Shown: one piece after another, positions 1-64,000 of the stretch | Layout: the number at the start of each line of letters is the position of its first letter | How positions within the stretch are numbered: position 1 is the stretch's first letter | DNA from: Macrostomum lignano | Lineage: Eukaryota | DNA: 64,000 nucleotides | Direction: 5' to 3' | Assembly: GCA_002269645.1 (NCBI GenBank) | Contig: NIVC01000199.1 | Span: 620,001-684,000, forward strand | Made by a program: the position numbers and the translations under genes | Notes under the pieces: model-generated | Database searches by the model: none | Told to the model about the DNA's origin: nothing | Seen by the model: only the letters and a program-made list of their open reading frames with translations

Positions 1-1748
1 GGTGTTCGTCTGTCTGATCATCTACAGGCTGAGCGTGAAACTGTGCGCCTGCTGCAAGCCCAGCCCGGAGGAGCTGAAGAAGAACGCCCTGACCCAGTCA
101 GCTATCGATCAGCATAATCAAAGTTTAAGAGGCTCCAAGCCGCCGAGTGTTTATGCGCCAAGTGTTCGGTCGTATGCTCAGTCTCAGATTAGTCAGAGCG
201 TGCCGGACCTGTATCCGGTACGGGGACTTGCTTACATGCTAATTGCTTTTGTGATAATTGCTCACAGTCTCATTGGGAATATTTGGGGCTCACACAGACT
301 CTCATTGGGAATATCTGGGGCTCACACAGACTCTCATTGGGAATATTTAGGGCTCACACAGACTCTCATTGGGAATATTTAGGGCTCACACAGACTCTCA
401 TTGGGAATATTTAGGGCTCACACAGACTCTCATTGGGAATATCTGGGGCTCACACAGACTCTCATTGGGAATATCTGGGGCTCACACAGACTCTCATTGG
501 GAATATCTGGGGCTCACACAGACTCTCATTGGGAATATTTAGGGCTTACACAGACTCTCATTGGGAATATTTAGGGCTGACACAGACTCTCATTGGGAAT
601 ATTTAGGGCTCACACAGACTCTCATTTGGAATATTTAGGGCTCACACAGACTCTCATTGGGAATATCTGGGGCTCACACAGACTCTCATTGGGAATATCT
701 GGGACTCACACAGACTCTCATTGGGAATATCTGGGACTCACGCACTGTCTCATTGGGGAAATATTCACAGATACTAAAATATCTAGATGGGCCACTCTAG
801 TTATTCTAGTCTAGTATATATTCTAGTTATATTATTCTCACCACTTGCGTGTAAGCTACTTTCAGTTCAGTAGTAGGTTAGACAGAAGCATTTTAATGTA
901 CTTTTAAAGCCAAGACATTCATTGGCTCTTACCCCCCCACTAGCTTAAACCCTCCAACCGCGCCTTTCCCACTACCCACTCGCCCCAATTTTTATTGCCT
1001 TTCTCGGAATTCCAGCCTAAAGCTGCCATGTACATTTCAGTGGACTGGCCAATGTACATTCTGGCTAAACCAATTAGCAAGTCGTTTACGCCTGCAAGCT
1101 TGGGCTTCTAAACTTATCAAGGCTATTTCAGCTGCCTTTAATTTTATAAAATAGCTTATCTACTCGCATTCTTCTATGCTACTGAACTGAAAGTAGAAAG
1201 CTGCTTTACTAAGTATGTGTGCCTGAGTGGCCCATCTAGTTATTGTAGTATCTGTGATAATATTTGGGACTCACACAGCTGATCTTTGAAACTCGAAGCA
1301 ACGATCCCAGCTCAAGCCAGACTCGCGCTAAATCTCCCCGCCCCCGCAGCCCCGGGCGCCCAGCCAGTCGGCCAGCCAGTACCTGTACGACCCGAGGGCC
1401 TCCGGCGCTTCGCCAATGCCCCCGCCCCAGCCGCAGCAGCAGCCGCCGCAGCCGCAGAGGCAGCCGATGCCTCAGGCCAAGCCTCGCAGCTCCGTGGCAA
1501 CCAGCAGCCTGGCCGATCTGCCGCTGTCTAGGAATCAGCCGCCGCCAGCGCCGAAGCCTCCGCCGCCGCCGCAGGCGCTGCAAGCTCAGCCGATCTTGAC
1601 TTCGAAGCCGCAGAATCGCAAGCCGCAGCAGCAGGCTCAGCAACAGCAGCGGCCGCCGCCGCAGCAGCTGGCCTCCCAGCGGGTCAGCCGGCCAACATCC
1701 GGCTACCGACAGCGCTCCAGTTCTGGCAAGAGAGTTCCTCGGAATTAG
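1..1748 (+). CDS. 3' end of a membrane protein gene with a Pro/Gln/Ser-rich cytoplasmic tail (5' partial)
   Basis: Exons <1-217 and 1350-1748. Donor CCG|gtacgg (phase 0). Acceptor ccccgcag|CCC (phase 0), with an upstream ctaaat branch-like motif and an in-frame stop just before it. Starts with hydrophobic VFVCLIIYRL then a Cys cluster (CACCK). Family not recognised. Confidence 0.7.
268..765. repeat. Intronic minisatellite, 32-bp unit (ctcattgggaatatytrgggctcacacagact), ~15 copies
   Basis: Period read directly (301, 333, ...). A solo degenerate unit occurs at ~1259-1280. Confidence 0.95.
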
Positions 1749-1829
1749 TAACGCGACGAAATATTGGGGTTAGCTGAGGCGAGAGAGGCATGCTGGTGGC
1801 ACAGTTATATCCTCCCACATCCAGCACCA

Positions 1830-2020
1830 ATGCTGAGCCATGTAGTAGCTGAGGTATGTACACTCTCTGTGCCTTTGCGGTTGGCCCTCACATGGCTGTC
1901 TGTGAATAGCCCACCAACCCCCCTGAGTCAGTTTTTCGTGTACACACAAGCCCCAGATGTGACCGCGCACCGATTCGAACCAAGGACCGCATAGCTGCCC
2001 TCTGCACCAGTCTTAACAAA
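1830..2020 (-). mobile_element. Probable tRNA-derived SINE fragment
   Basis: Minus strand has a B-box-like GGTTCGAATC downstream of a tRNA-like segment; no complete cloverleaf. Confidence 0.35.
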
Positions 2021-2107
2021 TGCTGCAGTGTATTAACTGTACCACCTGTGTCGGAAAGTACAGATTGAGACATTCTACATGTAGGTGTTTATTTAGTTTA
2101 ATAACTA

Positions 2108-3320
2108 CCTTAGTGCGTCCAAAGGGTTCTTGGACACCCCTCCTATCTCTGCATCTGTTCAATCGATTATTATAAAAATTTACACAAACCTGGGCTTATA
2201 TCTAATGAGTTCAGTGCTAAATTTTCAGCTTGATCGGGTTGACAGAGCGGAAGCAATCGATCATTTACTGAGGAACCTAGTATTAGCAATACGATTTTTG
2301 AAAAGCATAAAATCTGGACTTCTGTGGTGACATTTGCAGCTCATTTTAAAAAAAAATTAATCAAAATATTACTGCTTTCGCTGAGTATTGATCAATACCT
2401 TAATTGATTTAATATTGGTTTTGTCAGCCTAACTGAGAATAAAGCCATCCAAAGTGAGAATCCTGCCTACGCTGACTGCGAAGGGCCTGGCTGCGTGCAG
2501 CCTTAGTCTATGGGCCATAGACAATAAAGGACAAGCAAAGTGATAAAAAGCCATCCAATGTGAGAATCCTGCCTACGCTGAATACGAAGGGCCTAGCTGC
2601 GTCCAGCCTAGTCTATGAGCCATAGACTATAAAGGATAAGCTAGGATTGGCTAGCGCTAGTCATATGGCTCAGAAGCTCAGAAGGTATAAAAATAAAAGA
2701 ATACGACGCATAGACCAATCGATTCTCACATTGGATGGCTTTTTATCACTTTGCTTGTCCTTTATTGTCTATGGCCCATAGACTAATGCTGCGCGCAGCC
2801 GGGCCCTTCGCGGTCGGCGTGGGCAGGATTCTCACTTTGGATGGCTTTGTTCTCAGTTAGGCTGACAAAAGCAATACTAATACAAGCTGTGAAGGTTGTG
2901 AAGGTTTAGCCATAGATTAAAGAGCAAAAAAAGAACAAAGCAGTAAGCAGCATAGCCAGATTCAGATGCTGAGACGCGGAACCAGCCTCAGGTGGTTTAA
3001 CAGCAAAAGAATCGCTTGCTTGAAAAGTCTTGAAAAGATTTTCACGATTGCTGATCTGTTTTTTGAAGTTCTGGAACTCGTCAGTTTGAACTGTTTGCTC
3101 GTTAAATTTTGCACTTTGTTGAGTTCAAAATCGTATTGCTGATTTCCTAGGTTCCTCAGTAAATGATCGATTGCTTTAGCTCTGCCAACCCGATTGAGCT
3201 GAAACTTTAGCACTGAACTCATTACATATTGGTCCATGTTTGTGTAAATTTTTATAAAAAATCTATTGAACAGATGCAGAGATAGGAGGGGTGTCTAAGA
3301 ACTTTTTGGACGCACTAAGG
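2108..3320. mobile_element. Non-autonomous foldback/MITE-like DNA transposon with long TIRs and TA target duplication (Tc1/mariner-type TSD)
   Basis: TA|CCTTAGTGCGTCCAAA...TTTGGACGCACTAAGG|TA. About 175-bp imperfect TIRs (2108-2280 vs 3149-3320) and a second inner inverted pair (~2410-2568 vs ~2720-2880). No transposase ORF. Confidence 0.85.
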
Positions 3321-4879
3321 TACATGTACATGTACACGTGTTTTTACTTCATTGTTAAACCATTTTCGATCATTAGTGACGAGTCTGCAACAGGAAAGCT
3401 ATTATAAAATATTAAAAGTTGAGCTTAGAGCTTTGTCAGGCATGTTCTACTAATTATTATGTACTTTATATATCCTAAAATATTTATTGAAAAAGGAAAA
3501 TTTCGTTTCATAATGAATCTGAATGTTTCAGTAATGATTTTATTATAGCTTTTTATTTCGATGTAAAGATATGCATCGGGTGTTTTTTTGTTAATTGTCC
3601 GCTACATTTCATAGCTTTAGTCTTTTTGACTGCTTTTATAATTATTATCAATAGTTTGTTTCCCTGTCTGAGTTTTTGTTAATTTCTTGTGAATAGAAAA
3701 TGTACAACACTAAACTGTAGCATTGTACATTGTTGCATACCTGTGCAGGAACAACTTAATTTTTTTTTAAACATTTATCACTAAGACATTCCATTTTCAA
3801 ATCAACATTAAAATTTGTTTTATTTCTACTAATTTTTATTGGTATACGAGTACAAAATGAAACCGTGAATTTTATAAATCGTTAGCATTGCCGTTGTTTT
3901 AATTAATGCGCAGACGGATTATTTGTTTTAACGTGTTTATATTTAAATTCTATAAAACTGTAACAACATTCCATTTATTGATTAAATGTTTTTGTGTACG
4001 TAAGCCACTTGAAAACAGCGTTTGCATTGCTGTATGGGATTTAAATTTTGTTATTTGTAGACAACGCCAAGAAAGTGTTTTAGTGATCTGGATATGTTTT
4101 TTATTTAATTTTCGTGTTTAAACAATATATAGATTTTACGCACCAATTCAAAAGATCAGTGAATAAGAAATTACAGAAGTGTATTGCTAATCAATGGATT
4201 AATGAAAATGTCAAAAAAGAATTAAAATGGTTGCTTTGATTTTAAAGGATAAAGTGCCACACAATTTAAAAAAGGTAAGCCTTCACAGCGTATATATTTA
4301 TCTTTATTAGTCAAGATCAAGATCAATAAATTCAAGCAACTACCAAGAGGTGCTGATTTAAAAACTCTGAATTACGTAATTAATTAAAAGGAAAACACAA
4401 CAGAAAAAATCGACACTGTTTATTTATTCAAGCTTTAAAGATATGAGACTAAAAACTAATTTTAAAAGTTCTGAACTATAGAATAGTTTATTTATTGTAC
4501 AACAGAAAAGCATGCGATTAATATAAATTAAACAATTATACCAATAACATTAAGGACAATTTAGGCAGGGTTAGAATTGATAATAAAATAAAAGCTGATA
4601 AATAAGTCACTGAATATATATGCGCTCGTGGGTCGTAAAACAATAAGTATGCAAAACTTCGAAAACTACTGTTTAAAATTTTATACACGTTATTTACATG
4701 AAATAAAATGAACATATTCAGTTTGTTTAATTGTTGCAACTTCAAGTATACGAAATATAATAACTCTGAACTTTGTTACGCAAGTTGATTTGAGTACATC
4801 TTTTATAATGAGTAGCCCAAATGAAAAGTTAACTACTTTAAATAGTTAATTAATAGAACATTTAGTATGCAGTTTCAGT

Positions 4880-10175
<5,296 letters not shown>

Positions 10176-10838
10176 TGTGTTTCAGCTGAGCGAGAAGAAA
10201 AAGAACAATGAATTTCTGTTTAAACTGTTAAAACTGAAAACTCTATGTTGATTGTAATTTGTTGCACAACAAAGCGAAATAGTTTCTCCCTTTCTTCTTC
10301 TACTAAAAATATATAGAAAAGATAAAGTTGAAAATAATGTAAATAATATCACAAAATTGTACAAAAAAATTAAAGATGACGTACTGATGTAACTGAGTTC
10401 TTTTATTAATATTTGATTTTTAATTTATTGACTTGCGTATATTAAAAAGAAACTTAGTTTTAGTCTTAGTTATACTGTACATACTAAAAAAGCCGGAACA
10501 ACTAACGAGCTATAGTCTCAATGTATGGATGAAGAAATTTATTTAATGAGCCATCTGCCGCACTAGTGAATATACCAAAAAACGACAAAACGGAAATTAC
10601 GCTCGTATAATTAATGGGTCTGTTTCTGTGAAGTTAAAGTAGTAATAATTGTACCGTTGTACAATATGTTGATGGCGCAGAGAGCTGAAGAGACTAATCG
10701 AGGAGGCCACCCAACACCATTTAGAGGGGAACTTCATCTCTGTTACTACGTTACAATGCATGTAAAAGCGCAAAAGATACATGTACATTTATAAACGATC
10801 ATGTACATCTTCACAAATTAGCCTATTTCACGCCTTCT

Positions 10839-11385
10839 TCACGGATGATCGTCCACATAATTCAGAAAGGTATCGAGCTGTCCTGTCAACTGCAGTGTAA
10901 AACTTGAATCGTTTGTAATTAATTCCTGCAACATCGCACATCCTAGCGAAGATCGGCGAAGATCGATGCAGACCTGCATTCGTTCAGCGCGTCTTCGTTT
11001 CAGGCCGAGCAGCGCATCGCAAAAGCTGGTCTCTGCATGAGCGACAAACTCTCACCGCGAGAGATGGATAACAATTCTTTTTACAAAAAACTTACATTTA
11101 GCGTCTTTTTCCCATTCGACTTACCTTCAAGATTGCGCCTACAGAACCCACTCTGGGTACATACCATACATGTACATGGCTGCATGTATCTTTTTGGTGG
11201 GCTGGCATATGGTACCTGTATGCGGTCTGACGTCGAGCGCTAATGTCCAGCGCGTGGCACGTGGCCTATCTCTAATCAAGGCAAGCGCAACAATGGCCCG
11301 TCTTGACGCACCATTCCAGAAACTTACATGGGACTGCAGGGCCATTGTTTAATCCGGGATCGATGGCGACGTCGACGTCCTCCAT
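10839..11385 (-). CDS. Putative 3-exon orphan gene, 117 aa, with a small Cys cluster (PCTCMVCTQSGFC)
   Basis: Exons 11328-11385, 11125-11226, 10839-11032. Both donors are gtaagt, both introns phase 1, and the joined frame is open for 354 nt. The intron 1 acceptor is weak. No homology recognised. Confidence 0.45.
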
Positions 11386-12779
11386 GGTTGTAAATTCATA
11401 CTCCGGCTGGATTGAAACGATCCATATATGTAGAAACCGGATCTCTCTACTTCAGTTATCACCGCACTTCTCACAATATTCACACGCTTTCGGTGTTCCA
11501 GAATTGCGATCGAACCGATGGTCCTGTATGACGCCAGAGGCGGCCCCCACTGGCTTCCCCGATTCCTGAAAGCGCTCAAATAATATGAACGCGTGTTCTC
11601 TGCTCTAATGTCTATGGCAATTCATTATACAGTTTAATTGGAGCCAAGTCTTGTCTTGTTAAGCTGTCAGTCGCTACTAAACTACTTTTGAGTCTTGTCG
11701 ATGTGTGACAGTGTGATTCGTAGAAGCGTGTGCCGTATTTCTTTATTTTCATATGCATACCATGCTACTACTGTATTCTTTCATTTATTTTAACAATATT
11801 CGTACGTATTATTATCGCGCTATTTTTACTGTTAATTGCTTTGTTTTTGTAGCCTCGTATGTATTTATTCTATTATTTGTATTTCATTCATATCGTTATT
11901 ATTTCTCGTAAAGTAGTTCTACCTATGTACATGTACTGACGTATGTTATTCTTGCATGATATATTTATCGATTAATTTGTACATGTACATTGCGCGCCGC
12001 GTGGGGGGGTTTGTCTGGGTTTTGGATTAGGGGTGCTGTTGTTTGTTATCTGTTTACCTTACCAATTAAATATACGCTTGCAGTCAGCCGCCGCTCTCTC
12101 CCTGCTCTCCTGGGTTTTCGCTCCGCTTCTCGCGGGCCCCTCAGCTGTCGCATTCAATTGCTGTAGTCGCACTAAAATTAAGCAGCTACCAATCCAAACC
12201 TAACCTTCAATTCAAAATACTAAGTCTGCAAATTACGCTAAGGGAAGTCGGCTGCTGGCTCTATAGATTATAAAATTTAACCGCTACACAAACCGTACGT
12301 CTTCCCGCCTTTATTCGTCACAGATAGGCGATAGAGCTCGCACTTTTTGAAATCCACTCCCTGAATTTACGTGTCACATCAAAAATGATTTGACTGCCTC
12401 GTAACATCTATTAATGTACGTCTTAATAAAAGTATAGGCTTCAGAAATTACACGAATGTAAGCTACTATACATGCATGTAATATAAATTAAATGCACAAA
12501 TTATAAGTGGCATTACACACTTTAAACTCGATACATTATGATGGGCTTATCTGTGTATGTTATAGTCAACAATGAACAAATCATTTCACATGGTGTATAT
12601 TCTCCATTTCTCCTTAAATATTTAATAGTTAGGAAACCCTTTCATTAGTAACAGAATTTCCCAACTGTATTTGCTTGAACAAATTTACGGGTTTTTGTAT
12701 CAATTATTCAGAATAGTAGCAAGTTCTGACGGCAAAACTCAGCAGGTATTCATCAACTCAGAGCTTTGCTGATGCCAAA

Positions 12780-15700
12780 TCAATTGGTTCCAGAGCGCAC
12801 CAGGTGTCTGGCCAGCAGCGGATACTCGTCTCGCGTCAGCAGCAGATCAATCTGGAACAGGTGGCTGACATCGTTGGCCAGGAAGTAGCCTAGAAATTTT
12901 CTCTTGCTGTCGCGGTCCGATTTAGGTATTTGAGACAGGCTCAGCGCCGCTGGAGGCTTGATCAGCACGTCGGCGAAAGTGTCAGCTTGGCGGGTATGAA
13001 CAAGGTGGTTTGGATGGCCAAAATCTCTGCTTTATCTTATTAAGTAATAATGAATCATAACTGATTACATACACCTGCCCCAATGGGCAAATGTGCAACC
13101 GACAGCTCAGCTGAAGGCTGCGTACCGCTGTTCAGTCCAAGGACTGAGGGAGGGGGGTTGCCACACACCCTCAATTATCCCAGCTAATGCTGGCAATTAT
13201 TTTACAGGTGAACTAAAGCAATGCAGAGTTAAGCGTCTTGCTCAAGGACACGAATTGTTTCGGGTTGGGTCGAGAATTGAACCCCCGACCTTTCAGTCGG
13301 GAAACCGACGCTCTATATAAACCACTAGGCTGCAACGCCTAATATATTTACATGTAATGACTATATGTCTACATGTACTATCACATTTACAAGCTCCTTA
13401 ACTCACCAAAGAGTGGCAGATCAGTGTCATTCTCGGAGCTATGGGAATGCACCAGCTTCAGGAATGTGATCAAATAGACGAACACGTTTGCATTGATCTC
13501 GGGAAGGCAGTTGTAAATCTGGAGGAAATTCATTGATATCCTAAACTGTGCAATGTGTACATTCATTAAATACATGCCTTTGTTAGCAATTTAGCAGATC
13601 AATGCGACATTCACTCGCAGCTAAAGAGGAGGCAAGGAGTCATGCCCATTCCATTCTACCGACCCACATCAATCAAACTTTGTGGGTTACTTAACTGATC
13701 CGAGTGTGATTGAATATACAAATCAGTTTTGGCTTTTACTAAGGGCGACCAAAAGTGAACATCGATCACGCACCTCAAGTGAGTTCTTGAAACTTTTCGA
13801 CGCGTCCATAATAGTGGAGTAAAGCTGTGACGGAAACAGACTGTCGGGCAGGCAGTCGAAGAACAGCACAATCGCTTCCAGTATTGAGTAGGCGCTCACG
13901 CTCGAGATGCGACTCTCGGCATTCCACGACTCGACATTGTCCAACAGCCAGCGAATCTCTTGCAGATCTCTATGATAGCCACCGCGTCTGAACAGGTCCG
14001 GCTTCTTTAAACAGCTCCTGCGCGCCGTTTCAACCAGTATTTTGAGCTCTTTGGGAATTAGGAAACGATGCATCGGGGATGTTTGAGCAGTTCTAGACGG
14101 GAGCGCGTAGAATCGGTACTTGGCGCTCAGAGCGTGGCTTGGCGAGAGGCGAAAGCTGTTGCCGCATCCAGCAGCGTCGTCCATGATGCCTCCAATGGCC
14201 GGCTGACGCTGGTCGGTGGCCTTCATCGGAGCATTGTTGACAGGATTTTGTGCCTGCCGCTGTTGCTGCTGCGGTACCTGCTGATTTTCCTGCTGCTGTT
14301 TGTCTTGCTGCTGCTGCTGACTTGATGGCTGAGCTTGCTGCTGAACTGATTGGCCTTGATGCTTGTTCGGCGGCTGTTGATGCACCTGCTGTTGCTGCTG
14401 CTGTTGCAGCAATTGTTGCAGGGTGTCGGCCTGAGCAAATCTGCCCACTGGCTGGGCCAGCTGCACCAGCTCGTTCAGCGGCATGCCGTAGCAACTACGT
14501 CGATAGGCAATTCGAGGCTTAACAGTGTAATCGCCGCCCGTCATCACGTGAATGACGAGATGCTGCGTCAAGCAGGACGGATCGCGCAATACCTGCACAT
14601 TGACTGTCTGCTTGAGCTTGATCAGCTGCACCCCGCCAGGAGGTATGATTCCATTTTGCGGCTGAATACGCATTCCGGGCGGTCCGTAGCGCATCGTGTC
14701 GTAGCAGGGGACGAAGCACCACTCGGCCGGCAGCATGCCGGGGTTTCGGAGCACAACAACGCCGTAGGCTTTCTCTAGGAAACTAACGGAACGATCAAAG
14801 TCAACCACTTGGTTGTCAATCACAACTCGAGGCATGTAGACGTCGCGAAGCATTACGGTTTCAAGGAGGACCTTCTCTGCTTCGGTGTCGAAGCAGATGC
14901 TGTTGCGGCCGCTGCGCTGTAATGCGTTTCGGGTGCACAGGTGTCAATTTGGTTGATATGCTAGTGACTACAGAGGGCTTATAAAGCAGCAAAATCTACT
15001 TTAGCAACGTTGTATCCAAAGGGTTGTACATGTACAAGTGATTAGAGCTTCAGACTCGCGACTGAAAGGTCCGGGGTTCGATTCTCGTCCCTCTCGGAAC
15101 AAGTTGTGTCCCTGAGCAAGACACCCATTTAAAATTGGTGCCAGTACTAGCTCGAACCCCCCCCCCAGTCCCTGGACTGAACAGCCGTACGCAACCTTCA
15201 TATGCGCCGCGCAATAGCTGCAGCTGGGCTGTCGAATGCACGTCTGCCCATTAGCATGTGCACAAACATGTGTTGCATTAGTTGGCATCAAATTTCCAAG
15301 ATATTATTAAGAGGGTAGTAAAGCTAAAATTCTCCTGTAACCATTAAACTGTACGTAAGTCACCAAGATCAAGCCCAGCTTTCTCAGCCAATCAACAACT
15401 CACCACTATGGTGAACGCGGAAGTAAGCGACAAGTACTTCTGGGTGCAATTGTGCCTCGCGTATCTGGTCTCAAGTTTCGGATAGGGGCTGTTATCAACA
15501 GAGTCAACGCGTACAAAAGCTTTAGCATTGCGTACAAATTTCATTGAATGATTCATAGCGTCCATGTTAGTGAGTTCGCGCGGCGTTTTCAGTTTCACTT
15601 CCATGAACCGTTTGTCAGACGGCATGTCGTTCCGATCGGTCATGAGGCCTCGCTGCATCGTGGACTGGATAGAATGAATTAATCAGGGTAAGTGCGGTGA

Positions 15701-18236
15701 AGATCGACTGCTATTTTTTATGGCTTTGAGATGTAGCACATGCACGTGTAAAAATCACGTTTGCAACGGTAAGCAAGTAAGCTTTTATCATTTAATCAGG
15801 CAGACAATCTGATTTTGAACTTCAATCTGACACCGAGAAGCACTCCATAATCACATTGAAAAGAACGACACATAAAAATTCATAAATATTTTGAAGGCCT
15901 ACGTTAAATAGCGAGAGATACTTTTCGCAAACAAACACAAACTTCGATAGTCTGCTAAAATCAGTTTGATTCAACATAGAAAAATCCCCTGAAAGCTTTT
16001 AACCCTTTTCTCTGACCTTCAATGATGTTTAGATGCAACTGATCTTTGCGGAAGAAATCGTGTTGAAATTATTGTCAGCTTAAAATACTAGTACCAGCAT
16101 TTGACGCCTCACTTCCTCTTACTTTTAGTGGACAAGGGAAACGTCATCAAACGCAAGTGCGTACACGACAAAACTACACTTCAATATACAACTATAGAGA
16201 TTAAAATTGCAGTTCAGTCCATGAAAGCCCATTACTTTTTTGTAGCCAAGTAACTTACAACTAGATCCTCCATTGTCTTAGCGTAGATGTTAGACCGATT
16301 AAAGTCCTTAGCAAAAGTCTCATTAAACGCGTCCAGCGGATCGGCAATTTTTGATTGTGGTACTCGAATCTGCGACTGCGAGCGACCTACAGAGCTGGTC
16401 GTGGCCACGTTGAAGCGACCGATGGAACTGTCGGCAAAGTCCTGATTGTCACTTGCAGCCTGAGTACCAGAGAAATCAGTGTCGTAGCTTCGCTGTCTCT
16501 GCAGCATGTAGGAGGAGTGCTCGTCCGAGAACTGGCTCCGCTGACGGACGCTGCCAACGATGCCCGTGGCCGCCCGCTCGCGTTCGACAATCTCTAGCAG
16601 GGTTGCCGTGACTGGGAACTCGCCGAATGCGAATATTATGCTGCAGGTGAATTGGCCAGTTAGTGAACTGACTCTGAATGCGAGAATGACTGACAAGGAG
16701 ACTGACAGGGAGACTGATTAACAGGGAGACTGACTGACAGCGAGCCTGATTGACAGGGAGACTGACTGACAGGGAGACTGACTGACAGGGAGACTGACTG
16801 ACAGGGAGACTGACAGGGAGACTGACTGACAGGGAGACTGACTGACAGCGAGCCTGATTGACAGGGAGACTGACTGACAGGGAGACTGACTGACAGGGAG
16901 ACTGACAGGGAGACTGACTGACAGGGAGACTGACAGGGAGACTGACTGACAGGGAGACTGACAAGGAGACTGACTGACAGGGAGACTGACAGGGAGACTG
17001 ACAGGGAGACTGACTGACAGGGAGACTGACAGGGAGACTGACTGACAGGGAGACTGACAGGGAGACTGACTGACAGGGAGACTGACAGGGAGACTGACTG
17101 ACAGGGAGACTGACTGACAGGGAGACTGACTGACAGGGAGACTGACTGACAGGGAGACTGACTGACAGGGAGACTGACTGACAGGGAGACTGACTGACAG
17201 GGAGACTGACTGACAGGGAGACTGACTGACAGGGAGACTGACTGACAGGGAGACTGACTGACAGGGAGACTGACTGACAGGGAGACTGACTGACAGGGAG
17301 ACTGACTGACAGGGAGACTGACTGACAGGGAGACTGACTGACAGGGAGACTGACTGACAGGGAGACTGACTGACAGGGAGACTGACAGGGAGACTGACTG
17401 ACAGGGAGACTGACTGACAGGGAGACTGACAGGGAGATTGACTGACAGGGAGACTGATTGAGTTTAGTAACTCACTGTTGATAGCTATTCTTCTTGCTAA
17501 ACAAGGTTTGGTTGTGCAACCCATTGCTAGACACCAGCTCCAAGTACTCGATATCATCAGACCACACGGCCGAGTCGGCACCCTCCATGATCATCAGGAA
17601 GGTGAGCACGAGTTTCTGAGTTGAGCAGCGCAGTGCAAGCATGTCGTGACTAAGGTAGCTCTGCCTACCACCCTTGATGTACACAAAAGCGTCCTTCTTC
17701 GTGATCAGAGTGAACAGCAGAATGGCGCTATTGCCGCAGACGAACTCGGCCAATTGACAATAAATTGTAGAAGACGACTCGCCATTGTTAATCTCGGCCA
17801 GAGCAACTTTCTTAATCTCGTCCAATTTAGCGCTGAGCCTGGAAGTTCGCACGCCTACGGCGATTAAATCGAACAGATCGTCCATAGAAAACTTCTCAGT
17901 GATGGGATCTTCTGGTTCCATTTGTTTGGCGGCGTCAGATGTCTGGTCGAGCTTTTGCACTACTCGCCTGACAGCCATGGTCTCTAGCGGCGATAGAATG
18001 TCTAACCTGCTGATGGAGTCGTCCTTGCACTTGCAGTAAGACAGCTTCACGTTGAGCTGCATCTGCAGTTCAATCTCTTGAAATCTGTTGGCCAGTCGTC
18101 GCTGAAAGATGGACATGAAGCGCGTGTCCAGTGGCGGGTGGGTGGACTCGAACGGGCTGGTGTTCAGCTGCAGCCGATCAAACAGCTCCCGGATGGGGTG
18201 GTTCATTGCGTACTGCTTTCTGGATTCGTCCGCCAT
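12780..18236 (-). CDS. OCRL: OCRL/INPP5B-like protein: degenerate inositol 5-phosphatase domain + ASH + RhoGAP-like domain, ~954 aa
   Basis: Exons 17476-18236, 16259-16640, 15404-15664, 13774-14916, 13407-13518, 12780-12985. Phases 2/0/0/0/1 all match; 2865 nt total. ASH-like: LRNPGMLPAEWCFVP...GIIPPGG...HLVIHV...YRRSCYGMPLNEL. RhoGAP-like: IPKELKILV...DLFRRGG...SILEAIVLFFDCLPDSL...NANVFVYLITFL...TFADVLIKPP...KFLGYFL. These parallel the OCRL C-terminus. Orthologue vs paralogue unresolved. Confidence 0.85.
13060..13335 (-). mobile_element. tRNA-headed CORE-type SINE in the last intron of the OCRL-like gene
   Basis: Minus strand: A-box-like GCCTAGTGG, B-box GGTTCAATTC, then GTGTCCTTGAGCAAGACGCTTAAC...CTGTAAAAT, resembling the MIR/CORE consensus. 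Confidence 0.7.
15030..15250 (+). mobile_element. Second copy of the same SINE family
   Basis: CGACTGAAAGGTC..GGGTTCGATTCTCG...GTGTCCCTGAGCAAGACAC. The 3' part (ggactgaacagc.gtacgcaacctt) matches the 13.1-kb copy in reverse. Confidence 0.7.
16690..17458. repeat. Intronic minisatellite, 16-bp unit (gagactgactgacagg) with 12-bp variants
   Basis: Fills intron 1 of the OCRL-like gene. Confidence 0.95.
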
Positions 18237-19292
18237 GGCGCCGGTGTGGATGCTTTGCTGTTTTACTTGTCTCTTGAAGATTAAAGTTATTAAAATGGCA
18301 ATCGAGAAAAACTATTCGAGTCTTTCTTTAAAACTTTCTAACAGATTATTCAGTGAGTCTGAACGTAGGTGTAGTTTGGCGTGTCATCAAGTAAGGATTC
18401 ACCATAGATAACGGCCTTGACCCCTTGGAGTTTAAACTGCAAAGCTACATATAGCTTAGAAGATGCATATCGACCGTTTTTTGCTTTGAAAGTTTTCTCG
18501 TAATCAATGATTTGTGTGTTTCAAGGATTAAATGTGCATGGTTTAGTGTTTGTGCAGAACTCTATTCATCTTCCTTCATTCCTCACCAAGCCTAATTTCT
18601 GTATCACTAGCCAAATTGAAGCAAAATTTGTCTGCTCTTTCAAAGGCTGTGTATATTTAAATGTGAGCAGACTCCCCCCACCACAGCTAGACTTTTGAGT
18701 AACACGCCAGTAGGTTTTACACTCAGCAACATTAAGAATAAGTTTTCAACAGCTCTCGCACATCTGCTTTCTCAAGATTTATTTAGTATCTCTTGCAAGT
18801 TTTGGCCATAGAAAACCGAAGATCAATTAATTACAAACATAGGCAAAACAGGAATCGTTATTAGGTTTGATGCAAGCTCGTACTGTAAATATTCGAGTCT
18901 GTTGCAGGGACTGTGGTTAAAAGTAAATCAAACCACTATGGTGCATCAAATTAGTGACCTTTGGCAGAGAGCGTGCAGCGCTATTGGGGCATGCTTGATG
19001 AGACTGTCAATCCGAGTCTTTGCTTATCAAGTCACAGGAAACAGGAAACGTGCCCTGTAGATTTTTCTGCTAGACTCTGCTGCAATGAGGTGCCCGGGTT
19101 CGTTTCCGTGTGCAATCGCTTTTTAAATTTCACAGGCATCAACTGTTACGAATATAATACAGCATCGATAATCAACTCTTTACCAAAAAATTCTAATTTG
19201 CCATTTTAAACTGAGCCGAAATATCTCAAAAATAGTTTCACAAAATCTGGATTAGTAAAATTTACGAGCTTCACATGAAATAAAGTTCAGAA

Positions 19293-19948
19293 TTACTCTG
19301 CGACTCCAGCTCGCAGTGACCTCAGCCCACTGAGAATCCTTGATCGACAGGCAAACAGAGCGACAAGCACGCTGGACAGCATCAGAATGACCACCAGAGC
19401 GTTCAGTGCTGAAATCGAAACACGGGTCGGTCACTGAGCCTGGCACAAACGTGCAAATATTAAAGCCTCAGTCAGCAGAAAGATGCGCTCACCTGGAGAC
19501 TGTACGCGAGGCTCACTCCGCTGTACGCGAGGCTCACTCCGCTGTACGCGAGGCTCACTCCGCTGTACGCGAGACTCATTCCGCTGCCTTCCGCTTGCAG
19601 GCTGGCCTCGAAGCGGAATTCGAACTGCGAGTTCGAGCCGCAGAACTCCTGCTGACTGCGCTCGACCGACGCTGCCAGAGAGTCCCAGTGAGACGCAGTC
19701 AGCACGAGCTGCTTGAGTCCGCACACCGTGCTGAATTTTTCCAGCTTCACTTCCAGCTTCCAGCAATCTGTCTTTGATAATCTCGAAATTTCACGCACAG
19801 AACTGGTGGGTTTGGTGCTGTTCGCGATTCGAGTAGCAGTGAAGGCATCCAGCTGCAGTTTGCAGTCAGTCTGAGTGTTGTCGGGAGCGACTGTCACAGT
19901 GTTGAGCAGTTGTGTACCGTCTGCGCTCAGCTGCCATCTGCATAACCT
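19293..19948 (-). pseudogene. Duplicate of the last two exons (ZP-C-like + TM) of the CUB-ZP gene, with incompatible splice phases
   Basis: Exon 19493-19948 is homologous to 54416-54916 (TVTVAPDNTQTDCK.QLDAFT...CWKLEVKL.KFSTVCGLKQLVLTASHWDSLAAS). Exon 19293-19408 encodes ALNALVVILMLSSVLVALFACRSR, paralogous to 53727-53917. A 21-bp tandem expansion (~19500-19580) leaves the donor in phase 0, while the TM exon needs phase 1. Confidence 0.7.
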
Positions 19949-20449
19949 CTGTAAGAGACAAAAATAAAACCACCAAACAGACAGCAGATCCGCCCCCACC
20001 AGCAGAGCTACATGTATATAAAATCGCGGCAAGCATGCGGCCTTGCATTAATCAACAAAAAGTTGACTCTCAATAACATCATATACATGTAATGCACTTG
20101 ACAGGTAGGTACAGATCGGCACTGTACAGATCGGCGTAAATGATGGCTAATGTTATATACCATGTACATTTAGCACGACACATGTCAGGTACATGTATAC
20201 TAATAAGGCTTAGTTAATATATTAGTCTAGTTGCTCTAAATTGTGTACGTTGAAGGACCAGAGCTTCAGAAGAGTAAAAAAAACTTTTGAAAGTGAATTT
20301 CTTAAAAACACATGTCCTTTTGCTATTATTTAGCAAGAGTCGACCAATCTTACGCATCACTTCAGACATCACCCCAATATCGTCTGACAAACACAAAGAT
20401 TCATTCATTGATATCATGTTTCGGCATGCAAACGTAGACTTCACACTCA

Positions 20450-21003
20450 GTTGCCTGGGAGCTCCCAGTCCCAGAACCTCAGTTGCTGGGCCACTGCACC
20501 CCCAAATCCTCAGTTGCTGGGCCAGCCTCCCAGATACTCAGTTGCTAGGCCAACCTCCCAGATCCTCAGTTGCTAAGCCACTGCACCCACAGATCCTCAG
20601 TTGCTGGGCCAGCCTCCCAGATCCTCAGTTGCTGGGCCAGCCTCCCAGACCCTCAGTTGCTGGGTCAGCCTCCCAGATCCTCAGTTGCTGGGCCAGCCTC
20701 CTCGATCCTCAGTTGCTAAGCCACTGCATCCCCAGATCCTCAGTTGCTGGGCCAGCCTCCCAGATCCTCAGTTGCTAGGCCAGCCTCCCAGATCCTCAGT
20801 TGCTGGGCCAGCCTCCCAGATCCTCAGTTGCTAGGCCAGCCTCCCAGATCCTCAGTTGCTGGGTCAGCCTCCCAGATCCTCAGTTTCTGGGCCAGCCTCC
20901 CAGATCCTCAGCTGCTAGGCCAGCCTCCCAGATCCTCAGTTGCTGGGCCAGCCTCCCAGATCCTCAGTTGCTAGGCCAGCCTCCCAGATCCTCAGTTGCT
21001 AAG
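20450..21003. repeat. Minisatellite, 28-bp unit (cagatcctcagttgctgggccagcctcc), ~19 copies
   Basis: Period read directly (20761, 20789). Confidence 0.95.
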
Positions 21004-21275
21004 CCACAGTTATCCCTCATACTGTAGCTCATAGTTGCGCACTTAAACAAAAAATAAAAGCGTAAATAACGCTAAAAACAAACACCGTTAAACGTCATGA
21101 AGTTTTCTACATTAAAAATGCTTTAATGGCATTTAGTTTAAAAGGTTTTATCTATATTTCACTTTGTGTGCAGATGCACAATTTTTTTTAATCAACTCTT
21201 GAAAGAAGGGTTTGAAAATTTTATGATCTACGAGATTTTATGATCTCGTACAAAACACAGCGTTCAGAATTAGAA

Positions 21276-23391
21276 TTAGTCATCAATGAGCCCTACTAAA
21301 TGGTGAAGTACAGCGCAGAGCTGACTCTTTCGTCCCAGAAGCTCAGAAAGAAATAGCACTCCATCTTTGCGAGACTCCACATCGATAGCCAAATTGTAGA
21401 CAAACTTGCCAGATAAATAGTCCGACACGGGCGGCAGACTGACACTGTTGGGCTGGTGAGACTGGCACAGCAGACTGGCTGACAGCAGTGTGGCCTGCGG
21501 CGATAGTGTTAATTAGCTATTAGAATTCATATGTAGCAAAGGCCCAGGTATTCCGACCCCCTATCTTAGGTATTCTGACTCCCAGTTCAGGTATTCCGAG
21601 TCGTTTAACAGGCTCCCAGGTATTCAGACTCATCCCTAGCCTTAATATCCAGGTATTCAGACCCATCCATAGCCTTAATATCCAGGTATTCAGACTCATC
21701 CATAGCCTTAATATCCAGGTATTCAGAGCCATCCATACCCCCAATAAACAGGTATTCAAACCCATCCAGACCCCAATACCCAGGTATTCAGACTCATCCA
21801 TAGCCTTAATATCCAGGTATTCAGAGCCATCCATACCCCCAATAAACAGGTATTCAAACCCATCCAGACCCCAATACCCAGGTATTCAGACTCATCCATA
21901 GCCTTAATATCCAGGTATTCAGACCCGTCCATAGCCCCAATAACCAGGTATTCAAACCCATCCATAGCCCCAATACCCAGGTATTCAGGCCCATCCAGAC
22001 CCCCAATATCAAACAGGCAGTCAGTCGCAAACCTGAAAATGTGACAAGCAGTGCACCAGCTGCAGGTCAAAGCCGACCCGGTGGTTGATAGCAGGCTGCT
22101 CAGAGTATTTAGCGAGCACGGTGGCCCGCTGTCGCCTTAACAATTCAGCCTCTTCAGACGGCAGACAAGACTGGCACAGTTTGCACAGGCAGGTGGCTAG
22201 TAGAGACAGGCAAACTGAGCGACAGGTTCGCGATGGCACAGTTGAGTTATTGCCAACTAATAGTCGATGCGAGGCCAGGACAGAGTAAAGAACTGAAATT
22301 ATTCGATATCAAGTAATTTAATATGTTAAATGATACTAACTAACGAAATTTATTGAAGAAATTATTGATCAATTTATAATTCCAGAAGTCATAAAGGTGA
22401 AGGCATCCTTGGCCCAAATTAAGGATGCCATCTGCATAACACATGGTATATATGACACATGAAATGCATGACATGACATTCATGACACATGAAATTCTTG
22501 ACATGAAATGCATGACACATGATATGCACGAGACATGACATTCATGACACATGACAAATGACATTCACGACACATGAAATTCATGACATGTGACATTCAT
22601 GAAACATGACATTTTGACACATGACATTCCTGACACGACAATCATGACACGACATTTATGACACATGACATCATGACACATGACAATCATGACACATGGC
22701 ATTCATGGCACATGACATTCATGACATATAACATTCATGAAACATGACATTCATGACACATGACAATCATGACACATGACAATCATGACACATGACATTC
22801 ATGACACAGGATTCATGACACATGACATTTATGACACATGAAATTCATGACACATGAAATTTATGACACATGACATTCCTGACACGACATTCATGACACA
22901 TAACATCATGACACATGACAATCATGACACATAACATTCATGACACATGACATTCATGACACATGAAATGACAAAAACCTACGATTTTGCCAACAATAGC
23001 CCTTCGACCTAGAACGAAAGTCATAACCTCACCAATCTTCAGCCCTGCATGCCCGACCAGGTCGCCGAGAGGGTCTCTTGGGTAGCCCAGCCGAGCTGAC
23101 AGACACGAGGCCGCATCGCTGCAGCATCCGTCAGGCAGGTCCGGCATCAGCGGGAGCACAGATTTACCCAGACCGCCGCGCACTCTGCGATGCTCAACAA
23201 TCGTTGAGCAATGCTCAAGCCGGCCAAGTCGGCTCAGTAGCAAAGAGTAGGCAGCCTGACGCAGCGGCGCCGTGTCATCGAAGGTGCACGGGTTCGATGG
23301 ATCCTCGATGCCCACGGGCAGGTAGAGCTGGCCGTGCTGGGCCACGTCAAAGAATAGCGGCGACATGCGACCTGGGAGGGTTGGTTGGATG

Positions 23392-23423
<32 letters not shown>

Positions 23424-23634
23424 TTCAGTTGGTTAGTTAGTTAGTTAGTCAGTCAGTTAGTTAGTTAGTCAGTTGGTTAGTTAGTTAGTTAGTAAGTTGG
23501 TTAGTAAGTCAGTTAGTTAGTTAGTTAGTTAGTTATTCAGTTGGTTAGTTAGTTAGTTAGTCAGTCAGTTAGTTAGTTAGTTAGTTAGTTAGTCAGTTGG
23601 TTAGTTAGTTAGTTAGTAAGTTGGTTAGTAAGTC

Positions 23635-23677
<43 letters not shown>

Positions 23678-23899
23678 CAGTTAGTTAGTTAGTTAGTTAG
23701 TTAGTCAGTTGGTTACTTGGTTAGTTAGTTAGTCAGTCCATTAGTTAGTTAGTTAGTTAGTTAGTTAGTCAGTTAGTTAGTCAGTTGGTTAGTCAGTTAG
23801 TTAGTGAGTTAGTTAGTTAGTTAGTTAGTTAGTCAGTTGGTTAGTAAGTTAGTTAGTTAGTCAGTTGGTTAGTTAGTCAGTTAGTTAGTCAGTCAGTTG

Positions 23900-23936
<37 letters not shown>

Positions 23937-24233
23937 ATAGTTAGTTAGTTAGTTAGTCAGCCAGTCAGTATTTGCACGCCCGCACCTTCGAGCAGTCCAG
24001 ACTCCGTCAGCCATTGCGGAATACCCAGAGAGCTGTGGAAGCTCAGTTTGAGACCAGATTGAGACGCTGCAGCTGCTGCCGCGGCATTGGCGGGCGGTTC
24101 AACCAGAGCGAGAGCGGAATGCAGTTGGTAATGCGCCATGGACTCTCGCACAGAGGCCAGGAACCTGAGCAATATAGCAAACTTAAATTGTTAAAATTAT
24201 CTGCATCGAAGGCAGACAGACAGACAGACTCTA

Positions 24234-24296
<63 letters not shown>

Positions 24297-24429
24297 GGCA
24301 GACATACAGACACAGACAGACAGACAGACAGACAGGCAGACAGACACTAAGACAGACAGACAGACAGACAGACAGACACTAAGACAGACAGACAGACAGA
24401 CAGACACTAAGACAGACAGACATACAGAC

Positions 24430-24476
<47 letters not shown>

Positions 24477-24531
24477 GGCAGACAGACACTAAGACAGACA
24501 GACAGACAGACAGACAGACAGGCAGACAGAC

Positions 24532-24608
<77 letters not shown>

Positions 24609-24619
24609 GGCAGACAGAC

Positions 24620-24658
<39 letters not shown>

Positions 24659-27600
24659 CAGACAGGCAGACAGACAGACAGACAGACACAGACAGACAGC
24701 CAGCTAAGTCTGGTCATCACCTGTGCGCCCAACGCTTGTCCTCAGTCTGCAGGTCGTCACAGTCGCCGAGCAGCAGGCGCCGCAGCGCAGCCAGGCAGTT
24801 GTCGGGGCTCGCAAAGTTCCGGTGCGTCCAGACCAGCACGCCAGCGATGAGTCGGCGACTCTTGCTCTTCAGCTGCCTGCCGCCGCCTCCGCCGCTGCCG
24901 CCGCTACCCCCACCAGCGGATTTCGGCAGCTGAACTCGGGAGAGAATGCAGCGCCCCACGGCACCGCGGGACAAATAGTCGTTGCCGATCAGGGTGGCGC
25001 ACAGGGGCAGCAGGCTGGGGTTTACCTGACGGATTGTGATTGAGTTGTTGGATTCAGACGGTTCAAATTGTCATGGCATTTTGGGCGATTCTCATGGTGG
25101 TGTCGGGGCGATTCTCATGGGTGGTGTAGGGGCGATTCTCATGGTGGTGTCGGGGCGATTCTCATGGGTGGTGTAGGGGCGATTCTCATGGGTTGTGAAG
25201 GGGCAATTTTCATGGGTTGTGAAGGGGCGATTCTCATGGTGGTGAAGGGGCGATTCTCATGGTGGTGTAGGGGCGATTCTCATGGTGGAGTAGGGGCGAT
25301 TCTCATGGGTAGTGAAGGGCGATTCTCATGGGTAGTGAAGGGCGATTCTCATGGGTAGTGTAGGGGCGATTCTCATGGATGGTGAAGGGGCGATTCTCAT
25401 GGTGGTGTAGGGGCGATTCTCATGGGTAGTGAAGGGCGATTCTCATGGGTAGTGAAGGGCGATTCTCATGGGTAGTGAAGGGGAGATTCTCATGGGTAGT
25501 GAAGGGGCGATTCTCATGGGTTGTGAAGGGGCGATTCTCATGGGTTGTGAAGGGGCAATTTTCATGGGTTGTGAAGGGGCGATTCTCATGGGTTGTGAAG
25601 GGGCAATTTTCATGGGTTGTGAAGGGGCGATTCTCATGGTGGTGAAGGGGCGATTCTCATGGTGGTGTAGGGGCGATTCTCATGGTGGTGTAGGGGCGAT
25701 TCTCATGGGTAGTGAAGGGCGATTCTCATGGGTAGTGAAGGACGATTCTCATGGGTAGTGAAGGACGATTCTCATGGGTAGTGAAGGGCGATTCTCATGG
25801 GTAGTGAAGGGCGATTCTCATGGGTAGTGTAGGGGCGATTCTCATGGATGGTGAAGGGGCGATTCTCATGGTGGTGTAGGGGCGATTCTCATGGGTAGTG
25901 AAGGGCGATTCTCATGGGTAGTGAAGGGCGATTCTCATGGGTAGTGAAGGGGAGATTCTCATGGGTAGTGAAGGGGCGATTCTCATGGGTTGTGAAGGGG
26001 CGATTCTCATGGGTTGTGAAGGGGCAATTTTCATGGGTTGTGAAGGGGCGATTCTCATGGGTTGTGAAGGGGCAATTTTCATGGGTTGTGAAGGGGCGAT
26101 TCTCATGGTGGTGAAGGGGCGATTCTCATGGTGGTGTAGGGGCGATTCTCATGGTGGTGTAGGGGCGATTCTCATGGGTAGTGAAGGGCGATTCTCATGG
26201 GTAGTGAAGGACGATTCTCATGGGTAGTGAAGGACGATTCTCATGGGTAGTGAAGGGCGATTCTCATGGGTAGTGAAGGGCGATTCTCATGGGTAGTGAA
26301 GGGCGATTGTCATGGGTAGTGTAGGGGCGATTCTCATGGATGGTGAAGGGGCGATTCTCATGGTGGTGTAGGGGCGATTCTCATGGGTAGTGAAGGGCGA
26401 TTCTCATGGGTAGTGAAGGGCGATTCTCATGGGTAGTGTAGGGGCGATTCTCATGGGTAGTGAAGGGGCGATTCTCATGGATGCTGAAGGGGCGATTCTC
26501 ATGGATGGTGAAGGGGCGATTCTCATGGATGCTGAAGGGGCGATTCTTATGGTGGTGTAGGGGAGATTCTCATGGTGGTGTAGGGGCGATTCTCATGGAT
26601 GGTGAAGGGGAGATTCTCATGGGTAGTGAAGGGGCGATTCTCTTGGGTTGTGAAGGGGCGATTCTCATGGGTTGTGAAGGGGCGATTCTTATGGGTTGTG
26701 AAGGGGCGATTCTCATGGTGGTGAAGGGGCGATTCTCATGGTGGTGTAGGGGCGATTCTCATGGGTAGTGAAGGGCGATTCTCATGGGTAGTGAAGGACG
26801 ATTCTCATGGGTAGTGAAGGACGATTCTCATGGGTAGTGAAGGGCGATTCTCATGGGTAGTGAAGGGCGATTCTCATGGGTAGTGTAGGGGCGATTCTCA
26901 TGGATGGTGAAGGGGCGATTCTCATGGTGGTGTAGGGGCGATTCCCATGGGTAGTGAAGGGTGATTCTCATGGGTAGTGAAGGGCGATTCTCATGGGTAG
27001 TGTAGGGGCGATTCTCATGGGTAGTGAAGGGGCGATTCTCATGGTGGTGCAGGGGCGATTCTCATGGGTTGTGAAGGGGCGATTCTCATGGGTAGTGAAG
27101 GGGCGATTCTCATGGGTTGTGAAGGGGCGATTATCATGGGTTGTGAAGGGGAGATTCTCACGGTGGTGCAGGGGCGATTATCATGGGTTGTGAAGGGGAG
27201 ATTCTCACGGGTAGTGAAGTGGCGATTCTCATGACAATGATTAAATGCTTAAAAAACTAGTCAGTCAGTGAAACAACAAACCACCTACCTTCCTCCGCAA
27301 AGCCGGCAGGTAGAAGTCTCTAACCCGGTAGATCTGACAGTCCAGAAACGGTGCGGGCTTCGCCTCATTTTCGTCCAATAAAGCTTTGGTGAGATGCAGA
27401 GTCTTAGTGAGCACCACCCCGCCCGGCAGGTCGTAGATAAGAAAGTCGCTGTCGTTGGTGAGCACGGGGCAGCCCAGCTGAGCAGCCAGAGAGGCCAGGT
27501 GATTATCAGCGTCGCCGAATGCGCTCACAATTAAATTAAACTCGAACTCGTCAACCACCGTGCTAGGGAAATAAAATGTGATTAATGGAATGGGACAAAT

Positions 27601-29865
27601 AGATATGAGAAATCCCAACCAGAATGGGATCAATCTATATTAGAAATCCCAACCAGAATGGGATCAATCTACATTAGAAATCCTAACCAGATTGGGATCA
27701 ATCTACAATAGAAATCCCAACCAGAATGGGATCAATCTACATTAGAAATCCCAACCAGAATGGGATCAATCTACAATAGAAATCCCAACCAGAATGGGAT
27801 CAATCTACAATAGAAATCCCAACCAGAATGGGATCAATCTACAATAGAAATCCCAACCAGAATGGGATCAATCTACATTAGAAATCCCAACCAGGATGGG
27901 ATCAATCTACAATAGAAATCCCAACCAGAATGGGATCAATCTATATTAGAAATCCCAACCAGAATGGGATCAATCTACATTAGAAATCCCAACCAGGATG
28001 GGATCAATCTACAATAGAAATCCCAACCAGAATGGGATCAATCTACAATAGAAATACCAACCAGAATGGGATCAATCTACAATAGAAATACCAACCAGAA
28101 TGGGATCAATCTATATTAGAAATCCCAACCAGAATGGGATCAATCTATATTAGAAATACCAACCAGAATGGGATCAATCTACAATAGAAATACCAACCAG
28201 AATGGGATCAATCTATATTAGAAATCCCAACCAGAATGGGATCAATCTATATTAGAAATCCCAACCAGAATGGGATCAATCTACATTAGAAATCCCAACC
28301 AGAATGGGATCAATCTACATTAGAAATACCAACCAGAATGGGATCAATCTATATTAGAAATCCCAACCAGAATGGGATCAATCTACATTAGAAATCCCAA
28401 CCAGAATGGGATCAATCTATATTAGAAATCCCAACCAGAATGGGATCAATCTACATTAGAAATACCAACCAGAATGGGATCAATCTACAATAGAAATACC
28501 AACCAGAATGGGATCAATCTATATTAGAAATCCCAACCAGAATGGGATCAATCTACATTAGAAATCCCAACCAGAATGGGATCAATCTACAATAGAAATA
28601 CCAACCAGAATGGGATCAATCTACAATAGAAATACCAACCAGAATGGGATCAATCTACATTAGAAATCCCAACCAGAATGGGATCAATCTACATTAGAAA
28701 TCCCAACCAGAATGGGATCAATCTACAATAGAAATACCAACCAGAATGGGATCAATCTATATTAGAAATCCCAACCAGAATGGGATCAATCTACATTAGA
28801 AATCCCTATTTAAATGGTGAGCGCATCACTCACCTGATGAACACTTCCATAGCCATGACTGGCAGCAGCCGATTGCTATTACCCCCAGCATTTTTAGCTT
28901 TGGCCCCGCCGCCCCCTCGGTCTAGCTGAACGCATTTCTTTACGCGCTTTTCAATTCGAGCTCGCTGTTCGCGCAGCTTCGGTCCAGTCCAGTCCTTGGC
29001 CCCGTCTAGTACGAATAGCGGCGTGATGCCGCACTCCACCATGCTGGAGAATGCTCTCCGCAGCTCTCTGTAGCGGTGATAGCCAGTTTAAGTGGCTATA
29101 CATAGTTAAACATCTAAATAATGTGTGTATTCTTACAATTACTTAGCATCTTAGCATACTTACCTATAGACTATCAAATAACTTCAGCTAGATCCTCATA
29201 TCTAACTAGCCAATCCCCTTACCTATATTACCTCAGATCCTCATATCCAACTAGCTAATCCCCTTACCTGGATTACCTTAGATCCTCATATCCAACTAGC
29301 TAATCCCCTTACCTGGATTACCTTAGATCCTCATATCCAACTAGCTAATCCCCTTACCTGGATTACCTTAGATCCTCATATCCAACTAGATAATCCCCTT
29401 ACCTGGATTACCTTAGATCCTCATATCCAACTAGATAATCCCCTTACCTGGATTACCTTAGATCCTCATATCTAACTAGCTAATCCCTACCTAAACTACC
29501 TCAAATCCTCATATCTAACCAGCTAATCCCTACCTAAATTACCTCAAATCCTCATATCTAACCAGCTAATCCCTACCTGGATTACCTCAAATCCGCATAT
29601 CTAACCAGCTAATCCCTACCTGGTTTACCTCAAATCCTCATATCTAACCAGCTTATATCTACCTATATATGTCATTGTCAGGGCAGATTTCTTACCTGAC
29701 ATACTGACCATATTCTCCAGCAAAAAGATATTCAATATTGTGCAGGTGATACAAATGATGTGCTAAATTGGAGGCATCAATCACTAGATAGCAGTTGCGC
29801 AGCCGATGCCTATGCAAATTATTGCTATGCTGTAGCATATATGTTTGAAGACCTTGTACACCCAT
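21276..29865 (-). CDS. ASTE1: Asteroid homolog (XPG/FEN1-like PIN-fold nuclease family), ~647 aa
   Basis: Exons 29696-29865 (MGVQGLQTY...LVIDASN...GEY), 28834-29067 ([11 protein letters not shown]...EVFI), 27289-27562 (GDADN...[15 protein letters not shown]), 24721-25025 ([13 protein letters not shown]), 23986-24164, 23033-23371 (LYLPVGIED...[10 protein letters not shown]), 22033-22256 ([12 protein letters not shown]), 21276-21494 ([10 protein letters not shown]). Phases consistent; 1944 nt total. Confidence 0.92.
21590..22010. repeat. Intronic minisatellite, ~33-bp unit (ccaggtattcagactcatccatagccttaatat), ASTE1 intron 7
   Basis: Period 21618 to 21651, with alternating unit variants. Confidence 0.9.
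22440..22975. repeat. Intronic minisatellite, ~16-bp unit (catgacacatgacatt), ASTE1 intron 6
   Basis: Direct reading. Confidence 0.9.
23390..23960. repeat. (TTAG)n microsatellite, ASTE1 intron 5
   Basis: Direct reading; occasional TCAG/TTGG variants. Confidence 0.97.
24210..24700. repeat. (CAGA)n microsatellite, ASTE1 intron 4
   Basis: Direct reading. Confidence 0.97.
25075..27235. repeat. Intronic minisatellite, 23-24-bp unit (gggcgattctcatgggtagtgaa), with a 469-bp higher-order duplication, ASTE1 intron 3
   Basis: Identical spurious ORFs at 25443/25912, 25445/25914 and 25468/25937 give a 469-bp offset. Confidence 0.95.
27598..28806. repeat. Intronic minisatellite, 34-bp unit (agaaatcccaaccagaatgggatcaatctacatt), ~35 copies, ASTE1 intron 2
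   Basis: Period 27608 to 27642. Each unit contains an ATCCCA/TGGGAT hairpin. Confidence 0.97.
29170..29665. repeat. Intronic minisatellite, ~45-bp unit (gatcctcatatccaactagctaatccccttacctggattacctta), ASTE1 intron 1
   Basis: Period 29281 to 29326. Confidence 0.92.
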
Positions 29866-29919
29866 GGTTTGTCAATAATCAGAAATGTTCATTGTTCTTC
29901 ACTGAAAAAATGCATTATA

Positions 29920-30430
29920 CAAGGGGTGTCCCAAAAGTTCTTGGTATGTTTGTTCTAGCTCCTCAGTACCTTGAACATTTTTCATGTTTTAAATGTCAAA
30001 TTAAAGATAATTTTGCAATGAAAAAAACTTGTCATTTGAATTTCCTTTCTATCTGGTCTCAGTCAAGAGTTATACCAGGAAATGTGAGGGAAGGTCAGTA
30101 GACTCAGTACTAGTGTTACACAACTTTGAATGTCTGTGGTGTCCTGTTTCTATCATCAATTTGTTTGCCAAAATTAACTTTGAATTCATCAGAAAGATGT
30201 GGAAATGTCTATGGATGAAACCAGTAAAATTTCTGATCAGATCTTGTGGTGCCAGTGCTTGCTTATTCCATACCCAAGTGCTTGCTTTTGGCTAGAGACT
30301 TAAAGATGATCTTTTTTCTCTATAGCTTTGAAAGTCAGCTGCTAGTCATTCATGGCTGTTGGTCATTCAAAGTGGATTGGCCATCCTTGAACCATTGGAT
30401 TTATCTGTAAATAGCTATTTTCTTAAAGCT
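29920..30430 (-). mobile_element. Decayed Tc1/mariner transposon fragment
   Basis: TIR-like TA|CAAGGGGTGTCCCAAAAG at 29918-29937. The minus-strand frame with stops reads WFKDGQSTLNDQQP*MTSS, resembling the mariner HTH 'WF..FK.G..SL.D..R.GRP' motif. The other end was not securely found. Confidence 0.6.
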
Positions 30431-33329
30431 GTTATCACCATGGATTAAGAAAATATGATGGATTATATAATATGTATACACATATCCAGTAGCAAGGGAT
30501 AACTAGATTTTATAGTTTTCATTTTGAAACAAATTGCAATTAGTGTCAATGAGTAATTTTATCCAGTGGCTAAAATATATAAATTTATGTTATATATGTG
30601 TATTTTGTTTTGCATGAGCCATAAATCAAAAGTGAGTTCCTTTTTTGAATTTTGAATCTATGCAGGCTCAATAAGTCAATAACCAAGGTCTACTCCAAAT
30701 AACTAGCTTGCTATAAGTGTTATAGCCTAGTTATCAAGTTTATAGGTCTGTTTAACTTATAAAACTAGACTAGATTTATTTGATATATACTAGGCCCATC
30801 AAAATTCTTTACCTAAACATTTATACCTAGCTATGTTAATGTATATATTTAGCTTTCAGTTTCAATTGTTAACAGTGTTTTAAACCAATATAAGTAAACA
30901 TTTTTGTCCTTTTTTAAAAATAATTTTAATTAGCCTAACTATGTCTAATATCTATAGAGGTTGGAGTCATTTTGGCAAAAGGGGAATTTGAACAACAAGA
31001 ACCTAACAAATCATTGATCAACTAAATCATGTTACTTTATCATGGTAATGTTTGTATATATACTGCAATATATTTGAACTGAATATACCCCATAGTTTGG
31101 AAGGTGACATGTACACTAAGATTTCCTGGTATACAACAAAGGTACTTGCCATTTTTCCACAGGGCCAATTGAGTCACATGATTTTTTATAACTAACATTG
31201 AAAGAGCATAGAACTTGATTTAGCACACTTGTTGAACCCCCCCAAATAATTTCTATTGGCAGTTAGTGATAAGTCATGATATTTGGGAGAACCCTTGTGT
31301 ACTCAGATTTTTTATTGGCTATAATAAAAAAAATTAGCTATCCTATTTTTTGCAACACAGTGTATTGTATATTTTGCCAACAATTTTATAATCAAACACT
31401 TTTCACAACAAAACAAAACTGATGTCTATTTTTATTTTCTTTTTTATAGCTAATTTAAAAAATTCTAGCTAATTTAAATGATTTTAATTAATATTTAAAT
31501 GATTTAAATAATTTAGAACTAAAGTCTTGGTTATCTAGTATATTTACAGTTCAATTCTGGGTTTTTTGTCAAATGCTGCAATGCAAAATGGCATAATGGC
31601 ACCAAAATTGTTATGCCATTTTCAATTTTGACATGCCATTGGCATGATAAAATGCAACTTGCCATTGATCATAAAGTGCAAGTTGTAAATCATGCAATCA
31701 CCATAACAAAAAGGGTAGGCCTAGTATTTGAACAAATTTAAAAGCAAAACTGAAATTTGCATTTCGAATTGGGGATTTAGCATTAGCAATTTGGCAATGG
31801 CATAATGGCAAAAAACAAAAACCCAGGTTTAATTTGAATATTTTATTTTTTCATATTCACACTAATTGGATTATAGATTTTTTGAGAGAATCAATAGAAA
31901 CTATATGTGTATGTATGGGAACTGATCAAAAGAGTAACAGATCAAAAGGGCAACAGTTAAAAGGGCAGGTATAGCTGCCTAGGGCAACAGTCATAACAAT
32001 TACAAGTCCATGTGTATTAGACTTGTATTTGTCAAAATGTACATTTGTTAAAATTAATTTTGTTAAATATATGAGTAGTTATAGGCAGTTTATGGGAATT
32101 AAGTTTAAGTTAAATGGGCAGTTTACAAAGCATAACTATAATAATAACTTTGACTTTGGATATGTATAAGTCTAGTCATAAAAACTGTTATATAGGATAA
32201 TTAATCATAGCTTTGAATCTAAATAAGATAATAGCAGTTAGGGACACCCTATTAGCTAGAGCTGCTTCTCTTCTAAATTACTTCTAGCCATAAATCATAA
32301 CATGAATGAAAACTACAATGGTAATTTAAACTAGGTACAAATTCAAATTTGAAGATAGTTATGCAAAATAAACTATAACATTGCCAAGGAGCTTTTCACT
32401 TATGTAGGATTTTATGAATTCCAACAAAATATAATTTCTATAAAGGCAAAATGCTTAGCACTAAGAAAGCTGATATTTTTTACTTTATTTGAGATTAGCA
32501 CAGAAGTACAGATCTGCTATTGGCAACAATATATAAGCTAGAAGTTGGATGGGATCCCAATCTTAAAATCTTGGGATCTTTAGAAATTGGATTCTCATGG
32601 GATTAGGATCTTGACCCTTGAAAAATTGGGAATTGAGACAAGGTCTTTTGAATCAAAATTTGAAGAATCAGTAATTACTTATTCTAAGGTACTGCTTGTC
32701 CCCATGGTTCTATACATTCATGCCCAACACCTGTCCAACCCATCCAAACTGGACGGGTGAAATGGCCGCCAGCCAAGGTAGGTCACAAAATAGAAAATTT
32801 TTAAAACAAAAAATTGGGGGAAGAAAGACAGGAGAGGAAGAGAAAAGGAAAAGAAAGGAGGGAGAAGAGAGAGAGGGGAAGAGGAGAGAGAAAGACAAAG
32901 AGAAGAAAAGAGAAAAAGTCAAGAAAAGTCATATACAAAGTGAAAATTAAGTCACAATCAAGGGAACTAAGTTGCAATCAAGAGGAACTAAGTTGCAAAT
33001 CTGGACAAAACTTAGTCACACTAAGAGGTGAAATTTTTAGGTTGGGCATATTTGGTTCTATACCAATAATATCATGCTCATTTTTACAGTATCATAGGGA
33101 CAATTTTTTGCTTTTCTGCATGGAACACTGGCAAGATAGCCTTCCTATTATCTGCATAGTTGCTGTTAGGCTTATCTATCCATATCTGGCTTATCTACCC
33201 AGAACACTAGCAACATGGCTTTCTGCATATGCCATGGAAATAAATTAGCACTTCATGGTAAAGTACTGTAATAGGGTCAATCTTTTATTCTTACTAATAG
33301 TAGTTTTAAGCGGGTTTAATGAGCTATTT

Positions 33330-33610
33330 TTACTCAGCCAATCAGTGAATTTCCTTGTTTAAATCCCTAAATTATTTTGTTTTAAATAACTTCAGCCAAT
33401 GGAGTTTAATATTTTGTTAAAATTTCGTAAACTATTTTTGTTATAACTAATTTCAACCAATCAAATTTCGTTTTATCCACTATATAAACGAAACAATTTA
33501 CCAAAAATAAAAGTAACTTGCTCTTCCGCGAATCTTCGCAAGCTCGCTCTCAACCGGAGAAGGAGCGTTTGACATTCAAACCAAAACATAAGTTGAAACT
33601 TGTGAGTCTT
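33330..33610 (+). promoter_or_regulatory. Pol II promoter-like module: 3 CCAAT boxes, TATA, short leader ending in a gtgagt donor
   Basis: CCAAT at ~33337, ~33395, ~33457; TATATAAA 33481-33488; donor gtgagt ~33602. A similar layout occurs at 48720-49050. Confidence 0.45.
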
Positions 33611-33620
33611 AGTTCTTTGT

Positions 33621-33980
33621 ATAAATAGGGAGAAACCAGAGGTCGTGGAGACCCAGAACTAGGGATCTAAATAGGGAGAAACCAGAGGTCGTGGAGACCC
33701 AGAACTAGGGATCTAAATAGGGAGAAACCAGAGGTTGTGGAGACCCAGAACTAGGGATCTAAATAGGGAGAAATCAGAGGTCGTGGAGACCCAGAACTAG
33801 GGATCTAAATAGGGAGAAATCAGAGGTCGTGGAGACCCAGAACTAGGGATCTAAATAGGGAGAAACCAGAGGTCGTGGAGACCCAGAACTAGGGATCTAA
33901 ATAGGGAGAAATCAGAGGTCGTGGAGACCCAGAACCAGGGATCTGAATAGGGAGAAACCAGAGGTCGTGGAGATCCGAGA
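33621..33980. repeat. 46-bp tandem repeat, 8 copies (taaatagggagaaaccagaggtcgtggagacccagaactagggatc)
   Basis: Period 33623 to 33669, etc. Confidence 0.95.
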
Positions 33981-35154
33981 CAGAGGTCTAAAATTAAGGA
34001 GAAATTTAAGGTCATATAGACTCTAAGAAAGCCATACTGGCTAATAATGGGTATTAGGCGCTAGGGAATTAGGCATTAGAGGGGTGAATTAGCTACTGCT
34101 GGACACCCTTGATCCTCAGAAAACGCTAGATTTTCGGACTAAATTAGGAATTAGACAGTGTCTTACCGCTCGGGCACTACACGCTATCACAAGGTTTCTA
34201 AGAAATTGTGTGAGTTAGGGAATTCTAAGAAAATCATTGTATAGGACAGCCAACGCTACTTAAAATAGGCATCTTAGTGATATTTAAATAGAGAAGAACA
34301 AGAAAGTCTAGAACAACTTGGTGGATTCAAGGTAGGACAGAAAGAGGACCCAACAGGGGGGCTATGACAGTACTTAAGTATTGTAAAGGCTTTGATAAAC
34401 TTAAAGTTAAATAGTTATATGTACATAAACAATTTTATGCACCTCTAATTATATTTATAAGTTCACAAGCTTCAGGCTTGACTTCAAGCTTCACAAGTTC
34501 AAATGTTATTAATTATGTAATTTGAAGAAATGAAACAAAAGCTCCACTTGTACAATTTGTGTCCTTTAACAAGACACTCAACTCTGCAAATTGCTTCAGT
34601 TCACTCAGCTGTTAAATAGGTACTAGCATTAGCTGGGGTAATTGGTAGTGGGTGTGGCATCTCCTTAATTCATGGACTAAACAGCTGTATGCAGCCCTCA
34701 TATGCACTGCACAATAGTTGGAGCTATACTTTTGGCTGCACATCTGGCCTAAAAAGGTTAAATATCCAAAAGGTAAAAAAATATTATCAAAGTTTTTACA
34801 CATGGTTCCTGATGGATTCACAATTAATTATGGGTTTTTATTAGTGTACTGATCTGCTAGTTTGGTATTAGGCAACACACTATTGTTAGAGCTTCCTTTG
34901 CCCTTGCCCTCGCCCTGGGTTGCTGTCTGCCACTGGGCAGCCTCCCTTTCTTCTTGCTGCCTATTATCTGTTGCCCCCCCTCTTCTCTGCACTCTTGCTT
35001 GCAGCCATGAGCTTCTCTGCTATGGCCTGCTCTGCATTTTGTTCCTATCTTGAGGTCATGCTGGTGGCCTGTTTCCCTTGTCATGTGAGCAAGTCTTGTT
35101 TTCTTGAAGTCCTAAAGTGTAGTAAATATGTTTCCCTTGCCTTCTTTAAGGTAA

Positions 35155-35345
35155 CAGGTGACTCATGTTTCTAAAAATAGATATTGAGTCATATGGCCTA
35201 TGCACTTTGCCTGCAGACCCTGCCTTTTATATAGCAGAGGGTGACGTCAGTTCTAAAAATAGAACAGAGTCACGAGGTCTGGCAACCACTGGCCCAATGG
35301 GGACTCCCTGCCTATAAATACATGCCCCTCACCCTTGGTTCAGTC
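35155..35345. promoter_or_regulatory. Bidirectional promoter-like module with MEF2, AP-1 and CRE consensus sites
   Basis: CTAAAAATAG at 35171 and 35253; TGACTCA 35159; TGAGTCA 35185; TGACGTCA 35242; minus-strand TATA ~35226-35233; CCAAT ~35294; TATAAA 35313; TCAGT ~35340. Confidence 0.5.
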
Positions 35346-38279
35346 AAGGAGTTGTTGAATTAGTCTTCTTATTCTTTTTCTTGTTGTTCTTCTTTAGTCT
35401 AGTTTTCTAGACTACATTTAGTTGCCCATTGGCCTGACTAAACTTAGATACCAAAGCCTAATGGAGGCTAACACTGCCTTCTCAGCCACCCCCTAAGCCT
35501 AGTGGGATCTGCTGACCAGGATGCCTTGTTCATTAATCTGCAAATCTGCACGCTGTGCTTAGTTCATTGACTTATTTATTTTGTTCCAACAGGAAGCTCA
35601 TCTCACCAAAGGCCAAGATCTAAAGGAACTGGTAACAGTACTACCTATGCTACTAAGAGCTAATAGAAGACTTCCAGTTGAAAAGCCAGAGAGCCCAAAT
35701 CAACCTGATTTGCTATGAAGCCAACAATTTGTGCTAGAAAACACTCCATCTGAAAAAATAGTTGTTTGCATAACTAGAAGCTATGGCAGACCAAAGAAGA
35801 CTGTGGTAACCAGCTTCTCAATAGTACAAGCAGTTGCTTTGGGTGCTAGTATAAAAAAATAAACTCTAGGGTTTGATTTTGAGGTTCCATTCTTTCCAAG
35901 CCAGCTTAATAGTGATGCTGTCATTGAAAATGAGCCTAATTTTGTTGAATGGGAAGACTATACATCAATTGTCAAAGATTATTATACTGATGGCTATAAA
36001 CAATCCTTTGTCTTAGGCTATTGTATCTGTTGCAGCATTGAGCTTAGTGTTTTCTGATGTGTTACCTATCAATTTGATCTGTGTGGCAGTTGCCATGACA
36101 TAACACATGGAGAATTTGCACCTCAAAAATGTTTCCTATAGAATATAAGTGGCTCTGAACTTATAACTATAAGCTACTGTCCTAACTGAATATACTAGTT
36201 TTCATTTTATTAGCACTTTTAGCATGGTCATTTTTTATTTAAGGTAATTATTTTTTAATATCAATTAGAGTTGTTCAATGAGATTCCAGGCAAGGAAAAT
36301 CCTACTGTCTCTCTTTTCTGCTGCAGTAGTACTAAACTGAGACTAGTAATTTCAGTAGAATCACAAATGCAAAACTATTTTGTACCAATAGAGTTAAACA
36401 TTCCAAGGTTTTTACATGCCAGTTATGCAATAAACTTGATTCTTTATTAGCTGCAAGCTATTTTCCTGGCACAACATCAACCCTATACAATTGGCCAACT
36501 TTTTTTTCTATAAATCTATTATCAACACTGGACTCACTCTGCTCTGATGGCAACATTTCCATGCATTGTGCAATTAGCTGCTTTTTCAAAGGCAATATAG
36601 TTGCTCAAGGTTGCTGGAATAGCAGGTTGGTCAGTGAAGTTTATCAAAAAGTCCAACAACATGGAGTCCTTATGCAATTTTGTGAATTACAGCCACAAGC
36701 TGCAAATTGGCCAAGTACTTGCATCTTGTGCCCTGACCAAAACTCTAGCCACAAAACTGTAATTTGTGGTGACGCATTGTTTGGTTGATGATGACTGAAA
36801 GGTATGGGCTCCAAATAGTGCTATGAATGTGATGATGGTTGCTCTTTACCAGCACCTTTAGTTTATATATCCATTCCCAAACATCTAGCATCTGCTGAAT
36901 TGGCACAAGGCTATCCTAACTAGAAAGTAGAAACAGTAGAACCCAAGGTCAGAGCTAGTAAACATGACATAAATGGCTTCTTTGGTCTTTTCTACCATCA
37001 CAACAGGCTTTTATCAGGCTATGACATTACAAATTTACAATATACTTTATACTTTACATTACAAGCTAGATAGGGTTTATGCTATAATATTTTTGAATGT
37101 TTCTAAAGGCTGCCATTTTTCCTACAAAATCCTAAATTTGTTTTAGAAAAACACTTTTCTACACTATTGATAATTTAAATACAAGGCATTTTATAGGGAA
37201 AAAATCTTGCAATTCTTGTGCTTAGTGCTTGAAAAAAGCAAAGTGAATCTAGCAAACTCTACGTGGAAACAGAAACACTACTTTTGTCAGACATTCACTG
37301 TATAGTTTTGCAACAAAAGCTAAGTTATAGTTTAAAATTTTCATTTAAAAAATATGATAAGTACTTACTTTTTAAAAGTACATTTCAAGGCCATTAAAGG
37401 CCATGCTATTTACCTGTTTTTAGTTCTCTAACAAAGTCATAGACTTAAAATTGCTGACTTCTTCTTAGTTAGATTACTGTGTTAGCTTCTATTAGTATGT
37501 TTTTAGAATAGAAGGAGATATGATAGCCCTTTGCCTTTTGGGTCTACACTTAGCTATAATAATTCAATCTAATAGCCAATTTAAGCAATATTGAGGGTAG
37601 TTAAGCTACTGTATTGAATTATTATAACTTTTTTCTTTGGATAAACATACCAATCTGGCATTTATGCCATGGTAGAAAGGCAAAAAATTCTAAGGCCAAC
37701 ATAATGTTGGTAGCCAAGCTATGTTATATTGATGTTACCAAGCCCATGCTATCAATATTTTACACTTCATTAGAATTATTACTAGAGAAAAAGCATGGCC
37801 AGATCTTAGAGAATTAGTATAGTTGGATTAATAAATGTACATGCTGACAAGGTGTTAATATTTATTGTATATTATACTTGAACTATTGCTTGGTTGACCC
37901 CCTATTTTTATTTTAGCATTTAATTAATTGTGGGATCAACTAACTGTGCAATTAAGGCACCCAATATGGGTGCTTAAGAGACACTACGTCTATGAGCTTA
38001 TGAGCTTATGAGGTATTGGTCAATACTAATTATAGGAATGGTAGCCATGGAAGTCAGAACTTGCTAAGGAGTGTTTGACCAGCCAAATCAACCAATCCTA
38101 AAAATGAATAATGCTAGAGCATTGGTCCTTTACTATGTCCAACTTTAAAAGCTGTTATTGGTTAGATAACTAGGCCAATAGCACAGAATGATCCTGCTGA
38201 GACTCAACTCCAACATTTTGCAAACTGTCAGTGTAATTTCAGTCTGATTTTTACATGATTTTCAATGATTTTTATAATC

Positions 38280-38580
38280 AAATTGAAATATGCCCAAATT
38301 TTCTCCAACTTTCACTTGTTTGTTAGGTTGATGAAATATAGACAAAATTCGGAGTTGTTTTGGCTCAATTTTCCACCAACATTTCTCCAATTTTCACCTA
38401 AATTTGTCTGTAAAAAGTTGGCTGAAGTTTGGCACAATGTTGGCACAATTTTTTGCTGACATTTCTTAGATTTTCACCTAAATTTGTCTGTAAAAAGTCA
38501 GTTGAAGTTCAAAACAGTGTTGGCACAATTTTTCACCAACATTTCTCTGATTTTCACCTAAATTTGTCTGTAAAAAGTTG
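38280..38580. repeat. Degenerate ~80-bp tandem repeat (ttttcacctaaatttgtctgtaaaaagt core)
   Basis: Core at ~38395, ~38475 and ~38555. Confidence 0.75.
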
Positions 38581-38769
38581 ACCCCATTTTACGGTGATCC
38601 CCTCAGGCAATTCCTGGTATACACCTGGTCAGTGTCGTAATTCCTTTCAATCTTGTCCAACTTTAGGACTGTTTTGTTCTACACGACTACAACACATTAT
38701 TACCTTTCATAGTGACCACATTTAGACCATTTTGTTCAGAACCACAATGCTACCGTTCTATAAATATCA

Positions 38770-39305
38770 TATTGTAACTAGCTACTGTCTACTAACACTT
38801 GCATGCTAGGTGGTAGGTAGATCAATGCTGGATAATTTGTCTACTAGCTACTAGCTACTGTCTACTAATGCTTGCACACTAGATAGATCAATTCTGCATA
38901 ATTTGTCTACTAGCTACTAGCTACTGTCTACTAACACTTGCATACTAGATGGGTCAATGCTGCATAATTTGTCTACTAGCTACTATCTACTAACACTTGC
39001 ACGCTAGATGGATTGATGCTGCATAATTTGTCTACTAACTACTGTCTACTAACACTTGCATGCTAGATGGATCAATGCTGCATAATTTTTCTACTAGCTA
39101 CTAGCTACTGTCTACTAGCTTTTTGCTATTGTCTACTAACACTTGCATGCTAGATGGATCAATGCTGCATAATTTGTCTACTAGCTACTGTCTACTAACA
39201 CTTGCATGCTAGATGGATAGATACTGTATAATTTGTCTACTAGCTACTAGCTACTGTCTACTAATGCTTGCACGCTAGATGGATTGATGCTGAATAATTT
39301 GTTGC
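38770..39305. repeat. ~55-65-bp tandem repeat (ctagctactgtctactaacacttgcatgctagatggatcaatgctgcataatttgtcta), possibly CACTA subterminal
   Basis: About 8-9 imperfect copies. Confidence 0.85.
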
Positions 39306-40070
39306 ACAGCTGTCAAACAGGTAAAAGTTTGAGTTTTTTATAATTCATTATAATGAGTTTATTCATTCTGTACATACTAGTTTTCTGTCAATACTTTTGA
39401 GCTTTAACAAAATGGCTTCAGTTTATGGGTAACAATGTGACCTTGAACAGAACATTCACAAAGCATAGTTACAGTTAACAGTAACATGTGACCCTATTGT
39501 CACAAATAAGAATTGTCACATTAAGCAGTTAGCAACATTATAGACACAAGTGAAATAGTCATATACCCTTTTTGTCACCATGATCCATTTTATGCAGTCA
39601 TATTTCTTCAGTTAACTATTTTGCAGTATTATACTATGTAATGTGTGCTGTATTATTAATTATAAAATATATCAGTAAAGACAGTTTTGATTGTGCACTA
39701 TTCCGTTGACTTCAATTATTTCTGTAGATTTAGAGATTTATATAAAATAATTGTAGGATATTATTAAACTATGGCAGCAACTTTTTTAAAAATTTATTAC
39801 TAGTCTATTTTGATGGGGTGTTTTTGTTAAAATTGGATACTGGAAAAAAAGTATTCAAAGCCTATTCAAAGTTGTATATATAGAATGTGTATGCATGTAC
39901 ATTTTGCTTTTTGCATTACTATATAAATAGCTTTCAAGTACAAAACCCCTTCCTGTAGCTGCATTTGGCACATGTCTCTATGCACAATAATTCCCCACTA
40001 AAAAAGAAAGTGACAAAAAGATTGGAGGCAGTGCAATAAAGATAAAAAAAGAAAAAGAGACAACAAGGCT

Positions 40071-42300
40071 TTGGCTACTGGCACCAGCGCCAGTGCCAGT
40101 CACGCTGATTCATGGCCGCCTGCGGAGCCACAAGGTGACAATGCTGCTTCGCTCACTAGCACCAGTTGCACCAATTTGCTGTGGCCCGCAAAGCCACAGG
40201 GTGACAATGCTTTGCTCCCCAGCACTGGTTGCGCCAATTTACCGCCAACTTATCCAGGTCCTTTTATATTTGGTGGAGCATCTTTAACTGTTCAGGAAGC
40301 AGCTGCAGCGATCGAAAACTTTGTTAGAAAAAGCAAGCTACACAGAAAGTTGACTGCTTTGCTACTGCAATTGCTTCATAGACTTTTGCCATGTGGCAAC
40401 AGTGTTCCATGCACAAAGAAGCAGCTTGACAAGGCATTAGGAATTGCACCTATAAAGGGTCACTTTCACCCTAAAAATGCAGTTTGCCACTCCGTCTGCT
40501 GCTCCTGCAGTGTGAGTCACATTAGAGCAATGCTAGCTGAGGCGCACTGTGAGCAATGTCAGGCGCGCATCATGAATTTTTGGGTGCTTGATGTTTGCCT
40601 ACAAATGCATGTCAGGATTGATCGAAATGCGCTGCTACGCCTTGTCACCTTTCCATGTGATCAGCCATATATGCCAGGCTGTCTGAGCTTTGCAGGAAGC
40701 ATAGTGTATCAACAATTTATGCAGTGCATTCAACCACAAAATTGATGCAACCTGACATACACACTATGTATGGACAGCTTTGCAGTCACAAGAACATCTA
40801 GCACTGAAGTTTGTCTGTGTATCTTGTGAATAATGAGATAGACGACAAGGTGAAAATGCATTTCATCATACTCTATAGCTTGTGGTCAAGCAAAAAAATT
40901 GTGAGCCTTGCACTTTTTGCACTTGGTTGTACCCATGATCAACAAATTATACCAGGAGGGCTTCCCTGCTGGTGCTTCTCGGCAGATCTATCTTTATCCG
41001 CTCATTGGGATGTTTGATGCCCCTGTCTATGCCAATGCTATTGGCGTTAAGCATTAAGCATTACAATGCACACTACGGCTGCAACAAGTGTTATATAGAG
41101 ACATGCCTAATAATGAAAGATTCTTGTTACTACCTGCACGTAATGACCAATACCACTGAGTGAGCTGCAAGATGTGCCAGTTGCAGGGTGACACATCTCT
41201 ATTGTAAGCGAGATACGCTCCATCTCGCTGCAAACATCCCTCCACATGCTGATAGCTTACTCGGGGTAAGACTTCATGTAATTTCATCATAATGCATCCT
41301 TTGTATACAGATTGCTGGTCATGAAACTGTTTGTCTGCACATTGTTACAGATAAATGCTATCTCCCTATTGAGAAATCTTGATGGCTTTGATTTCGCCTC
41401 CTGTTGCCCTCCATGCTGCTTGCACCAGTTTGATATTGGCCAAATGAAGTGGCTGCTATAGCAGCTTTTTTGTCAGCGCACAAAGTGGCCGGATCTGGAT
41501 GCTGAGTCCCCAGGCTTGCATTTGCGACTGTCGGACATCAATGCAGTCATAGGCGAAATAATCATGTCCCGAAACATTCATCGCAGAAATTTTTGGTCAG
41601 TGCACAAGCTGGCTTGCTTCTATGGCCATGAGTACGCAGTGTGGGCACTTACAGTAGGTCCAATGGTCCTTGGCAAGTTTCTTTTGGATACTAAGAGCTG
41701 GGACTATTACCTACATCTACTGCTGCTGAGCTCTGCCATTTTCTGGCTCTGCTTTGAAGGCATTTTGCTTGTGGAAGTTATGCGCACGTAGACGTCCTTG
41801 GAGCATTTCTAGACGTGAGTATTATTTTCAGTTTAAGTATTAAATGCTTAGCTGTTTAAATATAATATTTTTTTCAGTCTATAGCACGCACACTTCATAT
41901 TCTAGGTGCTTACCTGTGCTGTACTTGTTGCAGGCCCTGACCTACAATTCAAACCAAGTGTGTGCACATATGATGCCCCCCGTGTTTCGATTTGGGCCTT
42001 TTCACAGACTGTCCACTTTGCTGTTTGAAGCCACCTACTTTTGTCTCTGCAGCATGATTCATGGATTGTGGCTGCAAGATATCAAAGTACTCAAATCGAT
42101 TAGTTGCCATATTGAGATGCTGCAAGACTAAGAGCCTGACGAAGTATGCACAACTGCAGTCTTTGTCAGAGGCATGAGACTGGAGAACCCAGTTCTGCAT
42201 CATATGGACAGCTTTTGTGCAGCCACTCTCCCCAGTAGACTCTACATTGAAGTCAGTGCAGGTCTAATGGACAGGGATTTGAAAACAACATCTTGCTTTG
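40071..42300 (+). mobile_element. Decayed CACTA/EnSpm-type transposase
   Basis: Fragments across frames: AIENFVRKSKL...LLQLL..LLPCGNSVP.T, C..C..C zinc knuckle, LC(M)DSFAVT..S.T, WCFSADL + HYNAHYGCNKC, LTVGPMVLGKFL...YYLHLLLLSSAIFWL, TYNSNQV..H...VFRFGP. These parallel animal EnSpm transposase motifs. Many stops and frameshifts. TIRs not found. Confidence 0.75.
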
Positions 42301-43211
42301 TAGCTACTCAAGGCCAGATAGCAACTGAGTTCATTTTCTGTTGCATAATGATTATCAAAGCTGATTTGTCAACAAAGTTGTCAATGTAACACTTAGGCCC
42401 CTCAGGACAGCGGAGCTGGTGTACTATCTGGCTATCCCACTCTGCACTTTGCCTTTGCAATCACCCGGTTGTGGATGTCATCTCTCACATGTCATGCGCC
42501 TTGTAGAGGACCCTTTCAGCAATGACAATGCAGATAACCTAAGAACAGTCGGTAGCGGCGAGATCTTGGGCATGTGCCTTGTGAGCCAAACTCATATAGT
42601 TCTGATACCAACACATAGCTATATTATTTGTAAGCTTAATATAGCTATGTAGGTCATTACTATATTGTGACGCATACAAAATCACGAGAAATGCAATCTG
42701 CTAAACTGAAAATGTTCTGTCTATATTATTCATATTGTTCATATTTGTTCATTGTTCATACTAATATAAATTACATAAAATATACATTATTAGTTGCATT
42801 TTTGCGTATTATCATGACTTGGTTTGATTTTTTACACTTTTTACATGTAAAATGTCTTAGTTTATTATTCTGACATTGACATTGGGTATCTTTCCAGACA
42901 TCCTTTTGACATTGGGTATCTAATCAAAATAGATCTAGATACTTTTAGTATATTCTGTTCATAGTAGCTTTGCACTTTTGATTTATTGTTTCTATTGTCA
43001 CTTGTGTGCACACCTATAGACATTTGCATTGTACAGTCCTTGTTTTAAGCTTTAGCATTACTGTTCACAGCACCAAAACCTTGTTACAACTTGCTATATA
43101 TGCAATATAAAAAAATTACATTACTTAACTAAGGATTCTACAGTCTATGTCCATGCTTCTATAGTATAATCTACAGCCCTATGGGTCCTCCAGTTGGCAA
43201 GTTAGTTTCTA

Positions 43212-43820
43212 GTGACCGAGGTAGTCATATGTGTAATTATACTAACAATGCCTATAATTATAAAATATGCCACAACTTTTAGCACATATCGGCTTTTGAT
43301 ATTTGCAAGTGAGCACATTTTGGCTTTTGATGTTTGCGAGTACCCATCGTGGGTTGCAGTGCAACTGGATACCTGCACATTACTGCCAGTCGATCTTTTG
43401 GATCTGTATAGCCAAATGTCCTTGTGTGAGGCACCGGTCCTAAAAACCAACTGCCTCATCCTTCTTTTCCTCTGTGAACTGGCTGTCATTGAATTGGATG
43501 GGTACTTCACTGCTACTTTATGCGACAACATCTTTGTGTCTGCAGAAGCAGTTGTTGATGTCTGGGCAACAAGGTTGTTTCCAGACATCCTACCTGGCGC
43601 AACTATGTTGCTGGATTCCCCAAAGGTTTTCCGATTAAGAGATGGTGCCTGCCCCGCCACCATAGACTTAGCCAATGGCACGAGTATCACCTTTAGCGTG
43701 CGAGTGGAGTGCATTTGGCGGGTATATCCATGTCCCACAGTAAGCTTTTTCCTATGTCTAATTCATCTATCTATGCAGCAATCCAATACTGACAAGAGAG
43801 CCCCCAACCTTCTTGGCTAA
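43212..43820 (+). pseudogene. Accessory ORF remnant of unknown function within the CACTA relic
   Basis: 202-codon open frame with protein-like composition in the central part; no family recognised. Confidence 0.3.
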
Positions 43821-43924
43821 TTAACAGATCATTCTGGAACATCTAAAACAGGAAAATAAGTGCAGTAACTTCTATGCTTATATGGACGCATCTGTATTTA
43901 AGAAGCCTTGACTGCAGACTCGGG

Positions 43925-44100
43925 CTGGTGACCAGGCATAGGCGAGAGGCAGGGTGAGACACAAGACGAGATGCAGGGCAAGATGCAGGGTGAGACGCAG
44001 GGCAAGATGTAAGGCAAGATGCAAGGAGAGTCACAAGGCAAAATGCAAGGCAAGATGCAGGGCGAGATGTAAGGCAAGACACAAGGTGAGGCCACATCAG
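43925..44100. repeat. Degenerate short-period repeat (gcagggcaagat-like)
   Basis: Direct reading. Confidence 0.7.
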
Positions 44101-44569
44101 CTGATCTAGATAAGTCTCTAGCCTTTATTGTATATGAGTGCATGTGCCACTTGGGACGAGGAGGCTTTTGTTACCAGCACTCGTAACCAACTTATGATTT
44201 TGCTTAAAACTTTTTGCCTATTTATAACCTCTTGCACTTAAGTGCTTTTCCATTGCACCTTGTACTTTTATATATAAAAACAAGTATTTTATCTGCATTG
44301 TAACTCTTCTGATTCCACTGCATGAGTCGTTTTTCATATTGGGACAACTATATTTGGGGAGTATATATTTTGAATATATATAAAAACATTTGGTCTTGAT
44401 ATGGACACTTTGTTCCAAACAATTTGATATTTGCTATTGTATTCTTTTATTAACTGCGGCTATATGTCATGAGATCTCACCATATCTGCATGTGTAAATA
44501 TGTACAGTTTCCATACAAATTACAGACTTTTAGGCCCATCTACCACAAAGATACTATCCAAGGTTACCT

Positions 44570-45710
44570 TCTGCAGAGACTTACTGGATTGTCCAGTTTA
44601 AGATAAGCAAGCAACAATGCGCCATTGTTAACAATAAAGACATTTGATGCCGGCGTCGATCTGGACAATGGATATTAAACTATTGGGCAAGACATTTCTG
44701 TCGTCATAGCCAAGATGAACAAAAAAAGTGCAGTGCAACATCTGGCCAAGCTTGTGAAAGGCCCATATGACAGCATAGACCAGGCCAAAAAGTACCTAAA
44801 GCTCTGCCATGCCAGTAAAGAGTCGGAGAAAGCTCAGACTATGCATTCAGATGCCTAAGATATCTGCGCAGAGTGCATCAGGAAGGATGAACAACTGAAA
44901 AAATGGAAGAGTGAGACATTGGCTCTGCATCAAAAATGGGATGAAACATTAAAGCAGTTTGAAGAGCAAGATCGCACCTTTAACACCTTCCAAGATGCAA
45001 CTTTGTAACTTCAAGAGCAGCTGACCAATGCCAAAGTGCAAGCTGCACAGACAAAGTGGCACGCTTTGTTGTCTGTCACTGCCGCAATAACTTCTGTGGC
45101 TGAAGGCAAATTCAGCGATGATGACAATGAAGACTGCGAGACTGCTGCGCCACTGGACAGCAGTCGACATTTATAAGATCAACTGCCGGTTGAAGTCTAA
45201 CACTGACTGCGTTCTCATCCCACTATCTGCGGCTTTTCCGGAGATGCAAGTAATGGCATATAATTTACAGTATTCTACCATTTTGTATGTCAAATATATT
45301 TTCTAAGATAAATTAGAATAAAAATGTGCAGATTTACTGTGCCCCGCTTTTTCGGACACACTTCTTGTAGGTGCGATCTATTGACCATACATTTATTCAG
45401 AGCCAAATTGATGAATATAAGCATTGTGAGGATGTCAATGTGTTGACTAAATGTCTTGGAAGTCTGTTGTGCTTCTTCATTCGGGCGCTCTTCAGTGAGG
45501 AGGAGCTGCAACAGACTTTGTTTACTGGCAGTAGCTCCAGCAACAAAGTTTGGCTGCTTGCAGATAGCAACAAACTTTAACATTTTAAGAATTTTAACAA
45601 TGTTATAATTCAACACCTAGCAAACAATGACATGAAAGTACCTCATGCCCACCTTCAGCATGATTACGCAGCATGTGTTGATGCCATATGGCAGTCGAAG
45701 AAGTGTCGGG
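44570..45710 (+). pseudogene. Decayed coiled-coil + BEN-domain-like gene, probable transposon accessory gene
   Basis: Heptad-rich segment (LKKWKSETLALHQKWDETLKQFEEQ...LQEQLTNAK), then FIRALFSEEELQQTLFTG...KVWLLADSNKL and DYAACVDAI.QSKKCR, resembling the BEN consensus (L..LF..EEL...SL.G...LD..KL...AI..KC). Confidence 0.55.
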
Positions 45711-46134
45711 CTGGGGCTAGAGGATGTCCTGTTCTGTTTGCCTGAGCTATTTTTACTATCCTACCTTTTTATTACTCAATATTATAACTAAACTATTATT
45801 CTTTTGCTATTGTAGTATTGATCTAGTTACTAAACAAATAACAACTAGAATTAAACAAGAAATAAACCAAATTAAAGATTAACAACTCATTTTTCATATA
45901 CAAATTTTGATAATGACTAGTAGGAAGACCCACTTTGCGGGTCCCAAACAGTTTTTCAAGCAAGCACTTTTCTTGATCTTTGACAACCCGCGAGAAGACA
46001 GAAAGATCAGCCAGAGACAGCCCTCTAGAAAACAGGCACATGAAGCAAAGACAACCCAGTAGAAAGCAGGTAGCAATTTTATCCGCTCCACGGGTCCAAA
46101 CAAAAACACCATCGGTTGATTGTAACTCCTGCCA

Positions 46135-46670
46135 TTATACAGTTTACAACAGCACCCGTTAGACAGTTTACAACAGCACCCGTTAGACAGTTTACAAAAG
46201 CACCCATTAGACAGTTACAACAGCACCCGTTAATTTACAACAGCACCCATTAGACAGTTATAACAGCACCCATTAGACAGTTATAACAGCACCCATTAGA
46301 CAGTTTACAACAGCACCCATTAGACAGTTTACAACAGCACCCATTAGACAGTTACAATAGCACCCGTTAGACAGTTTACAACAGCACCCGTTAGACAGTT
46401 TACAATAGCACCCGTTAGACAATTAAAATAGCACCCGTTAGACAGTTACAACAGCACCCATTAGACAGTTTACAACAGCACCCCTTAGACAGTTTACAAC
46501 AGCACCCATTAGACAGTTTACAATAGCACCCATTAGACAATTACAACAGCACCCATTAGACAGTTTATAACAGCACCCCTTAGACAGTTTACAATAGTAC
46601 CAGTTAGACAGTTACAACAGCACCCATTAGACAGTTACAACAGTACCCGTTAGACAGTTACAACTGTCTA
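46135..46670. repeat. Minisatellite, 23-24-bp unit (acagcacccrttagacagtttaca), ~22 copies
   Basis: Direct reading. Confidence 0.95.
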
Positions 46671-47904
46671 ATAAGTGTTACAAAAGCTTTAATTAAAAAA
46701 AACTTTACTCTAAAAATTTGAACCATCGTCCCTACATTTAACAGTTCAATCTGTTTACCTCTAGGCTAGCTCTTATTTACATAACGTGAATTTTAGCACT
46801 TATATATATAATTCAACAGTTTCAAAACTCTAAGCATAGAGTAAATCACACAAAGCAGTTATGACATAATCAATTTCTCAGTTAGTCAGTATACATTAAC
46901 AATATGGTTATGCAATCTAAATCAAGTCTGGTGCTATGCTTCCACACTGCATTTTCAATACTGTGATGCAATTCAAGTCAGAGTTACAATTCAATTATGA
47001 TGCAATCTATTTCAGAATCAGAATTCAACCAGTCAGTTTTTTTCTAGCATTTTTACAATGCATTTCAAGTTGAAAAAGCTGCTTGACCTTTGCAAAAAAA
47101 GCATGTTTTTCGAATATTTAATCCCTTTAATACTGATCAATTTCTTAGCAAAATCTGCCATATCACCGCCGGAAAATTTACAAGCTAACAGTGCAAGTCC
47201 TGTGAAGATTGGTCTTGTGGTTTATTCTAAAACATGAACTTCACAAACAGACAGACATAGTCAACTTTAGTTATATAGATTTTGATTTTTAGTATATTGG
47301 ACTTGTGGAATTCAATTTATATTATAGACAAGCATTTTTTGGAACCTATTTAAAACTAAATTAAATATTGGAAACTACAATCTATTTTTCATTTAGTTTT
47401 TAATGAACAATTTAGATTATATAGGCTATGGGATAATATTATATCATTATATTATTATCAAGCTACTTAGCTTAGGTACTTAGTATTATATGGCATATAT
47501 TTCTTTTTATTTGTTAGTTATTATTTTTATACATTTTTCAACTTGTAATAACAATTACTGAATTAGTGATAAAAAATAGTTTAACAAAGTTTTAGTCTGT
47601 TGAAAGAGCCAGATGGCTTTGGTTGACTTATAGAGGATATGGTTCAACTATGCGATATAGGAATTGCCTAGGCCATTGAAGGCCTATTGCTATGGAAAGT
47701 GCAAGGGGTACCAGTCTTTTCAGTGACAAGTTGTTTGAGACTAGATAAGCTTGGAATATTTTCTGATAAGGTTTGCACTATAGCTTAAGCTTACAAATAT
47801 CAGATTTAGGCCTATTAAACATAGAACCACTTACTTAGGCTGACCATGTAAAACCATTTAAAACAATATAGATTACATAGTCCTAGTAATAGCAATAGAA
47901 TAAA

Positions 47905-48500
47905 CCCACACTCAGGAAGGTGTACATTATGGCGGAAAATTCCGGCGCACATCAACGAAAAATGTGCGCGAAGTGGCGCACACGGCGCACAACCAAGGCT
48001 TAGCAGAAGTTTTTAGCGCACATTGGCGCACAGCAAAACCCGATCAGAAAAAATTAGCCCACAATGAGTCACCTAAATGTATAATCTGCATATGCAGTGC
48101 ATAAAATATGCTTTAAGATTAAGTTTTTTCCAAGTTTATCAATGAAAAAGTGTTTCTTGGTAAGTGAAACGAATAATAAAATTCAAAATGGTATTTTACC
48201 GTAAAGTTAAAGCTATTTTTTGATAATTTTCTAGGTGAGCTAAAATAAAACAAAAGTTCTGAGTCGAAAAAAAAGCCTACATAAAGTACGAAAATTTATC
48301 CGTTTGTTTAGTTTTGTTTTAATTATATTTTTACCGAGTTTTTTGTGCTACGGCTCATTAGTACTCTAGCTATGTATTTGTCAATAAACAAATGTAGACC
48401 TCTGCGCACAAATTCATATTTTAGCTTCGCGCACAGCGCACACTCCAAAAATATGCTGAAATATATTCCCGCGCACACGTGACACCTTCCTGAGTGTGGG
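47905..48500. mobile_element. Young MITE (596 bp) with CCC termini
   Basis: 19-bp perfect TIR CCCACACTCAGGAAGGTGT...ACACCTTCCTGAGTGTGGG, flanked on both sides by AATAAA (47899-47904, 48501-48506). Internally CpG-rich. Confidence 0.85.
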
Positions 48501-48719
48501 AATAAACTTGCATCCTGAACTGATGCCTGGCTTACAGTGGATTGGATTGTATCCTGAGGTGGGGGTGGAGAAGAAAAAGGATTTCTTCGCGGTTGGGCGG
48601 CTTCTGTAATAGTTCTCAATTTGCGTGCGCGTGCACTTCTAGTGTTTTCGGGTGTTTTCTCCGTATTTCTTTCTGCGTCACCCCACCCCTGCGTATAGCC
48701 TTTTCTAGAAATTTCTTTT

Positions 48720-49600
48720 TGTTTCTGATTGGCTGAAAACGCGTGAATAACGAGCCCCAACCAATAGAGTGCTTAGTGCCTACCCTATCGGCAAAATCCG
48801 ATTGGTTAGGATTTTCTAAGCTGCGTTTTTCACCCTGCCCTCCCCCATCGTGGTCAGTCTATTTAATCAAGCAAGCTGGAACGCAAATAAATCAAGGCTC
48901 TGACTAAAGAAGTCCCGGCAGTTTAAACTCAAGAACATTACGCGGCTACACTTCTAACGTTTGAATTCCCACCGGCGTTGCGTTCGCACAAATAAATCCG
49001 GAAAATCGCGCAGACGAATCACAACGTATTTCTTTCTCCTGTGTAGTGAGTCGCTAGTTTAGTTAGGCGCCGCACTAGTCAGCTGTTGCCCTCGCCCTCT
49101 CCCCAGGCTTCTGTCTGCCGCTGGGCGGTTGCCTGTCCCTCTCGCCTGTCCTCTGGCCTGTCCCCTGCCCGTTTGCCTGTCTGTCTGTTTGTCCTCGTTT
49201 GCCCCTTTTGTTTCGTTTTCCCTTTTGCAGTGCCCAGACAGCTTGGTCTAGCCTGCCTCTGTTTCGTTCTCTGTCAAGAATCTCCAAATTTGGAGTGCCG
49301 TTCTGCTTTCCGGTCTCACGGTCACGAGTGCCTTCACTTCTTTCCTTCACTTCTTCCTTCTTTAGTCCAAAGTGCAATGCTTTCATCATTTTACGCTGGG
49401 CTCGTGTTTATGGGGAGATCACGTGCGCCCGGACCCCTGCCTCCTCTGAGGCAGAATCCGCTTGTTTGTTGCTAAAAATAGTAACAGAGTCACTCATGAC
49501 TCCCAGCGGGGGTCTTTCGTGGTATGGTGCAATCGATCCTCCCTATATATAAAGGCAGCCCCTCTCATGGCTTGGCTCAGACAAGCCTCTTTGTAACCCT
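48720..49600. mobile_element. CpG-intact relative of the 33.3-35.4 kb element (promoter + leader, antisense charged ORF, MEF2/AP-1-like module, TATA)
   Basis: Shared blocks ttaggc..c.cacta, ttgccctcgccct, ctgtctgcc.ctgggc, CTAAAAATAG(t)AACAGAGTCAC (49472). TATATATAAA at 49544. Class unassigned. Confidence 0.5.
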
Positions 49601-49677
49601 CGTTTTCACCCGTTCCTGTTTTCGAGCCCGAGATTTTCTCAGTTCCAGTCTCTAAGTTTGTGTGCCAAGTTTACGCT

Positions 49678-50230
49678 TTAATCAGCTTTCCAGATATTCA
49701 ATGGCGGAGATTCCGAAAAATTCTAATGTATTCAAATGGGGGAATTCGGGAAAATCAATCAGGAATTGCCAAGCTGTAGTAATAAACTCAGATTTGAGAT
49801 TCTACAGATCATTAGAGCGTGCCAGTCGGTGTCTTCCGCAGAAATAATCATGTCTCTAGCTTAATCAGCTTTCCAGATATTCAATGGCGGAGATTCCGAA
49901 AAATTCTAATGTATTCAAATGGGGGAATTCGGGAAAATCAATCAGGAATTGCCAAGCTGTAGTAATAAACTCAGATTTGAGATTCTACAGATCATTAGAG
50001 CGTGCCAGTCGGTGTCTTCCGCAGAAAGAATCATGTCTCTAGCTTAATCAGCTTTCCAGATATTCAATGGCGGAGATTCCGAAAAATTCTAATGTATTCA
50101 AATGGGGGAATTCGGGAAAATCAATCAGGAATTGCCAAGCTGTAGTAATAAACTCAGATTTGAGATTCTACAGATCATTAGAGCGTGCCAGTCGGTGTCT
50201 TCCGCAGAAAGAATCATGTCTCTAGCTTAA
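49678..50230. repeat. Three near-identical tandem copies of a 183-bp unit
   Basis: atcagctttcc at 49681, 49864 and 50047. Confidence 0.95.
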
Positions 50231-52090
50231 ACTATCTGGAAATGTCTCAAAGAACAGAATAACAGGTAGCATATTCTCAGTTTTAAAGAATGACCACCCT
50301 CGCCGCAGAAAATAGGGCGATCAAATTGTTGGTCCCAAATATCCCGGTCAAATTGGGGCGGTCAAATTGCGGCGGTCAAATTGTGGCGGTCAGTTGTCGG
50401 TGTCCCCGGCTGCTTCGTCCGTCCGTCTGACGAAGAGCGTCGAGACCAAGGCCCTGTTCCAGAGGGCCATGCAGCTACAACGCTCGCCCGCCATCCTGCG
50501 CCGGCAGTGACGTCAACTGGTAAGCCATGTGATCTGGGCCGAGAGCTACTGACCCCAGCCTCTATAGGACTGCTGCTGTGCTCGCCTTGCAGTAGGTCCC
50601 AGTTATGCAGTGCCCATGCAGGCGTGAATCCGTCAATACGTGAACTGCCTTCGGAAATGAAATCACCTTGGGTATTTCTTATTGCCGGAATCTGGATATT
50701 GACTTCAGGAATGGTCGGCACCGGAGAAAATATGTTGCCCCGTGCATAAATTTTTACGAGTTGCTCAAAAAATTACTCATTTATGGAAAAACCATTTGTA
50801 AAATTGTCTCATGAAAGCGCTTTAGTAGCTTTGAATAATGAGCTGAATCAAACTAATCAACGGCTGGGCTGGCAACTGCTAAAACTTTAAATGGTAGTAA
50901 AGCTGCGTTGTAGAATTTAATGCACTTTAATCTATATGAGTAAGAATATGTTGTTCCCCGCTTGTTTCATTTACGGGTTTCGGCGACGCATATGAACCTA
51001 TGGGGCACGCTTAATGTATTCACTTGTCAGGGTTTTTGTTGCCCTGTTAGATATTCAATCATTATTTGTAATGTTGCGCATAGACAACCTTTTTCGTGAT
51101 ACTAATGGATATCGTGTTGCCTCCACTCTATTCCCCATTCCTAATTAAATATATCTTTTGGGGAATATTATGAACTATAGTTTCAATCTTGACATTAATA
51201 CAGCGCTGCCTATCGCTTTTGTGGAAAATGGTGAATATAGAAATGTCTATGTAGCAAAGTGCTTTTTTAGTCCATTTCTCCAAGTTTTTAGGAAATTTCT
51301 ACACAATTCGGAAACCAGGGAACAGTTGGTAAAAGACTTATGATTCAAAGTACCTGAGAACACGGATGAGGAGCTAATTTCTACCAGTCGAACCGAAACA
51401 TTTTTCTGGAGATTTTAGGCAAAGATGTCACTCCAACTAAAACAGGGAGTGACATCTTTGTTTATAAAATACTTGGTTTTACTTAACATTATAATTCGGA
51501 GGAACTCTTACCTAGTCCCTAATTAAAGAAATTTTTACCTTAAAGTTACCTAGAAGTGGAAAGATAAAAATACGAAAAACTCATCTAAAAAATCCAAGTG
51601 GTCACACTCTATTCATAGTACCACGAAAACTACGAATGATTATTTTGCAACATTTAAATTTAGTTGATGCTCGAAATCTATTGTATTCGCAAAAATTCTA
51701 TTCAATTTTCAAAGAGTCAAATTTTCAAAAAGCGAACTCGTCACCTATCCAAAGTAACCTGATTCTCGCAAGATTTTCCTATAAATACAAGCCGAAATCA
51801 GAGCTAAAAATCTCATACTCGGAACAGCCTCTGAAGATCTTAAGCTTGCTGGAGCAGATAAATGAGGCTACATCTCTGAGGGAAATCAATACCGGTCGGT
51901 AAGCCACTGTTCGAGCCTTTGTTATTTGATTTATTGAGAGCGATTTTATTGCCGGCCGCTACTGATCAGTTGAATATACTGAGTTTACTGAGTCTGAGGC
52001 CTCCCCTTTTCCTAAGGGATTGGATAGGATCTGCGGACCGATTCCGATACCCTTAGAGGATTAGTGATTAATTGATTTGGTTATCCTAGA

Positions 52091-52496
52091 TTAAACCACT
52101 TTAAAGCTCACTTTCAGGGAGGTTATTGACATAGATTTGATTTTGCGGAATTTAATCGATCACTTTCCCGGATATATTGCAAGGATTATTGTATGTATCT
52201 AAATAAGCGAGCTTCTCTCTTCTCTTCCATCGTGACTCGAGAAATTTCTTAATGAAATTTTGTCTATGGTAAGAATGTGGGGGCTTCGCCCCCACACCCC
52301 CAGCAGGGGCTTCGCCCCCACACCCCCATCCCCAACTTCAACCATAGACATACAAGTATGGGTCCTGGATTTATCTGAATACATCCCGCAAAATTAAAGT
52401 AGTTTAAATAAGATATTCTATGGATTTTTCGGTCGGTATTTCACTTGCTCTCGGGATTTAATCACATACCGACCTCGAACCCATAGAATATCTTAT
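52091..52496 (-). mobile_element. ~400-bp element with GGGGCTTCGCCCC hairpins and a terminal stem-loop (left copy of an inverted pair)
   Basis: Near-identical reverse complement of 53965-54352. Outer end TTAA; inner end a 16-bp stem ATAAGATATTCTATGG/CCATAGAATATCTTAT. Confidence 0.85.
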
Positions 52497-53726
52497 ACGT
52501 AACCGATAGGAGCATACGAATCCGATTCCGTTGTCTCTAGAAGAAGATGCCCTTTCTGGAGGACCTCATTATTGTTATAGAGAGTTGATTTGTTACTAGG
52601 GCGCATCTCTGAGGAATACATTGATTACTGCACTGGAGGAATACTTCGACGTCGACTAATAAAGTTGTTACGCTCTCACGTTCGGCAAACAAGAGGAGCC
52701 CGCATTAGTAAGTGATCACTGAATTCTGTTCTCAGGCTTAGGGTCTGGAAGCGGAAGTTTTCGAGTGACTGATCACCACTCGATAAAACTCTTCATTGTT
52801 TATTGTAATGGCAAGTTTGATTCTGATTCAAACGAATCAGATAAGCAAAAAGTTGCGAATTCCAGTATTAAATAAGATCAGTATGCATGATTACACAAAT
52901 ATATTCATTAGAGCATAAGTGATAAGATTATAAAGAAATTCACAGTTGAGCACAGCAAGAGAAGTAAAAATAGCACATATACCGGTAAATTCCAGGTAAA
53001 TATAGTTAATTTTATAGATTACGAGCGTATAGTGTTGAAGAATTCTCAAAACCGTTGGGCAAATGTGACACAGATACTTGAGAAAAGGCCATCTTGAATC
53101 TAATTTTACTATTGGGGAATTTATTGGCAGTTTCTAGCAATCAAGTAGTTGATAAATCCTTTAAAAACCTAACAAACAACAGACGATTGTTGATACTGTT
53201 GCGCACAGGTAAAAAAACAATCAGCATCGAAAAATCTCATTGTAATATTTTTCATTAAACTTCAATTTGATTCAGAACGAAGCAACTAGTTAATTTGAAT
53301 GAATATGTTTTAATGTTTTAATGTTTTAATACACTGCGCTAAAATAAAATGGCCCATCATTTACATAACAACAATAACAACAATAACAGCAATACAGCGA
53401 GTGTAGCATAGTCCACTTTAGCTACCCATCAAATAAGCAAACCTTACTGAAGGCATAATAAGCTAAATCAATTGCACTTTTAAAAAAATCTAATGATTTT
53501 TAGCGATCAAAATCCATCCAAAATGAATAAGTAAATAGTAAATATGATCAATATTGCTGATCCTGCAGAAAAATGATCTAAGGAATTCTTGCTAAGCAGA
53601 TCATAACAAGCTTATTTACTGTCCTCGTCAGAAGTGCCAAGAACGTTTTTAACCTAAAATTTATCGCAAGGCATTTCTACTGTTACAAAACTGTTTCAAA
53701 TTCAGTTGTGCCAAACGCAGCTAATT

Positions 53727-56700
53727 TTAGTCATCTTCGTTGATGAGATTCACTCCATCGGTGCCAGTTTGGTAAATCAGCTGTCGCGACCGCTGGCTCC
53801 TGCTAGCAGCAAACCGAATTATCTTGGCCCGAAAAATATACAATACAACAAGCAGGTTGCACAGCGCCAGAATTACCAACAAGGTGGTCAGTGCAGGTGA
53901 GACGGAGCTGGAGTTTGCTGAAATTGACACAGGATAAAATTTGTGAACAAGACTACGAGTATGCATAAGATATTCTATGGGTTCGAGGTCGGTATGTGAT
54001 TAAATACCGACCGAAAAATCCATAGAATATCTTATTTAAACTACTTTAATTTTGCGGGATGTATTCAGATAAATCCCGGAGCCATACTTGTATGTCTATG
54101 GTTGAAGTTGGGGATGGGGGTGTGGGGGCGAAGCCCCTGCTGGGGGTGTGGGGGCGAAGCCCCCACATTCTTACCATAGACAAAATTTCATTAAGAAATT
54201 TCTCGAGTCACGATGGAAGAGAAGAGAGAAGCTCGCTTATTTAGATACATACAATAATCCTTGCAATATATCCGGGAAAGTGATCGATTAAATCCCGCAA
54301 AATCAAATCTATGTCAATAACCTCCCTGAAAGTGAGCTTTAAAGTGGTTTAAGCGCTCATACACAATCTTGCAGCGTCATCAATCATCTATTTATCATGC
54401 ACAAATTGTGCTCACCTGGAGACTCAACCATCTGCTCACTCTGAGCAGAGCTCTGACCGCAGCTCGAGATGGAGAGCCGAGCCCTGAAGCCGGACCTCAC
54501 TCCGCTGTACGCGAGACTCATTCCGCTGTCCGCCACCTGCTGGCGGGCCTCGACGCGGAATTCGAACTGCGAGTCCGAGCCGCAGACCTCTCGCTGACTG
54601 TGCACGACCGACGCTGCCAGAGAGTCCCAGTGAGACGCAGTCAGCACGAGCTGCTTGAGTCCGCACACCGTACTGAACTTGTCCAGTTTCACTTCCAGCT
54701 TCCAGCAATCTGCCTTCGATAATTTCAAAATTTCACGCACAGAACTGGTGGGTTTAGTGTTATTTACGATTTTAGCAGCAGTGAACGCATCCAGCTGTAT
54801 TTTACAGTCAGTCTGAGTGTTGTCAGGAGCGACTGTGACAGTGGTGAGCAGCTGTGTACCGTCTGCGCTCAGCTGCCACTGCTCAATTGAGTTGTCTATT
54901 CGTGAGCAGACCTCAACTGTTTTATCGTCAGGTAGGGTAATTGCGAATGTATTTATTATGTATGCAATTTCAGAACTTTAATTTAATTTAAAAATAGAAT
55001 GCGTACCTTGATTAGCGGTAAGGAATGCGTCGATAGTTTTTCCCTGTGCGTAACTTCCGAAATCATCATCTCCCGGTTCAGGCATGTGGTCAAAGGTCGT
55101 AAGCAAATTTGACATCGTTGCCATGGTTACGTCAATAATTAGGGACTCGCCTTCGCTAACTCGAATTTTATCCTGCGGATGGAGCCCGCCAGGTAAATTT
55201 TGATTGCACAGACTCAGCTGCATCTGATTGCTTGTGTGTGGGGCGGAGAGGATGAAGCTGAGCTTTGGTTTGTAATGAAGCAAGCCGACTTCCGAGCAGA
55301 ATGTCCCATGGTAGTCGTTGCTGAAAGGCATCTGCAGCCGCACAATGAGGTCGTGTCCAGGTTTCGTAGTCATATTAATCCTACAGAAACGTAGGTGAAG
55401 CCCAGCAAAGCCCAACGGCAGTCTGGTGTACAAGAGCAGGTTAGCTGTCCATGGGTCGCTAGTAGGAGTGTCTCTGCTGCAAAAGTGTTCCACTTCTAAA
55501 AAAGACAGTGGAACTTAGATTGGACAGTGAGCCAAATTGGAATAGGATCGGAAAAATTAATTATGAATAGGAAGTTTTATTTAATAAAGATGACACGCAT
55601 GTGTGAAAAACGTCTAATACTAAATTGCGAATTCTAATAATACTTTTTATTTTAATGAACAACCAAATCGTGTTCTGTCTGTGTCTTCGCTTGTATTTTA
55701 TTCGATACCCACTACTTTTTACTGCATCACATGTTTGGTGAACATTATTTAATTGACGTACGCCGTATACAATAGAAAAACGGCAAATTTTCTTACCCAG
55801 GGCCACGGAAACAAGTTCCAACACGGCAGTAAAACCACCTGTGCCCACAGCTTCCAGTGTGACTGGGACACGTTTTAACAAGCTAATCAAGAATGAACCG
55901 TTGTCGCATTGCATTCTAGTAACTGTCAGGTCATTTTTGACGAAATTTATATGCCCAGAGTTATCGGTGCAATTCACTGACAGTCTAATTCCATGTCCGT
56001 CTTCTTGCTGTAAATATAAGTGTCGTTTGGTTCATATCACTATAAGTACTGCCGCATTTCATACTAGCTTATTACCTCATCAGGATGAAATTTTGTTACT
56101 TACAGTTTGCAATGACTGAGATGAAGTCAACTGAGCACTGCTGATGCAATCAGTTTTAGATGTCAGAGTGAACTGCTTTAACGATACTAAGCGGCTACCG
56201 TTGCGTTCATCAACTATATCATGGTTCTTTGAGATGCTTGGAGGACCAGAACAAACTGAAATGCATAATTGGCCTCCAATAAATTTAATTATCAAGCGCT
56301 ACCTTAAAAAACTTCTAATTCTGTAAAGCTTTGCGTCGCAGAATAGGACTAATTAAAATGAGTCCTTTGCAGCTTTCTAGGCCTAGTATTGGTTTTAAGT
56401 ATCAAAATTATAATTTTAGACTGATGACAAAAGAGTCAGCTAGATTTTTTATAGTTCATAGTGCACAATTATGAAATTATTTAGAAAAAACGTTATGTTA
56501 AAAACATTTTGTACAGCTCAGCTTACGTCTGCTAGATCCGGGCAATGCGACTGGAAAGTGCTGAACATCAATTTCGTAGATGACTTCATGCAGAGGTTGT
56601 CGACTCATATTGAGCTTTATGCTAACAGGTCCTAAACTTAGCACTTCGTTACTCAAGTCCAGAAAATCGGGGTGCAGTATCGAATGCGCGGGTGTAAAAT

Positions 56701-59700
56701 ATCTTTGATCACGTCCACAGCATCTTCTGAGCTCAATGTTGCTGGTTCCTTTACTGTCACTATTTACTGGTGCATCTGAATGAATCGCCTCTGTCCAGTT
56801 GCTAATGGTATTCAGGTAAAAACCTTTAGCGGTAGAGACTTGCATCATGCACGAGCAGTCAGCGCTTCCGGGTAGCGGTGGAAGCAGTGGCGAGGAGAAC
56901 ATTGCAGTGGCACGGCGCCAACGATTTCGTAAACCAAGATGGTAGAGTCGGCTGCAATGTAAGCAAAGTTTGCATGTCTCAAAGTCAACTTTACAATTTA
57001 ATTTAGTTACAATACTATATTACTCTAGTCTCTAGTGCTCAGCACTGTGCTATCGGCAATGCAGCCAGAATCAGAAAAGGACACTAAGCTCTATAAACGG
57101 TAGGTGTACGTACCCACGCGATTCGAGCTGAATCACCTTTACTTTAACTGCATGATTTTCGTCCAGTGGTCGAATAGTCCATTCACAGTTGATCCTCTTG
57201 AGCCGGGTTAAACGATCGGAAATCTTACTTTGATATTTGTTTATTCTCTGTACTGATGAGCAGTTCGTGTGCACTGGCTCTGAAATTAAGTAGATACCAA
57301 GAGGTTGAACAATAATCTATAGAATGGTTAGTCACGAATAAATTGATTGGCGCTTCTATTCCTTGTTGCCTAATTGCTTTTTGGGTTGATTAGACGTGTA
57401 TAAAGGTGATTTCTTAGAGCTACTGCATAAAAAACTCTAGACTTTACCCGGTAGCGTCGTGCAGAATATAGTAATCTTTCTGTTAGGCAAGGAAATTCTG
57501 TTGCGAAGTCGAATAGTTACCGAACCCGGGTATGCAACAAAATCGAAACCGTTAGTGCTATTTTTGCAGAGGCAATGCTTTTCAATGCCACCTCTCAGTC
57601 CACTGCCGGATGCGGACAGTATCCTTGTGGATGATAAACAACACGGTCCTGAAAAAGGAAACATTAGTAACGCTTTTGTAGGAGTGTGGAATTTCAGCCT
57701 TTTGTGTTTGAACTAATTGATAACGTATCTGCATTAGAGATTTTCTTCATGAAAGCCATATTTATAGCTTTTTTCAGAAGCTTTTCGTTTAATTAGGAAG
57801 TTTTTTCAACAATAAAGAATGACAGAAGCAAACGATCGAAAAAAATCCGAAACTATAGCTAGAAAAGTATAGCAAGGGCTAGAACACGGCCGACATGGCT
57901 ATCAAAGGGCCGCGGATCTACATGTAGGATCGGCGATTCGGGTTTTGTACTAGTTAAACTGTTAATGTGTAAGTTATAATGTTTAACTGAGAATATTCAC
58001 GGTTAAACTATTAATAAGATAAGGATCGCGTCCTAGTTACACTGAGTGTTTGAACTAAAATAACTTCCAAAGCTATACTTCTATACGAGCTATTGTTTAT
58101 TCCTACTATTTCTAAGGATATTTTGTAGCCAAAATTATTACGAGTAATTACCTTAAATCGTACTAAACTGCTAAAACGTCGAATACCCCATTTGGATTAC
58201 TTATACTAGCTACTGAAAAAATCTTGGCGCGCTACTAACCGCAGTAGATAATTCGGGTATAACTCTCTTAAACTTCCACGACGCTTAGTAAATTATACAA
58301 TTATAAATTCCTACTTAACGAGAAATGCCTTCTGACATACCTTGATTGGCTGCTAACAGGGTGATTTTAACGAGGAATACTCATCACATTTTCAAAGCGG
58401 GCATTTGAGAGTATTTATCCCCGTGATTTAGTAAGTCTTAGTCGTGACGTAACAGAAGTCAAGATTTCATCTGGGATTTAAGAGCTTTGGGTTGTCAAGC
58501 TATTTTTAGAAGAAACACTCCTAGCTAGTACTAATAAAGGTATTTTAATTATCCTGTCAGCTGTTTGCTTCTGTATGTAATAGATTATTTTTTCCAAGCG
58601 GTACATATGTACGAGTATACAAGCGTATCTATTGTCTTCGTCACGCAATGAAAATGGACTAGTAAAATGCTCCAAAGTGAAACAGCCGATTGAGTGCAAT
58701 AATTGATAGTAATGTTCAAAAGTAGTAAATTTGAAACGTACCGTGTGAACCGCTACTGACAAAGATCTTCGTATCATCAAGCATATCCCTGAAAATTGCA
58801 TTTATTCGCATTATCTTTCCCCCTTGGACTGTCAGCCGCCACATGCAGTTAAGACTTGGTTGGTTTAACTCGAGTGTAAGCGCTTTCAGTTGAAGGGTAT
58901 CTACGAACTCGGGACAGTTGAATGCTGCAAAGACGATTGGTATTAGAAATAGTTGTAGGCGCATTTGCAATTATTTTTGATCGGTATTAACAATACTGGT
59001 TGGTTCCCCAGAGCTTACACTGCATGTCTTCCAGTCCTGGCAGCTGGTAGGCATCATGCAGTGGTACAAAATACCATCTCAAGTGGAAGCCGCGCCTGGA
59101 CACGGAGCGATCTGTGACAAACTTCACAACCACATCGCTCTTGCTAGTAAAGTACGACAGGTGTAAACTCTTGCAAGCTACCTTGGAGGCCCATCTGTCA
59201 GTTATGACATTCTTGTACACAAATGTGACATTGTCAAATCTGCACTCCGAATTTTGAACGCTGCTGGTCTCTAGATCCAGGGACACAATCCTAAAGTGGA
59301 TCAGAGTGAAGTTGTCCGGCACCCGAATAGTCCAGTTGCAATTCATGTTCGGCTGGTAGCTTGAGTTGACAATGGTCAGGTATTCCACATGGGACATTAG
59401 CTGGCCACCGCTAAATGGTCCAGCTGAGTTTAGAGTAAGATTTGACAGCGGCATTGGCACCATGCAGAGTGATTGAGTTGTATTGGCTGGAAAATATACA
59501 TGGGTGTTTAATGAAGCTTGTAAATTGTGACAATTGAAAAAAAATTAACACCAGCGAACCAGTGGTATTTTTCTATCTCTATTTTACAAAGCACTGTTTT
59601 TTACCACTCATCAATCATCGATGACCCCAAATAATTTTGTGTAGTTTTGTGGGCTAATATAATAACGTGTTATCATTCATAATTTTTAGGTACCGGTTGA

Positions 59701-62700
59701 TTAAATACCAGTGCTTCTTAAACTTGAAATTATCAGCACTGGTAACTGATAGGCTACCCGTGGTATTTTACCACTGGTTATTATCCAGTGCTTCGTAATA
59801 TTGGCCCCAGGTAGTAAGAAGACTTAAATTTATGTTGTGTATAAATTCTGCGGAGTCACAGATGTGAGAAATTAGACTAAGCTCAATTGTAGCATTCCGT
59901 ACTTTAGGAAAATTACTGATCTTCGTATATCTGCATTGATTTGTTTATAGATTATTTCTCGTCCGAAGATTATTTTCTTTTGAGTCTTTAAACTACCTCG
60001 CTTTTATGCCTTGTGACGAAAAATAGAAGGTAGCTTTAAATTAAAAGTCCTCCTAGTGTGTACCAATTGTTCGTTCTAGTTACGTATCTTAAAAAAAACT
60101 TTAGAATGATTTCGATTTGTTATACATCGTGTAAAGTAAAGTATTCAGGATTTATTCTTACAAAACATTCCCCAGGACCGTCTGAACAGGTCGGCCTGCG
60201 TCTCGTTTAGGTGCATCCATTCGATGGCGAATCCCCTCGAACTGACTGACGAGTCCGTCCGGAACGTCACTTCGATGCTGGAACTGGCCAGGAATGTCCG
60301 GTCCCGCGTCATGGCGCACAAGGTTCTTCGTACTGGCTGGCCTGTTAAGGCATCCGTGAAGTGCAAGGTCAAGTTGTCATAGTTGCATAACTGCGTTCCG
60401 CCAGTGCCTGCCAAATACTCGAGGTGAACCAGCCTGACCCATAGCATAATGTATTGGCTCTTTCTTGTTAGATTCCATTGGCAGTTTTGATTGTTTTTAT
60501 ATCGATCTGACCCCGCGTATTCCATGGAAAAGCCTTCGTGCGACACCAGCCTTTCACCCGGAGCAGAGACGCCAGCGATGGTTATTGTTCGCATCTCCTC
60601 CGGCTTGGTGCATCGCGAGTAGCCTGCGGATGGTACAGTGGATTATCTTTATTGAAATGTATTTAATCCAATATCTTGAAACTTTGAGTCCTTCAAAATT
60701 GACCTTACTCAATACTCCAGAGTTGGCTTGTTGATTTTTAACTGAATCTTGAACCGTCAATATCTAAGTATTGTAGAATACCTTGGGAGCTCAAATGAAG
60801 GTTTCAAACCCGAAATATCAAAACTCCGAAAGTGCTAGCAATGTCAAACGCTAGATCGTATTTTTATTTTATTGAAATATGATCTTTTGGATCTGTGATA
60901 TTTCAGGTTCATGATGGAAAGCGCTTTTCGGAGTTGCTATTTTTCGGGTTCACCCAGGACTGTAGGGTCACTACACATAAACACACACCCTCAGTTACAC
61001 CAGTTGATTTTGTACCCATTTTACAGCTGGGTGAACTAAAGCAATGCAGAGTATAAGTGTCTTGCTCAGAGACACAAATTGTTCCGAGTGGGTTGAGAAG
61101 CGAACACCGGAGTCGTGAAAGGGTTATTACTAAGCTCAAGACCCTTGTACCGGGTATAGAATACGATATCATGAATCAAGGAAGGTCGAGAATGATCGAG
61201 AATAATGAAGTTCTATGCGCGAACTGCAAATAATTCTTTTGATTCAGCAGGGCCTGGGTGGGAGCCAGACACCGAAATTGTATATTTTGGGCAGGTATGA
61301 TAGCAAGCCAAGCAAGTCTTTTTGTTGAGTTAAATGCATTTAAATGTAAGAAATAACAAAAACATGCTGCTGAGACCCCAAAGCTTTAAGAAAGGTCTTT
61401 ATTGACCACCCTGTATCGAGAGGCTTACTCTATTTGGGATAAATACGAGTAGGTAGCATGGGATTATATATCAACTTAAGATTTTAAATATAATCCGATG
61501 GTTCAGTAAATTTTACGTGTTTCCCTTTATTCTATCTGAGGGGATTGTGACCTTATAGTGTGATCTTAATGTGATCCTAATCTTAATATGTGACATACGG
61601 TCATACTTGTGTGACTAAGCTATGGGAATAGAACTCATAAGAGATGGTTGGAGGCATTACTAACAGCTTGTTTGCCGCAAACTATGGCAATAATCTTTAA
61701 TTAAGAACTCACGAGTTGTGTTTTTTATCTCTAGCGCAAGCGACTCATCGACGTACGCCCATTGCAGGTGGAAACCTCGGTAGTTCACACTCGAATCCGT
61801 CTTGAAGGTGATGTTAATTCCAGACCTGGAAAGTAATACTTTGCTTTCCACTGAGCCGCAAAAATTCTGGCTGCTTGAATAGTTTGTCTTTAAATCTACA
61901 AAGTCGAAAATCAAGGCATCGTAATCGCAGGTTGGCGACGACTCCAGAATCAAATTCGTAATGCGGATCAGAGTGATTAGGCCGTCCCGGCCGGCGATTA
62001 TCCACTGACAGTTCAAATTGTGCTCGTGCTCAGAGGCGCTATTATTGAAATAGTCGGCGTGGGAAGTCAGGTCCCATCCGGAGAGGCCCGAAATTCCAAA
62101 TTGGTTGGCCACACGAGTTGGCCTGGTGCAGTTGTTTGGAGTCACCAAGATCGCAGTTGTTGTTTGAGCAGTCGGCCGAGTCGTAGTTCGGACGCTAGCA
62201 CTCGTTGGTATCTGATGAGCAGATCCTGTCTGCAACATCTGCGTTGATTGTCGAACCGAGTTAGATGGCACATCATTCCTCCCGTCAATGAATTCATGAT
62301 CGGCTGAATTTAAGGAGAAGAAAATTTTATAGTAGCTCGTAAGTCATCAAAGCATCTAAGGTTAAACATTTTGAGGCGCTCACGGGCAAGAGCAATTTAT
62401 AAAGGATTGTGCCAAAGCAAAATAATTAGCTAGTCAAGCGTGAGACAACGTCAAAATAAACAAAATACTCAATATTTAGATGTATTGTTCGTTTCCTTTA
62501 ATTTTAGAAACATAAAAGCAATTGAAAGCAATCAAGTTTATGTTGTTAAGTACTATGCGCAAAGGCTTTGACGCTTTTTCAGAGTCTAAGTTTGTTGGAT
62601 TGCTATGAGTATGAATGCTAAAATCTTTTATAAATCGCTAAAATTGTACAGTTGAAGTCTCAAGTTCGAACCGACTCAACTCACCAGAGACAGCTGGACT

Positions 62701-62775
62701 CAGTAGTAGTACATGCAGCAGCAGTCGCACAACAATATGATATTTCGAATACGGTGCCATGAAAGACAAGGCCAT
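53727..62775 (-). CDS. Type I membrane protein: signal peptide + 3 canonical and ~2 degenerate CUB domains + probable ZP domain + TM (CUZD1-like architecture), ~1349 aa
   Basis: Exons 62685-62775, 61713-62303, 60162-60623, 59019-59486, 58742-58924, 57448-57648, 57118-57279, 56853-56951, 56527-56775, 56104-56255, 55797-56007, 55007-55495, 54416-54916, 53727-53917. Nearly all introns phase 1; 4050 nt total. CUB motifs NLNCQWII...CDYD...FCG...TFKTDSSVNYRGFHLQW occur three times. ZP-like cues: QCDNGSFLISL, MQLSLC...V.EGESLIIDV, WQLSADG..L.TVTV, QLDAFT. TM: LTTLLVILALCNLLVVLYIF. The 56776-56852 intron and the ZP call are less certain. Confidence 0.8.
53965..54352 (+). mobile_element. Right copy of the inverted pair, in the last intron of the CUB-ZP gene
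   Basis: Matches the left copy; lacks a ~17-bp loop segment present there. Confidence 0.85.
60945..61150 (-). mobile_element. Third CORE-type SINE copy, in intron 2 of the CUB-ZP gene
   Basis: Minus strand GTGTCTCTGAGCAAGACACTTATACTCTGCATTGCTTTAGTTCACCCAGCTGTAAAATGGG; the end matches the CORE 'CTGTAAAATGGG' motif. Confidence 0.7.
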
Positions 62776-63499
62776 GGAAGAATGGCGCTTCGATGCCAAC
62801 AGAAGCGAAATTTTTCTGCCAGAGCGGAATCGTTTGCGTAGGCGCATTTCATGCAGCACGAGAATGGGCAGCATGTTTAGCTCGTTCTGTTTACTTTTAA
62901 TCTGATTGCATCGCAGGTATCCAGCATTGTCGTTGCTCTGGCCGTTTGATTATGCAACGTGGCTTTACAAAGTTGCACAAGAAAATTGGCATTGATTAAA
63001 TCTTTGAACCAAAGGCAAAGGGGTTGAATCTCGCGAATCTGTAGGTCAGGTAGAATCAATCTGATAAAACTGACACTTGCATATAATAGCCAGTTTGATG
63101 TCTTGCGGTTGCTGGCGCGCAGCATTTAAGCTAACTGCGGAAATTGGACAAATCCAGTATGTGCATGCCCGGTTATCTTTGCTGCTTTTACATCATTGCA
63201 TTACATTGATAAGAGCTACAGAGCCTGTAAAGACCATTAAGTCAAGTTCTAACTTTGTCGAGATCTTTTTTAGTTTATACTGAAGCAACTGCGGATTAGT
63301 AAATCGTTCTTAAGTCGTGCATGAATCCTAGCACTACTGAGTTTTAAATACAGAGAGTGAAATATTAAGCCAAGAAACTGCACACGTACATAGCTCGTAT
63401 GCATCCTAGAATTCGTCATATGAAATACTTTTCACCATTGTTCGAAAGTTCACTAACTGGAGGTCATTATCTTGGCGTTCGAAAAAATAAATAGGAAAA

Positions 63500-64000
63500 A
63501 CCTGGCACCCGCTCTGTATCTGGCACCCGCTCTGTATCTGGCATTCGCTCTGTATCTGGCACCCGCTCTGTATCTGGCACACCCTCTGTATCTGGCATTC
63601 GCTCTGTATCTGGCACCCGCTCTATATCTGGCACTCGCTCTGTATCTGGCATTCGCTCTGTATCTGGCATTCGCTCTGTATCTGGCACCCGCTCTGTATC
63701 TGGCACTCGCTCTGTATCTGGCACCCGCTCTGTATCTGGCACTCGCTCTGTATCTGGCATTCGCTCTGTATCTGGCACCCGCTCTGTATCTGGCACTCGC
63801 TCTGTATCTGGCACCCCCTCTGTATCTGGCACCCCCTCTGTATCTGGCACCCGCTCTGTATCTGGCACTCGCTCTGTATCTGGCACTCGCTCTGTATCTA
63901 GCACCCGCTCTGTATCTGGCACTCGCTCTGTATCTAGCACCCCCTCTGTATCTGGCACCCCCTCTGTATCTGGCACCCCCTCTGTATCTGGCACTCGCTC
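63500..64000. repeat. Minisatellite, 18-bp unit (cgctctgtatctggcacc), running off the window edge
   Basis: Direct reading; >=27 copies. Confidence 0.95.

What the first reader, a model, noticed from the sequence alone, without database searches (positions are those of the whole stretch)
15404..18236. OCRL/INPP5B-like pseudophosphatase: fold landmarks kept, catalytic motifs erased
Seen: a six-exon, phase-consistent, uninterrupted ~954-aa ORF with a recognisable ASH-RhoGAP C-terminal half. Established: in OCRL/INPP5B that module follows an inositol 5-phosphatase domain with motifs WNVN, IGFQE, NSHL, GDLNYR, PAWCDRIL and SDHKPV. Inference from by-eye alignment: the N-terminal ~470 aa keeps the spacing and hydrophobic strands but none of these motifs. 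DLIAVGVRT sits at DIYCIGFQE, AILLFTLITKKDAFVYI at MMLLIFARKDQCRYI, LTFLMIME at FCIVNSHL, HIIFAFGEFPVT at HEVVIWLGDLNYR, and [12 protein letters not shown] at [12 protein letters not shown]. No PAWCDR is present. An intact but catalytically dead OCRL paralogue could be a lipid-binding scaffold or a competitive regulator of endosomal/ciliary PI(4,5)P2 turnover.
Basis: partly seen in the sequence, partly recalled or inferred. Interest (0 to 1): 0.82.

Follow-up and report, generated by a model that had tools for sequence, protein, structure and literature searches.

The report
OCRL-family gene with dead phosphatase domain
This is an intact six-exon animal gene of the OCRL/INPP5B family. It keeps the family's C-terminal ASH-RhoGAP module and its intron positions, but the region where the lipid 5-phosphatase domain should be has changed beyond recognition and has none of the catalytic residues, so it most likely encodes a non-enzymatic relative of the Lowe-syndrome protein.

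Summary
A six-exon, all GT-AG, minus-strand gene (18236 to 12780) encodes 954 aa. Its C-terminal half is an OCRL-type ASH domain plus a RhoGAP domain (Pfam E 9e-8 and 1e-16; PDB OCRL 3qis E 9e-22). The N-terminal 468 aa (the flagged interval) is clearly coding: GC3 is 0.65, the annotated frame is preferred in every window, and P(no stop by chance) is 5e-10. It contains none of the 5-phosphatase motifs.

BLASTP, Pfam, custom HMMs, hhalign, anchored alignments versus shuffles and a pLDDT-40 AlphaFold model all give nothing.

Gene structure gives a different kind of support. All five introns fall at human OCRL intron positions with the same phase (human introns 12, 13, 15, 22 and 23). In the registers those introns fix, the GDLNYR and SDH strands score better than about 99% of other registers. 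There GDLNYR reads GEFPVT and SDH reads QKY.

So descent from a 5-phosphatase domain is likely (about 0.8), loss of catalysis is near certain, and retention of the fold is untested. The Rab-binding Phe668 and the F&H-binding Trp739 are also replaced, while an arginine sits at the RhoGAP finger position. This argues against simple competition with OCRL. No orthologue, transcript or host species could be found.

The parts
17476..18236 (-). Exon 1 (aa 1-253 plus two bases of codon 254). The start ATG is at 18236-18234 in a GCC ATG G context. The exon contains a helix-rich first 110 aa or so, then a strand-rich region (aa 140-250) that would correspond to the first two thirds of a 5-phosphatase domain.
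   Evidence: ORF and splice model. Coding signal in every 40-codon window. No homologue in 1.84e9 representative proteins. No Pfam hit. AlphaFold single-sequence model pLDDT 40.
17544..17564 (-). WSDDIEY (aa 225-231), the alternative candidate remnant of the W-x-GDLNY strand.
   Evidence: Best position in the N-terminus for a five-member family PSSM of the GDLNYR strand. A shuffled sequence reaches this score in 103 of 5000 trials. hmmsearch also picks this register. It is not compatible with the intron matches.
17502..17513 (-). NQTL (aa 242-245), identical to human OCRL NQTL at the same distance (-12 to -9) from the phase-2 intron.
   Evidence: Fixed-register comparison. The loop is not conserved in INPP5B, so this counts only weakly.
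16641..17475 (-). Intron 1, phase 2 in codon H254, proposed equivalent of human OCRL intron 12 (c.1244|1245, phase 2 in codon E415). It holds about 50 copies of a 16-bp tandem repeat at 16700-17461.
   Evidence: Splice sites GTGAGT...CTAAC(21 nt)...CAG. Tandem repeat. Human exon boundaries from PMC12142645.
16259..16640 (-). Exon 2 (aa 254-381). It starts with IIFAFGEFPVT and then carries an S/R/Q/D-rich insertion of about 90 aa that is absent from OCRL (human exon 13 is 38 aa).
16607..16624 (-). GEFPVT (aa 260-265), the intron-anchored equivalent of GDLNYR: D422 to E, N424 to P, R426 to T.
   Evidence: Fixed register from intron 1. Window of +/-15 aa scores p 0.0036 against OCRL and 0.031 against INPP5B. 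Rank 2 of 465 positions with the family PSSM. D422A is a phosphatase-dead OCRL mutant (PMC3392109).
15665..16258 (-). Intron 2, phase 0 (V381|S382), proposed equivalent of human intron 13 (Q452|L453, phase 0).
   Evidence: The human phase is deduced from p.Leu453Trpfs on exon 14 skipping. Local similarity here is not significant (p 0.13).
15404..15664 (-). Exon 3 (aa 382-468, 87 aa), equivalent to human OCRL aa 453-534 (82 aa, exons 14 and 15). It ends in the strand [10 protein letters not shown].
15434..15442 (-). QKY (aa 456-458), in the register of OCRL S522-D523-H524. The catalytic Asp and His are replaced by Lys and Tyr.
   Evidence: The register is fixed by intron 3. The last 30 aa score p 0.009 against both OCRL and INPP5B, and the last 15 aa score p 0.003 against INPP5B.
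14917..15403 (-). Intron 3, phase 0 (V468|R469). It lies 27 aa before Y495, which aligns to OCRL F561, itself 27 aa after G534. This is the same position and phase as human intron 15 (c.1602|1603). The intron contains a SINE-like element at about 15000-15320.
13774..14916 (-). Exon 4 (aa 469-849): linker helix, ASH domain (aa 501-600, 14521-14820), a Gln-rich linker of about 118 aa (14086-14439), and the first two thirds of the RhoGAP domain.
   Evidence: Pfam OCRL-like_ASH E 9.2e-8 (32.6 bits, cutoff 27) and RhoGAP E 1e-16. OCRL 3qis E 8.8e-22.
13987..13989 (-). R778, at the RhoGAP arginine-finger position (DLFRRGG). Human OCRL has Gln757 here.
   Evidence: HMMER alignments to OCRL (EDLFQTPG) and to ARHGAP5 (EGLYRVSG).
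14041..14043 (-). K760, in the place of OCRL Trp739, the F&H-motif docking residue.
   Evidence: High-confidence alignment column. W739A abolishes F&H peptide binding (PMC6743453).
14524..14526 (-). T599, in the place of OCRL Phe668, a Rab8-binding residue.
   Evidence: Alignment. F668V abolishes RAB8A interaction (PMC3392109).
13407..13518 (-). Exon 5 (aa 850-886 plus one base). The acceptor TTTCCTCCAG| makes the junction ..KNSLE|IYNCLP align without gaps to OCRL ..RICRQ|VISQLP, which is human intron 22 (phase 0). An in-frame alternative acceptor lies 27 nt upstream at 13545.
12780..12985 (-). Exon 6 (aa 887-954, stop at 12780-12782). The preceding intron is phase 1 in codon A887, which aligns to OCRL A861, the position and phase of human intron 23 (c.2581|2582).

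Best explanation
This is a single, intact, protein-coding member of the OCRL/INPP5B gene family, from an unidentified animal with a minisatellite-rich genome. Its ancestral 5-phosphatase exons are still present and still translated, but they have been released from catalytic constraint and have diverged past the point where sequence methods can recognise them. Shown: the gene model, the coding signal, the OCRL-type ASH-RhoGAP half, the shared intron positions, and the absence of every catalytic motif. Inferred: exons 1-3 descend from the catalytic-domain exons (probability about 0.8). In the intron-fixed registers the Mg/phosphate-binding GDLNYR has become GEFPVT and the catalytic SDH has become QKY, so the protein cannot hydrolyse the 5-phosphate (probability about 0.95). 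Inferred with less confidence: it works as a non-enzymatic adaptor. The Ig-like ASH domain and a RhoGAP domain that carries an arginine at the finger position would engage small GTPases, more plausibly Rho-family than Rab. The relic domain, a roughly 90-aa S/R/Q-rich insertion and a roughly 118-aa Gln-rich linker would provide disordered interaction surface. Because the Rab-binding Phe668 and the F&H-binding Trp739 are both replaced, it probably has its own partners rather than titrating those of OCRL.
For: Family membership of the C-terminal half: Pfam ASH 32.6 bits (cutoff 27) and RhoGAP 61.6 bits; OCRL 3qis E 8.8e-22. Gene structure: introns 3, 4 and 5 coincide in position and phase with human OCRL introns 15, 22 and 23, within or exactly 27 aa from the significant alignment. 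Introns 1 and 2 have the phases (2, 0) of the next two human introns upstream (12, 13). Exon 3 is 87 aa against 82 aa for the matching human segment. Fixed-register similarity at the anchors: p 0.0036 for the GDLNYR strand +/-15 aa and p 0.009 for the last 30 aa before intron 3; rank 2 of 465 with a family PSSM. My combined estimate for the N-terminal evidence is about 4e-4 (Fisher, inference). Coding status: GC by codon position is 0.51/0.38/0.65 in the N-terminal half and 0.60/0.37/0.66 in the C-terminal half. A codon model trained on exons 4-6 prefers the annotated frame in each exon and in every 40-codon window. P(468 codons without a stop) is 5e-10. Loss of catalysis: no motif by regex, no Pfam hit at E<=10, and no catalytic exon in 64 kb. 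Asymmetry: even the non-catalytic Cimex nitrophorin is still found from OCRL at E 4e-19, and normally the catalytic domain is the best-conserved part of the family. Here it is the only unrecognisable part.
Confidence: 0.55

Rival explanations
1. It is the same single gene, but the N-terminal 468 aa is not a relic of the phosphatase domain. The catalytic exons were replaced by unrelated or de novo sequence, so the protein is an 'X-ASH-RhoGAP' fusion rather than a pseudophosphatase.
For: Every free similarity test is negative. There is no homologue of exon 1 in 1.84e9 representative proteins. The structure model is uninformative.
Against: Replacement would not be expected to recreate two introns with the phases of human OCRL introns 12 and 13, or an exon of 87 aa against 82 aa, or top-1% fixed-register scores at the two strands next to those introns.
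Confidence: 0.15
2. The model joins two genes. An orphan gene (exons 1-3) ends at the TGA at 15392-15394 (...FTIVVSC*), and a separate ASH-RhoGAP-only gene starts at the ATG at 14853 (MLRDVYMPRV...).
For: Exon 3 runs into a stop 10 nt after the proposed donor. An ATG opens the 376-aa ORF 13723-14853. There is no transcript evidence. A SINE-like insertion lies between the two parts.
Against: The frame is open for 30 codons upstream of that ATG. The proposed acceptor lies exactly where human OCRL intron 15 lies, with the same phase, and the donor GTGAGT matches it in phase. Codon usage is identical on both sides. The exon 3 end resembles the last catalytic strand in that register.
Confidence: 0.12
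3. It is a duplicated OCRL copy on its way to becoming a pseudogene, with no function left.
For: Catalytic residues, the Rab-binding Phe and the F&H-binding Trp are all lost. The coding exons carry large low-complexity insertions, and repeats lie in introns 1, 3 and 5. No orthologue was found.
Against: There are 954 codons without a stop or frameshift, five intact canonical splice-site pairs and a good Kozak context. Three-base periodicity and GC3 of 0.65 hold throughout, although the sequence has diverged beyond recognition. Neutral drift of that depth would be expected to introduce about 21 stops in the N-terminal half alone.
Confidence: 0.1
4. The N-terminal domain is still an active phosphoinositide phosphatase that uses non-canonical residues.
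For: Nothing beyond the intact ORF. In the alternative register one Asp (D228) would align with D422.
Against: None of the invariant family residues is present in either register: E of GFQE, H of NSHL, N and R of GDLNYR, D of PAWCDR, and D and H of SDH (invariant columns).
Confidence: 0.03

Closest known systems
Human OCRL (OCRL1) and INPP5B, and the single invertebrate or protist homologues such as Dictyostelium Dd5P4
   Same: OCRL-type ASH domain directly followed by a RhoGAP-family domain. The same order of modules. Five of five introns at human OCRL intron positions and phases. The linker helix, ASH domain and RhoGAP domain are colinear with 3qis.
   Different: No recognisable 5-phosphatase domain and none of its invariant residues. 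No evidence of the N-terminal PH domain. Phe668 is Thr and Trp739 is Lys. There is an Arg where OCRL has Gln757 (the RhoGAP finger position). The ASH-RhoGAP linker is about 118 aa and Gln-rich, and a roughly 90-aa insertion follows the GDLNYR-equivalent strand. The review PMC4278560 states that non-vertebrates examined have a single homologue with a RhoGAP-like domain, so a second, dead paralogue, if the genome also has a canonical one, would be unusual.
Cimex lectularius salivary nitrophorin (PDB 1ntf, 4l1z)
   Same: A member of the inositol 5-phosphatase fold family that has given up phosphatase chemistry for another role.
   Different: The nitrophorin is still easily recognised by sequence from OCRL (E 4e-19 to 7e-19). 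It is a single secreted domain that binds haem. The present protein is far more diverged and keeps the ASH-RhoGAP module.
Myotubularin-related pseudophosphatases (MTMR5, 9, 10, 11, 12, 13)
   Same: Phosphoinositide-phosphatase paralogues that have lost catalytic residues and act as scaffolds or regulators.
   Different: They have an unrelated fold (PTP) and remain clearly recognisable by sequence, and they act by heterodimerising with active paralogues. No such partner or interaction is shown here.
Engineered or disease phosphatase-dead OCRL (D422A, D499A) and Dd5P4 D319G
   Same: A catalytically dead protein with the ASH-RhoGAP module intact. Dd5P4 D319G behaves dominantly (PMC6743453).
   Different: Those are point mutants that keep the Rab and F&H docking sites. 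The natural protein here has lost both marker residues, so a dominant-negative mode is less likely.

Membership tests
OCRL/INPP5B subfamily (inositol polyphosphate 5-phosphatases with ASH-RhoGAP) | OCRL-type ASH domain (Pfam PF21310) | tested here: met
   aa 501-600, 32.6 bits against a cutoff of 27, E 9.2e-8. It aligns to OCRL 3qis and 3qbt.
OCRL/INPP5B subfamily (inositol polyphosphate 5-phosphatases with ASH-RhoGAP) | C-terminal RhoGAP-family domain directly after ASH | tested here: met
   PF00620, 61.6 bits, E 1e-16. The best PDB relative is the OCRL RhoGAP-like domain, E about 4e-13 for that stretch.
OCRL/INPP5B subfamily (inositol polyphosphate 5-phosphatases with ASH-RhoGAP) | Recognisable 5-phosphatase (IPPc/EEP) catalytic domain upstream of ASH | tested here: not met
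OCRL/INPP5B subfamily (inositol polyphosphate 5-phosphatases with ASH-RhoGAP) | Invariant catalytic residues (E of GFQE, H of NSHL, D/N/R of GDLNYR, D of PAWCDR, D/H of SDH) | tested here: not met
   No motif by regex. In the intron-fixed registers GDLNYR reads GEFPVT and SDH reads QKY.
OCRL/INPP5B subfamily (inositol polyphosphate 5-phosphatases with ASH-RhoGAP) | Shared gene structure (intron positions and phases) with OCRL | tested here: met
   Introns 3, 4 and 5 equal human introns 15, 22 and 23 exactly. Introns 1 and 2 fit human introns 12 and 13 in phase, order and exon length. Only the human gene was available for comparison.
OCRL/INPP5B subfamily (inositol polyphosphate 5-phosphatases with ASH-RhoGAP) | Rab-binding Phe668 and F&H-binding Trp739 | tested here: not met
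   T599 and K760 in high-confidence alignment columns. The roles of the residues are taken from PMC3392109 and PMC6743453.
OCRL/INPP5B subfamily (inositol polyphosphate 5-phosphatases with ASH-RhoGAP) | N-terminal PH domain | not testable with these tools
   [quoted passage not shown] The model of aa 1-110 has low confidence and is mostly helical.
Pseudoenzyme (pseudophosphatase) | Homologous to an enzyme domain and retaining its fold | tested here: inconclusive
   Descent is supported by intron positions and fixed-register scores. The fold is not shown: pLDDT 40 and no Foldseek match.
Pseudoenzyme (pseudophosphatase) | Catalytic residues lost | tested here: met
Pseudoenzyme (pseudophosphatase) | Maintained as an expressed, selected gene | tested here: inconclusive
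   Intact ORF, P(no stop) 5e-10, with codon periodicity throughout. There are no transcripts and no orthologues for dN/dS.
Catalytically competent RhoGAP | Arginine finger in the G-[IL]-[FY]-R-x-S-G motif | tested here: met
   DLFRRGG: R778 aligns with the Arg of ARHGAP5 GLYRVSG and with Gln757 of OCRL.
Catalytically competent RhoGAP | Conserved Asn of the M-x-x-x-N-L-A-x-V-F motif and Lys/Arg of the A-x-x-L-K-x-F-x-R-x-LPEP helix | tested here: inconclusive
   By eye, on the alignment, these positions read Leu, Leu and Asp, as in OCRL. The comparison with p50RhoGAP rests on my recollection of its motifs and was not computed.

The most novel reading that the evidence does not exclude
This is a naturally occurring, selected OCRL-family pseudoenzyme. 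The dead EEP-fold domain has been turned into a binding module, as happened independently in Cimex nitrophorin, and the RhoGAP domain, unlike that of human OCRL, is an active arginine-finger GAP. The gene would then have switched from lipid phosphatase to a Rho-family regulator or scaffold with its own partners.
Probability: 0.15. Interest if true: 0.7.

Novelty: new variant of a known kind. Interest (0 to 1): 0.55.

Why it matters
OCRL and INPP5B are studied almost entirely as PI(4,5)P2 5-phosphatases. Whether their ASH-RhoGAP scaffold has a function independent of catalysis is an open question in Lowe syndrome and Dent-2 research. A natural paralogue that keeps the scaffold and discards catalysis would be an evolutionary experiment on that question. 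My two full-text searches for an OCRL-type pseudophosphatase found none described. The case also has a methodological point. The domain is invisible to Pfam, HMMER, HH-suite and single-sequence AlphaFold, yet its origin can still be traced through conserved intron positions and phases. The value is limited because the species, expression, orthologues and the presence of a canonical OCRL copy are all unknown.

Tried and rejected
1. The search for homologous proteins was run with the N-terminus, the C-terminus, and the C-terminus without the polyQ stretch. All three found nothing, not even OCRL, which the same C-terminus finds in the PDB at E 1e-21. These searches say nothing about eukaryotic relatives.
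2. An exhaustive phmmer search of exon 1 against 1.84e9 representative proteins found nothing.
3. Two metagenome scans, one with exon 1 and one with the ASH domain, found nothing.
4. Exact look-ups of the exon ORFs and of both full-length models found nothing.
5. AlphaFold2 on exon 1 alone gave pLDDT 40, and Foldseek against the PDB gave a best E of 0.29 to unrelated folds. I discarded this as uninformative. The second structure job was not used, because no contiguous stretch of the window would answer the fold question.
6. Free alignments to the catalytic domain were all non-significant: BLASTP, Smith-Waterman and semi-global against shuffles, end-anchored gapped alignments, 3- and 5-member HMMs with filters off, and hhalign.
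7. tblastn for catalytic exons anywhere in the window found none, and tblastn for a second copy of the gene found none.
8. Rfam and ARAGORN found nothing in the window, including in the SINE-like elements.
9. I considered and rejected treating the WSDDIEY register as primary. It has the higher local score, but it leaves both N-terminal introns without a human counterpart in phase.
10. The species could not be identified with the collections available.

Full report
WHAT IS THERE. I rebuilt the gene from the raw sequence. On the minus strand, six open segments join through canonical sites into one 2865-nt reading frame. The donors are GTGAGT (three times), GTAAGT and GTGCGT, and every acceptor is AG. 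The exons are 18236-17476, 16640-16259, 15664-15404, 14916-13774, 13518-13407 and 12985-12780. The start codon sits in a GCC ATG G context. The flagged interval 15404-18236 is exactly exons 1-3, which encode aa 1-468.

THE C-TERMINAL HALF IS AN OCRL-TYPE MODULE. Pfam finds the OCRL-like ASH domain (aa 501-600, 32.6 bits against a cutoff of 27) and a RhoGAP domain (61.6 bits, E 1e-16). The best solved relative is the ASH-RhoGAP fragment of human OCRL (3qis, E 8.8e-22), and both domains align colinearly.

THE N-TERMINAL HALF IS CODING BUT IS AN ORPHAN BY SEQUENCE.
- Coding signal: GC by codon position is 0.51/0.38/0.65 in aa 1-468 and 0.60/0.37/0.66 in the C-terminal half, while the introns are 0.37-0.55 GC.
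- A codon model trained only on exons 4-6 prefers the annotated frame in each of exons 1, 2 and 3 and in every 40-codon window.
- From base composition, about 21 stop codons would be expected in 468 codons, and none occurs (P 5e-10).
- Pfam gives nothing for aa 1-478 even at E<=10. The PDB gives nothing. An exhaustive phmmer search of exon 1 against 1.84 billion representative proteins gives nothing.
- The three word-indexed searches also returned nothing. They failed to find OCRL itself with the C-terminal query, so they say nothing about eukaryotes.

THE CATALYTIC MOTIFS ARE ABSENT. No motif of the WNVN, GFQE, NSHL, GDxNYR, PAWCDR or SDH type occurs in aa 1-468. tblastn with the OCRL and INPP5B catalytic domains finds nothing better than E 2.8 in the whole 64 kb, on either strand (the query sequences were checked against PDB 4cmn and 3n9v). 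There are therefore no skipped or hidden catalytic exons in the introns, in the 45 kb upstream or in the 12 kb downstream.

- BLASTP of aa 1-478 against the OCRL catalytic domain gives a best E of 1.1.
- Local and semi-global alignments against OCRL and INPP5B give z below 2 relative to shuffles.
- hhalign gives a probability of 0.2%.
It has pLDDT 40 and no Foldseek match.

GENE STRUCTURE GIVES INDEPENDENT EVIDENCE. A splice-variant survey of human OCRL (PMC12142645, NM_000276.4) gives the human exon boundaries. I placed them on the protein using numbering that reproduces every residue named in that paper.
- Intron 3 of the window gene is phase 0 between V468 and R469. It lies 27 residues before Y495, which HMMER aligns to OCRL F561. 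F561 lies 27 residues after G534|V535, where human intron 15 sits (c.1602|1603, phase 0).
- With the 13518 acceptor, the exon 4/5 junction KNSLE|IYNCLP aligns without gaps to RICRQ|VISQLP, which is human intron 22 (c.2469|2470, phase 0).
- Intron 5 is phase 1 in codon A887, which aligns to OCRL A861, where human intron 23 sits (c.2581|2582, phase 1).
- So three of three C-terminal introns are ancestral OCRL introns.
- Upstream, intron 2 is phase 0 (V381|S382) and intron 1 is phase 2 (in codon H254). The next two human introns upstream of intron 15, once intron 14 is counted as lost, are intron 13 and intron 12.
- Human intron 13 is phase 0 at Q452|L453. The phase follows from p.Leu453Trp on exon 14 skipping, which only a phase-0 junction can produce.
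- Human intron 12 is c.1244|1245, phase 2 in codon E415.
- Exon 3 is 87 aa, against 82 aa for human residues 453-534.

SIMILARITY IN THE INTRON-FIXED REGISTERS. These anchors fix registers with no freedom to optimise, so the similarity can be tested cleanly against all other registers.
- Around intron 1, GLHNQTLFSKKNSYQ[H]IIFAFGEFPVTATLL faces VVPNQTLPQLNIMKH[E]VVIWLGDLNYRLGMP. The score is reached by 0.36% of registers against OCRL and 3.1% against INPP5B.
- A five-member family PSSM for the GDLNYR strand ranks this position 2 of 465.
- The 30 residues before intron 3 face [30 protein letters not shown] with p 0.009 against both paralogues. The last 15 residues give p 0.003 against INPP5B.
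- Anchor 2 is not significant (p 0.13).
- I combined three terms by Fisher's method: the intron coincidence (about 0.04, allowing any human intron), anchor 1 (0.011 after allowing three phase-2 candidates) and anchor 3 (0.009). The result is about 4e-4. This is my estimate, not a tool output.
- I conclude that exons 1-3 most probably descend from the catalytic-domain exons. In these registers D422, N424 and R426 have become E261, P263 and T265, and S522-D523-H524 have become Q456-K457-Y458. D422A is a known phosphatase-dead mutant (PMC3392109).

A CAVEAT ON THE REGISTER. The best match anywhere in the N-terminus to the GDLNYR-strand PSSM is ADSAVWSDDIEYLE at aa 220-233, and 2% of shuffled sequences reach that score. 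hmmsearch also chose it. That register leaves both N-terminal introns without a human counterpart in phase, so I rank it second. In either register the invariant Asn and Arg are gone.

OTHER DIFFERENCES FROM OCRL. In high-confidence alignment columns, Phe668 is Thr599. The F668V mutation abolishes RAB8A binding. Trp739 is Lys760, and W739A abolishes F&H peptide binding (PMC6743453). Gln757 of OCRL, which occupies the RhoGAP arginine-finger position, is Arg778 in the motif DLFRRGG, which aligns with GLYRVSG of ARHGAP5. A Gln-rich linker of about 118 aa separates the ASH and RhoGAP domains. An S/R/Q/D-rich insertion of about 90 aa follows the GDLNYR-equivalent strand, and both show coding signal.

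INTERPRETATION. Within this family the catalytic domain is normally the best-conserved part. From human OCRL, the S. pombe synaptojanin domain is found at E 4e-56, and even the non-catalytic Cimex nitrophorin is found at E 4e-19. Here the pattern is inverted: the ASH-RhoGAP half is recognisable and the catalytic region is not, although it remains an open, periodic, spliced coding sequence. That pattern fits a paralogue released from catalytic constraint but kept as a protein. Because the two best-characterised docking residues are also changed, I consider a simple OCRL competitor less likely than a scaffold with its own partners, possibly Rho-family GTPases given R778. This last step is inference.

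RIVALS. The rivals are:
- replacement of the N-terminus by unrelated sequence (0.15);
- a chimeric model of two genes (0.12);
- a decaying duplicate (0.10);
- residual non-canonical catalysis (0.03).
The evidence for and against each is given in the rival entries.

KNOWN OR NEW. The review PMC4278560 states that vertebrates have OCRL and INPP5B, and that the non-vertebrates examined have a single homologue with a RhoGAP-like domain. My two full-text searches for an OCRL-type pseudophosphatase returned only work on myotubularin pseudophosphatases, engineered dead mutants and general OCRL/5-phosphatase studies and reviews. I file this as a new variant of a known kind: an OCRL/INPP5B-family gene by C-terminal domains and gene structure, which fails the family's catalytic membership tests.

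LIMITS. The species is unknown. The window is from an animal, with CUB-domain exons and an XPG_I_2 ORF, many minisatellites and SINE-like elements. No transcript, orthologue or genome-wide paralogue search was possible.

Noticed in passing
window 16700-17461 (intron 1): About 50 copies of a 16-bp tandem repeat (GACTGACAGGGAGACT). On the minus strand, two of the three frames stay open right through the array and the third through nearly all of it. This creates spurious ORFs of 267-331 codons, among the longest in the window, and many cryptic CAG acceptor-like sites.
   Followed up: partly
window 15000-15320 (intron 3), 13112-13315 (intron 5, opposite orientation), 61057-61111: Three copies (81-90% identical) of a short element with a tRNA-like B-box (GGTTCGATTCTCG), probably a tRNA-derived SINE. 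ARAGORN and Rfam find nothing there.
   Followed up: partly
window 13518 vs 13545: Two in-frame acceptors lie 27 nt apart for exon 5. Only the downstream one reproduces the human OCRL intron 22 position and a gapless alignment. The upstream one would insert FRISMNFLQ. This may be alternative splicing.
   Followed up: partly
window 13987-13989 (R778): The RhoGAP domain has an arginine at the finger position, where human OCRL has Gln757. The domain may therefore be closer to an active GAP than the OCRL RhoGAP-like domain is.
   Followed up: partly
window 14086-14439: A Gln-rich (CAG/CAA) linker of about 118 aa lies between the ASH and RhoGAP domains, much longer than the OCRL linker. It was probably the reason the second protein search filled up with 8000 candidates.
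   Followed up: no
window 58987-62271, minus strand: Three ORF-sized exons each encode a CUB domain (Pfam E 7e-13, 5e-8 and 2e-10). They belong to a neighbouring multi-CUB gene.
   Followed up: partly
window 22938-23366, minus strand: An ORF matches the XPG_I_2 domain (E 1.8e-5, just above the cutoff), possibly an exon of an Asteroid-like gene upstream of the OCRL-like gene.
   Followed up: no
window 25083-27233, 27608-28806, 23392-24703, 20469-22966, 63502-64000 and others: The window is unusually rich in minisatellites and microsatellites. Examples are a 23-bp unit x92, a 34-bp unit x35, (GTTA)141, (CAGA)127 and an 18-bp unit x28 that gives a PDTERV-repeat ORF. Several create long spurious ORFs.
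   Followed up: no
aa 373-386 (window about 15650-16283): YAKTMEDLVSTMQR resembles OCRL YRKVFEDSVRIMDR, the linker helix after the catalytic domain. It was the best BLASTP hit (E 1.1) but lies in the wrong place for colinearity, so I treated it as chance.
   Followed up: partly
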